Shown here one piece after another: positions 1 to 64,000 of a stretch of 64,000 nucleotides of DNA. The notes under the pieces were generated by a model. The model made no database searches. It was given only the letters and a program-made list of their open reading frames with translations, and was not told where the DNA came from. The DNA comes from Pecten maximus (taxonomy: Eukaryota), in the NCBI RefSeq assembly GCF_902652985.1, contig NC_047030.1, positions 4,898,001 through 4,962,000 of the forward strand, in the 5' to 3' direction. Position 1 is the first letter of the stretch. Each line of letters begins with the position of its first letter. The translations under genes were made by a program, and so were the position numbers.

Positions 1-794
1 TAGAAAACAAATAAAAACAAACCTGAGGTTGTCACCGAAGCGTTTCACCTAGAGTCGTCCAATTGTATGACGACGAATCCAGGGTGAAGATTACGGTGAT
101 AAAGAAATGTTTATACAATATTGGTACATTAACTTTACCGTAAGTAATGTTAGGTTGGCGTGTAGGTTAATCAACATTGCAAGTATTCAGATAAAATTAA
201 TAATTGCGTATCTGGAATTATTATAATCTTGATGCAATTACGTGTTTGACTATAAATGATGCCATAATGTTACAGATTCGTAAAGTTGGTGTTTTTGTAC
301 TGGTCTATACAATTTTAAAGCTAACAATTCGTATAGGTCAGTATACTGATATCTAGAGTGACAAACTGACGGCAAGATTTGTTTACCCAGGTCCCAACTA
401 GTCGAAGTCCTATCTGTTTTCAAAAACATCCGACTGTATACAGTTGCAGTTCCCTTGAAATGTTATAATTTTACATGGATCAATTGAAAATCATACTCAC
501 ATACTAGTAGTCAGAACTTAATACAAAAGTTAGTCTTAATTTACTAAGTCTTTACCACCTGATACATTTAATCATAATTCAGTTCTAAAATCTCTTTTCG
601 ATAGAAAATTATTTCCATCGTATTAATTTACCTGTTTTGGAAAGCAGACTCATTAATTTGTGATCCACTATCTTTTTAATGCAAAATGTGATAATTTTCA
701 AAATAATCAGCTGATATTTGCAGTCATTTTAAACTATAGAAAGGATTACTACAATCGCGAAACGGGCTGTAAAAGGAAAAGTGATTAATAAATA

Positions 795-900
795 ATGTTG
801 CTTAGCGCTCAGCATTTTGATCAGCATAATGTGATTGGGTAGGATGTCCTACTGCCTGTCTCCGGTAGTATGCTTCAGTGAGATAGCCATATAAAGTAGG
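795..900 (+). mobile_element. Meta-type SINE central fragment
   Basis: ATAATGTG...TGCTTCAGTGAGATAGC resembles the recalled MetaSINE core; degenerate. Confidence 0.4.
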
Positions 901-1354
901 TATCATTTTTGAACGGAAGCCTGCTAGTGTTATCTATTTTATCTGGCGGCCGCCACTCATCTGTCTGTTTTTATCTACCCGTCGCTAGTTGTATAACGAC
1001 ACGATTTTGTATGTTCCCATTGACTGGGTTGGTGATTGAAAATTGAATAACTATAATATATATTGCGCATACAAGAGTTGAATTTATTGTGCTTCATAGA
1101 CAAAATATAATATTGTACATTGTAACTAGACATGCAGGAACTATTTACATTAAAACGTTTATACGAAAGTCTCGACAGGTCTATTATGTATTGCATTCCC
1201 GTCCTTTAGTTCTTTCGTCTGTCTTTCCGTCAGTTTACTCGTCTATGAACAATTATAATGTTTTAAATATTCGCAATCAGCACTTTACAGTAGCAAACGC
1301 TATATTTGAACTGCTAGATATTTAACCGCCACATAATTAAGCAGTGTCAGCCAG

Positions 1355-1530
1355 ATAAGATATTTCCATTGGTGGCACTAGCAGGCTTCCGTAGTTTGGC
1401 GATATCACAAGGAGACAAACATGAACATATCGCTGCCTCCCAACACACACAAACTCATCACATGTATACATCTCGTACACGGGGAAGCCGTCCTTAAGTG
1501 ACGAAAGCTTTTGATAGGACGTTAAACAAT
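1355..1530 (+). mobile_element. SINE 3' half with tail GTCCTTAAGTGAC...ATAGGACGTTAAAC
   Basis: Tail shared with the SINE at 16405-16620 and with tail fragments near 5715 and 62855. Confidence 0.55.
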
Positions 1531-2239
1531 ACATCTATATATTTTGAATGTTGTATTAACTTAACAGCAGAATTTGACATTTTCCTGAGGGTATTCACTT
1601 TAAATTAAAGCTTTGCTTTACAACTAGATTACACGTATTTTGTAAGTTCATAGATCTTTCGAGATCATTGCTCTTTGCTGGACACTACTGGTGAAATTTT
1701 AATCACCAAGATTTATTCTTCCTGCATTACTTTCAGCTTGGGGCCAAAATGAGTTCGACTGGTTAGGCCGTTGTCAGTATGAGATTCCCGTGTACTGGCA
1801 CTAAAGGCGTCCGTCAGTATTCATGTCATCCACGAGAACATCAAGAGCTCTTGGACTACCTGATGTTTGGTACGAAATCGAAAAACTCAAATTATTCTTT
1901 TGAATTCGTCTGGAAAACCCCGTTTCTTAATCGAGTATGTATCTTTATATTATAGAAGTATATTTTCTGTAGGACAAGTTTTATTAAGGATATATCAGAT
2001 ACCGTGTTAAAATTTGGAATGCACTCGTTCTTTCTTGAATTCGTTCTTCCGTCTATGATATGCAGATCACGACAGTAGAAGCTCTTTGTCAGGAACGCTA
2101 CAGAGCAATACTACTTCAATGAATGGTGCGTTCAATGTTAGAACAATAAGCTACTTAATCACTACATGTGCATACATCCATATATAGACCCAAATCCTCT
2201 ATGGGAATTGAGCTTGAAACATCCAAAACTAACATTGAC

Positions 2240-2420
2240 AATTGCCGAACTAGAGAAACTCTCATATAGGACAGAAGCTGAGAATGTAAACTGTAAATGA
2301 TGTAAAAATACAGACAACATAGCAAAGCATTTTCTTATGCAATGTCCATCATTATTCAGCAGTAGGGATAAGATTTTAGAATGTTGTAAATATGTTAAAT
2401 GTCAATGATTATGTTAAATT
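2240..2420 (+). mobile_element. Decayed non-LTR retrotransposon ORF2 C-terminus
   Basis: Broken frames give C..C...HFLMQCP, typical of a LINE terminal CCHC region. Confidence 0.35.
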
Positions 2421-2814
2421 TGATTTGTTGGAGGAAGACGGTTAGTATTTGTTTCTGTTAGGTAGTAGAATGGTAATAGATTTAGATGACGATGAATGGG
2501 AGAACTGCATCATCGGCGTTGCACGCTGTGTAGAGCACAAGTTGTTGGAAGTCAACATGCTTCTTGAGAAGTAAATCTCAATGCCAGAGAGGTCGATGCA
2601 GTATGTAAATAATCTGCAGTGTTTATAACAAACAATATGACTTCAATACACTATGTTTTCTGTAGTTTGGACACGAGTTCATCATTGTAACAGTTTATTA
2701 GTTAATTGATGTAAGACATAAAATCTCTATATTGAGGAAAAAAGAATCTGTCAGTCTATCTGACAATATTTTCCTGAGGGAGTATGTTATAGCCTTGCTA
2801 GACAACAAAATGCA

Positions 2815-2990
2815 TTTTAGTCCCCTGCCGTTTGAAAAACGGGGAACTATAGGTTTACCATCCGTCCGTCCGTCTATTTGTCTGTCCGTCTGTCTGTCTG
2901 TCGCGCAACAGTTGTTCGGACAACTCCATCTAAAGTGCTACTCCGATTTAACGAAACTTGGTAAACATTATCAGTATAACATGTAACCTG
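2815..2990 (-). mobile_element. HINE/Helentron-like element end with hairpin and (TCCG/TCTG)n microsatellite
   Basis: TTTTAGTCCCCTGCCG...CGGGGAACTAT hairpin followed by CCGT/CTGT repeats. Confidence 0.6.
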
Positions 2991-3434
2991 TAGTTAAAAA
3001 AATGGGAAATAAATAGGTGCACTCCTAGGTCAGGCAGGGGAATTTGTATTGTTGTTGCAATACTATCCATCCTTGTTTAAGTTTATTGATCTTTCGAGAT
3101 CATTGCTCGATGGTGAACAGTGCTGGTGAAATTTTAGTCACCAAGATTTGCTTTTCCTGCATTACTTTCAGCTTGGGGCTTCGACTGGTAAGATCGTTGT
3201 CAGTATGTGATTCCCAGGTGCTTACACTAAAGTCGCCCGTCAGTAGTCGTGAACAACTTTCCTCGTAAAAGCAATTAAGTCTATATAATTTTCTTAATTT
3301 CATACATTCGTCAAATTGATGGATATCATGGTATGGCGTTGCAAGGGGTCAGTCGAAGTGGACTCTCTCTTCTTGACTCTTCCTTGTTATAATTGACAAA
3401 ATTTTGAAGAAACCTTCCATGACTAGTGTGAATT

Positions 3435-5220
3435 GTTTAGTCCCCATCCCCCATTGAGCCAGCGGCGTCGGCAAAAAGGTGTTACATTGACTTAAATTTC
3501 AAAAAGTATCTTCTGGATTGAGCCAGCGGGGTCGGCAAAAAGGTGTTACATTGACTGAAATTTCAAAAAGTATCTTCTCGAGTTCCAGATATGTCGAATC
3601 GGTACTTTTCACAGACTGACGAGCCTTCGGGTGCTTTACCAAAATTGTGACTTTCATGACACTGGTTTCACGTTTGCCCTTGGGGAGGGGGTAAACTTTA
3701 CTATTGTCTATATCGGGAAATCACATTTTTGAGCATCACATGTTAATTTCTATTGAAAATGGTTCAAACTTGGATGGAATTATAAGTATATGGGATGGCA
3801 GTTTGATGACATGCACATGTGTATCAATAGCACGGATTGACCCCAAGGGTTGAAGGTTGGGCCAAAAAGGATCAAACTGACTGCAGTTTCAAAAGTCTTC
3901 TACTTAATACCAATATATGGTAGAATCCAATAGTCTTGATAGATGGGACTATTATGAATTTATTTCCCTAGGGAATCAAGTTTCACTCTGGGGAGGGGAT
4001 CAACTTTATGGGGGGAAAATATGAGATGGCAGTTTCATAGTATGCACATAATGACCTTTACTGAACCCTGTGGGTCAATATAGGCAGTCAAAATGGGTCA
4101 AAGTGACTAAAATTTCAAAAATCTCATCCTTGATATGCAGATATCTACATGTATATATCAGAGCTAGGATGACCCTTTAGGTTCCAGGGGTGTCGCCTTT
4201 TCATATAGGTATCACTATGTCGGCGGCGGCGGCGGTGTCCGCACAATGGTTTCCGTGCGATAACTTGAGTTCCCTTCGGCCAATCAAACTCAAACTTCAT
4301 ACAGTGCTTCCTTACCAAAAATGCTTGCTTGGAATTACTTTTTCAGGTTTGAAGGTCAAAGGTCAAGTTCATTGTTACTATTAATAGCAAATTGGTTTTC
4401 CTGGATAGCTCGAGTTCCCATAGGCCAATCAAACTCAAATTTCATACAGTGCTTCCTTACCAAAAGGGCTTTCTTGGGGTTGCTTTTCAGGTTTAAAGAT
4501 CGAAGGTCAAGGTCATTCTTACTATTTATAGAAAACTGGTTTACATGCGATAACTTGAGTTCCCATGGGTCAATCAAACTCAATCTTTGTATAGTGCTTC
4601 ATTATCAAAAGTGCTCGCTTAGGATTGCTTATCATGTTCAAAGGTCAAAGGTCAAAGTCACTTGCAATTAATAGAAAAAAAAAAGATTTCCATGCAATAA
4701 CTTCAGTTCCCTCTGGAAAACTCAAACTTTTATGTGCTTCCTTATCAAAACTGTTTGCTTCGGATTGCTTTTCAGGTTTGAAGGTCAAAGGTCAAGGTCA
4801 CTGTTACTATAAATAGAAAATTTGTTTCCTTATGATAACTCGAGTTTTCCTTCGCCAATCAGGCTCAAACTTCATATAGTGCTTCCTTACCAAAGGTCAA
4901 GGTCATTGTTACTATATATAGAAAATATGTTTGCTTGCGATAACTTATGTTTCCTTGGGCCAATCCAACTCAAACTTTGTAGAGTGCTCCCTTATCACAA
5001 TTACTTGCTTTCTTTTCAGGTTCGAAGGTCATGGTCATTGTAAATAAATAGAAAATCTGTCCAGTTCCCTTTGGGTCAATCAACCTAAAACTTCATATAG
5101 TGCTTACTGGTTTCTGTATGAAAACCACCTAAATTTTGCATGAAACTTGTATTGATTTGCGGAGCAGATCAGTTTGATCGCTGCACAGGCGACACATCCA
5201 CTTCCTTGGAATTCTTATTT
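3435..5220 (-). mobile_element. Cluster of HINE-like elements with internal tandem repeats of about 140 bp (TCAAACTTCATA.AGTGCTTCCTTA..AAA / AAGGTCAAAGGTCAAGGTCA)
   Basis: About 6 diverged internal units at 4245-5105; (CGG)n at 4220; a 62-bp tandem duplication at about 3453-3577. Confidence 0.6.
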
Positions 5221-6614
5221 GAATTAATTTTGCCTAGCTGAATGTCAACTCTCTCCCAATTTTATATTCATTTCGATGAAGCTAATTATGTCTTTATTTT
5301 GACATTGAATAGTATTTTCATCACATTTGCTTCAATTTTTTTTTTTTTCAGAAATTTAATTTTGTCCAAAGATATCTTTTTCAAATTTTTGATCAACATT
5401 TATTTGCAAGAATCTAAGTGCCCTCTCATCTCGATTTAGAAATGGCCCACAGTGTATCCAGATGGCTACTTTTATCTGCCGCTTCAACGGATTGCTATGC
5501 CTGTCCAATACTAGCTGAGGGAGCACATAGACTCTCATACATATATGACCTGGTATTAGGATAGCAGTATCGAGACATTTCTGTCCAATTACAATACAAC
5601 AGCATGGCCAAAATCAACATTGATCTTCGAATCTCAAAAACAACGTTTTACACCTTTGTGCACATGCTGCCCTGGTAATTTGTCTGATGAAGGTGACGTG
5701 TACATACATGTACCTAATAGGACATTAAACAAAATAAACCAAACCAAACTAGTCATTGAAATGTCGCATATGAACGTTTTATTGGCTGTGTAACAAAATC
5801 CTTACACAAGCCATACTTTCCAACCCGAAGGAAATGTTTAGAGAGATCTAAGGATGTATTAACTGATGCGATGTTCACTTTTGGGCTTGAAGGGCAGGGC
5901 CCAAAAGAGGGAAATAGGGGAAAATAAATTAAAACCCTACTAGTCCTGAATAACTGAATGCATTTTTATGAAATTTGGTCTGGAGCATGATTGGGTAAAG
6001 AAAATTTCATGTTGTATAAACAAAGGATGTTGCAGACTTGAGGCGGGAGGCATGCCCAATAATGGAAATATAGCAAAAAAAAAATCCACTTCAAGATCCT
6101 CTTTTTTTCAAGAATGACACAATATTTGGTCCACTTATAACCTGAACCATTGTTGGGAAAGGCAGGAAAATATTTGAAATATCCAGATGAACAATGTAGG
6201 CCCTATGGGCCTCTTGATGGAACTTTTCTTTACATAATTGGTATCTAAATTTGATTATTTTCCTGTTAATATATTCCTTATTTTATGCAGTTAGATACAT
6301 GAATGCATGTCACTTTATTTAAATCTGGCCAGAGACAAATACCTATACATATAACGAGAGAGGAAAACAAGCAATTTTGTAAAACAAATCCTCTTTTTTT
6401 ATGTTGGTTACAAAAAATATATTCCAAAATAAGTCTAAAACATTGCATCTATAAAGCATACAACTGTCTCCCATACATAATAATGTAGATGATTGTGCAA
6501 TTAATACATTCTGGAAGAAAAATTAGGAATGGTATCACATAAAAATCTGAGCAATTTTTTAACCATCTGAGCCAAGCCATCTTTATGTGTAATATACTTT
6601 AATTGTATAATGTA

Positions 6615-7140
6615 CGAGGGATGATTGATATGTTGTGAGCCTCGTATTGAAGGAGGTACTCAAGGATGTTCTTTTTTAAGTAGAACTATTTTCTGACTAT
6701 ATATAGGGCTGTGTACCCAAGGACTGGTCTCATTTGGTTAATTTATATCGACGAGGTAGCACTCTAAAGTAAATAAGACAAGCAGCTTTTGCAAAATGGA
6801 TAAAATCGGTTAGGGTTAGGGTGAAAGAGTCTGTCATTGCCATGGCTGCCATTCACGATTGTGGCTTTAAATTGATCGAGCATCTGCCTTATTCATCTCA
6901 TCTCGCTCCATCAGACTTTCATCTATTTCCAAAACTGTAAAAGCTATTTCAGGCACCCTAACCCTAATACAGTGGATGACTTTCTGAATAGCCAAGAAAA
7001 GGAGTTCTATAAATGTGACATTGAGGCCCTTAAACACTGCTGGCAAAAGTGTATAGATACTGAAGGAGATTATGTTGAAAAATAACACAATATGTCCATC
7101 AAAATTCAAATCCTTCAATATCGAGGCTCACAAGCCCTCG
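6615..7140 (+). mobile_element. Non-autonomous mariner (Tc1/mariner) internal-deletion derivative, copy 1
   Basis: TA target sites; TIR CGAGGG.TGATTGATA.GTTGTGAGCCTCGTATTGAAGGA; relic transposase start MDKI and C-terminus ([12 protein letters not shown]...[14 protein letters not shown]). Confidence 0.9.
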
Positions 7141-7471
7141 TACATGATATGGCGAAATTGTATGAAACTTTCAATATAATCTGTATATATATATATATAT
7201 ATATAAACTACACTTCACTGTATAAAGGTCCCTATGTAATCAAAAACTTGTAACCAAACCATCCCAATTCTTCTAGTGGTCCTGCCATACCCATGTTATT
7301 TTTGAAAGACATGCAATGTAGCATTTCCAAATTTTTACACAAATTGGTGTTTGGTTCCACAAATCCTAAAAGAGTTCATCAATGGAAACCCATGGTTTAT
7401 TGCATTACACTACACTCTGTGGGTATCCATCTAAAAAAAGTTTGTCACAATTTGCAAGTTATGTATCAACA

Positions 7472-7710
7472 CATTGTATATTATACACTACGTATTGTAA
7501 AAATAACAAACGCATTGTATATTATACACTACGTATTGTAAAAATAACAAACGCATTGTATATTATACACTACGTATTGTAAAAATAACAAACGCATTGT
7601 ATATTATACACTACGTATTGTAAAAATAACAAACGCATTGTATATTATACACTACGTATTGTAAAAATAACAAACGCATTGTATATTATACACTACGTAT
7701 TGTAAAAATA
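7472..7710. repeat. 41-bp minisatellite, about 6 copies
   Basis: Unit CATTGTATATTATACACTACGTATTGTAAAAATAACAAACG. Confidence 0.95.
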
Positions 7711-8180
7711 AAAATGTGCACTGATTGTATGATTACTAAAAGTAGAACCTTCTTGATCTTTCTTAAAAATCCTTAATGATACTAGCCATATTTATATTCC
7801 ATTTCCTTTACTATTGTAAATACGTGTCTAGTAGATATTTCAAACATCTCTCCTAAATGGCAATGACAGGCAATGACATACTGTATATAACTGTAGTTTA
7901 CGTGATAATTATTTTGTAATACACATGTATATCATAGGTTACTGAAATAATATCACATAATCTACTTCACACAAATCTTACATCTTGTGCGTTATACATG
8001 ATATGACAATGATACATTAGATGTTCATAGACTCTGTTTGATATTATGATAGACTCAGAAAACTAAAACTGTAAAAACAACAATCTAATATGCATCACAG
8101 AAAAGTCTCTTGTCATGCTCAGAGTATTTGTTATGACATATACTTGGTATAAAAGAAGCGGCAAAAATACATTCCTGCTG

Positions 8181-8250
8181 AGTGCCCAGAGGGAATCGAA
8201 CCCAGGTCTCTGGCGAGATAATCCCCGACTCTACCTAATGAGTCAAAGAA
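8181..8250 (-). mobile_element. tRNA-derived SINE head relic
   Basis: A-box-like TGACTCATTAGG and B-box GGTTCGATTCC; no proper cloverleaf. Confidence 0.4.
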
Positions 8251-10252
8251 GCATGTTCTATCAGGTGAGTGATAGGGACCATATTTAACACTAGGTACAT
8301 CAGTAAATACACTATTGAGACATAGTATAAAATGATGTCACACTATTTACATATGGTCATTTATTCAATGGTGAAAAACATGGATTTCCTAAATTCCTCA
8401 ATATATCCCAGGAATGAAAGGAAGCATGAATAATACATTGGAAGCATGTTTCTTCCATCATATATGATAAATAGTCTCTAACACTTATGCTCATGTAATA
8501 TTGAATTTATCAATATCTAGTTTATGTATGAATTTTGTATGAAATTAAGAAACTTTTCAATAAATTTAATATTACTTGAATATGAGTGTTAGATGTGTTG
8601 TAATAACATATATACAAATTTATATTAAAAATGTTCATTTAAAATAAAGAATTGCTTGCTAACATAATAGAATAACTAATTGGTCCCGCAACAAATTTTG
8701 TAAAAACATTTATCAAAGGACAATAACTCTTCATATAGCAGACATACATAGGCCAAAGGTCACTTGATTCTAAAGCTGTAATGTTTGCAAATGTTCAGGC
8801 TTGACATGAAAGTCAAATAAACTAACACCAATATGAAATGTTTGACAAAAAATATTCCTTGCATCTGAAGTTTAAAAATTTAATTGTTTTAACATAAAAG
8901 TTTAAAACAATCTTTTCAAAGATGGACAAAATTGTCTAATTAAGCCAGAAGGAATTCTTATTTTCAAACATACACATACCGTATTATGTGTAAAAAACAC
9001 TTAACACATCAAGTGGTTAAACTGCTGTGTTGCCACAGAGAGAAGATCTATACATTGATCAGAATAAAGTTTATCCAGAACTTTGGTATGAAAATAAAAC
9101 AAAGTGTCAACACACTTTCTGCATTGTAGGTAAAAACATGTTTCCTTATAAATATATATGGCACTTTAACATACAACTTCAACTTTTGTTCAATTCATAA
9201 ATAACTGTATAGTTAATATTATTTTCAGAGGATTTAAAGCACAAAAATAATACTCTGTGAATATTTATACCAGGCATATAGTGTTCCCTGCATAATGTCA
9301 ATGGACAAGGTCAGAATGAAAATTAAACCACAAAATATTCAACCTTGTACAACCTAACAACTATACTATTGATGTTTAGAACTTTTAGAGTATAAAATGT
9401 ATACAAAGGTGTATATACATCATGGACAAAGTTAAACAACTATGGATCAGACAGCAAATCTGTAACTGTTGTTGGCTTCTGGACCACAAGGAATACAGGG
9501 ACATGCATGCAGATTGTTCAATGTTGAATCAATATATATATATGGCATTGCATTTTAGAGAATGACTTAAATATTATCCCTATAAGTACAATTAACCAAA
9601 ATTGAAATTTTTTTTTACATGTGCAGTCCATTTTCCTGGTGATCAATCATTTGAAGTCTGGGGCTAATGATATTGTAGACCATAAAAATTTTGTCATTTC
9701 AGACATTAAAGTGGATATTATAGGTCAGTATCCAAAACAGTACCTGCAGTTCTGAAGGATAGTGGAATTAAATTTCTATTTAGCCTAGCGGTACGGTTTT
9801 CAGATACCCCCCGAAAGACTCCCAGATTGGGCACGAAACACACTTGTATTCCATTACCCTATTCTACATTACAGATTTGGTGAGAATGACCAGTACTCCA
9901 AATTAAAGCTTACTCCAAATTAAAGCTTGAGAAGACCGAGAGGTTTCCTTTCAAGAGTAGGGCACACCATCATATGGTTTTGTATACATGCTAAAGTTTT
10001 ATTTTAAGGATTATTGTAAAAGTGGTCACCTGACTACGGCTAGCAGGTATTTTTCTTTTAACTAGTGGAAGGATGTCCTTTTAGGGAGCAAGTGTTCTGT
10101 AATTTGAGCCCCAGCAGGGGGCAGGGTACTTGTCATTACTCATTTACATTTAAATTTTAATATAGATGTGTAATATTGACACACAGCATATTTATTTTGA
10201 AGTTAATCAATCCCTGCACCAGTAACTATATATTAATTAATATATAAAACAA

Positions 10253-10945
10253 CTAATTTTTTTCCCAATCTAATACAGGTATAGCTGTATTACAATTTCC
10301 ATGATAGATATTGATATGACCTTCACATTTGAAATAGAGGTCAAACACATCCTCGTAACCTTTGTCCCTCCACCAATCACAGAGCTGTCTGTTCCAAGTA
10401 CAGGGTAGAATGTAAAATAAGTTTTCATGTACCATGGAAACCAAAGAGAAAAAGTCTTGATCACCAAGGTGACCTTGGAATGAATATTCAGTGGTTAGCG
10501 ACTTCACTGAGGATGCAGTCAGTAAAGAGTTATAACGACCTGAAGATCTCATCTTGTCCAAGTCTAAAAGTAACACACCACTATTAAAACCAGTGAGACC
10601 ATTTGGTGGAGGGTCTCCGACACGAGTACCACGATGTTTTGTCCTATACAGAGAAAAAGTGTGGCGATATACTGGTTGGTTCTCACGGGCAATGGCCATT
10701 ACATTATCGTCAGAAAATTTGTAAAATTCTTCATAAAGTTTTACAATATCTGCATTGAATTTAAGATCTGCATCCAACATGATGACCTTGGTGATAGTGA
10801 GAGGGAGGACTTTATGGAGAGCCATGGAGAGGAAAAAGAGGGCATCACTGTAGTAGGCTTCAGGACTGTAACTAAAATACGGCTGCATCTCTTTCACAAT
10901 TTCGTGTAACTCCTTCGCAAGGTGTTCCACATCCAATGACACCAT
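10253..10945 (-). CDS. XXYLT1: XXYLT1 coding exon 2 (GT8 catalytic domain to stop)
   Basis: Acceptor TTTATTGATACAG; 693 nt MVSLDVEHL...DWEKN*. Confidence 0.93.
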   Translation of the reverse strand: MVSLDVEHLAKELHEIVKEMQPYFSYSPEAYYSDALFFLSMALHKVLPLTITKVIMLDADLKFNADIVKLYEEFYKFSDDNVMAIARENQPVYRHTFSLYRTKHRGTRVGDPPPNGLTGFNSGVLLLDLDKMRSSGRYNSLLTASSVKSLTTEYSFQGHLGDQDFFSLVSMVHENLFYILPCTWNRQLCDWWRDKGYEDVFDLYFKCEGHINIYHGNCNTAIPVLDWEKN

Positions 10946-13900
10946 CTGTATCAATAAAGATGAAATATCATTATTCCACACTGATTTATACTGATTCAAC
11001 AATATAAAGATACACTGTAAAAACATATTTAATACTGATTAAGTCTGAACAACAGTAGAAAATTCACATTATGATTTGAACTCCTATACTCCTTAGCACT
11101 CCTATAATGGAGCTGGGGATCAAAAACTGAATCTCTTTCACTTGATAATGATACATGATTTGGGTTAAGTCCCTTTGAAATGCATGAGAAGAATTTTTAT
11201 GATTATTAATCAGAACTTCACCTATAAGGTCTTCCCCTAAATAAGCATCAGTCATTCATATTGTTATAAATGCAAAACAAGGACATAGTCATCAAGATCC
11301 CCCTCCCATGCAAATATTGTATCACATGAAATTAAAGTAGGCAACATGCATACAAATATAAAACACATGACATATTTGCATTTGGAATTTCTAAAATGAT
11401 GATGGACAATGAGAAGCGGCATAATGAGTTGGAGGATGAATGATAAGGAAAGGCAATGAGGAGTAGGAGGAATGATGAGGAAGAAAAAAGAGGAGTCTGA
11501 GGAGAGTGATGAGAAAAAGCAATGAGGAGGAATGATGAGGAGGACCAATTTATAGTAGGAAGAATGATGAGGAAGAGAAATGAGGAGGAGGAATGATGAG
11601 GAGGACCAATTTATAGTAGGAAGAATGATGAGGAAGAGAAATGAGGAGGAGGAATGATGAGGAGGACCAATTTATAGTAGGAAGAATGATGAGGAAGAGA
11701 AATGAGGAGGAGGAATGATGAGGAGGACCAATAAGAAGGAGGAGGAATGATGAAGAAGAGAAATGAGGAGGAAGAGTAATGAGGAGTAGGAGGAATGATG
11801 AGAAAGAGAAATGAGGAGTAGGAGGATTAATGAGGAAGAGCAATGAGGAGTAGGAGGATTAATGAGGAAGAGAAATGAGGAGTAGGAGGAATGATGAGGA
11901 GAGAGAATGAGGAGTAGTGAGGAATGATGAGGAAGAGAGATGAGGAGTAGGAGGAAGGATGAGGAAGAGAATATGAGGAAGTAGGAGGAATGATGAGGAA
12001 GAGAATATGGGAGTAGTAGGTGAGGAATATGATGAGGAAAGAGAGAGGAGAATATGGCGGAATGATGAGGAAGAGAAATGAGGAGTAGGAGGAATGATGG
12101 GCGGAAGAGAAGAAAAGATGAGGAGTAGAGGAATGATGAGGAGGTAGAGTAAGAGGAGTCGAGGAAAATGATGCGTAAAGAGAAATGAGGAGTAGAGGGA
12201 TTAATGAGGAAAGAAGCATGAGGGAGTAGAGGAATGATGAGGAAGAGAAATGAGGAGTAGGATGATATGGATTGAAGGAAGAGAGATGGGAGTAGGAGGA
12301 AGGATGAGGGAAGAGAAGAAATGAGGAGTAGGAGGAATGATGAGGAAGAGAGATGAGGAGTAGGAGGAAGGATGAGGAAGAGAAATGAGTAGTAGGAGGA
12401 ATGATGAAGTAGAGTAATGAGGAGTAGGAGGAATGATGAGGAAGAGAAATGAGGAGTAGGAGGAATGATGAGGAAGAGAAATGAGGAGTAGGAGGAATGA
12501 TGAGGAAGAGTAATGAGGAGTAGGAGGAATGATGAGGAAGAGAAATGAGGAGTAGGAGGAATGATGAGGAAGAGTAATGAGGAGTAGGAGGAATGATGAG
12601 GAAGAGAAATGAGGAGTAGGAGAAATGATGAGGAAGAGAAATGAGGAGTAGGAGGAATGATGAGGAAGAGAAATGAGGAGTAGTTGGAAGGATGAGGAAG
12701 AGTAATGAGTACAATGTAGTAGGAGGAAAGATGAGGAAGAGCAATGATAAGGAAGAGGCTCATGATTAGGAGGAGCAAGGAAGAGGAGCAATGAGGAGTA
12801 TTGAGGATGATAATATTAAGGAAGACTACTGAGGAAGAGTAGTAAGGAGATACGAGCATGGGAAGCAATGTGGAGGAGGAGCATTATGAAAAAAAGAGAA
12901 TGAGCATTGTGAGGAGGACAAGCATTGAGGTGGAGCATAATAAGGAGGAGGAGAGGCAAGGAGGAAGAGGAGTTGTAGAAAAAAAATCTACATAATAGAT
13001 TATCAAAACAAGAGGCCCGATGGGCCTGTATCGCTCACCTGGCTCTACAGCAACTTTGAAGTTGATTGATGTCATTTCTACAGATACTATGCTGATTACC
13101 TCTTTATTCAAATATCATAGTAAGCTAGGTTTATTCACATTAATAAATTTCTAGTCCTTCATTCCAGCATTCTATTGGCTTAATATCAGGTCTCGGAGGC
13201 TCTTGGCTATCGCAAAATTATTGTTTACAGATTTAAGCTGATTTCACCCCTGTGAATGTAGGTCGAGGTCATTTATTTGAACAAAATTGGTAGCCCTTCA
13301 CCCCAGCATGCTAAAAGCCTAATATCAAGTCCCTGTGCCTCTTGGTAATTAAGGAGAAGTTAATTGAAGATTATAGCCTATTTGAACAATGTGACCTTTA
13401 GTGACCTTGAATGAAGGTAATTTATTTTAACAAACTTGGTAGCCCTTCACCCCAGCATGCTGCAGGCCCAATATCAAGTTCCTGGGCCTCTTGGTTATTT
13501 AGAAGTTGTTTGAAGATTATAGCCTATTTGACCCATGTGACCTTGAATGAAGGTCAAGGTCATTTATTTGAACAAACTTTGTAGCCCTTCACCCCAGCAA
13601 GCTACAGGCCCAATATCAAGTCCCTGGGCCTCTTAGTTATTGAGAAGAAGTCGTTTGAAGATTATAGCTTATTTGACCCATGTGACCTTGAATGAAGGTC
13701 AAGGTCATTTATTTGAAGACACTTTGTAGCCCTTCACCCCAGCAAGCTACAGGCCCTAATATCAAGTCCCTGGGCCTCTTAGTTATTGAGAAGAAGTCGT
13801 TTGAAGATTATAGCTTATTTGACCCATGTGACCTTGAATGAAGGTCAAGGTCCCAAAATATCAAGTCCCTGGGCCTCTTGGTTATTGAGAAGAAGTCGTT

Positions 13901-14882
13901 TAAAGATTTAAGCCTTTTTGACCCCTGTGACCTTGAATGAAGGTCAACGTTATTCATTTGAACAAACTTGGTAGCCCTTCACCCCAGCATGCTACAGGCC
14001 CAATATTAGGTCTCTGGGCCTTTTGATTATTGAGAAGAAGTTGCTTGAATGGAAAAGTTGACGCTGGACGGACGGCCGGACGGACAGTTGGACGGACGGA
14101 CGACGGACGCCGGGCCACGGCATAAGCTCACTTGCCCTTCGGGCAGGTGAGCTAAAAACCTTTCAATTTCACCTATACATGTACTTAAATTTGACGTTTC
14201 TGCATGTCCGTTGGATTGAGCCCAAAAGAGAGAAAGAGAATGGAGGCAGACTTACCATTTGTACAAAATTTCTTTCCCTTCCCCAAAGGCAAGTTCTAAA
14301 TTCTAGTCAAATTCTGCTTTTAATGCAACTATATACATATATAATTATAATTTTACAATACAGTGTCAATGCAAATGCTCAATAGTGTCTTTTGGACCAG
14401 GTGGGTCGGATGCGTTAAGATAAACAGATAATATCGTGTTAAAATATTACCATATATGTAGCATTGTATTTGCTTGCAGCTCCTTCTAAGATGCGACCAG
14501 CCAGGTCCTTGCTTTCATCATCTCCTATTATATGTAAAGACAGAGGAACAGTGGCCCATTTAAACATGGAAGATACAGTAACTTCAAATTTTTGTTGGAG
14601 TCCTCTATTATCTTTTGCCTTGCTAAATGTTATGATAACATCAATGTTGTTTATCAATTTCTTCACATCCCGATGATCCTCTTTATTCGTTTGCACAGTA
14701 GTTGCAGTAGATGGCTTTCCCTTATGGATTTTTCCCTTGTCACTGGGACTGGATTTGCGGTAGTATTGCTGATTGTTTGTAGTAAAAGTTTGTGATGACC
14801 ACGGCCAGAAGTTAAAAAGTATGTAAACGAATATGCATCCAATTATTATAATCAATATCTGAGATTTCTTGATGTAAGTCAT
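10253..14882 (-). CDS. XXYLT1: Xyloside xylosyltransferase 1 (GT8 family, Notch EGF O-glucose glycan elongation); 2 coding exons 14882-14451 and 10945-10253; 374 aa
   Basis: Exon 1 encodes an N-terminal signal anchor (ILIIIIGCIFVYILFNFW) and ends ATG|GTAATA. Exon 2 starts TACAG|ATG in phase 0. GT8/XXYLT1 motifs are present: MLDADLKF (DxD), GFNSGVLLLDLDKMR, HLGDQDFF, LPCTWNRQLCDWW, IYHGNCNTAIP. Confidence 0.93.
11400..12975. repeat. Purine-rich minisatellite (32-bp unit GAGGAAGAGAAATGAGGAGTAGGAGGAATGAT, with 61-bp variants) in the XXYLT1 intron
   Basis: Directly visible tandem units; almost no C on the + strand. Confidence 0.95.
13007..14158 (+). mobile_element. Complete HINE (Helentron-associated, Pearl/DTC84-like) element with internal tandem repeats of about 145 bp
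   Basis: Hairpin AGGCCCGATGGGCCT and subterminal GCTCACCTG at one end; core repeats (GTAGCCCTTCACCCCAGCA, about 5 copies); (GGAC)n; hairpin AGCTCACTTGCCC-TTC-GGGCAGGTGAGCT plus A run at the other end. Confidence 0.85.
14451..14882 (-). CDS. XXYLT1: XXYLT1 coding exon 1 (TM anchor, stem, start of catalytic domain)
   Basis: ORF MTYIKK...NATYM; donor GT at 14450-14449. Confidence 0.88.
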
Positions 14883-15559
14883 ATTCCGTTGTATACACCT
14901 AACGTTAGCTCACAACGTGTATTTTTATTATCAAGCGTTCAATTGACATTGATCTACTTTCGTTTACCTGGGCCGTTTTCGTTTTGGCGGTCCAAACGGT
15001 TAGACCACTTAACCGGTGATGTTCATTTATGAAAAAAAAACGGACCTGATGATTTTATATTGTTGTCAGAAGAGCCTTTACAAAGACTTCGAAGGCCTTA
15101 TTAACCTTTTGCAGGTCCGTTATGATATATATGTTGGAAATACTCCATTTAAAATTTGACAAATCGGTTTGTCCTCATAAACGAAAAAGGCCCCAGATGA
15201 TTTTATCTTTTATTCTGTCTCTAAATATACAATACATGATGTATATCAACTGTTATTTATTTATTCATTTTCAACCCGCAATTTGCTGATATCATGTATA
15301 TTTTGCTATCGATGACGGTAAAATTAATTGTCAGATATTATTTAATTTAAATATAGTAATCGAATGCGGTCATCGAATGCACTAGAAAAATGTGTAACCG
15401 AATGCGCCAATAATTCGACCAATCATTTTACTAGAAGACATGTCATGTGATCAATTTCAATACAGGCGGCCAAAATGGAGGACATGAATGTGATTGTCCA
15501 TTGATTCCTGTAGAAACTGTGTTAAATGCAGTATTTATGAGATATAGGCAACATTCCAG
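14883..15559. promoter_or_regulatory. Probable bidirectional promoter between XXYLT1 and MIIP, including a putative non-coding MIIP first exon (about 15465-15559)
   Basis: Divergent gene arrangement; locally CpG-richer; YY1-like GGCGGCCAAAATGG near 15466; donor CCAG|GTAATA at 15559/15560. TSS positions are inferred. Confidence 0.55.
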
Positions 15560-16404
15560 GTAATATCGCAAGTTCTGGTGCACATATATCACACTTGTTA
15601 ATTAGATGTAATCTCTCCATGGACGCTGTTTTACGTTACCAAGAACGCTTTCTCGCTAAAAACTTGTGTGTACATGTTTTCACAGATTTGTTTATGGTGT
15701 CTTAACTCAGACCGATAGAAAACTTTGCACCAGGTAACTAGAATGCGTTTCTCCCTTTTCACTAGACATTGCACTGTAGTGTATCGATCAGTTACACACA
15801 GCCGATCCCTATTAATCGATCGCGATTTCCCCTAACCTTCCACACTATCTAGTTTTGTTTATATTATCATTAAGACTGTGTGGTCATAAAACTACACTCA
15901 TATTCAGTGATTATTTATCCATACACGTGTGGAAGAATCGAACTCGGCGGAACACGAGTGGTCACTTAGCTCTAGTCTGTTCGCGATCGAGTCTCAGTCT
16001 GGTTGTTGCATTCTGTCTTTCCTGTTACACATGTACAGTACTTAATATTATTAATGTGTTATTGTTTTTTTTCACTTGTAAGCTATTATGCCACCACCTA
16101 TTATTCTGTTGTTTATCAGTATAGCTTTATATTACTGGTTATATGCATTGGATGAAAATTGGAATTAAAATTGAATTAGAAGATAAATATTAATAAAAGT
16201 GCATTTGAAAGGTTAACATAGAACTTTAGTTAAGTTATGGTTTTGGGATAGGAGACCATTGGTGGACAGCAATGATGGCTGTTTCAAATGAGTCTAATGT
16301 TGATCTCATCACTGTTGTAGCTGGGAGGGAGTTCCATTTAATGATAAACATTGCATATTTTTTTGAGACTAACATTGACTTTCTGTAAACTGTTTTGAGA
16401 TATT

Positions 16405-16620
16405 CCCGCGGTGGCCGAGTGGTTAAGGTGTCCTGACACTTTATCACTAGCCCTCCACCTCTGGGTTGCGAGTTCGAAACCTACGTGGGGCAGTTGCCAG
16501 ATACTGACTGTAGGCCGGTGGTTTTTCTCCGAGTACTCTGGCTTTCCTCCACCTCAAAAACCTGGCACGTCCTTAAATGACCCTGGCTGTTAATAGGACG
16601 TTAAACAAAAACAGACCAAA
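16405..16620 (+). mobile_element. Full-length tRNA-derived V-type SINE in the MIIP first intron
   Basis: A box TGGCCGAGTGG; B box GTTCGAAAC; V-like core GGTTTTTCTCCGAGTACTCTGGCTTTCCTCCAC; tail GCTGTTAATAGGACGTTAAACAAAAAC. Confidence 0.85.
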
Positions 16621-16770
16621 ATCCCATAGGATACATGATATATGGTTTCAAGTCTATTATTTGCATAGCTTATTTGTTTTGTGGGGATGATTTCCTCATT
16701 TTTCTTCCAATAAATTTAATAACTACAGCCTGTAATATTTTTTTTAGGTTTGATTTGTGCAATTAAAGAG

Positions 16771-17637
16771 ATGGATATTGATGAACAGTTGAGAGCTCAA
16801 AGCAAGGTCCTGTTGCAGCGCTTGAAGGCAAAACAAGGCAGACTGCAGAACATTGTCAATTCTCAGTCAGATGAAGTCCCCTGTTTAAAAGAAAATAAAG
16901 AAAAAATGGTAAAAAGTGTCAGTGCAGAGAGATCTGGAAGGATCAGTTCTAGGGAAACAAAATTAGACATGTCTACAACTGTAGAAAAAAAACCTAGTAA
17001 TGGCCAACCCCGTGCTAGGGAACAGCTTGCTAGAGCCAGGCTAAATAGCAGGAAAAAGTCTGATGGAGATAAACCAGACAAGTTATGTAATGGTGTTCTT
17101 ACCAACGCAAATAATCTTAATACACACGACCAAAAACTAGATGTTGGGAATAAAGAATTAGATCTCCATAAAGAGAGTGAAGATTGTGTAACCAAGCCAA
17201 AAGTAGTCGCTGACGATGACAGGCTGTGTAGTCAGTTATCAAACTTGAGGTCAGAGGTCAGGCGATCAAGAGACATTGATAAAGATACAGACGTAAAATT
17301 ACGCAGGAGAATAATTGACAAAAATGTAAAAGTTGATTCCCAATTCAATGAAAGTGAATTATGTAGAGAAGATGAAGCATCCAGACTGAACTTCAGTTAC
17401 TCCAAATTTGATGAAAGTGACATAAATTATCTCAGATCAAAGTTTGGTAGTTCTCCAGAGGACATTGATGTAGATGAAGGAGAAAAGAAAGAAACAACAG
17501 AGAACAACAATGCTATTGACCACGATAGAATGTTACAGTCAGCGGGGAATGACAGAAAAGTGGCTAACTTCATCCGTGACACCATGAGCAAACCAAAGTC
17601 AATTCTGATGACGTCTGGACCAAAGGATCTAAAAAGG
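16771..17637 (+). CDS. MIIP: MIIP first coding exon (N-terminal helix plus long charged linker)
   Basis: Acceptor TTTTTAG before 16748; ATG at 16771; donor AGG|GTATGC. Confidence 0.85.
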
Positions 17638-20600
17638 GTATGCTAGAGGTGAAACCCCATAAGGGATATTCCAGTACAATATGTATTCTACTAAACTACA
17701 GGAGGACTCGAGAAATAAAGAAATTCTATGTATGTAGCTTATTTTATGGTATTGTTTAATTAAATCACTTCTATTGGTGATCCCTTTTTGACAAACCTTC
17801 AGTCCTCCGATGGGGTAGATATTTTATTGGAATATCCCTAACCTAATTTAATGATGTATGATATCAATTAATGAGTAAATGTGTTTTTATGTACAACCTT
17901 GAACATATTCAAGGGATAATGATTAAGGTATTAAACTCTACTATGATCGTAATTTTTAACTTGGGTAGTTTTTGGACAGTGATTACTACAAAGTAACTTA
18001 ATTGTGATTTTTGCTGCAACTGTTATACACTGTTAGGCATATTCTTGACACAAAGAAAGTAGATTCTCCCATTAAAACTTTTTTTTACTTCATGCTAATA
18101 CTGTGGTACCAGTAGTTACATGTATGTAATGGAATATATATTAAGCTTTATTCATATTCAGATTTATAATTATTCCCTTTTTTTGCAAAATTTATTCAAA
18201 TACGAAGTGCCTTTTACATAATTACACTGTTAAAATGATTTTGTTCTGTATTTGAAGTAATAAATCAATAGTATCATTAATAATTTAAATTACTTTTTTA
18301 TTGTTGACTTTTATACATGTACATGCAATTTACTATTTGTGATTTTAGTCCCTCAGTAAAGTTAGTTTTCTGACGTCACGAGATGGAAGTATGAGTGTTC
18401 CTGATATGGATCGACATCTCCTTGGTTATGACTGGATCGCAGCATTACTGGACAATGACCGCGGAGCGATGGATCATTCTGAAAACTACTTTGAAGAACT
18501 GAGAGAATTCCGACGTATCAACAGAGATGAATGTGTTAACAACTTTTACATGGAGTGAGTAGTGTGGAGCTTTACATTGAAACATTTTTGTCATGAAATG
18601 GATTTTGTTTGTATATATATTCTATATGTTCTAGTAAATTTTCATGCTGTGGGGAACCTGGAAATTCTGCAAATTCCAGAAATAATCAATTCCCCACCAA
18701 TATTCTAGTACATGCAGATTTCCTGTCATGCCTGGCCAAGATGTTGCTATTTTATCCTTGTTGTGAATTCTGTGTGATTTCAGTTAAATAATTAACATGT
18801 ATATATTAGAACACAATGAGTTTTGATGCGGCTCTTACATTATATTTATACATGTATTGTAAGCTAAAACCTTTGTAAAAAATGCCTCACCATATTAATT
18901 TCCTTTGATTAATTGATATGGATCTTTAGTACACTCACTGATTTTTGTTTAAGTGGCGTGGATGATCTCCTAGCTAACAGAGACCGAGAACCCTCTCCTG
19001 TAGCAGAGGCGTTAGAGGAGACTAGTAAGTACAGTGTAGCAATGTAAATACACACTGGGTCAGTTACATACCTAATATATCATATACTGTACATTGATAC
19101 TTTTCAGAGTAAATATTTCACAAATTCAGTGAACCAGATTTCCAAAGTTTCATATAATGATATTTATTTCTAAACTTCTAAATCATACTGTCATACTTTA
19201 GTATGTTAAATCATGATCAACAGTACTAGTGTTTGGATTATAGAAAGACTGAAGTCCTCAAAATTAATAAATATACCTTTGAAAAGGCCTTTACAATATG
19301 AAAGTTAAAAAAGTAACATAGGTTTTAGCGAACATGGTACTGTACAAACTTCAGAAGATTGTTATTCTCTAATAAGTGGACCGCTCGTTGTATTTGTTCC
19401 CCAGGAGAAAGACGCAGAACTCGCTCCAGTAAGTGATAAAACAGATTCTCCCATAATTAAAATGTGACAATTTTTTTCATTACCACTGCATTAGATGATA
19501 CAAATAATTATTAATAATTAAACGCCTGTTTGCCACATTTGGGTGACTCATTAGACATTGTTTCTTTGGAATATGTTGTACCTATGATGTCACCAAAACT
19601 TTCATTTCAACATTATGATTAACAGCTAGAAATTGTCCAGAATCAGAACCTGTTGTTTGGTCTTTCCAAAAGAAAACAAAAACATGATTTCAGGTTTACA
19701 ATGTAAACATTATGGGAGAAAATGTTAGCCAGGCTCATGGTGCTTGGCTTTTGTGTTAATCAAAATCTTAACATTTAAGTTTTCAAATCGTTAAAAAGTA
19801 AAATATACTCAGTAAAGCTTGTATATTTTACAATTTGAAATTACCAACCTGGTGTTAAATATGACAACTATGACCAGTCCTGGGAAACTGGTGACAATCA
19901 TGTTTAATTGGCATGCTTTGTTAACTATATTATGTTGATACAACAGTTATAGATTTGTACTAACGTCAGTATTATGTTAATACAACAGTTATAGATTTGT
20001 ACTGACGTCAGTATTATGTTAATACAACAGTTATAGATTTGTACTGACGTCAGTATTATGTTAATACAACAGTTATAGATTTGTACTGACGTCAGTATTA
20101 TGTTAATACAACAGTTATAGATTTGTACTGGCGTCAATATTTTCTACAGATGTAGGTACCAGTCTAGGCCGACACCACTCTCAGTTGAACTTTATTTACA
20201 GTTTTGTTATTATTTACCTTTTAAATTCCATTTTAAAGTTGTATTTGATTTTCAGTTAATTCAGTTAAAGTTTATAAGTTACGACTTAATGTTTACAAAA
20301 TATATACATGTGGTTTTATTAATTTACAGTATATGTACTTAAAAAAATTGCCGGGTGAGATAATTATTGTTGTGCAAAGGTTTGATACAATTTCTAGCAA
20401 TTATTACTAGTAACGTACATTAGCTTGATCATGATATAAACACATATTCTTAGACTACAAATTTCTTTCATGGAAAAGAGCAATCATACGGAAAAAATAT
20501 AAAAGTGTTTACAAAAAATATATACATAAAAAAAAAAAATTTGGTAATTTAAAGCCACCATAATAATATTTTCTAACATTTCTTGCCCTAGAAGTATGTA

Positions 20601-23600
20601 CATTTACTGCCCTTACAGAACTTCATTAGCATAGATTTATAACTTACTCGTGCATTTCAATTCAAATCATTAATTATATGCCTAACAATGCATGTAATAA
20701 TGGTAAATAAAATGTAATATCAATAATCAATTTATTAATAATCAATGTATTAATGAAATGCAAAAAAAATATTAATAATCAATGTATTGATAAAATGCAA
20801 AAAAATGCTAATGTTACATGTATGTTTTCTTTAGAGTAAGCTCCCTTCACCCAATTTTAATTGATACTGTACACATGTATATGTACAACAGTGCATGTCC
20901 AACAGTTACTAAGTACAGCATATATATAATATTATAATGATATATAATATATATAATACAGTATCATCAATATCAGTTATTGACCATATTTCTTGTAAAA
21001 CATCCAGAGTGAAAATTTAGCTTGGCAAAGAATATGGTATGCATGTACATGCAGTATTGAAATTAAATGAGCAACATTATTGGGTTTTTCTTAAAAATTT
21101 GTCAAAAATGAAAATTTTTATTGTTCAGAATCAGCTGGTAGACTGAGAAGTTGTGTTGATTTTTCACTTTCAGAGGTGAAGCCGTACACCGTCAATGACA
21201 GGCTTTTTACAGAGCCCCTTAAGCAGCAAGTGTTCAACTACGATGACGATAGGGATAAAGATCCAAAGAAAACCAAGCCTCCTACATTTGAGGAACCTAG
21301 ATTTGTGAGGTAGATTCTGATGAAAATGTTGAATTCTAAGTTTCAGAGAGCTTCTATAGGATTCAGTTTGGTCACAAGGGGCTGCAATAGCTTTGTTAGT
21401 TTATCGTGCCAGTTGTTACCTCAGGGGAAGATCCAAGGTGTTTGATGCTCCCTACTCGTGTCAGTTTGTGTTTCTGTGGAAGCTTATAAATGAGCTTATG
21501 TGTGCTGTTGTGGAAGTGTCCTTGGGCAAGACACTTTACCATAATTGCTCTAAATAGCATGTGACGGGCCTCCAGTATGTTGTGGAGACAGCACTTGAAA
21601 GTGTTTTGAAGACATTTGTAGATCTTTTGATCTGGATTATTTACAGACTCTCATGTACTATTACAGTTAGTATAATGCATTTTTTATCATATAATTGTGA
21701 ACAGAAATACAAACAGAAAAAAATCAGTTGATCAGCATACTATTCATTTTCAGGGTGAGTATTCCAAGGTCTACCTTACTGTCTCCCCATCGAGTTAAAC
21801 CCCATCGCAGAAAGAGTATAGATGACACTGACTCCTTCTCTTTATCTACGGTAAGTTATTAAGTAGGGTCTATGTCTACTGTATGTTCTATTTAGGGTTT
21901 ATGCTCTAGTCTTACAGCAGTAAGTTCACACTAGCTTTTTAAAACTTTTATTCATGCTAGGAAAATGCAGGATCTGCATTCATGTACGATCTACACATAT
22001 TACTAGGATGAAAGAGAATGAGATGAAACTCATTTAGGAGATAATCCTTAGATTTAGATGAGGATATTTCTTGGGCCTAATTGTTTATTTTTAGCCAGAT
22101 CTAATGATAGTGATTGAGAATGTTTCCTGTAGGCTTTTATAATGCTTCATCGTTATTTTTAGAGTAGACATACTAGAAAAACTGTTTCCTTGACTTTCAA
22201 GACTAAAAAAGATACAGATCACTTGTCATTATGACTTCTTAATTCTTCATTACAGCATTGTGTGAAGGGTTACGAGAATGCTGTGCCATCCATGGTCCCG
22301 GCTGCCTCCAATGTTGGCCTGAGAGATGCTACTCATGGTACCAAATCCATGATACAAACGGTGAGAACAGAGCTTACAGCTTCAGATTATGGAATACACA
22401 ACTTCTTGTTTACCATGTCCTATACTAGGATACAGACCAAAATATCTATTTCTCCTCTCACCCTGGTCTTAAAGCTTGCACTTCAGGTGTTTACAGAACA
22501 AAAGTCCTCAACATATCATTCAGGATATTGCTGTTAATTACCCAGTATAAAAGTAAACAGTTTTCTTGCTCAGAACATCTAAATAATTAAGCTATGTCCC
22601 ACCCGAAGTCAGGATATTATTTGTAAGCTAGAGTTTTGCATACAGCACCTTAAATGGAGCATGTGTTACTACTTTAACAGTGATTTTGGTTACAATGATG
22701 ATACTGCATTCTAACAATTTATCGTACTGATCCTCTGAAGTCCAGGACACCATCACAAAAACTTTTATTCAAAGTAGACGGTGGGCAAATATTGTTGGCA
22801 ATAAAATTACATTTGTTAAGATATTCACTGGTAAAACTGCAAAATACAAGGTTTGGCTTATTACCAGGCATAACACAATACATACTCCATTAGGCATATG
22901 TATATTGTACAGAGCACATTGTACATAGTATTTTTTGACCATAGACACTCATGTGACCTAACATACTGTAATATTCTGACTCAAGTCTTATGGTGGTTGT
23001 GAACATCACTGCTTTTAGCTTCTAGCAGTATGGGGACTGTACATGATAAGGGGATACCTCTACTACAGTCTCTAGAGGGAGGGGAAGGAAGGAGAAATAT
23101 GGTATGACTGGACTAAGGGCCAGATAATTGGTTTGCGATTTCAGAGGTCCCATGTTTGGTCTGGTTATGTGATTTCCATCTTCTATTATAGCATCATGTA
23201 TCCACTGTGTTCTGTAGGTCATTATTGTTCTGTTATCCTGTATACACAAGGATCAGAATTTGTATAAGATAGTTGGGTTGTGCACAGTGGTAACACACAC
23301 ACTCGCCTATTGGCTTCACAGCCAGGGTCCAATAAGATTTGAAATGGTACTATGGGTGTCACCTGTCCAACCAGGTGGGTTTTCACTGTGTACCTCTACA
23401 GTTACTATTAATGAATGAATTGATGAATTTACTATTATGATTACATAATATGTTCTAATAGTTCCTCCTTCATTGGAATTTTACACAACTCATAATATAT
23501 CTACAGAAATGCATTTCAGAGCTAGGGCTTCAAAGAGTTAGATTTTGCAATTGAATGTTCAGTCTCTGGAACTGATAATATTACTTTGTGCAGAATCGTT

Positions 23601-25423
23601 CATTTGGATTCGCTTTTGTTGTTTGAGAAACATTTATTATGTCTGGTTTGTAGTTGAACAGAACTGGTTCATCAAGATCAGCTGATAGAATGTATGGGTG
23701 GACTGGAACACAGGTTAACTTGATGCAAATCAATAAATGTCATTCATTTTGGTGATGGCTAGATTGCTTTTACTTACATATATGTACGCTGCAGTGACCT
23801 TGGTTCTCTGTGGAAAGTTCATTTGATTTCAAGAATAAATTAACACAAGATTTATTGGACCTGAAAGCCCAGTTTGTTAACTCTTGAACTTTGAGGAATT
23901 TAATGTCCACGGAAATAAAAAAAATACTTTTAGGAAAATTCTCTCTTCACTGTAACAATGTTTGGAAAAGGGAAAAAAATTATGGATTTTTCTGAAGTTA
24001 ACAAACACTCTTTAAAAGGCCTATTAAAATAATAGCAGTTTTCTTTTCCTCTCAAATTATGAAATGTGATTTGATCAGATCTTTATGTTGAGAATTAACT
24101 TAAACTATATTATGTAAATGCAAGAAATTATTGGGCTTTTTGGCTTTATATCCATGCCTGTATTTAGAAATTAGTCCTGATGATATTTTAGAAATATTTT
24201 AAATTCTACAGACATTTTTTTTGTTTGTATTAATTATATAATATACTGAATGAAATTATACAATATCGATTCACTAATCATATATACATCACACATTAGT
24301 TGTGATTTATTATCTCCCGAGAAACATGTTTGTAGGCATATTAACTATTACAATATTTTTTAAATGAGCTCTATTCATACAGTTGCTTGTGTGCATTTTC
24401 TGGTCCACGATACCCATGATACAAATGTATCGGACTAGTGGTTTTTTTTTGCCAGGTTTCCTTTCCAGCTGGTATTAACGGTGGGGCCTGGGGAATAATG
24501 CCACGCTTTGCATTACTGTGGTTGCCTTTTGTTCGACTAACTCCTGGAATAGAAAAAAAAATTATCATTTTGTGTTTTGTGCCTATTACAAATTTCTTAT
24601 GCTATTGATACAAATGTGAAAGTTGTACTGTTTCTTACTAACACATGTTTATGGAGGTTTTATTATCAGTAACTCGCATACAGTTACTGTTTACTGTATA
24701 TACACCTAATACAGTTTTCTCATTAACAATTATAATATTGTCCAAATGCTCATTTTCAGGGTGATGCAGATATTCTTTTTCAAATCTGGAGATTTCAGTT
24801 CTTCTGCAATTTCTCAAAGTTCATTTAAGCAATATTTGTGAACCCCACATGTCGTTATGATTATATGAGGTACTAGAACATTAATTTGTATCTACTGTAA
24901 GGTTAAACCCCAGTTGTCAGACCTTATAAATAGATGGGAAATCCTGAATATTTGTGTCTCATAAAGAACAATAAGAGCTCTATTTGCCAAGTGCAGATTT
25001 CACACCTGTTAATGTTGTCGCCATGAGAAATGTAATCCAATTAAATTCAGGTGAAAACGTTTGATATTAAGTATTTTACAGAATACAACATGCTCTTTGT
25101 AAGAGTGCGTTTCTATTACATTCCAGACTTTGGCCGACGCTGAGAAGGTTGCATCCAGCTTTCCATATCCATGGACATCCTCGGCCCCTGACAGAATCCG
25201 CCAGCCTCGTTCTGACCATGCAGACCTATACAAATCATACCAGGATATGACTTTGCCATCACGCCTCCAGACCAGCACAGGAGGAAAGGAGGAGGAATCT
25301 GTTGCTCTGAAACAGGCTACAGAAGACTTGCTGAATTCCACCTACTCTCTAATGTTCGAGATGGAAAAGATTAAGAAACAGCGAGACATTCACAGTACTC
25401 GCCACATAGGAAATGTGGCTTAG
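16771..25423 (+). CDS. MIIP: Migration and invasion inhibitory protein homolog; coding exons 16771-17637, 18349-18554, 18954-19024, 21174-21309, 21754-21850, 22256-22360, 25127-25423; 592 aa
   Basis: All introns are GT-AG with consistent phases (total 1779 nt). Family motifs LLGYDWIAALLD, YFEELREFRRINRDEC, YTVNDRLF and VRVSIPRSTLLSPHRVKPHRRKSIDDTDSFSLSTHCVKGY match my recollection of human MIIP (LGYDWIAGSLD ... [28 protein letters not shown]). Confidence 0.9.
18349..18554 (+). CDS. MIIP: MIIP exon (LGYDWIA motif)
   Basis: TTTTAG|TCC...GA|GTGAGT. Confidence 0.9.
18954..19024 (+). CDS. MIIP: MIIP exon
   Basis: TTTAAG|T...A|GTAAGT; phase 2 to 1 fits both neighbours. Confidence 0.8.
19928..20140. 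repeat. 42-bp minisatellite, 5 copies
   Basis: Unit TATTATGTTAATACAACAGTTATAGATTTGTACTGACGTCAG. Confidence 0.95.
21174..21309 (+). CDS. MIIP: MIIP exon (YTVNDRLF)
   Basis: TTTCAG|AG...AG|GTAGAT. Confidence 0.88.
21378..21590 (+). mobile_element. Degenerate CORE-type SINE
   Basis: GTGTCCTTGGGCAAGACACTTTACC CORE signature downstream of a decayed tRNA-like head. Confidence 0.55.
21754..21850 (+). CDS. MIIP: MIIP exon (VSIP...HRRKS)
   Basis: TTTCAG|G...ACG|GTAAGT. Confidence 0.9.
22256..22360 (+). CDS. MIIP: MIIP exon (HCVKGY)
   Basis: TTACAG|CAT...ACG|GTGAGA. Confidence 0.88.
25127..25423 (+). CDS. MIIP: MIIP last coding exon
   Basis: TTCCAG|ACT, phase 0, open to TAG; assigned by phase and position rather than by motif. 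Confidence 0.75.
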   Translation, partial: TLADAEKVASSFPYPWTSSAPDRIRQPRSDHADLYKSYQDMTLPSRLQTSTGGKEEESVALKQATEDLLNSTYSLMFEMEKIKKQRDIHSTRHIGNVA

Positions 25424-28400
25424 TATCATAATCATCCTTGTTAAGGACTGTCAGTGCAGACAATTATACTGTGATAGGTCTAGCGGCCACAAATTTATTC
25501 CAAAATCGTTTCGATCCTGTCTGAAGAGAATGTTGATTTGAAAAAATTAACCATCTTTACAGATGATTGAACCAATTTTAAATTACAAATTGAACTTATT
25601 AAGTGTCATGTTTATATCTTAGTACATGTATTGCTTAAGATATTTTTTTGATTGAATTATGGGGCATTTATAATCGATATAAAAGCAGATAACATTAAAT
25701 AATACCTATTTTACAGCAAACCAGCAGTGCCAAATATTTACATTCTTATATGACAATATAAGGTTAATACTATTATGACTATGAAATGTGAATCGCAGCA
25801 GTCTCTATATAAGTGAAATAATTCCTGATCATTTCTTTTTTCATTCTTTGTAACCATTTAACTTTCAGATCATTTCTAGTAACATACAATAACACTGACT
25901 ATTAATTATCACCAGAAATCAAAATGGCTGCATACCAAATTTAAAGAAATTTGTACTCTTAATTGTGTTGTAAAAATAAGATTGCTATTTGTTCTCCCAA
26001 CTCAGTCTTGCCATAATCAAATTATTTATTTTGATTGCTAGAAATAATTTGATAATACTTTTACTTTTTCCCCCTTTAAATACATGACAAATGGTATCCC
26101 ACAATTAATGTCTAGCATGCTAGTATTATCAAAATATAGGAGTTCTGGTTGATGAAAATGGTATGTATTATGAGACTATCCTGCTAATTGAGGACAACTA
26201 TTTCACTACCTGTATATAACAAGAGAAAAGATGGAAAGTGCTATCATTAGGCTTCTCCAGGTATCAAGAATTTTTCAATAACCTTTTCAATAACCTGGCT
26301 AAGTTTCACAATACTGAAGCAGACTGGTCTTTTTATATCAGATTCACTAATTCAACACTTAAACTTACATATTACATGTATATAATAATTAATTACCTTG
26401 TCTCAGTTGTGTTAGACTTTCAAACCATAGGTGGCAGTTTTTATTGGGTAGATGGTATATCATTGTTCACAGTATGACTAACTACTTTCAGCTCTGCTTG
26501 TATTAGAATGGATGTGAAATGTGTACATACATTTGATATTTTATCAATTTATGAAACTATAATAATTCCATTAAAACAAGATTTGGCTGATTTTGATAAA
26601 GTTATTGAATACTTTTAAAATGTGGTTAAACATTGACATATGATTCAGAACACAGTTTATAATCATACGTTGTTTATTTAGTTTGTGTTTGGTATTTAGA
26701 AAATTTATTAAATTTTCTTCTTTTTTTTTTAATTTAATGATGAGGTCTTAGTTCTGCAATGGTGCAGATATAACATCGTGACCCTTGAAATATCAATGAA
26801 ATCATTTGTATTACTGGTAATATATAAATTTTCTAACCATTTCCATGCTATCCATCATTTAAGGAGTAACAGTACTCGCAGTAAGAGTACTCAGATGAGG
26901 AATACATTTAAACAATTAGCATACATGTAGTTCTAGGAATTTTAAGTTCAATTATACAAAAAAAAGTTTTCCTCCATCTCGGACAAGCACTATGTAATGT
27001 GTCCAGAATATATAAGTACATTGTATATTTATTATCATTTAATTACATTGGTACTGTATATAGCAAAGTCTAATTTATCCAATTTTAGTTTGATATGTAA
27101 ATAAAATATGAAAGTAAAAAAAAAACTACTTTAGTTTGTTCCTTTGTCCATTTAATGCTGTAACCATACATGTATTTTAGTAATTTTTCGCGCTGGGTCA
27201 GCATTGTGCTAAATCATAACTGTGGTAACTGGAGCTTCTGTGCATTGTTTTCTGAGGCAAACATTGTAGCAGCACCAATTCTTTGTCACGTATTGGGATC
27301 TACAACTGGATGTTCAAATCTGAGAAAGTCAAAATAGGACATTTTGCAGTACATTGTATATGGTATAGCCAAACACAGTAAGCAATGAAATTGGTTAAAA
27401 GGAGTTTGATTTTGCCAGATGTTGAGAAGATAAGTATTTTTGAGAGAGGAACCATTCTCTTACAAAGATGCTCCACCAAGCAATGAATCCGAAATTGATA
27501 TATCTTGTTTATCGAGGAGTAAAATACAAGAGCCATATCATATAAAAGTCTTTAAGTGTACCAGTCTTTGGATAAAGGTACACATGTAGTTTATTTTCAA
27601 ATTCGCAAGCTTCCTTGATGTTGGTAGGGTAGAACATCTTGATACTCCAGGGTTTACATTCACTCTGCACCCTGGAATATACCGGCATTATGGTAGTACT
27701 TACGGCACACAACTAGCTAAGTATTTGGTGTCGGTGACAAAAACCTGACCAATCTCTTACATGAAGTCACAGAGGGGCGACAAAAAAGTTAAAAGCCGGT
27801 ACGTCAATTTAATAATATGATGACCTGAAGATTAATTTAATTTACATGAGAGGGTCAGACTAGTCTTTATTTTATCCACAAGGTGGCAATGACTGAGCCT
27901 TAATTCCACAACATATTTCAGAGTTGGAGAGAGGGAAACTGAATATAAACCTGGAGTTTTGAGGATTAGGTACACGTATGAATTAAATAAGAAACAGGAA
28001 AGCCTCAACTCTTCATAGAGTTGTAACATATACACATAACAAGACAATAACTACTTTATCATTGTCTTTTAATTTCAACATACTGCATGTAAACAACAAT
28101 TCTCACCCTCTCTCCCTCATTCTGTGACCTTTTCCACCATTCTTACTTCCTCCATTCAGCACTCGTAAATCATTAAAATTAAAAGACATGAGGAACTTCT
28201 TAAATTCTGTGGGTGTATCTAGCTCAGATTGCCCCAAATAAACTTTAGATGTATCTGAGATTTGCCATTCTACATCTAAATTTTGATGGTTCAATGTACA
28301 TTTACATACCTCTTTAAAATATCATTAACAACTTTTAACAAAATCTCCCAACCACCTTGTCCATCTTTATCACAGTTGCCAGGCACAATTTACTTTCTCA

Positions 28401-28948
28401 TAGGAAGGATGTCATGAATAGACAAGCTATCTATCATATACAATGTACAACATTAAACTCACAGAAAAATGAATTGTTACTGGCACCTGTGACCTTTATC
28501 AAGACCCAGCCAGAATTACCTGGTTATAAACAACCAATGGCACAAATACTTTGGTCCCCAACTGGGAAATGAAGCTTATTTAATGCAGTATTAATTAGAA
28601 AATGATGAAATCACTTTGACAATTCCATAGTGCTCTGAATTTTGTACTGTACATTTTCAGAACGCTTAGTATGGAGGTAAATATCCAGCAAAATCATGAT
28701 TGTAATTCCTATCTCTTTCTAAATGGCTGTTCATATTTATATCTAAAGCACTATTCAATATTATTGCCATTTCTGTGGTATTTTGTGTCTACATTCGTCC
28801 TTTCTGTGGCAAACTGTTAAGATGTTACGTGGTGAAGAGATGTTGATCGATGTCCAACCATGACCTATATATGCTATGATTGAGCCAATGGTGTTACATC
28901 ACATGTTGGTTATAAATCGGTCTTTATTCAGTTAATATGATGTGTCAT

Positions 28949-29029
28949 TCACTTCTTCTGACGTGGCTTCTTGTCCTTGAAGCTGTGACTTTTGTTTGAC
29001 TTGGATGTTGACAGTTTGGGTTTCTGTGC
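28949..29029 (-). CDS. EXOSC10: EXOSC10 exon 22 (last coding)
   Basis: [17 protein letters not shown]; AATAAA at 28928-28923 just downstream. Confidence 0.85.
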   Translation of the reverse strand, partial: AQKPKLSTSKSNKSHSFKDKKPRQKK

Positions 29030-32000
29030 CTGGCAACAAGAAAACTGTATAATTATAATATCCATCAACAACAATCATAAGCATGCACTGTCCTATTATA
29101 CTAACTGTATACAGGCATCTATTCTTAGACTAGTTAATGCCTTTTCCCCTTATCCTCAAATCCATCTTATCTGAGAGTCTCTCCACACATTAAGTGTATC
29201 TGTTGGACTTAAAGAGTCTAGCTACTTTCAGTTAAATAAACCTTTTTTACTAAAGACGAGCTGTCTACGATGTCTGTGCTTATACACAGGGACCTGAGAG
29301 GTTGCTACAACCAAAGAAAATCACACTTTTCAGTTATTATGTATCAACTACTTGTTAACAGGTCACTCACCTTGTTACCTTTGCCCTTTGACCCATAGTA
29401 CCTGTTGGGGTTATACACGTTTGATTTACCAGCTGAAGCGCCACCTACAACCAAATTTAATTAGTTAATACATTGACTGATCCTATGGAATCCTTTATCA
29501 ATAACTTACTGTTGGCATAATCAAGCTACACATTTTTTCACAAAGCCACAATGTTTGTAGCCAATATATTTCTATACTGCATTAACAATCTGACTCAGGC
29601 CAAATTCCTGTTAAATGTTCTTGTCAAGATGATGATTACACAAATTCTGTACTACAGGAAATAAAAACATAACAAAACAACATGATTAGGGACATGTTAA
29701 ACAACAAAGCAAAATTATACAAAGTGACAAACACTAGTCTTGATGAAACTTTAGTGTGGCATATTGCCAGACAAGCTGCACATTATCAGCACAGGGGCCC
29801 CAATAGGTTGTAAAAGTTTTGACAAATCCAATTGAACACATAAAGGTGATTGTTCAGCTAGGTTATATACATTTAAGGGGAGATGTAAAGGTACATTATA
29901 TTGTAATAGACCACTTTTAATTAATACTCTTCTTGAAGATAGTACAGGTTGGATTGTATTATTCCATCATATTTACCCTGAAACATGCTGCTGTCTGCTT
30001 TGCTGTAGTCGTAAGGCTGGAAACTATCCTCCAGATCTGCTACACTTTTAGTCTTCTTGTTCTTCTTTTTCTTCTCGTCTGCTTCAGTCAAGTCCTTTGT
30101 GACGCCAATCTTCTCCACTTTCTGCAACTTACTGTACTTTGCTTTTAATATCTGAAAATTATTTACCAGACAAAGTGAATTTGAAATGAATTTGATTACA
30201 ATCATGGGGTATCTATTATGTATTCAGAGTCCCAAAAATATAACAAATATTGTGTAAACCTTAAATGAATGGTTATTTTTGAAATCCATGTGTCCCTCTC
30301 TCAAAATTATGATGGCTGATTGATACGTTGTGAGCCTCATACTGAAGGATTTGAATTATTCCAGACATATTGTATTATTTTTCAACATAATTCCCTTCAG
30401 TATCTATACACTTTTGCCAGCAGTGTTTAAGGGCCTCAATGCCACTTTTATTGAACTCCTTTCTTGGCTGTTCAGAAAGTAAATATACTGCATGTCAGGG
30501 TTAGGGTGCCTGAAATAGCTATTTACAGTTTTGGAAAATAGATGAAAGTCTGATGGAGCGAGATCAGGTGAATAATATTGCGGATGCTCGATCAATTTAA
30601 AGCCACAATTGTGAATGGTAGCCATGGCAATAACAGACTCTTTCATCTAACCAGTTTTGTCCATTTTGCAAAAGCCGCTTGCTGTGTTTACTTTAGAGTG
30701 CTATCTTGTCGATATAAACTAACCAAATGAGACCAGTTCTTGGGTACAGGGCCGTATATAGAGAATAGAATGACTTTAAAAGAACATCCTTGAGTACCTC
30801 CTTCAATACGAGGCTCACAACTTATCAATCAGCCCTCGTACATACTGTATCTATTCTGCATCATTTGGTTTTCAGATGTTGGCAATTTCTCAAGATACTT
30901 CAAACCTAGCTTTATCTTACATAAAAATTTGCAACAAGAACATTACAACTTAGCTTGCAAGTGGATAAAAACCATAGTTCAATGAACCACAATTAATCCT
31001 GACCAGAAGTAATAAATTGTTCAAAAGATGATACCAATATGGTCTAATAAGATAACAGACCTGTGATAGTGTTTTACGAGGAGTTGATTCTTCCTCTGCC
31101 TTTTCCTCGTTTTCTTCCTTTTTTTGTCGCTTGGCAGGAGGACCTGTAATAAGAGAATCTCCTATTTAAATAAGTTTAGTACAAAATTCAACTATCCATA
31201 AGGATGCATCCTACCTTATTTACAAAGTCATGCATCTCCTTCCAAAAGAGTTCCACATAAGAATACATCAAAAAGAGTTCCACTTAAGGATACATCCTAC
31301 TTTGTTTATGAAGTCACGCATCTCCTTCCAAAAGAGTTCCATTTAAGGATCCATCCTACTTTGTTTATGAAGTCATGCATCTCCTTCCAAAAGAGTTCCA
31401 TTTAAGGATCCATCCTACTTTGTTTATGAAGTCATGCATCTCCTTCCAAAAGAGTTCCACTTAAGGATACATCCTACTTTGTTTATGATGTCATGCATCT
31501 CCTTCCAAAAGAGTTCCACTTAAGGATACATCCTACTTTGTTTATGAAGTCATGCATCTCCTTCCAAAAGAGTTCCACTTAAGGATACATCCAACTTTAG
31601 AATTAATCAACAATTTAAATCTCAACTAAAACCCGCCAAAAAAGTTCATGAATTAATTTTCTAAACTATATTCTCTAACCATGATAGAATGCCCTTTTCT
31701 AATTTTTGATTATTTTTTCCTCTATCAGTTCCACTGTGACAGTTTTAATACACATGTATTGATATTTTTCATTTTTTGTCATTGGGTACCTGGAGCTGGA
31801 GAGGATGTGGCCTTTTCCTCAGGTAACTTTCTTTTAACTGTGTTCTTGACTAGTTTCCATTTCACATCAATCTATAAAACACAACAGGAATTACTTTCAT
31901 GTACAAACAGTGGAGTTTTTTGGAAACCAGGAAATGGCATTATACAACATAATTGTTTTTAGTACAGGACACACATTATACATGTCAGTTTTAGTCCAAT

Positions 32001-35000
32001 GACGGTACATGAACAATATTAAAAACCAATGGTGAAATCATTTACAGCCTAATACTTATTATTACCTATTTCACAGCAGAATGTAACTAATATTGTAGAT
32101 AATTTGATAACTTTTCATGAAATTGCTGAGAGTTATCGGTAAAAGTGGAAACTGTTATCCACATTTTAATCAATAATAAATAATATGATCTTAAATGGGT
32201 TTTCATTTCATGTGCAATTGAGATTTTATGAAATGAGTCCTAAATCAAAGTCATGAAATGAAACAAATTTATGATACTTTATACATGACTCAGAAAACTT
32301 AGATTTCTACCGATTTGATAAAGTCAACATGTGGAAGACTAAATCAAAAGTAGACAACCATTTTGTTGTGTCATTCACAATTCATCACATCATGTGACGT
32401 CATTATCCAATAGTATGATGTCACATCTATTTCTGACTAGCACTGCAGATGAAAAATGCTCCATTATAAAAAAATATTACACATGTGAATTTACTGGATA
32501 ACAGACAGATTATGCAATAAATCTATTAATAAAATGTGTATATAGAGGTTACACAACAAGTGGTTGTTGGATATGGTTTTTATTTCACACGAGTAAGTTA
32601 TTTTTTTAAAGTTACAAAAGACACGAGCTTTAGCGTTATTTTACTCGTGTGAAATAAATTCCATATCATACCATCACAAGTCATGTGACCTGTTTTTACC
32701 ACAATAATATCGGCTGGAATCAAAGGGAAACGTTGCCAAGTCTTATTTCGCATATACAAATAAGTTGTACAGGTGACGGCTGTGACCCGGTGATGTGACG
32801 TCACTCCATTATCAATTACAATTGCAGCTCGGGTCAAAGTTCAAATTCTTGACCAATCAAAAGACCGGAAGGTCATATTCCACTAGTGGTATATAGCATA
32901 TATTTATCCAACAGTCGGGACATTTATACAATGGCTTGAGAGTGGAATAATACAGCGTATTATGGTAGAAATATAACATGTACATCCTTCCTGAAATAGA
33001 AGGTATGGATGTTAACATGCACTCACCAACTGTATGCCCCCAGATGAGTTTGAATTCAAATTTGCCTTTGTCTTCACCGGAGATTCCTTTATAATCGGTA
33101 AGTACTACAAATATACAGATATTTACATTTTAACTCATTCTCAGTGATTCATAGTTCAGCAGTTAATTAGCACATACCAGGATTATACATACCAGGATTA
33201 TGGTTCTCATTAATGAATAAAATTGACTTGTAAAGCTGTGAGGTACGTATATGGACAGAAATACTACACAAAGACATGACACATAACTAGGTATAGTGAT
33301 ATATGTATCAGGTAATCTACAAACCTATACAGATATTTCATTTTGGACAGAAATTTTACAAAGATGGTAACCTCTAGGGAAAAAGTTTTCCAGAGTTATC
33401 TATATAGAGATAGCAGCAATGCTTGTAAGGGCAACACTTAATAGATTTTTGTTTATACATCAGTATGTTGTATAGTGTGCCAATGTACACAAATCATATC
33501 TCTTCAATGACATTGCTAAATGAAACATCTAGTCAATATGGAAGAAGTCACCCTTGTCAATATATTAACACATTATGAAAACTTTCAGTAAATAAGTACT
33601 AGAAGTTACCTTTTCAAATGGACTGACAAAAAGTTCATGAATCTTGGCAGCAATCTTCATAGCTTGAGACTCTTTTTCTGTTTTCATCTAAATCGAAGAT
33701 AAAGCAGTATAAATATTTGTTTGACAGTCTCAAGTTAAATCTACACACCAAATGTACCAAAAAATCAAAATCCTGTCATAAAAACAATACAAAGAGATAA
33801 TTTGGATCTCATTTGGCCAATAATGTTCCAGACCAAATTTCATCAAAATCCATCCAGTAGTTCAGGACTAGTAGGGATTAAAGGATTTAGCTCAATTTTC
33901 ACTGTTAGACCCTGTCAGACCCTGTCTGTCCAGCTCCAGGGGAGCCAAGCTCTTATCTATAAAACATTGGATTTTCTTTGCCCAATTAAAGTTCATCAAA
34001 ATCCATTTGGGTAATCAGGACTATACTAGCAATTTAAATAATTTACCTCAATTTCCCCTATTGCCCCCTGCCCATCTGGCCCCAAGGGGAGCCACATACT
34101 TCATTTATACAACATTAGACCTCCTTTGCCCATTAATGCTCTAGACCATATTTCATCAAAATCCATTCGGGTTTTGGTCGATATAAAGGAAATATGAAGG
34201 ACAATGGATGGATGATGAACGAACAATAGACAGACTATGGATGTGTGCCTTGGCATAATCTCACAAGCCCTTTGGACCAGGCTAAATATGAGGTTGATGT
34301 AACTATAATTTAACTGTATAAAATGTTTCTGAAAGGTAGTACACTCACTTTTAGGGAGCTGTAAACAGTAAGATCTGGGTCTGTCTTCAGTGTGACACTA
34401 GGGTGAAGGTCAGAGAACTGTAGTGACAGGGGATAGTGGCTAGTCAGATTCCTGGGGTCTGGTAAAACAATATACAGAATCATTATAATCACTCTCATCT
34501 GGTAAACCAATATACAGATCATTATAATCACTCATCTGGTAAAACAATAAACAGAATCACTCATCTGGTGAAACAATAAACAGAATCATTATAATCACTC
34601 ATCTGGTAAAACAATATACAGAATCATTATAATCACTCATCTGGTAAAACAATATACAGAATCATTATAATCACTCATCTGGTAAAACAATAAACAGAAT
34701 CACTCATCTGGTGAAACAATAAACAGAATCATTATAATCACTCATCTGGTAAAACAATATACAGAATCATTATAATCACTCACTCATCTGGTAAAACAAT
34801 AAACAGAATCATTATAATCACTCTCATCTGGTAAAACAATATACAGAATCATTATAATCACTCACTCATCTGGTAAAACAATATACAGAATCATTATAAT
34901 CACACTCATCTGGTAAAACAATATACAGATCATTATAATCACTCTCATCTGGTAAAACAATATACAGAATCATTATAATCACTCACTCATCTGGTAAAAC

Positions 35001-38000
35001 AATATACAGAATCATTATAATCACTCACTCATCTGGTAAAACAATAAACAGAATCATTATAATCACTCACTCATCTGGTAAACAAATATACAGAATCATT
35101 ATAATCACTCTCATCTGGTAAACCAATATACAGAATCATTATAATCACTCACTCATCTGGTAACTAGATAATTTTAATTTTTACAATTCACAAGAATTTA
35201 TGTCACTAGAAAGAAAGAAAAAAATATCTAATCTCTGTGGGTTGTAATTGGAAATTATATTTAATATATGTATATAATATTAATATTATATCCATATATT
35301 AAATATAATTTCCAATTACAGGTTAGACTGTATTTGTTTTAATAGAGGTATATTATATAATATTACTGATATATTAAAAGAGTTAACTACATCTTGCTTA
35401 TTATTACAGTTGTTCAATACCTTATCGCCCCTTTGTAAAGCACCTTATCAACAAGACTTTTGTTAACCATCAAGAAAACTTTGTGTTTACAGTCATCATG
35501 CCCCATTAAATTTTACATAAAACTTTACTGTCATACCTGAACGTTTCCCAGGAGTTAAGTATTACTGTCATACCTGAATGTTTCCTACGAGTTAAGTATT
35601 ACTGTCATACCTGAATGTTTCCCAGGAGTTCAGTATTACTGTCATACCTGAATGTTTCCCAAGAGTTCAGTATTACTGTCATACCTGAATGTTTCCCAGG
35701 TGTTAAGTATAACTGTCATACCTGAATGTTTCCCAGGAGTTCAGTATTACTGTCATACCTGAATGTTTCCCAGGAGTTAAGTATTACTGTCATACCTGAA
35801 TGTTTCCCAGGAGTTCAGTATTACTGTCATACCTGAATGTTTCCCAGGAGTTCAGTATTACTGTCATACCTGAATGTTTCCCAGGGGTTCAGTATTACTG
35901 TCATACCTGAATGTTTCCCAGGAGTTCAGTATTACTGTCATACCTGAATGTTTCCCAGGAGTTCAGTATTACAGTCATACCTGAATGTTTCCCAGGAGTT
36001 AAGTATTACTGTCATACCTGAATGTTTCCCAGGAGTTCAGTATTACTGTCATACATGAACGTTTCCTATGAGTTCAGTATTACTGTCATACCTGAATGTT
36101 TCCCAGGAGTTCAGTATTACTGTCATACTTGAATGTTTTCCAGGAGTTCAGTATTACTGTCAAACCTTAATGTTTCCCAGAAGTTCAGTATTACTGTCAT
36201 ACCTGAATGTTTCCCAGGAGTTCAGTATTACTGTCATACCTGAATGTTTCCCAGGAGTTCAGTATTACTGTCATACCTGAATGTTTCCCAGTAGTTCAGT
36301 ATTACTGTCATACCTGAATGTTTCCCAGGAGTTCAGTATTACTGTCATACCTGAATGTTTCCCAGGAGTTCAGTATTACTGTCATACCTGAATGTCTCTC
36401 AGGAGTTCAGTATTACTGTCATACCTGAATGTTTCCCAGGAGTTCAGTATTACTGTCATACCTGAATGTTTCCCAGGAGTTCAGTATTACTGTCATACCT
36501 GAATGTGTCCCAGGAGTTCAGTATTACTGTCATACCTGAATGTTTCCCAGGAGTTCAGTATTACTGTCATACCTGAATGTTTCCCAGGAGTTCAGTATTA
36601 CTGTCATACCTGAATGTTTCCCAGGAGTTCAGTATTACTGTCATACCTGAATGTGTCCCAGGAGTTCAGTATTACTGTCATACCTGAATGTTTCCCAGGA
36701 GTTCAGTATTACTGTCATACCTGAATGTTTCCCAGGAGTTCAGTATTACTGTCATACCTGAATGTTTCCCAGGAGTTCAGTATTACTGTCATACCTGAAT
36801 GTTTCCCAGTAGTTCAGTATTACTGTCATACCTGAATGTTTCCCAGTAGTTCAGTATTACTGTCATACCTGAATGTTTCCCAGGAGTTCAGTATTACTGT
36901 CATACCTGAATGTTTCCCAGGAGTTCAGTATTACTGTCATACCTGAATGTTTCCCAGGAGTTCAGTATTACTGTCATACCTGAATGTTTCCCAGTAGTTC
37001 AGTATTACTGTCATACCTGAATGTTTCCCAGGAGTTCAGTATTACTGTCATACCTGAATGTTTCCCAGGAGTTCAGTATTACTGTCATACCTGAATGTCT
37101 CTCAGGAGTTCAGTATTACTGTCATACCTGAATGTTTCCCAGGAGTTCAGTATTACTGTCATACCTGAATGTTTCCCAGGAGTTCAGTATTACTGTCATA
37201 CCTGAATGTTTCCCAGGAGTTCAGTATTACAGTCATACCTGAATGTTTCCCAGGAGTTCAGTATTACAGTCATACCTGAATGTTTCCCAGGAGTTAAGTA
37301 TTACTGTCATACCTGAATGTTTCCCAGGAGTTCAGTATTACTGTCATACATGAACGTTTCCTATGAGTTCAGTATTACTGTCATACCTGAATGTTTCCCA
37401 GGAGTTCAGTATTACTGTCATACTTGAATGTTTTCCAGGAGTTCAGTATTACTGTCAAACCTTAATGTTTCCCAGAAGTTCAGTATTACTGTCATACCTG
37501 AATGTTTCCCAGGAGTTCAGTATTACTGTCATACCTGAATGTTTCCCAGGAGTTCAGTATTACTGTCATACCTGAATGTTTCCCAGTAGTTCAGTATTAC
37601 TGTCATACCTGAATGTTTCCCAGGAGTTCAGTATTACTGTCATACCTGAATGTTTCCCAGGAGTTCAGTATTACTGTCATACCTGAATGTCTCTCAGGAG
37701 TTCAGTATTACTGTCATACCTGAATGTTTCCCAGGAGTTCAGTATTACTGTCATACCTGAATGTTTCCCAGGAGTTCAGTATTACTGTCATACCTGAATG
37801 TTTCCCAGGAGTTCAGTATTACTGTCATACCTGAATGTTTCCCAGGAGTTCAGTATTACAGTCATACCTGAATGTTTCCCAGGAGTTAAGTATTACTATC
37901 ATACCTGAATGTGTCCCAGGAGTTCAGTATTACTGTCATACCTGAAAGTTTCCCAGGAGTTCAGTATTACTGTCATACCTGAATGTTTCCCAGGAGTTCA

Positions 38001-41000
38001 GTATTACAGTCATACCTGAATGTTTCCCAGGAGTTCAGTATTACTGTCATACCTGAATGTTTCCCAGGTGTTCAGTATTACTGTCATACCTGAATGTTTC
38101 CCAGGAGTTAAGTATTACTGTCATACCTGAATGTTTCCCAGGAGTTAAGTATTACTGTCATACCTGAATGTGTCCCAGGAGTTCAGTATTACTGTCATAC
38201 CTGAATGTTTCCCAGGAGTTCAGTATTACTGTCATACCTGAATGTTTCCCAGGTGTTAAGTATAACTGTCATACCTGAATGTTACCTGGATGTTTCCCAG
38301 GAGTTCAATATTACTGTCATACCTGAATGTTTCCCAGGTGTTAAGTATAACTGTCATACCTGAATGTTACCTGGATGTTTCCCAGGAGTTCAGTATTACT
38401 GTCATACCTGAATGTTTCCCAGTAGTTCAGTATTACTGTCATACCTGAATGTTTCCCAGGGGGTCAGTATTACTGTCATACCTGAATGTTTCCCAGGTGT
38501 TAAGTATAACTGTCATACCTGAATGTTTCCCAGGAGTTCAGTATTACTGTCATACCTGAATGTTTCCCAGGAGTTCAGTATTACTGTCATACCTGAATGT
38601 TTCCCATGGGTTCAGTATTACTGTCATACCTGAATGTTTCCCAGGAGTTTAGTATTACTGTCATACCTGAATGTTTCCCGGGAGTTAAATATTACTGTCA
38701 TACCTGAATGTATCCCAGGAGTTCAGTATTACTGTCATACCTGAACGTTTCCCAGGAGTTCAGTATTACTGTCATACCTGAACGTTTCCCAGTAGTTCAG
38801 TATTACTGTCATACCTGAATGTTTCCCAGGAGTTAAGTATTACTGTCATACCTGAATGTTTCCCAGGAGTTCAGTATTACTGTCATACCTGAATGTTTCC
38901 CAGGAGTTCAGTATTACTGTCATACCTGAATGTTTCCCATGAGTTCAGTATTACTGTCATACCTGAATGTTTCCCAGGAGTTCAGTATTACTGTCATACC
39001 TGAATGTTTCCCAGGAGTTCAGTATTACTGTCATACCTGAATGTTTCCCAAGAGTTCAGTATTACTGTCATACATGAACGTTTCCTAGGAGTTCAGTATT
39101 ACTGTCATACCTGAATGTTTCCCAGGAGTTAAACAGGGTCTCTGAGTTCGAGATAATGAATTTTGACTGTATACATGTATTGTGTTCGTGTTTATTTAAA
39201 AATTGCTCTGAATAATAATAATAAGTTATATAAACCAATAAGTGTTTTTCCTTAATGGCCTTGAGAAAATGAGTATGGAGTGGTAGTACTTTTATTAGTA
39301 AAATAACCCGGCAGAAATTTTATATATCAATAGGAATCATGGCAACAAAAATAGATTTTGTCTTATTTAAGTGTGTATGTAGTAATTCAATGCTAACAGT
39401 AGTTTCTGTGACCATGAATATATACAGTTATTACCTGGTAACAACACGGACACATCACCTGGTTTCCTTGACAACTGGTGAGACAGATCATGAGGACAGA
39501 GGAGCAAGCTCTCTCCATCATACTTCGGGTGCTGCTGGTAAGATGGCCTGTTCACCTTTCTCTTTGTCACCTGTCAACGTTAGTAGAGTATTTTTCAATT
39601 TTTAACAATCAATCAAATATAATTATACACACTTTCTACACATTCTGTCCAAATGGAATCTATCTTCTTTCTAGAGATTCTCCAAGTGAGAGTTTGATTT
39701 GGACATTATGTACATCATACACATCAGTTATGTTAGGGTTGTTTCAAAATTATTCGTTTGGGAGGCATTTTTTGACAGACCCCACCACCCATCAAATAAT
39801 AATTTATAATATTACTTAGTTTAATAAGGAAATCTTAGACTAGAAAAATGCAGATTTACCCCCACCACCCATCAAATTTTGATAGTGCCTCTGATCCCTC
39901 CCACAGACAATTCTGGTTCCTTATATTATTTACTGGTATTGTGAACTTCCAAAAAATTATGGCAATTAAATCTGGGAGTTTGCTGTATAAAATGACTTTT
40001 GAAGCTGTTGAATGCCAACAATGCAATTTACTTCCCTTGATCTCGCAAGGGATTCATATACAGAAACCAAATATTCATTTTCGCAAGCAAAGTATCTGGT
40101 GATGTCAGTGATATTTGATACTTCCATCCTTCGTTGATAGGAAGTTTTATGTTATCTGTACAATGGAAACAAGTCTGATAGACAAGAAATCATATATCGA
40201 CGTGCGCTTGACTACAAGAATTTAGAGCAAAATAGTTTTCTCTAATGGTTTGCCCGAAAGGTGGCACACCTGTAGTGGTATATGAAATACACATGCAGCT
40301 TGTGAGCTGGCAAATCAGTTCAGGACAACGCACTGGTCAAAACGGATTGATTAAAATTTTCAATTTTAATTTAATTGTATAAGTCGTGTGACAAGAGGAT
40401 ACCAATATTGTACAATTTTGCCTGTTAAAGTGTTATATAAGATGATGAAAACATCTTTGTAATTTTGTATTAGTTGATGATGAAATGACATTACTGGTGC
40501 AGGCTGGTGCATTGTGAACAGCCTATCAGTGTTTTCTTTTGCCATCTGGGCTGGGTCATTGGAGAAAGGCTATATTATAATAATACATTTGTGTATCATA
40601 TCAAGGCTTTTCCAGTACCCAAAGGGAGGATCTCCATGTTTAATAAATGGGGACCACCAAAATAAATGATTGAATTCAAACAGTAACATGTATAATAAGC
40701 CAACATCTCTTTCTAGCTGATCATGCATAATATTTCTTTATTTCTCTTGTTTTCCCACAGGCCATATACAGTGTATATAATATTACGCTGGAATAGCCTT
40801 TAACTATTTACAAATATTTTCTGTCCTGACTAATTTGTTTGTATAATTGTGACGGATCAGACCAGAATACTAGCTGTAGTTATCTATTTACCTTTTCGAG
40901 AGGTTTCTCCCTGGCGTCGGAGATGATACCATGAACCTCCGGGAGATACTGCCTCGCTAGTGGAGGGATTGGGTTACAACAGGCCAGTACTCCCTGTCTC

Positions 41001-44000
41001 TCCCGGGGAAGGATCTCCACAATCTGGAGCAGCATGTGGTTCGGTAACACATACCTACATAGGTAAAAATACCTACAGTCAAAGCTGCCTTAGCGACCAC
41101 CTGAATTAAGCGACCCCCTCTCATATAAGACCATATTTTTTCCTCCAAATGTTAATTCCCATACAAGTGACCTGAATTAAGTGATCACCTGTCAAACGCC
41201 TGTAATGAGCATCATTTCTGTGTCCCAAATACTGAAAAGTGACTTTTTTCTCTGACTTTCTGAGTTTTGAAAGGAAAGCAGAAATCATAATCAAGAAGAA
41301 ACTGGACAATACTGTCCACATTTAAACATAAAAAAGCTTCAAGTTTTCCTTGAGAAGTATAAAAAATGCATAAACAGTCAACTTACTGTTAAACTGAGGT
41401 TTATATTCTTTTGAGACATTAGAACAGATATTTTCCAGTGAAAAAAAACGTCTCCGTTATGATGTAGGAAATGCAGTAATGTAACTTATAATCACGACGA
41501 AGTTCTGACCAGGAATGGTCAGTTTTTTCCTTTAATACTGGTTTTTAGTATAAGCATCACTCATAAATTTTAAGATCTTTTTTTTTCATACAAAATTCCA
41601 GAATCCAATCTTGCCTGGCTATAAACCTCAAAGTGGCACACATATTTTGTTAAGACACAAAAACAGCATGAAATTTAAAGCTTTTTTTACTAGATAAAGC
41701 TCTTCTGAAATTCAGTGCACTTACAAACTTTGAGGACAACAATGGCAAAAGTATAGCATCACAAAATTATACAGTACTGTTGTACATTACTGGCCTACTA
41801 CACAACAGTTGGATTGAAATAAGGACAGACTGTCAAAAAACATGGGTTGTATTTGTCAATTGTTAATGATATGCATGATCATTAGTCTTATGACACGATT
41901 ACTGTCAGCAGCTCTCCTAAGTTTACTGACCCGAGACTTTCATCCTCGCGTCGTCCTGTCTGGTCTCTCCACATATACAGGTTCTTCAGGGCATCAAGTT
42001 GCTGAGAGTTGAATACCTTTTTACTTTTATGGTACAGGTCTAAAAAGTCATCCTCCTTAAAAATGTATTTTTTGTATATCTGGAAAATGTGAAACATTTA
42101 TCTGATTAATGAAATGTCTGTTTTTACATGTACATTGTTTGTCCTTGTTCAAATTCTCTATCTGCCCAGAGTGGACTAACCAATGAAATGTAATTTCCTT
42201 TGTAAAAAAATAAATGAAAACTAGAGTTTCTGAGATTATAAAAGGAAGGACACTGCCTAATTAATAAATAAGCAATTGTAAATACAAACCCATTACAAGC
42301 AATATATCAACATTCAGAAAACATCACCTTTGCACAAATTTCCTTGCTCCTGTTGAAGACAGACATGAGGAGATTTTTCTGCTCATTTCCCCGTTCTATC
42401 AGCTCGTTTTTCAACTTGTCATAGATGTACAGTAAATAATGAGTGTCCTCCCGGGCATATGCTGTTAGTTCCTTTGGTAAGGGTCTGAAATAGACACAAC
42501 CTAATTGTTATCAATCTTATTCCATTTTCCATCTTATTAAAAAATTCTACTGTAACAGTCAATTGTACATTTGGGTCTCAGACACACTGTATATCATTTC
42601 GCATTTATCAATTTTTTTTAAATTAAAGAAAGTCCTGTATGTAGCTCTTTGTGATGAATCATAGCATGGTCATGGACCAATTTTGTTTATCATGATCCAA
42701 ATGATTTGACTGGTGTGACCAGAGTTTTTCGATTTATGAAACTCAACTTAGATCAGATCTATTGATCTTATATTTGTATAAGTCTTAACAAAGACTTCTA
42801 AGGCCTGTATTAATATCTGCAGATCTGTGAAGGTTTATAACTGAAATGTTAAATTTTCTCACCGTATCCTCCAGTCTGCCAGCTGGTACTGTTTGTCAGC
42901 TTCCACACCACAATATTGTTTGAGAATATGAGCCAGAGAGAAACGGGCTAAGTTTAGCACCCTGGCAGCTTGGCCTGTGTCAAACATATTCACCACATAT
43001 AGACTAAGATCCCTCTGAAGCCATTCCACATCAGAGTCAGCACCGTGGAATACCTTCAATACAAAACATCAAATTACTCTGGTACTCTGATCCAGTACTG
43101 ACAATATGTACAATAAAACATACACCTGGCATTATTCTGACTAGTGACCATTCATTAGAATCCCTTAACACATACATTTTCTGTCATCAAATTAACACAA
43201 CTTTTATTAACTACTTCTGATATATAAATACTGAATAATCGTCATGATTATTGCATATCTTTCAAACTGCTCCCTATGTATGAACATTTCAGGCCCTTCA
43301 CATCACTGACGAGTCATAGAGAGACGAAACTGCCTGCTTTGTGATGCAGTTTACTTAATATTGGCTCTACTGTACTGTCCTGAATTTCCTCGATTATTTA
43401 TAATACTAATTGATTTTTCTTGAGAGAGAATCACCTCATGTTAAAGCAGTTAGACTCCATTGTTTCGTTGTTTGATATATTCTCATCCATGTACTTGACT
43501 ATCACATGAAGTATGTAGTAAAATTTGTTGCCGACCACCTGCACCTGAAACCCAAACTCACTCACTGGGACAAGGTATTTTTATATTTGACCATTATATG
43601 AAGTATATTCAAAATCTGTTTTAGAATGAAGTCTCTAAGAGTGATTAAAAAAATATTTGATAAAAAGTGACAGTGACCTTGTCCTTGATCTTGGCTCCCT
43701 GTAACATTTACTAATTCACGGCTTCTCATACTCAACCAACATAAACTTGTTTTAGGTTACTAGTAACTGATGTATAAAATTTTAAAAGTTGTAAGTGTGC
43801 TGACAAAAAATTTCTATAAATAGTTAAGGTGACATTGTCCTTGACCTTTGCACCTTGAAACACAAACTCGTTTGAGGTATCGTCATTCTTGACCAATGAA
43901 TACAGTTTTATTGAAATCTGGGTGAAAATGCCTTCGCCAGAGCATTGACAAAAGGTGAACATATGAATAAACGTATGAACAGAACTACATATCCTCTCCC

Positions 44001-47000
44001 TGACTTTGTCCCAAGGGAATAATCAAAATTCATTAAACAAAGCTTCACAGCCGTATTCCTGTTCAATAAGGTAAACAAGCATGCTGGGTATTGCTAAAAG
44101 CAATACATATCTCCTATGGCCACTCGCTAAAAAGAGTAACACTTGCCAAAAAACCTTAAACCTCAAACTTGATCTGTAGCTACTGAAGTTACATACCAAC
44201 TTTCACCGACATACCTTGAAGTATGGCTGAGAAAAGCTGATTGAATTGACTGACAGCTGATGGCTGGCTGGACAGATGAACTGATGGACAGGAGTTCCCC
44301 CAGTTTCAAAGATAGGGGACTAATAAGTTTAGCCCATAACCCAAATCAAACATATCACCACAATGATGTATACATGCAGGTCTACCTACTGTAAAAATAC
44401 TTGGAAATGATGAGAATATGATATACCTAAACAGCATTATAATTATAATCACAACAAAATGCTTTCAGTGTAAAAGCCTTAAAAGAATATTACCGCTAAA
44501 ATATAAATGTTTACATTAAGTAAGTATTTGACAAACCTTGACTATGTTTGGGTCTGTGAACACACTGTTGAGTAGGTGAAGGTCACTACGAAGTTCGATT
44601 GTGTCTATGATAAAATCTTCATCTCGTGTAGATATCTGCATGAGACAAGTAATTCCCTGGAATGTCCGGTACGAATGGTGCTGGAAAAGAGCATCGTTAT
44701 GTTAGACAAGAAACTTCTATTATATCAAATACATGTAATAATAGAACATTGGTGTGGTGATTTATGACATTATATATAATTAGTGACAGGTTCTCTCATT
44801 TGAAAAACGTATGCATAAAAAACACTATTGTGTCAATACGTGATGATGTCACAGGATTGTTTTTGTGGTGGAAACTACCGTTTGAGTTGAAATTACCCGG
44901 TCTTATGAGAAAAGCAATTTGCTTATATAAGTTATGTTATCAATCAAATCTTACACTGAAGTCTTATGGATATTAATAAACTTGTTCAGGCTCAATAAAA
45001 TTAATTGCTTGGTTCTCGAACAAATTTTCTAGAAAGAAATGAGGAAGAGAGTTATTTTTGCTATCTTTTTACTGGTCAAAAGCAGACGAGGGCATGTTTT
45101 TTTGGTGGTTTTTTTTTCAAAACTTATCATTTTCCATTTTTATATAAACTGTTTCAAAATGTGGGGAAAAAAATATCTATTACGGTTGTTTTTGTTTCAC
45201 ACTAATGAAAATGTGCTCTAATTTTATCACTAGAGATATCATATGGAAAGCTTTGTTCAACTTGTTGAATCGGATGTTTTTTTTCCATACACTAGGACAA
45301 TGTATACAGTTCTAACGAGAGTACTATAAATATCATTTCTTATGTGTCAACTATACATGTCTCTATACCTCCAAATCTACTGCCACAGCCTGACACGACT
45401 TGAGCTTGTCACACAAAGCCACTAGCTGTGGGACCTTGGTTACCATGGTGAGGGGTGTGTCATCTACTGGACGTGGTTCCTGAAAACCAATGTCAAAATC
45501 ATACCATGGACTTTAAATAATTCAGAACCTCAGAACTGTGATTTGGAAAAAAAGAAGAAAGCTTTAACCAGTCAATATCAATTTTGTTGATTACTACCAT
45601 GAAGTTATAATTACACATAGAAATACCTGTAAAGTTTTGGAACTGGATTTCAAATACTTTGAATATCTTGTCATGTTACCAAAATAAGTTTGATAAGCAT
45701 CACAGCATCCCTTTGTTATCAATGTTATGTGTTTAAAATATCTAAGGATACTGTTAAAAATAACTCACTATGGGTACAGCCGAGGTCAATGTGTCTGGTC
45801 GAGGTGTCCAGTGGTCAAGCTCATATTGGTATGGGTGTGGGTATCTGTAAGCACCAAGTGTATAGTAATCTTACCAACATGTGATATTAACAACATCCAA
45901 AATGTAATGTATCAAAATACATAATGTAATGTATCAAAATACATAATGTAATGTATCAACATACATAATATAATGCATCAAAATACATAATGTAATGTAT
46001 ACAAAATACATAATGTAATGTATACAAAATACATAATGTAATGTATCAAAATACATAATGTAATATATCAAAATACATAATGTAATGTATACAAAATACA
46101 TAATGTAATGTATACAAAATACATAATGTAATGCATACAAAATACATAATGTAATGTATCAAAATACATAATGTAATGTATCAAAATACATAATGTAATG
46201 CATACAAAATACATAATGTAATGTATCAAAATACATAATGTAATGTATACAAAATACATAATATAATGTATACAAACTATTGTGACATAGAAAAATGCAA
46301 TTAGTGATTAATTTGTTTTAAAATACAACATCTGTCAATCAAAATGTCTGATTCCATTAACAGTAGCTGACCACCTATATGTAAATACAGTAGGGTAACA
46401 GGATCAGAGAAAAAAAAATTAATGGATCTCTAATGTATTCTGAGAAGAAAGAATTTGTGGTTCATCGGTGTTTTATGAGTATTTATGGTTCATTAATTTT
46501 CAAAAAAAATTAATGGTTCCAGAAAAAATTAATGGTTCATTGATATTATTCTAAGAGGAAAGAATTAATGATTATTTAATGTTTTCTCAGCAGAAAGAGT
46601 TAATGGTTCATTTATGTTTGCTCTATATATAATAATTTAAAAGATCAATCCACTTACAGAAATGAGGGACTTTCAGTCATATCAGCTGTAACATCATCTG
46701 GTAACCGCAGACTGTCTATAAGTATATCAAAAACATTAAAATTTTACAACTTTCATGAATAATCTGTAAAATATAGGCTCTCAAAAAAAGTTATTGGAAA
46801 TTCATTTTTTAGAAAAATTATTTATACATTCAATTTGGCAGATATTTTGCCCATAGAATTTTACAATGTGTTCTATATAAGATATTTTTAATATGAAAAT
46901 CAGAGGAAAAAAGTTCATATTTTGCCCAGTTTCAATAAACATTTTATATTCCTAAAAACAACATCAACCTTAGATCCATCACATAAAACTTATTCAAGGT

Positions 47001-50000
47001 CATCGTAAACAGATGTGTTGTTTTTTTTTAAATGTTTGACATTGATAACAAACCAAGGCCTCCAGTGCAACAGTACCCTAGTCTCCAGTACAACATGACC
47101 TTAGTCTCCAGTACAATGGGACCTTAGTCTCCAGTACCATGGGACCTTAGTCTCCAGTACCATGGGACCTTAGTCTCTTGTACCACGGGACCTTAGTCTC
47201 TTGTACCACGGGACCTTAGTCTCAAGTACAACAGGACCATAGTCTCCAGTACAATGGGACCTTAGTCTCCAGTACCATGGGACCTTAGTCTCCAGTACAA
47301 TGGGACCTTAGTCTCCAGTACAATGGGACCTTAGTCTCCAGTACAATGGGACCTTAGTCTCCAGTACAATGGGACCTTAGTCTCCAGTACCATGGGACCT
47401 TAGTCTCCAGTACCATGGGACCTTAGTCTCTTGTACCACGGGACCTTAGTCTCTTGTACCACGGGACCTTAGTCTCAAGTACAACAGGGACCTTAGTCTC
47501 CAGTACAATGGGACCTTAGTCTCCAGTACCACGGGACCTTAGTCTCCAGTACAACACCACCTTAGTCTCCAGTACAATGGGACCTTAGTCTCCAGTACAA
47601 TGGGACCTTAGTCTCCAGTACCATGGGACCTTAGTCTCCAGTACAATGGGACCTTAGTCTCCAGTACCATGGGACCTTAGTCTCCAGTACAACAGGACCT
47701 TAGTCTCCAGTACCATGGGACCTTAGTCTCCAGTACCATGGGACCTTAGTCTCCAGTACAACAGGACCTTAGTCTCCAGTACAATGGGACCTTAGTCTCC
47801 AGTACAATGGGACCTTAGTCTCCAGTACAATGGGACCTTAGTCTCCAGTACAATGGGACCTTAGTCTCCAGTACAATGGGACCTTAGTCTCCAGTACAAC
47901 AGTACCCTAGTCTCCAGTACCAATGGGACCTTAGTCTCAAGTACAACAGGGGACCATAGTCTCCAGTACAATGGACCTTAGTCTCCAGTACCATGGGACC
48001 TTAGTCTCCAGTACAATGGGACCTTAGTCCTCCATTACCATGGGACCTTAGTCTCCAGTACAAATTGGACATTAGTCTCCAGTACAATGGGACCTTAGTC
48101 TCCAGTTACAATGGGACATTAGTCTCCAGTACAATGGGACCTTAGTCTCCAGTACATGTACTTAGTCTCCAGTACCTTAGTCTCCAGTACACATGGGACC
48201 TTAGTCTCCAGTACAATGGGACCTTAGTCTCCCGTACAAATGGGACCTAGTCTCCAGTACAATGGGACCTTAGCCTCCAGTACACAGTGGACCCTAGTCT
48301 CCAGTACCAATGGGACCCTTAGTCTCCAGTACACATGGACCATAGTCTCCAGTACAATTGGGACCTTAGTTCTCCATTGTACCACAGGAACTTTAGTCTC
48401 AAGTACCACATGGGACATAGTCTCCAGTACAATGGGACCTTAGTCTCCAGTACAACATGGTACCCTTCGTCCTCCAGTACAATGGGACCTTAGTCTCCAG
48501 TACAATGGGACCTTAGTCTCCAGTACAACGGGACCTTAGTCTTCAGTACAACGGGACCTTAGTCTTCAGTACCATGGGACCATAGTCCCCAGTAGAATGG
48601 GACCTTAGTCTGCAGTACAACGGGACCTTAGTCTCCAGTACTATGGGACCTCAGTCTCCAGTACAATGGGACCTCAGTCTCCAGTACAACAGGACCTTAG
48701 TCTCCAGTACAACGGGACCTTAGTCTCCAGTACTATGGGACCTTAGTCTCCAGTACAACGGGACCTTAGTCTCCAGTACAATGGGACCCTAGTCTCCAGT
48801 ACAACAGGACCTTAGTCTCCAGTACCATGGGACCTTAGTCTCCAGTACAACAGGACCTTAGTCTCCAGTACAATGGGACCTTAGTCTCCAGTACCACGGG
48901 ACCTTAGTCTCCAGTACAATGGGACCTTAGTCTCCAGTACAAAGGACCTTAGTCTCCAGTACAACGGGACCTTAGTCTCCAGAACAACAGGACCTTAGTC
49001 TCCAGTACAACAGGACCTTATTCTCCAGTACAACATGACCTTAGTCTCCAGTACAATGGGACCTTAGTCTCCAGTAACACAGGACCTTAGTCTCCAGTAC
49101 AGCAGGACCTTAGTCTCCAGTACAACAGGACCTTAGTCTCCAGTACAACAGGACCTTAGTCTCCAGTACAACAGGACCTTAGTCTCCAGTACAACAGGAT
49201 CTTAGTCATCAGTACTACTGGACCTTAGTCTCCAGTACAATGGGACCTTAGTCTCCAGTACAACAGGACCTTAGTCTCAAGAACAACAGGACCTTAGTCT
49301 CCAGTACCATGGGACCTTATATAATTAGTCTCCAGTACAATGGGGTCTTAGTCTCCAGTACAAGTCACACATACTAACCACTATTGAAAACAATTTGAAC
49401 AGTGTGTACCTTCTAGAGACTTAAGAGCATTGGGTTTCTCCTTTATTCGAGGGACAAATGGTTGATTTCCATTATCGACTTTGTCTTTGAAGCGTAATTG
49501 TGGACGCAAGATATTTTTAGCTGATAGAAGATGATAGCTGGCAGGACTCTTTGCTGCAGATGTGCTTTTCTACAACAAAAGAAATTACAGTTTTATTTCA
49601 TCAACTGATAGCTGGGAACACAAAGGGAAATGATTTGTGAATTGTCAGTATGATAGTTGACCATGTGATGTCCTTGACAGCTAGTTTATTTATAACCATG
49701 GCAATGTGACCTTAAAGAAGGTCATGGTCAATTGACAGACAGGTTGTATATTGATACAATGTTGGGGATACCTTGTACCATCAGACCACCCAGACTTTAA
49801 AATGTAATGTTAGTATATGATGAACTTCCATTCTTTTGTTTTCTCACACTAAAAAACCTATAACAGTAAATCTGCCTCATAGCCATATGTAAATATTTTA
49901 AAAAGTATTTTGGTGGCTGATAAACAATAGATAACAACAGTGACATGCAATAATTCCAACCAATGAATAAATTACAAATTCTGATTGATAAACAGAACCA

Positions 50001-52964
50001 GTCATGTTGTCTACTGTAAGTGTGTAATTGATAATAAGAACAACACCAGTAGCCATACACAGACCAACCTTTTTGTTCCAGCTTGTAGAGGCCTGTTGCT
50101 TTGGTGTGGCCGATGCAATAACAAGTGTGTTATCCTTCTTCTTGATTCCTGAAGCTTCATCTAACCAGCTTCCCTGGAACAAAATTTCTTGATTTAAGAT
50201 TTTCAATCAATACCATATTTCTGTTCTGTCAAGAAAACATTTTTTTTTTGTTCTGTCAAGAAAATAATTTGTCTGAAGTTTGTCAGAGCTAGATGTCAGT
50301 AATGTTGGTAAAAACAACTTCAAAGCCACTACCTGGTAGGTATTTTTGTCACTATGTCAGAGAGGAGTTATCATACTTTGTATTTTATGATAGAATGATG
50401 GAATGAATGCTTGTTTTGCTACCAAGTAACTGTGGGTATATTGTTAAACATTGGTAAAGACCACAGGGTATTGTGGGAGACCCAGTGTCCTCAGACCTGT
50501 ACATAACTCATTAAATACAGAACTGTCTCATGACAATTCCGGTATGAATAAAATCTGGGACCGGTGGATTACTAGTCTGAAGCTCTACTTAGCTACAGAA
50601 AACTGCTCATCACAAAACCACTATAGGCTAAAGGGGAATTCCTACAACAGAGCGCAGGTTAGGTGACCATGCTCTCTGCTTTTACATTATATAATCCACA
50701 GAATTCCAAAAGGTGGGTAATAGACATATTCCTATAACACTCTTTCTGAAAAACAAGAAACCCAGATAATACACTGACCACTCTCTCCAGTATCTGGTCG
50801 TTTGCATCAGTCAACACATCAAATTTGTCTTCCAGGTCGAGAACATCTGAACTGCCGTGGGACAGTTTGCCTCTGACGTTCTGATGCTGCATCACATTCT
50901 GCACTCTACAATATACATTGACAGACACATACATATATATATCACTTATCTGCAATAGGCAAAAAATGGGAAAACAATTACAGGCTAGAACCTTACAAGT
51001 ACAGTATCACTCAAGACTGCAGGAAAATCAAACTAAGTAGACATTGTGCACATAAATAAATATATAATTATAAAAGTCAACAAAAAACATTGAATTGATT
51101 TCCTTTCTATAAAACGCATACAGACACCTGCACCATTCTTGAAAGAAAGGAGAAATTTTAAGAAACAAATTTTATCAAATAACTAATCTATGAAAAAAAA
51201 AACAGAAACAAAAAACGGTAATTAGTCTTATATTCAATTTTCAATTTGTTTATTAACCTTGAGCTTTAAAATTTACAGCTCATCAGTACAAACATGTATA
51301 ACAATTCATACATTGTTCAGTATATTTCATGTCCTGATAAAACGTACCTCTCTTATATGTATTATGACATCATGATATTATGGTATGTACATAATTATAT
51401 GCAAATGATTTTCAGGAAGAAATTATTTACATTTGAAACATTTAATGAATTCTATAAAAACATCCGATGCAACAATTGGATTTTGGAAATGTGTTGTGAA
51501 TAATAAGGACATTTAACAGACAATTTATAATTATTCAAAATTCAGGTTCAATATATGGGATCTTCCTCCAAATTAGGGAAGATTGTTAAGTTTAAATTGT
51601 TGTTATCAGATTACAAGAAGTAAATAACCTCACACTTATGGTGTTATTCATATTTACATGTGGAGGATTTGTTTCCCTTCTATGTCCAGTATGTCTCTGA
51701 ATCCTTGGAAACTGGAGTAATAATCAAAGTCATCTCCTGCAGCTGGCAATTCATTGGAAGATTTTGTAGCTTGTAGCACAGCACGAAGCGTTTTCTGAAA
51801 CATACAAATCAGTATAACATAAATCACCAGCAGTGAAACAAACTCAACTATGAAAAATAAAAGTCACTGTATTTTATATTTGAACATGTACATAATGGTG
51901 GGTCAACAGTATGAAATTTTGACTAGCGAAAAGCGAGGGTCTATACAGACGGAATAAAACACCTAGATGGCACTAAATGTGTGTTCTGGGGTATAAATAT
52001 CTCATTTATCCATATATGTAAGGTAAGTGTTATGTCACACCCGATTTTACTGTATTTGCACCAAATTCTTAGCGACACCAAACGGTGTTAGATAATTCCA
52101 CGTTTTCACATAGCAGTGCGCTCTGGCCCTACACCAGACATGTTGTCACTCCCAGAGGAATCTCAGGCAAAGCTGTATATAGCTATTGACTATTGTGGTG
52201 GAACACTATTATAGTGAAATCAGGGTTTCTCCCCAACCTGTCTTGCCCGATTAAACGTCTGAAAATATAAACTTCTACACACTAACATCAACTTCATGTC
52301 TGGATAACCTGGCCAAATTTCCTCCAGCCCCTCAAAGCACAGTATATATTTATACTGATAATTACATTTAGGTTCATGATCATATACTGTATAATGTCAG
52401 TTCGTCAAAATGTCTACTGTCTGGTGTTGAGAGCCAGAAGGCATCTGTCCGGTAAAATACTTAAAGCCTTGTAACTGGGCTAGCTCGGGTTAAAATACAG
52501 TACATCTGACGGACATAAAGTAGTGTATACGTAGTTGACCATGATTTTTATGAATTTTATATAAGTTTTCAGATACAGTGTAGATATCTAAAGGGTCAAA
52601 ACATGTAAAATAGAGAAGTCAATTGAAACCCAAAAGTCATATCTGATTTTGGAGAGTCAAAAAATACTCTCGCAGATCTACAGTACAGCTATATAGATGC
52701 CCTTTTGGCTATACATTTAATACAGATCTATCTAGACTGATATTAAAATTGTAGGAGGTCCATGTGATCAAACAGAGCACGTGCAAGGTATCGCAATACA
52801 TCAAACAAAGAATAATTCAACCTAATGTACTTTACATAAGAATTTTTAAGGAAAAACTATCCTTAAGAACACTAAATTACCTGTGTAAATTCTGTAACAT
52901 CTTTTATTCCGGGTAAAAACTCCTCTGTTGTTGCGTTCGTGGATGTTTGCATGGGCGTCGCCAT
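28949..52964 (-). CDS. EXOSC10: Exosome component 10 (Rrp6/PM-Scl100): PMC2NT, DEDDy exonuclease and HRDC domains; 22 coding exons; 852 aa
   Basis: Exons reconstructed with GT-AG sites and matching phases (sum 2559 nt). Motifs: [137 protein letters not shown]. All DEDDy catalytic residues are present. Confidence 0.96.
29371..29444 (-). CDS. EXOSC10: EXOSC10 exon 21
   Basis: [20 protein letters not shown]; AAG|GTGAGT. Confidence 0.85.
29977..30151 (-). CDS. EXOSC10: EXOSC10 exon 20
   Basis: [17 protein letters not shown]. Confidence 0.9.
30310..30838 (-). mobile_element. Same mariner MITE family, copy 2 (in an EXOSC10 intron)
   Basis: Colinear with copy 1; TIRs and TA; retains [13 protein letters not shown]. 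Confidence 0.9.
31061..31143 (-). CDS. EXOSC10: EXOSC10 exon 19
   Basis: [10 protein letters not shown] (NLS-like); phase 1 to 0. Confidence 0.82.
31195..31595. repeat. 59-bp minisatellite, about 6 copies
   Basis: Unit AAGGATACATCCTACTTTGTTTATGAAGTCATGCATCTCCTTCCAAAAGAGTTCCACTT. Confidence 0.93.
31790..31871 (-). CDS. EXOSC10: EXOSC10 exon 18
   Basis: [19 protein letters not shown]. Confidence 0.82.
32540..32970. mobile_element. Non-autonomous palindromic DNA element (family uncertain)
   Basis: Internal inverted repeat GATATGG...TTATTTCACACGAGTAA (about 32570-32596) / TTACTCGTGTGAAATAA...CCATATC (32641-32667). Confidence 0.5.
33027..33104 (-). CDS. EXOSC10: EXOSC10 exon 17
   Basis: TGTAG|TAC (YLP...)...TTG|GTGAGT. 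Confidence 0.82.
33610..33687 (-). CDS. EXOSC10: EXOSC10 exon 16
   Basis: [18 protein letters not shown] (compare human KKAQNIMESFENPFRM, recalled). Confidence 0.85.
33790..34290 (+). mobile_element. Decayed HINE-like element
   Basis: Diverged TTTCATCAAAATCCAT units, GGAT/GAC microsatellite remnant, terminal hairpin remnant. Confidence 0.5.
34349..34458 (-). CDS. EXOSC10: EXOSC10 exon 15
   Basis: TTTTACCAG|AC...AAA|GTGAGT; phase 1 to 0 fits; low-conservation region. Confidence 0.78.
34459..35162. repeat. Minisatellite with units of about 38-42 bp (about 19 copies) whose unit includes the EXOSC10 exon 15 splice acceptor
   Basis: Unit CTGGTAAAACAATATACAGAATCATTATAATCACTCAT. Confidence 0.95.
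35525..39132. repeat. 37-bp satellite-like array, about 97 copies
   Basis: Unit ACTGTCATACCTGAATGTTTCCCAGGAGTTCAGTATT. Confidence 0.98.
39435..39570 (-). CDS. EXOSC10: EXOSC10 exon 14
   Basis: [10 protein letters not shown]; donor G|GTAATA (an alternative in-phase G|GTGATG lies just upstream). Confidence 0.85.
40892..41054 (-). CDS. EXOSC10: EXOSC10 exon 13 (HRDC)
   Basis: [32 protein letters not shown]. Confidence 0.94.
41074..41225. mobile_element. Tigger/pogo-like MITE fragment next to the exon 13 acceptor
   Basis: TACAGTCAAAGCTGCCTTAGCGACCACCTG terminus with an internal GACCACCTG-like repeat. Confidence 0.5.
41931..42079 (-). CDS. EXOSC10: EXOSC10 exon 12 (HRDC start)
   Basis: [26 protein letters not shown]. 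Confidence 0.94.
42328..42484 (-). CDS. EXOSC10: EXOSC10 exon 11
   Basis: [22 protein letters not shown]. Confidence 0.95.
42863..43053 (-). CDS. EXOSC10: EXOSC10 exon 10
   Basis: [15 protein letters not shown]...YQLADWRIR. Confidence 0.95.
43530..44325 (+). mobile_element. Decayed HINE-like elements
   Basis: GTGACCTTG/AAACTTGATCTG cores, GAC/GAT microsatellite, terminal hairpin remnants. Confidence 0.45.
44537..44680 (-). CDS. EXOSC10: EXOSC10 exon 9
   Basis: [27 protein letters not shown]...FTDPNIVK. Confidence 0.95.
45369..45479 (-). CDS. EXOSC10: EXOSC10 exon 8
   Basis: DDTPLTMV...AVAVDLE (ExoI D/E). Confidence 0.93.
45769..45844 (-). CDS. EXOSC10: EXOSC10 exon 7
   Basis: [14 protein letters not shown]. 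Confidence 0.92.
45898..46275. repeat. 22-23-bp AT-rich minisatellite, about 16 copies
   Basis: Unit CAAAATACATAATGTAATGTAT(A). Confidence 0.95.
46658..46715 (-). CDS. EXOSC10: EXOSC10 exon 6
   Basis: TATAG|AC...CT|GTAAGT; needed to restore phase 1 to 2. Confidence 0.78.
47055..49362. repeat. 23-bp minisatellite, about 100 copies
   Basis: Unit GGGACCTTAGTCTCCAGTACAAT with CCAT/CAAC variants. Confidence 0.98.
49410..49569 (-). CDS. EXOSC10: EXOSC10 exon 5
   Basis: [39 protein letters not shown]. Confidence 0.92.
50069..50173 (-). CDS. EXOSC10: EXOSC10 exon 4
   Basis: GSWLDEASG...TSWNKK. Confidence 0.92.
50779..50905 (-). CDS. EXOSC10: EXOSC10 exon 3
   Basis: [19 protein letters not shown]. 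Confidence 0.92.
51658..51794 (-). CDS. EXOSC10: EXOSC10 exon 2
   Basis: [32 protein letters not shown]. Confidence 0.92.
52881..52964 (-). CDS. EXOSC10: EXOSC10 exon 1
   Basis: CAAG ATG GCG; MATPMQ...[13 protein letters not shown]; CAG|GTAATT. Confidence 0.85.
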
Positions 52965-53515
52965 CTTGAATGCAACAGGTAAAGCTATGCCACATATATA
53001 TCTGTTTAGTTTCGAATTTTGTTGGTGGGGAATTCAAATTCACCATGCCATGCAGATTTCGCCCCTCGGCAGAGACAAACTCAATGTCTGATTTATTTCT
53101 ATTGCTAACCATGAAAACAAATCCTTGAATACATATTATTAAAATTAGCAAGAAATTCACTCTGGACTCTAGATCTACAAATCATATTTCACCAGGCATC
53201 TCGGGTGAAACTTGTAGAAATCTATGTTATAACTGACCGTGTGTAGACTAAATTTCTGGGTTAATAGCACCGACAAGAAACTAAATACCGAAAACAACTT
53301 TACCGTATACCAGAGTATTCTATATCTGGCATGACTGCCATAGTACAAAAGTACGTCAGAACATAGAGGACATATATCCTGGTTACTGAAATAAAATAAA
53401 CAGGCGAAATGTTTTGTATATATCCTCTATTACTATTCTAATTGCTGAAATTAAACGTAAGCGAAAATACTGGTCATTGCAGTAAAACCCACATACCTGT
53501 ACACCGCGATATTCA

Positions 53516-53553
53516 GGGGGGGGGGGGGGGTGGGGGGGGGGGGGGGGGGGGGG
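53516..53553 (+). repeat. Poly-G tract (about 37 G, one T)
   Basis: Directly visible. Confidence 0.9.
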
Positions 53554-56500
53554 TACATTTATACCAATCGCGAAATTAGGTTAAAGAGAAAATCCTCACT
53601 GTATAAACTGTATACCATATACTGAATACCAAATAAGGACAATTAAACAGTAGAATATTTTGGGTGATATAAGGCAATGTTTCAAAACTAAACACTGTAT
53701 CACGAATGGTACGAACATACGCATTGGTTAGTATAGCTTGTCACAATAGATCATTACCACCTGCATCTAATTAATATGTCCAGGTACGAGGGGCTCAACA
53801 TATCGAGATTAAAAAAAATGTTTGTGTGCTAAAATAAATGTTCTATGGCTATCATAATCGCGAAAAGTAAGCAGTATATTCTGTCACGCAGGGACTTGGC
53901 ATGAATTCAAGGTCACACATACTCGCATGTTGAGCCTGTGTTTAATTTTTGAGACAAGGCTTTTCCATATTTGAACCTCCCGTTTACGCTAATTCATCTT
54001 CACGCTGATAAATCATATTTTACATTTTTCTGTGTTTGCGCTAAAATTTGACTGCGCTAAAATAAGTACAATTACACTATACATGAACAGTGGGCTGGGA
54101 ATTCGTGCCAAGCCCATGTGCTTCGTCACACTACATCAGAAACACCTATGATTTGAATGAAGAATTAATAGCTAAAAATAGACAACTGAAATATTTCCGT
54201 GTCATGATGTACATTGTGAATGTTCTATGACTACAATCGCGAGAATTAAGCGAAGAATAGTCGTCTCTGCAGTATACGCTGTATATATACGGAATCACAA
54301 GTCCTTCATACTTGTTTAAGACGCAACAATTAGAAAATAGAATATTGTATGTGCTTTAATGCAATGTTCTGCCAACCGCGGAAATTCAGAGCAAACGAAA
54401 TCATTAACTTTTGCACTATACCCTGTCACAATTTACCATGAACACCTAGATACAATTTTAATGAAAACTAAGTTCATGTGTGGTGTATAATGTATGTTTT
54501 GCTATATTGTACTTTATTGCATGACTATATACCTACACGAATCGCGAAATTTAGCGAAAGCGAAAATGCTCGCGTTTGCAGTATGCCCTGTCAAAAACAC
54601 AATTGTTATAACGGACACGTTAATTTGTGCAAGAATCAACAGCTTAAAAGTAAACTGCTTTGAATAGATAAAGAATAAATTTGTGGTATAATGTATGTTC
54701 TATAACGGTAACCGTAACCACGAGAATTACGGTAAGCGAAGTTACTCGTCTTTGCAGTATACTCTGATCAGGACGTAGTTAACATCGTGTGCATACACTG
54801 ATTAAAACGTAATACACAAACATATTTAGTATGAAATGACATTGTTGGTGGAATGTAACAGGAAGTTTGTACTTGGGTCAGGGAAGTAGTGAGGAATATA
54901 CGGTGGCTTTACCAGCGAGGTTTGTGGACATGTTAGTTTATAACCGACTGTAAGAAATGGAGCAGAGTCCCAAGGTAAGATCACGTGCATGGGGACGGAC
55001 ACTAGGGATTGCATGTGGGGATGCACGTGTACGTGCGTGGGGAGTATATATCGCATGAAGTGGAGATGGTGTATGTGGGACCATTGATAGGCAGGTTGAT
55101 TCTTGTGGACTGACAATGAGATATGTCGGGTCTCAATGCTGGGGTATTGTTAGAGGTGGGGTGAGGGTTATTGATACAATCATTATAATAGGGGCCTGAA
55201 AAACAGTGTAGTGGGAAGTGTACCGATCCTGACGAGTGTCTAGCCTATATAATAGACGTTTTAGAATGTTAGAATTAACTCACGTTAAAAATACGTCAAT
55301 CAGGGAGCGAAAGCTAGGACGCCGAGTGTGAATAGCTGTTGAAACGGAAGTAAAGACGTTTACGTAGAGGCTGAATAGGGGTAGATCGAGACAACAGCTA
55401 GTGAGTTCACCGGGTACATGCTTTTAAATGATATATACAATAATATATTTCGAAAGGAACTTCGATTATCTACTCGGGCATGGATAGCATGCTCGTGTAA
55501 AGAACGTGTATATATGCACCATACACAATACACACATGCTAACTTGGACTCGGTAACTGTAAATATACAGACTTTGTTTTTTTAGAATTACGCCCAACGT
55601 AAACTGAAGCTCGGCTTGGGAAAGGTGTTCCATTAATCATCGAGGCACTGAGCATCACCCTCCCCATTAAATGAAATAACAGGCCGTGTTGTCGTGTAAG
55701 CCTGTTTTGAGCAGATCCGGAAGACATGGCGCTTACGACCGGTGTTACTCTTTTTCACCCACTTGCCTATTGTTATGTTAGAAGCCGGATACTTTGGAGT
55801 ATCTAGAATTACCGTATATATGTTAATTTTTCTACTGCTCACTTTTAGTGTCACCGAAGTTATCAATTTAATTGTTCTCAGCACAGGGGCTTGACACGTT
55901 CCTACGAACCAGTAAATAACCCCAGGGTCCGACATCTATATCACGTATTATTGACAATGATATGTGGTCTAAGGGTCGGACCCCAGTGTTAATTATCCAT
56001 TCTGGGTCATAAAATGTGTCAAGAACCTGTGGTTCTTTGTTAGAACAAAATATATACTTATATAGAAAAAGCAGATCAGTATTTGCCTTCCAACATACGT
56101 GTTCAAATGACATTAAGAATCAATTGTTAAGGAAGAGATCTATTTCAAGTCCCATATCACGAAACCATATTCCGGATTGCCTTGCACATTTTTTAACAAA
56201 TAGAGGTGCGTGTTTGAATGACATGATTCTTCTTAAGACAGGATTTAGATATCACGCAAACAAAACGTGTTTTTGTCCCATCAAATAGACATTTAAAAAG
56301 ACCAACGCAACAGGCCTACATCATCACTCCACTCTGTATAATACTCCATCTCGCCGCCGTGACAGAACATGTTGTTTACATCACAACATCTGGTCGTTAT
56401 AATAGTTCCATGCCTGGTGTCGTTAACGTATGTTCAATGCTGTATTAACATAGGTATTGTTTACATCTTCGGACAACGAACAATACACTCCTCGTCCACA

Positions 56501-57419
56501 TTGTATAGGAATTTTAAAAGAAAAAACAATAAAAAAAACAGTCGTCTTGAAAAGCAAGCTAAAAAAAACCCATACTTTTAACTGTAAATTTCGTTAAGTT
56601 GATAATGCTTTCTGTAGACTTAGAATGGCATTATGAACACGGGTAACAATACACATCTTATGTAGCATGAGTCGTACACTGTTATTCCACGTGTGTGAAC
56701 TCCTTACACACGTGACAGACAATTTCTGTACGCAGGGATCGGAGAGTACGACTTTGTACTAAACTTATCATAATCTCATGTGTCGGTAATAGATCCATTA
56801 CACGTCTACCCAAGCCCAACACGTTATAATTGCGTACTCTCGTGAAGGAAGTGTATTTGTGTTGCTTACGTTATTTCCTTATTTATGAAAAGTGCTGACT
56901 GCTCCCGACAAAGGGGATTGGCACAGTGGCGTAGCTACCATGCTTGCCTTTTTTTTTCTCCGACAAATATTATAAATAATTTAAACGACCACAATTATGC
57001 AAAGTAATTTTTTATTACAACGTACATCTAATTTGTTTGAATACAATGCATTTTTATAACAAATTGGAACTTTCGCAATTTTTGATAGGATATTGCGTGC
57101 CAATTTAATGCAACAATTTTTTGTACAAATTGGGACGTACGTGACAGGATATTGCCCGTCAAAAAATTATGGGAATTATTATAACATTTTAGCTCAATTT
57201 CCAATCCTATATGTATTCATGATTTGTATTGTGATGTTGTGTGTATGTGTGTGAATATTAATGAAATATTGGTTAACTGAAAATGTTGTAACAATTGTCC
57301 AGTCTTTGTCACAAAAGTAGCTGTAACAAATTGTCATTATCCTGCCAAGTACCGTATTTAACCACACATAAACCCTTGTCCACAACTAAGTCGCCTTCAT
57401 TTTGTAGAATCGTCTGTTT

Positions 57420-58420
57420 TAAATAGCATAATGGGCCTCTTGTTAAATCTGGCATTCATCCATTGTTTTGGTCACAATTAGGATCTCTTGTTCCAGTCTT
57501 TAAGAAAGGCTATATGAATATTATTAATGATACCAACAGTTATAGGGCATTGCACTAGTCAGTTGTATATGAATTAAAAGCTTTTTGCTTATCTCCTTAA
57601 CAATAGATTGGCCGAGTTTGATAAAAGCTTTAGTAAGATCCCTGATGCTGGGTAGACTGTCTACATTTAATCCAATTTTCGGCCTGCAGCCTTAATAGAG
57701 CGTTAAAACACAAAATAGACCCTATTGTAATTTCATAAACTATCGGAAAGCGTTCGATTTTGTAAATCGCCAAAACTTATGGTATGAATTAATTAGCGAA
57801 GGAATTAATGGGAAAATAATGAATTTAATCAGATCTCTGTATACGAATGTGAAATGGTGTGATAGATTGAATAATTTCTCTCGGTTTTTATTGTGAAAAT
57901 GGGTTATTTTAGGATCTACCTATTATCGAAATCCAAATGATAAATATATTAATTTTAATGTACGCCGTCGTCATGGTGATAATTATCAGAAACTCCCGAA
58001 GGATTACAAGTTGTTAGACTCCTTACCAAAATACACACAGAATTGGGATATCACATTGTACTTCAAAAAATAGTTATATTCCATAATGGTGGAACTGCCA
58101 GAGCAAATTAATCAATAGTATATATTAGCTATGTGTCATAAATGTTCAATTGATTGGATTATATCTTGGAATATTGCTAAATTACAATGTAAAATTCAGT
58201 AAAACTCAACAGAGGGTAGCCGAACAAGGGGAAGCCTTATTTGTAATAATGGAAGTATGTCGTAGTAACTTTTTAAATCCTGCAACACGGTTTCTGATAC
58301 ATAGGTGAATAGAATACTCACTAGTGAATCTGAAATGAAGGCGCTGCATAAATCACCCTATGTGGGGAAAGTTTGTTTATATTTCTTCTGTAAGATGTCA
58401 CACAATGTTCGTAAATTACC
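57420..58420 (+). pseudogene. Decayed non-LTR retrotransposon reverse transcriptase
   Basis: Broken frames encode LVPVFKKG...DTNSYR.IALVSC...KLF..LLNNRL and YRKAFDFVNRQNLWYELISEGINGKIMNLIRSLYTNVK. Confidence 0.85.
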
Positions 58421-58742
58421 CCTAATTGTATGGTTTATTTTGAACTTGGTAGATATCTGGGAAACTAGAATTAAATATGAGAGTCACACAGTAAATTTCA
58501 TAAAAACATTTACTCCTCACTGTTGGTGTCCCAGCTCAAACACATGGCTAATTAATAGAAAACACCATTTCCATCTTAAGCAATGATACTGAATTACTTC
58601 AAAATTGGTGTCATGAAACACACCAATGTCAACACAGAGCAAAACTGAAGTTATATAAATAGGAACATCACATCGAAAATGTAGACAAACTGAACAGCTT
58701 TCTGTCTTTATAAATGGCACCAAAATAGAAAATGTGGAGCAA

Positions 58743-61700
58743 GAATGTTTATCTTGGGGTCATTATAGACGAATGTTTATCTTGGGGTCACTATAGACGA
58801 ATGTTTATCTTGAGGTCACTCCATATAGACAAATGTTAATAATCCTGGGGTAACTATAGACGAATGTTTATCTTGAGGTCAATATAGACGAATAGTTTAT
58901 CTTGGGGTCACTATAGACGAATGCTTATTTTGGAGTCACTATAGACGAATGTTTATCTTGGGGTCACTATAGACGAATAGTTTATCTTGGGGTCACTATA
59001 GACAAATGTTTATCCTGAGGTCACTATAGACGAATGTTTATCTTGGGGTCACTATAGCCGAATGTTTTGTTTGGGGTCACTATAGGCGAATGTTTATCTT
59101 GGGGTCACTATAGACGAATGCTTATCTAGGGGTTATAGTAGACGAATATTAATATTTGGGTTACTATAGACGAATGTTTATCTTGGAGTCACTATAGACG
59201 AATGTTTATCTTGGGGTTACTATAGACGAATGTTTATCTTTGGGTCTCTCAAGACGAATGTTTATCTTGGGGACACTATAGACGAATGTTTATCCTGAGG
59301 TCACTATAGACGAATGTTTATCTTGGGGTCACTATAGCCGAATGTTTAGTTTGGGGTCACTATAGGCGAATGTTTATCTTGGGGTCACTATAGACGAATG
59401 TTTATCTTGGGGTCACTATAGACGAATGTTTATCTTTGGGTCAGTATAGAGGAATGTTTATCTTGGGGTCACTATAGACGAATGTTTATCTTGGGGTTAC
59501 TATAGACGAATGTTTATCTTTGGGTCTCTAAAGACGAATGTGTATCTTGGGGTCACTATAGACGAATGTTTATCTTGGGGTTACTATAGACGAATGTTTA
59601 TCTTGGGGTCACTATAGACGAATGTTTATCTTTGGGTCACTATAGAGTATAGACGAATGTTTATCTTGGGGTCACTATAGGCGAATGTTTATCTTGGTCG
59701 CTATAGACGAATGTTTATCTTGGTGTCACTATAGGCGAATGTTTATCTTGTTCACTATAGACGAATGTTTATCTTGGGGTCACTATAGACGAATGTTTAT
59801 CTTGTTCACTATAGACGAATGTTGATCTTGGTCGCTATAGACGAATGTTTATCTTGGATTCACCATAGACAAATGTTTATCTTGGGGTCACTATAGACGA
59901 ATGTTTATCTTTGGGTCACTACAGACGAATGTCTATCTTGGTGTTGCTATAGACAAATGTTTATCTTTTGGTCAGTATACGCAAATGATTATCTTTGGGT
60001 CAGTATAGAGGAATGTTTATCTTGGGGTTACTATAGACGAATGTTTATCTTTGGGTCTCTAAAGACGAATGTGTATCTTGGGGACACTATAGACGAATGT
60101 TTATCTTGGTGTCACTATAGACGAATGTTTATCTTGGGGTCATTATAGGCGAATTTTTATCTTGTTCACTATAGACGAATGTTTATCTTGGTCGCTATAG
60201 ACGAATGTTTATCTTGGATTCACCATAGACGAATGTTTATCTTGGTTGCTATAGACGAATGTTTATCTTCGGGTCACTATCGGCGAATGTTTATCTTGGG
60301 GTCACTATAGACAAATGTTTATCTTGGGGTTACTATAGACGAATGTTTATCTTGGGGTCACTATAGACGAATGTTTATCTTGGGGTCACTATAGACGAAT
60401 GTTTATCTTGGAGTTACTATAGACGAATGTTTATCTTTGGGTCTCTAAAGACGAATGTGTATCTTGGGGTCACTATAGACGAATGTTTATCTTGGGTTAC
60501 TATAGACGAATGTTTATCTTGGGGTCACTATAGACGAATGTTTATCTTTGGGTCACTATAGAGTATAGACGAATGTTTATCTTGGGGTCACTATAGGCGA
60601 ATGTTTATCTTGGTCGCTATAGACGAATGTTTATCTTGGGTTACTATAGACGAATGTTTATCTTGGGGTCACTATAGACGAATGTTTATCTTTGGGTCAC
60701 TATAGAGTATAGACGAATGTTTATCTTGGGGTCACTATAGGCGAATGTTTATCTTGGTCACTATAGACGAATGTTTATCTTGGGGTCACTATAGGCGAAT
60801 GTTTATCTTGTTCACTATAGACGAATGTTTATCTTGGGGTCACTATAGACGAATGTTTATCCTGAGGTCACTATAGACAAATGTTTATCTTGGCCGCTAT
60901 AGACGAATGTTTATCTTGGATTCACCATAGACGAATGTTTGTCTTGGTTGCTATAGACGAATGTTTATCTTCGGGTCACTATCGGCGAATGTTTATCTTG
61001 GGGTCACTATAGACAAATGTTTATCTTGGGGTTACTATAGACGAATGTTTATCTTGGGGTCACTATAGACGAATGTTTATCTTGGGGTCACTATAGACGA
61101 ATGTTTATCTTGGGGTCACTATAGACGAATGTTTATCTTGGGGTTACTATAGACGAATGTTTATCTTTGGGTCTCTAAAGACGAATGTGTATCTTGGGGT
61201 CACTATAGACGAATGTTTATCTTGGGGTTACTATAGACGAATGTTTATCTTGAGGTCACTATAGACGAATGTTTATCTTTGGGTCACTATAGAGTATAGA
61301 CGAATGTTTATCTTGGGGTCACTATAGGCGAATGTTTATCTTGGTCACTATAGACGAATGTTTATCTTGGGGTCACTATAGGCGAATGTTTATCTTGTTC
61401 ACTATAGACGAATGTTTATCTTGGGGTCACTATAGACGAATGTTTATCCTGAGGTCACTATAGACGAATGTTTATCTTTGGGTCACTATAGACGAATGTT
61501 TATCCTGAGGTCACTATAGACAAATGTTTATCTTGGCCGCTATAGACGAATGTTTATCTTGGATTCACCATAGGCAAATGTTTATCTTGGGGTCACTATA
61601 GACGAATGTTTATCTTTGGGTCACTACAGACGAATGTCTATCTTGGTGTTGCTATAGACAAATGTTTATCTTTTGGTCAGTATACGCGAATGATTATCTT

Positions 61701-62416
61701 TGGGTCAGTATAGAGGAATGTTTATCTTGTGGTTACTATAGACGAATGTTTATCTTTGGGTCTCTAAAGACGAATGTGTATCTTGGGGACACTTTAGACG
61801 AATGTTTATCTTGGTGTCACTATAGAAGAATGTTTATCTTGGGGTCACTATAGGCGAATGTTTATCTTGTTCACTTTAGACGAATGTTTATCTTGGGGTC
61901 ACTATAGGCGAATGTTTATCTTGTTCACTATAGACGAATGTTTATCTTGGTCACTATAGACGAATGTTTATCTTGGATTCACCATAGACGAATGTTTATC
62001 TTGGTTGCTATAGACGAATGTTTATCTTGGGGTCACTATCGGCGAATGTTTATCTTGGGGTCACTATAGACAAATGTTTATCTTTTGGTCAGTATTCGCG
62101 AATGATTATCTTTGGGTCAGTATAGAGGAATGTTTATCTTGGGGTCTCAATAGACGATTGTTTATTTTAGGGCCAGTATAGGTGAATGTTTATCTTGGGA
62201 TCACTCTAGACGAATGTTTATCTTGGTGTCACTTTAGACGAATGTTTATCCTGGGGTCACTATAGACGAATGTTTATCTTGGGGTCACTATATATATAGA
62301 CGAATGTTTATCTTGGGATCACTATAGACGAATGTTTATCTTGGGGTCACTATAGACGAATGTTTATCTTGGGGTCACTATAGACGAATGTTTATCTTGA
62401 GGTCACTATAGACGAG
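58743..62416. repeat. 28-bp satellite-like array, about 130 copies, with higher-order duplications
   Basis: Unit ACTATAGACGAATGTTTATCTTGGGGTC. Confidence 0.98.
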
Positions 62417-64000
62417 GTTACCTTGTCTAAACAAATTTCAGATATTGCACATGTATTTCAAAAGATATTGCTGATAATATTTTCTAAATGAGACGCATTC
62501 AACCTTTCTTGATTAAATTATCTTGTCTCACTTATTTCAATTGCTTAATTAACCCCATTTTGACAACTCCTTTTATATCTTGGGAAATGCCTCGCAAAAC
62601 AACATTGAAAATATGTAAAAACTGCAAAAACTGACAAAAAAAGCTGATAGTGTTATTTTAAAGGATGCCCTTTTACATTTCTTCGCTAGCTATATTTACC
62701 AAACTTAAATGGTCGCCGAATTACTAACCGCCACTCTGTTTTATGTATAATGTCCTGAACAATCTATCTTCAGAGTTCTTTTGCAACTTATATCCAAAAA
62801 CTACATGGCAGTCAGCAAAGAAAGAATTTTATATTTACCGTCACATGTTTTGGCCGTTAATAGGACGTTAAACAAAACAAACCACAGCCCATGCTGGTAG
62901 GCATCCCTGAACAACACCCCCACTCCGACCAACCCCCATTTATCCCTTCCTATACCTTAGTTTGATTATGATAATTTGCCATTGCATAAATATCTTACCA
63001 AATGTTTTCGACATTACAGAAAAAAACAACTGTTACAAAAATAAACCCTATTTAATTTAACGAATGCTTTATATATGACATCCTTTTCTCTAACTTCAGA
63101 TCCCATTTTGAGGACTAATTCGATATGGATTCATATGAAGAGGCGACGATGAGCATGGCCGCAAATGCCGTCTTGTCTCGACGTCAAGGTGGCAGTCACC
63201 GGAAGCGGACAATGGGACGTTACGCTACAGTAGACAATCAAAGTAGCGATTCCATCAATAATCGCCAATGGTCTTTACTGGTAGACAAGTCGACACAAGT
63301 GGTAATAACACGAAGTGATCAATCAGATCCTCTATTTCTATATACATTATTCCGCTACCTCACTCTCAGACTATTGGTTTTGCTCACGACCATTAGTCAA
63401 AGGTCGATTATATACACCATAATCGATCTTGACTCATAGTGTGCTAAACACTTATGATCAGACAGTGTTAATATTAGCACGTTCTATTAAATGCTGTTGT
63501 AACGCAACACCCCTGTTCCCATTTCTAAACATAACTAATGCATCCTCGCTCTTTTTGATGTAAAACGGACCATATTCTCGGCAAAACGCCATTTTCTATT
63601 AATATTTAGCAGTCAAGAGCGCTGTTCCTTACAAGACACATTGTCGCCACAAAGAGCGAGAAATCAAACCGCACCAAAGCGCTTATAAAGAATACAAAAC
63701 GATGCGTTTTGCGTACAAAAAAAAATATAGACCGACCCTATCAATTAACAAAGTTCGATATTACACACTTTGGTAAACATAAGATTCTCCTGCTGCTTAT
63801 AGTGATGTCTCATAACAGATACTTTACGTGGAAGAGGACACTGGCTTATTGCAAGTAATGTATTTTCAAGTACATCTTTTGTATAATTACAGGATTCCCG
63901 TCGACAGGAAGTTGAGGCAGACTATATGAAGAAGAAGACAATTTTACAGGGAATGTTGCTCCTAGTGCTTCTCATACATACCACAACCAATCTGCGCCTT

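What the first reader, a model, noticed from the sequence alone, without database searches (positions are those of the whole stretch)
34459..35162. The real 3' splice site of an EXOSC10 exon has been tandemly amplified about 19 times
Seen: on the transcribed (-) strand each unit reads ATGAGTGATTATAATGATTCTGTATATTGTTTTACCAG, and the last copy is the acceptor of exon 15 (34458). About 18 near-identical decoy acceptors therefore precede the real one. Using the nearest decoy adds 40 nt (frameshift), and most others give G+AT GAG TGA, an immediate stop. Several units also read CCAG|ATGA|GTGAGT, an acceptor, 4 nt and a strong donor. Inference: either exon definition alone selects the right AG, or copy number tunes unproductive splicing and NMD of an RNA-surveillance nuclease.
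Basis: partly seen in the sequence, partly recalled or inferred. Interest (0 to 1): 0.7.

Follow-up and report, generated by a model that had tools for sequence, protein, structure and literature searches.

The report
Repeated splice acceptor in scallop EXOSC10
The last ~38 bases of one intron of a scallop RNA-degrading gene, splice signal included, are copied 18 extra times in tandem, yet the assembled main RNA joins at the last copy; five or six of 212 other exon starts sampled in this genome look the same, so this is likely harmless clutter of a kind already described in lancelets.

Summary
A 705-nt, locus-specific minisatellite (34459-35163; 18 units of 29-42 nt) puts 18 CAG acceptors ahead of the true acceptor (34458) of EXOSC10 exon 15. 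All 18 would give premature stops. Main RNA contigs from three studies join donor 39435 to 34458.

The regulatory reading is not supported. Stops are the default: 1 of 283 upstream YAGs in this gene's other introns keeps the frame. Arrays cover 6 of 212 kinase-exon acceptors in this genome, against 3.8-6.6 expected by chance, and 0 of 48 decoys in five of them keep the frame. The internal 'strong donor' scores weakly.

Best reading: a slippage-born 'mirage' (known from amphioxus, PMC3087553), likely skipped by exon definition. The scan has noted the same kind before: 48 notes in at least 12 genomes, including other genes of this genome. A small leak hidden by NMD is not excluded, because only contigs were available. 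Ordinary; interest 0.12.

The parts
34459..35163 (-). Acceptor minisatellite: 18 units of 29-42 nt plus a 7-nt partial unit; each whole unit has branch-like TNA motifs, a T-rich tract and CAG
34498..35156 (-). 18 decoy acceptors (first exon base at 35156 ... 34498); each gives a premature stop if joined to donor 39435
34349..34458 (-). EXOSC10 exon 15 (110 nt, phase 1 to 0); its acceptor is the last copy of the array
39435..39570 (-). EXOSC10 exon 14; donor at 39435; its last 7 nt equal the last 7 nt of the intron
35525..39130 (-). Second minisatellite in the same intron (37 nt x 97) with 94 AG|GT sites: donor-like (about 9 bits, real donor 6.6), poor as acceptors (about 1 bit)
33610..33687 (-). 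EXOSC10 exon 16, joined to exon 15 in RNA contigs
28949..52964 (-). EXOSC10 coding span, 22 exons, 852 aa; five minisatellites fill 7302 of 21457 intron bases (34%)

Best explanation
The array is a tandem amplification of the exon 15 splice acceptor that the main EXOSC10 mRNA splices past, and it is likely a neutral slippage-born 'mirage' tolerated because exon definition favours the last copy. Shown: 18 intact decoys, 17 of which score at least as well as the real site; the main contigs enter at 34458. Inferred origin: slippage between two 8-nt direct repeats about 38 nt apart (the partial first unit matches the acceptor end over 7 nt plus the next base), then unequal exchange, which left a 122-nt exact internal duplicate. 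Inferred choice of site: splicing factors on the exon and its donor at 34349 commit the nearest upstream branch point and AG. Only the last AG is followed by exon-like sequence, and 16 of 18 decoys would make exons longer than any internal exon of the gene. Inferred from general knowledge: rare slips carry a stop 7 or more junctions before the end and would be removed by NMD, which keeps the cost low.
For: Junction 39435 to 34458: contiguous record coordinates in X1 and X2, and a loose end equal to the exon 15 start in X2 and X4 (three studies). X5 is consistent; the X3 row was not shown. Decoy scores are 7.1-10.7 bits against 8.0 for the real site, and local folding shows no selective masking (AG accessibility 0.02-0.29, real 0.14), so the site itself cannot decide. 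Exon-likeness of the 29 nt after the AG is -0.43 to -0.77 for 18 decoys and +0.43 for the real site; 19 of 20 other exons exceed the best decoy. Background: arrays span 6 of 212 kinase acceptors against 3.8 (naive) to 6.6 (locus-stratified) expected; 0 of 48 decoys in the five arrays with 5 or more copies keep the frame; 1 of 283 upstream YAGs in the other introns does. About 94 donor-like sites that outscore the real donor lie in the same intron and are also bypassed by the main contigs. Precedent: the BflGb6 acceptor mirage with normal RT-PCR splicing (PMC3087553, passages).
Against: All RNA evidence is assembled contigs, which drop rare variants, and NMD would hide a leak. Only X4 of the five RNA-type runs is on record as RNA. 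Run X2 holds a contig of 42-nt units at depth 15.6, about 3 molecules' worth. That fits unspliced RNA or DNA (an intronic contig of depth 2), but a leak of several percent would look similar. The 5-mer score measures coding-like composition, not tested enhancer activity, and one real exon scores as low as the decoys. Donor-spanning arrays exceed chance (16 of 202 against 6.7), so repeat load may not fully explain junction arrays. Kinase boundaries were called computationally, not from RNA.
Confidence: 0.85

Rival explanations
1. The array leaks: a few percent of transcripts use the nearest decoys and are destroyed by NMD, so longer alleles slightly lower EXOSC10 as an unselected side effect.
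For: Decoys are intact and score as well as the real site. The two nearest give exons of 150 and 187 nt, within the gene's range. X2 has an array contig. In human F7, identical pseudo-donors can be activated when the first is lost (PMC1557585, abstract and Discussion).
Against: Main contigs of three studies use 34458. The two nearest decoys are followed by intron-like sequence. The X2 contig consists of the 42-nt unit type, which in this assembly lies only in the far half of the array, and its depth fits background. Amphioxus mirages reportedly give no aberrant mRNA (PMC3902484, passage).
Confidence: 0.1
2. The array is a selected, copy-number-tuned switch that routes EXOSC10 pre-mRNA into NMD, possibly as feedback by the exosome.
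For: All 18 decoys give premature stops. The gene is an RNA-surveillance nuclease. Runs X18 and X2 hint at different unit arrangements between individuals.
Against: All-stop decoys are the default. Acceptor arrays occur at chance rate and in unrelated kinases. The array shows rapid turnover rather than conservation. A paper search for EXOSC10 with NMD and poison exon listed 3 papers, none on such regulation by title or abstract start (not read).
Confidence: 0.03
3. The copy number is inflated by assembly error.
For: The DNA-like X18 contig runs 415 nt beyond the second unit in one piece, which suggests a shorter or more diverged allele (inference).
Against: Twelve distinct unit variants in an ordered pattern. 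Units are present next to the exon in X18 and as a unit contig in X2.
Confidence: 0.02

Closest known systems
Amphioxus 'mirages' (BflGb6 acceptor type; BflGb9, Adh3, troponin C, PGBD5); PMC3087553 and PMC3902484, passages read
   Same: Minisatellite-like tandem copies of an intron/exon boundary. BflGb6 copies the 3' end of an intron with its acceptor, many copies keep splice signals, and regular splicing is reported as undisturbed.
   Different: Here there are 18 copies of a 29-42-nt unit holding only one exon base; BflGb6 has 3-6 copies of 150-160 nt with a longer exon part. The host is a mollusc, not a cephalochordate.
Human F7 intron 7 37-bp VNTR (PMC1557585; abstract and Discussion read)
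   Same: Identical, functional splice sites in a minisatellite, of which only the exon-adjacent one is used.
   Different: F7 repeats a donor, and the copies lie downstream. Here the decoys are acceptors transcribed before the real site, so first-come scanning along the intron cannot explain the choice.
Artificial 3' splice-site duplications (globin constructs, as summarised in the PMC1557585 Discussion; Reed and Maniatis 1986 recalled, not read)
   Same: Competition between identical acceptors is decided by position and flanking exon sequence.
   Different: Two engineered sites against 19 natural ones. The Discussion notes that early studies gave opposite results.
AS-NMD autoregulation by poison exons (recalled: SR proteins, hnRNPs)
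   Same: An alternative splice would add a premature stop in an RNA-processing gene.
   Different: No alternative isoform was shown, no conservation was shown, and the sequence is a fast-turning minisatellite.

Membership tests
Mirage minisatellite | Head-to-tail minisatellite-like repeats | tested here: met
   18 units of 29-42 nt
Mirage minisatellite | Unit spans an authentic exon-intron boundary | tested here: met
   The last unit ends in the used acceptor and the repeat includes the first exon base; the exon part is minimal, 1 nt
Mirage minisatellite | Copies retain splice signals | tested here: met
   18 of 18 keep CAG; 17 of 18 score above the real site
Mirage minisatellite | Regular splicing is undisturbed | tested here: met
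   Main contigs of X1, X2 and X4 join 39435 to 34458; met for the main isoform only, rare isoforms cannot be seen in contigs
Mirage minisatellite | Length differs between haplotypes | tested here: inconclusive
   X18 has an 11-nt shorter first unit and X2 a 42-nt unit contig; copy numbers could not be read
Mirage minisatellite | Turnover and homogenisation within the cluster | tested here: met
   122-nt exact duplicate at offset 143; repeated 38+29-nt pairs
Mirage minisatellite | Somatic instability (Adh3) | not testable with these tools
   No raw DNA reads from tissues
AS-NMD regulatory element | Stop-bearing isoform detectable, rising on NMD block | not testable with these tools
   Only contigs of older runs were offered
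AS-NMD regulatory element | Stop outcome more frequent than background | tested here: not met
   282 of 283 ordinary upstream YAGs and 48 of 48 decoys in other arrays also break the frame
AS-NMD regulatory element | Conserved across species | not testable with these tools
   G000 has no relatives held; only proteins of relatives were available
Microexon or recursive splice site in the acceptor array | AG directly followed by GT, or a strong donor after the microexon | tested here: not met
   Four bases lie between AG and GT; the donor scores 4.8 bits, near the 10th percentile
EXOSC10/Rrp6 | PMC2NT + 3'-5' exonuclease + HRDC domains | tested here: met
   PF01612 and PF00570 on window exons; PF08066 precomputed on P0001, which equals the model

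The most novel reading that the evidence does not exclude
Allele length of this acceptor array sets how much EXOSC10 pre-mRNA slips to an upstream decoy and is destroyed by NMD. A hypervariable intronic repeat would then be a natural dosage dial on the nuclear exosome nuclease, and the estimated 2-3% of scallop exons with such arrays a hidden layer of heritable expression variation.
Probability: 0.07. Interest if true: 0.55.

Novelty: new member of a known kind. Interest (0 to 1): 0.12.

Why it matters
As it stands it matters little: it is one of probably thousands of junction-spanning minisatellites in this genome (extrapolated from 6 of 212 acceptors and 16 of 202 donors). Its use is as a natural test case. 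With 18 intact acceptors upstream of the real one and almost no exon sequence in the unit, it separates exon definition from splice-site strength in a mollusc. If decoy use scaled with copy number under NMD block, such arrays would be expression-tuning VNTRs in farmed bivalves.

Tried and rejected
2) No decoy junction or loose end from donor 39435 into a unit was listed, and X1 and X5 had no contig on the two units laid. This is not evidence of absence: contigs drop rare forms, the tables were cut (42 and 136 loose-end rows unseen), and only the two exon-proximal units were laid.
3) Masking of decoys by RNA structure: no pattern.
Two GAG acceptors (34530, 34491) and two exon-internal CAGs also keep the ORF. 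None has RNA support.
5) The 20-site weight matrix from this gene alone was noisy; it rated the 37-nt array as acceptor-like, which the 212-site matrix did not.
6) Orthologous introns of other scallops could not be fetched.
7) Canestro et al. 2002 (PMC117041) is not held; it is known to me only through PMC3087553 and PMC3902484.
8) Paper searches listed no paper on scallop mirages or on this locus; the library lacks most subscription journals. No supplements were read; Additional file 4 of PMC3087553 would show how intact the BflGb6 acceptors are.

Full report
Observation. On the minus strand, 34459-35163 is a minisatellite of 18 whole units (29-42 nt, 12 variants) and a 7-nt partial unit. It gives 19 in-register CAG sites, the last at 34458. 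A DNA search of the own genome returned only the array itself. Each whole unit carries branch-like TNA motifs 21-39 nt before its AG and a T-rich tract.

Gene and exon. Exons read off the sequence give an open frame with exonuclease and HRDC domains. Without a 75-nt candidate exon that RNA contigs skip (4 of 4 runs), the 22-exon model equals P0001, which its source names exosome component 10-like of Pecten maximus. Exon 34349-34458 is exon 15, is needed for the frame, and aligns with the three other scallop proteins found.

Consequence of decoy use. All 18 upstream CAGs give a premature stop: 13 two codons after the junction and 5 after 14-27 codons. This is unremarkable. Only 1 of 283 YAGs lying 25-700 nt upstream of the gene's other acceptors keeps the frame. 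The donor motif four bases into six units is weak (4.8 bits; median of real donors 8.6).

RNA. Of 24 runs listed I laid six, all as contigs. In X1 and X2 one contig passes from 39435 to 34458 with contiguous record coordinates, and in X2 and X4 the loose end at 39435 is the start of exon 15. These are three studies. X5 stops matching at 34465, as expected from the 7 nt shared by the end of exon 14 and the end of the intron. The X3 row was not shown. X2 also has a contig of 42-nt units at depth 15.6, about 3 molecules' worth given a mean 31-mer multiplicity of 5. This fits unspliced RNA or DNA but does not exclude a leak. X18, a divergent DNA-like run, has at least two units next to the exon, the first 11 nt shorter, so the array is shared and probably variable. 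No raw reads and no NMD-blocked samples were available.

How the last AG is chosen. The sites cannot be told apart by strength (17 of 18 decoys score above the real one) or by predicted accessibility. They differ in what follows. The 29 nt after each decoy score as intron-like (-0.43 to -0.77), those after the real AG as exon-like (+0.43). Sixteen of 18 decoys would make exons longer than the gene's longest internal exon (191 nt). Exon definition from exon 15 and its donor is therefore the likely selector; this step is inferred, not shown. The same intron also holds a 37-nt x 97 array with 94 donor-like sites that mostly outscore the real donor, and the main contigs bypass them too.

Origin. 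The partial first unit matches the acceptor end over 7 nt plus the next base, and the array holds a 122-nt exact internal duplicate. This suggests birth by slippage between short direct repeats, followed by unequal exchange (inferred; the model is recalled).

How unusual is it? I took 80 regions (722 kb, 19% in tandem repeats) around mainly the short, multi-exon hits among 136 kinase matches in this genome; long single-exon hits and small-contig duplicates were mostly left out. Boundaries were called from profile matches. Of 7 acceptors and 18 donors with an array within 25 nt, 1 and 2 only abut and were dropped. Arrays span 6 of 212 acceptors (5 with five or more copies), against 3.8-6.6 expected by chance; 0 of 48 decoys in those five keep the frame. 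Donors are spanned in 16 of 202 cases against 6.7 expected (Poisson P = 0.0015; events cluster in loci, so this is overstated). That result goes against a pure repeat-load explanation for donors, but not for acceptors.

Comparison with what is known. Ebner et al. (PMC3087553, passages) describe 'mirages', tandem copies of intron/exon boundaries in amphioxus. These include an acceptor type in BflGb6, with regular splicing undisturbed. PMC3902484 (passages) repeats this for Adh3, troponin C and PGBD5. The human F7 VNTR (PMC1557585, abstract and Discussion) is the donor counterpart. The array works like a mirage and meets every defining feature that gave a clear result here; haplotype length variation is inconclusive. 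The label came to me from the scan's earlier notes, which also list 48 similar findings in at least 12 genomes; these are unchecked AI notes and are not counted as support.

Verdict. The feature is real and is a new member of a known kind. A neutral, tolerated repeat is most likely (0.85), then a small unselected leak (0.10), then a selected switch (0.03). Interest 0.12.

Noticed in passing
L036-L115 (80 kinase regions of G000): Minisatellites span 16 of 202 donors (6.7 expected) but 6 of 212 acceptors (6.6 expected); Fisher P = 0.027 for the difference, 0.28 if only arrays of 5 or more copies are counted. This could mean a donor-side hot spot of repeat birth or selection against acceptor copies.
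   Followed up: partly
L054 (- strand, 4365), L063 (5462), L086 (4444), L091 (- strand, 3213), L107 (4407): Five further acceptor mirages with 6-15 in-register decoys in kinase genes; L054, L091 and L107 also carry donor mirages, and L091 has one of 3.7 kb.
   Followed up: partly
window 35525-39130: 37-nt x 97 array in the same intron, with 94 AG|GT sites that look like donors and are weak as acceptors; recursive splicing through them would be invisible in mRNA contigs.
   Followed up: partly
window 39435-39441 and 34459-34465: The last 7 nt of exon 14 equal the last 7 nt of intron 14, so aligners can shift this junction by up to 7 nt.
   Followed up: yes
window 47060-49319, 45901-46276, 31244-31598: The other three EXOSC10 arrays lie 91, 57 and 101 nt from an exon without covering the boundary.
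   Followed up: partly
window 19928-20149 (+): A 42-nt x 5 array whose unit has a consensus-like branch point motif ends 9 nt before an acceptor-like site; the gene context was not established.
   Followed up: no
window 10256-11038 (-): Open frame with a glycosyl transferase family 8 match (E = 1.5e-07).
   Followed up: no
P0002 and P0004: The Mizuhopecten protein lacks the segment matching exon 16, and the Argopecten protein repeats about 220 N-terminal residues, possibly an annotation or assembly artefact.
   Followed up: no
window 6800-7150 (+) and 30300-30850 (-): Two similar short stretches that look like remnants of a mariner-type transposon (recalled resemblance, not tested).
   Followed up: no
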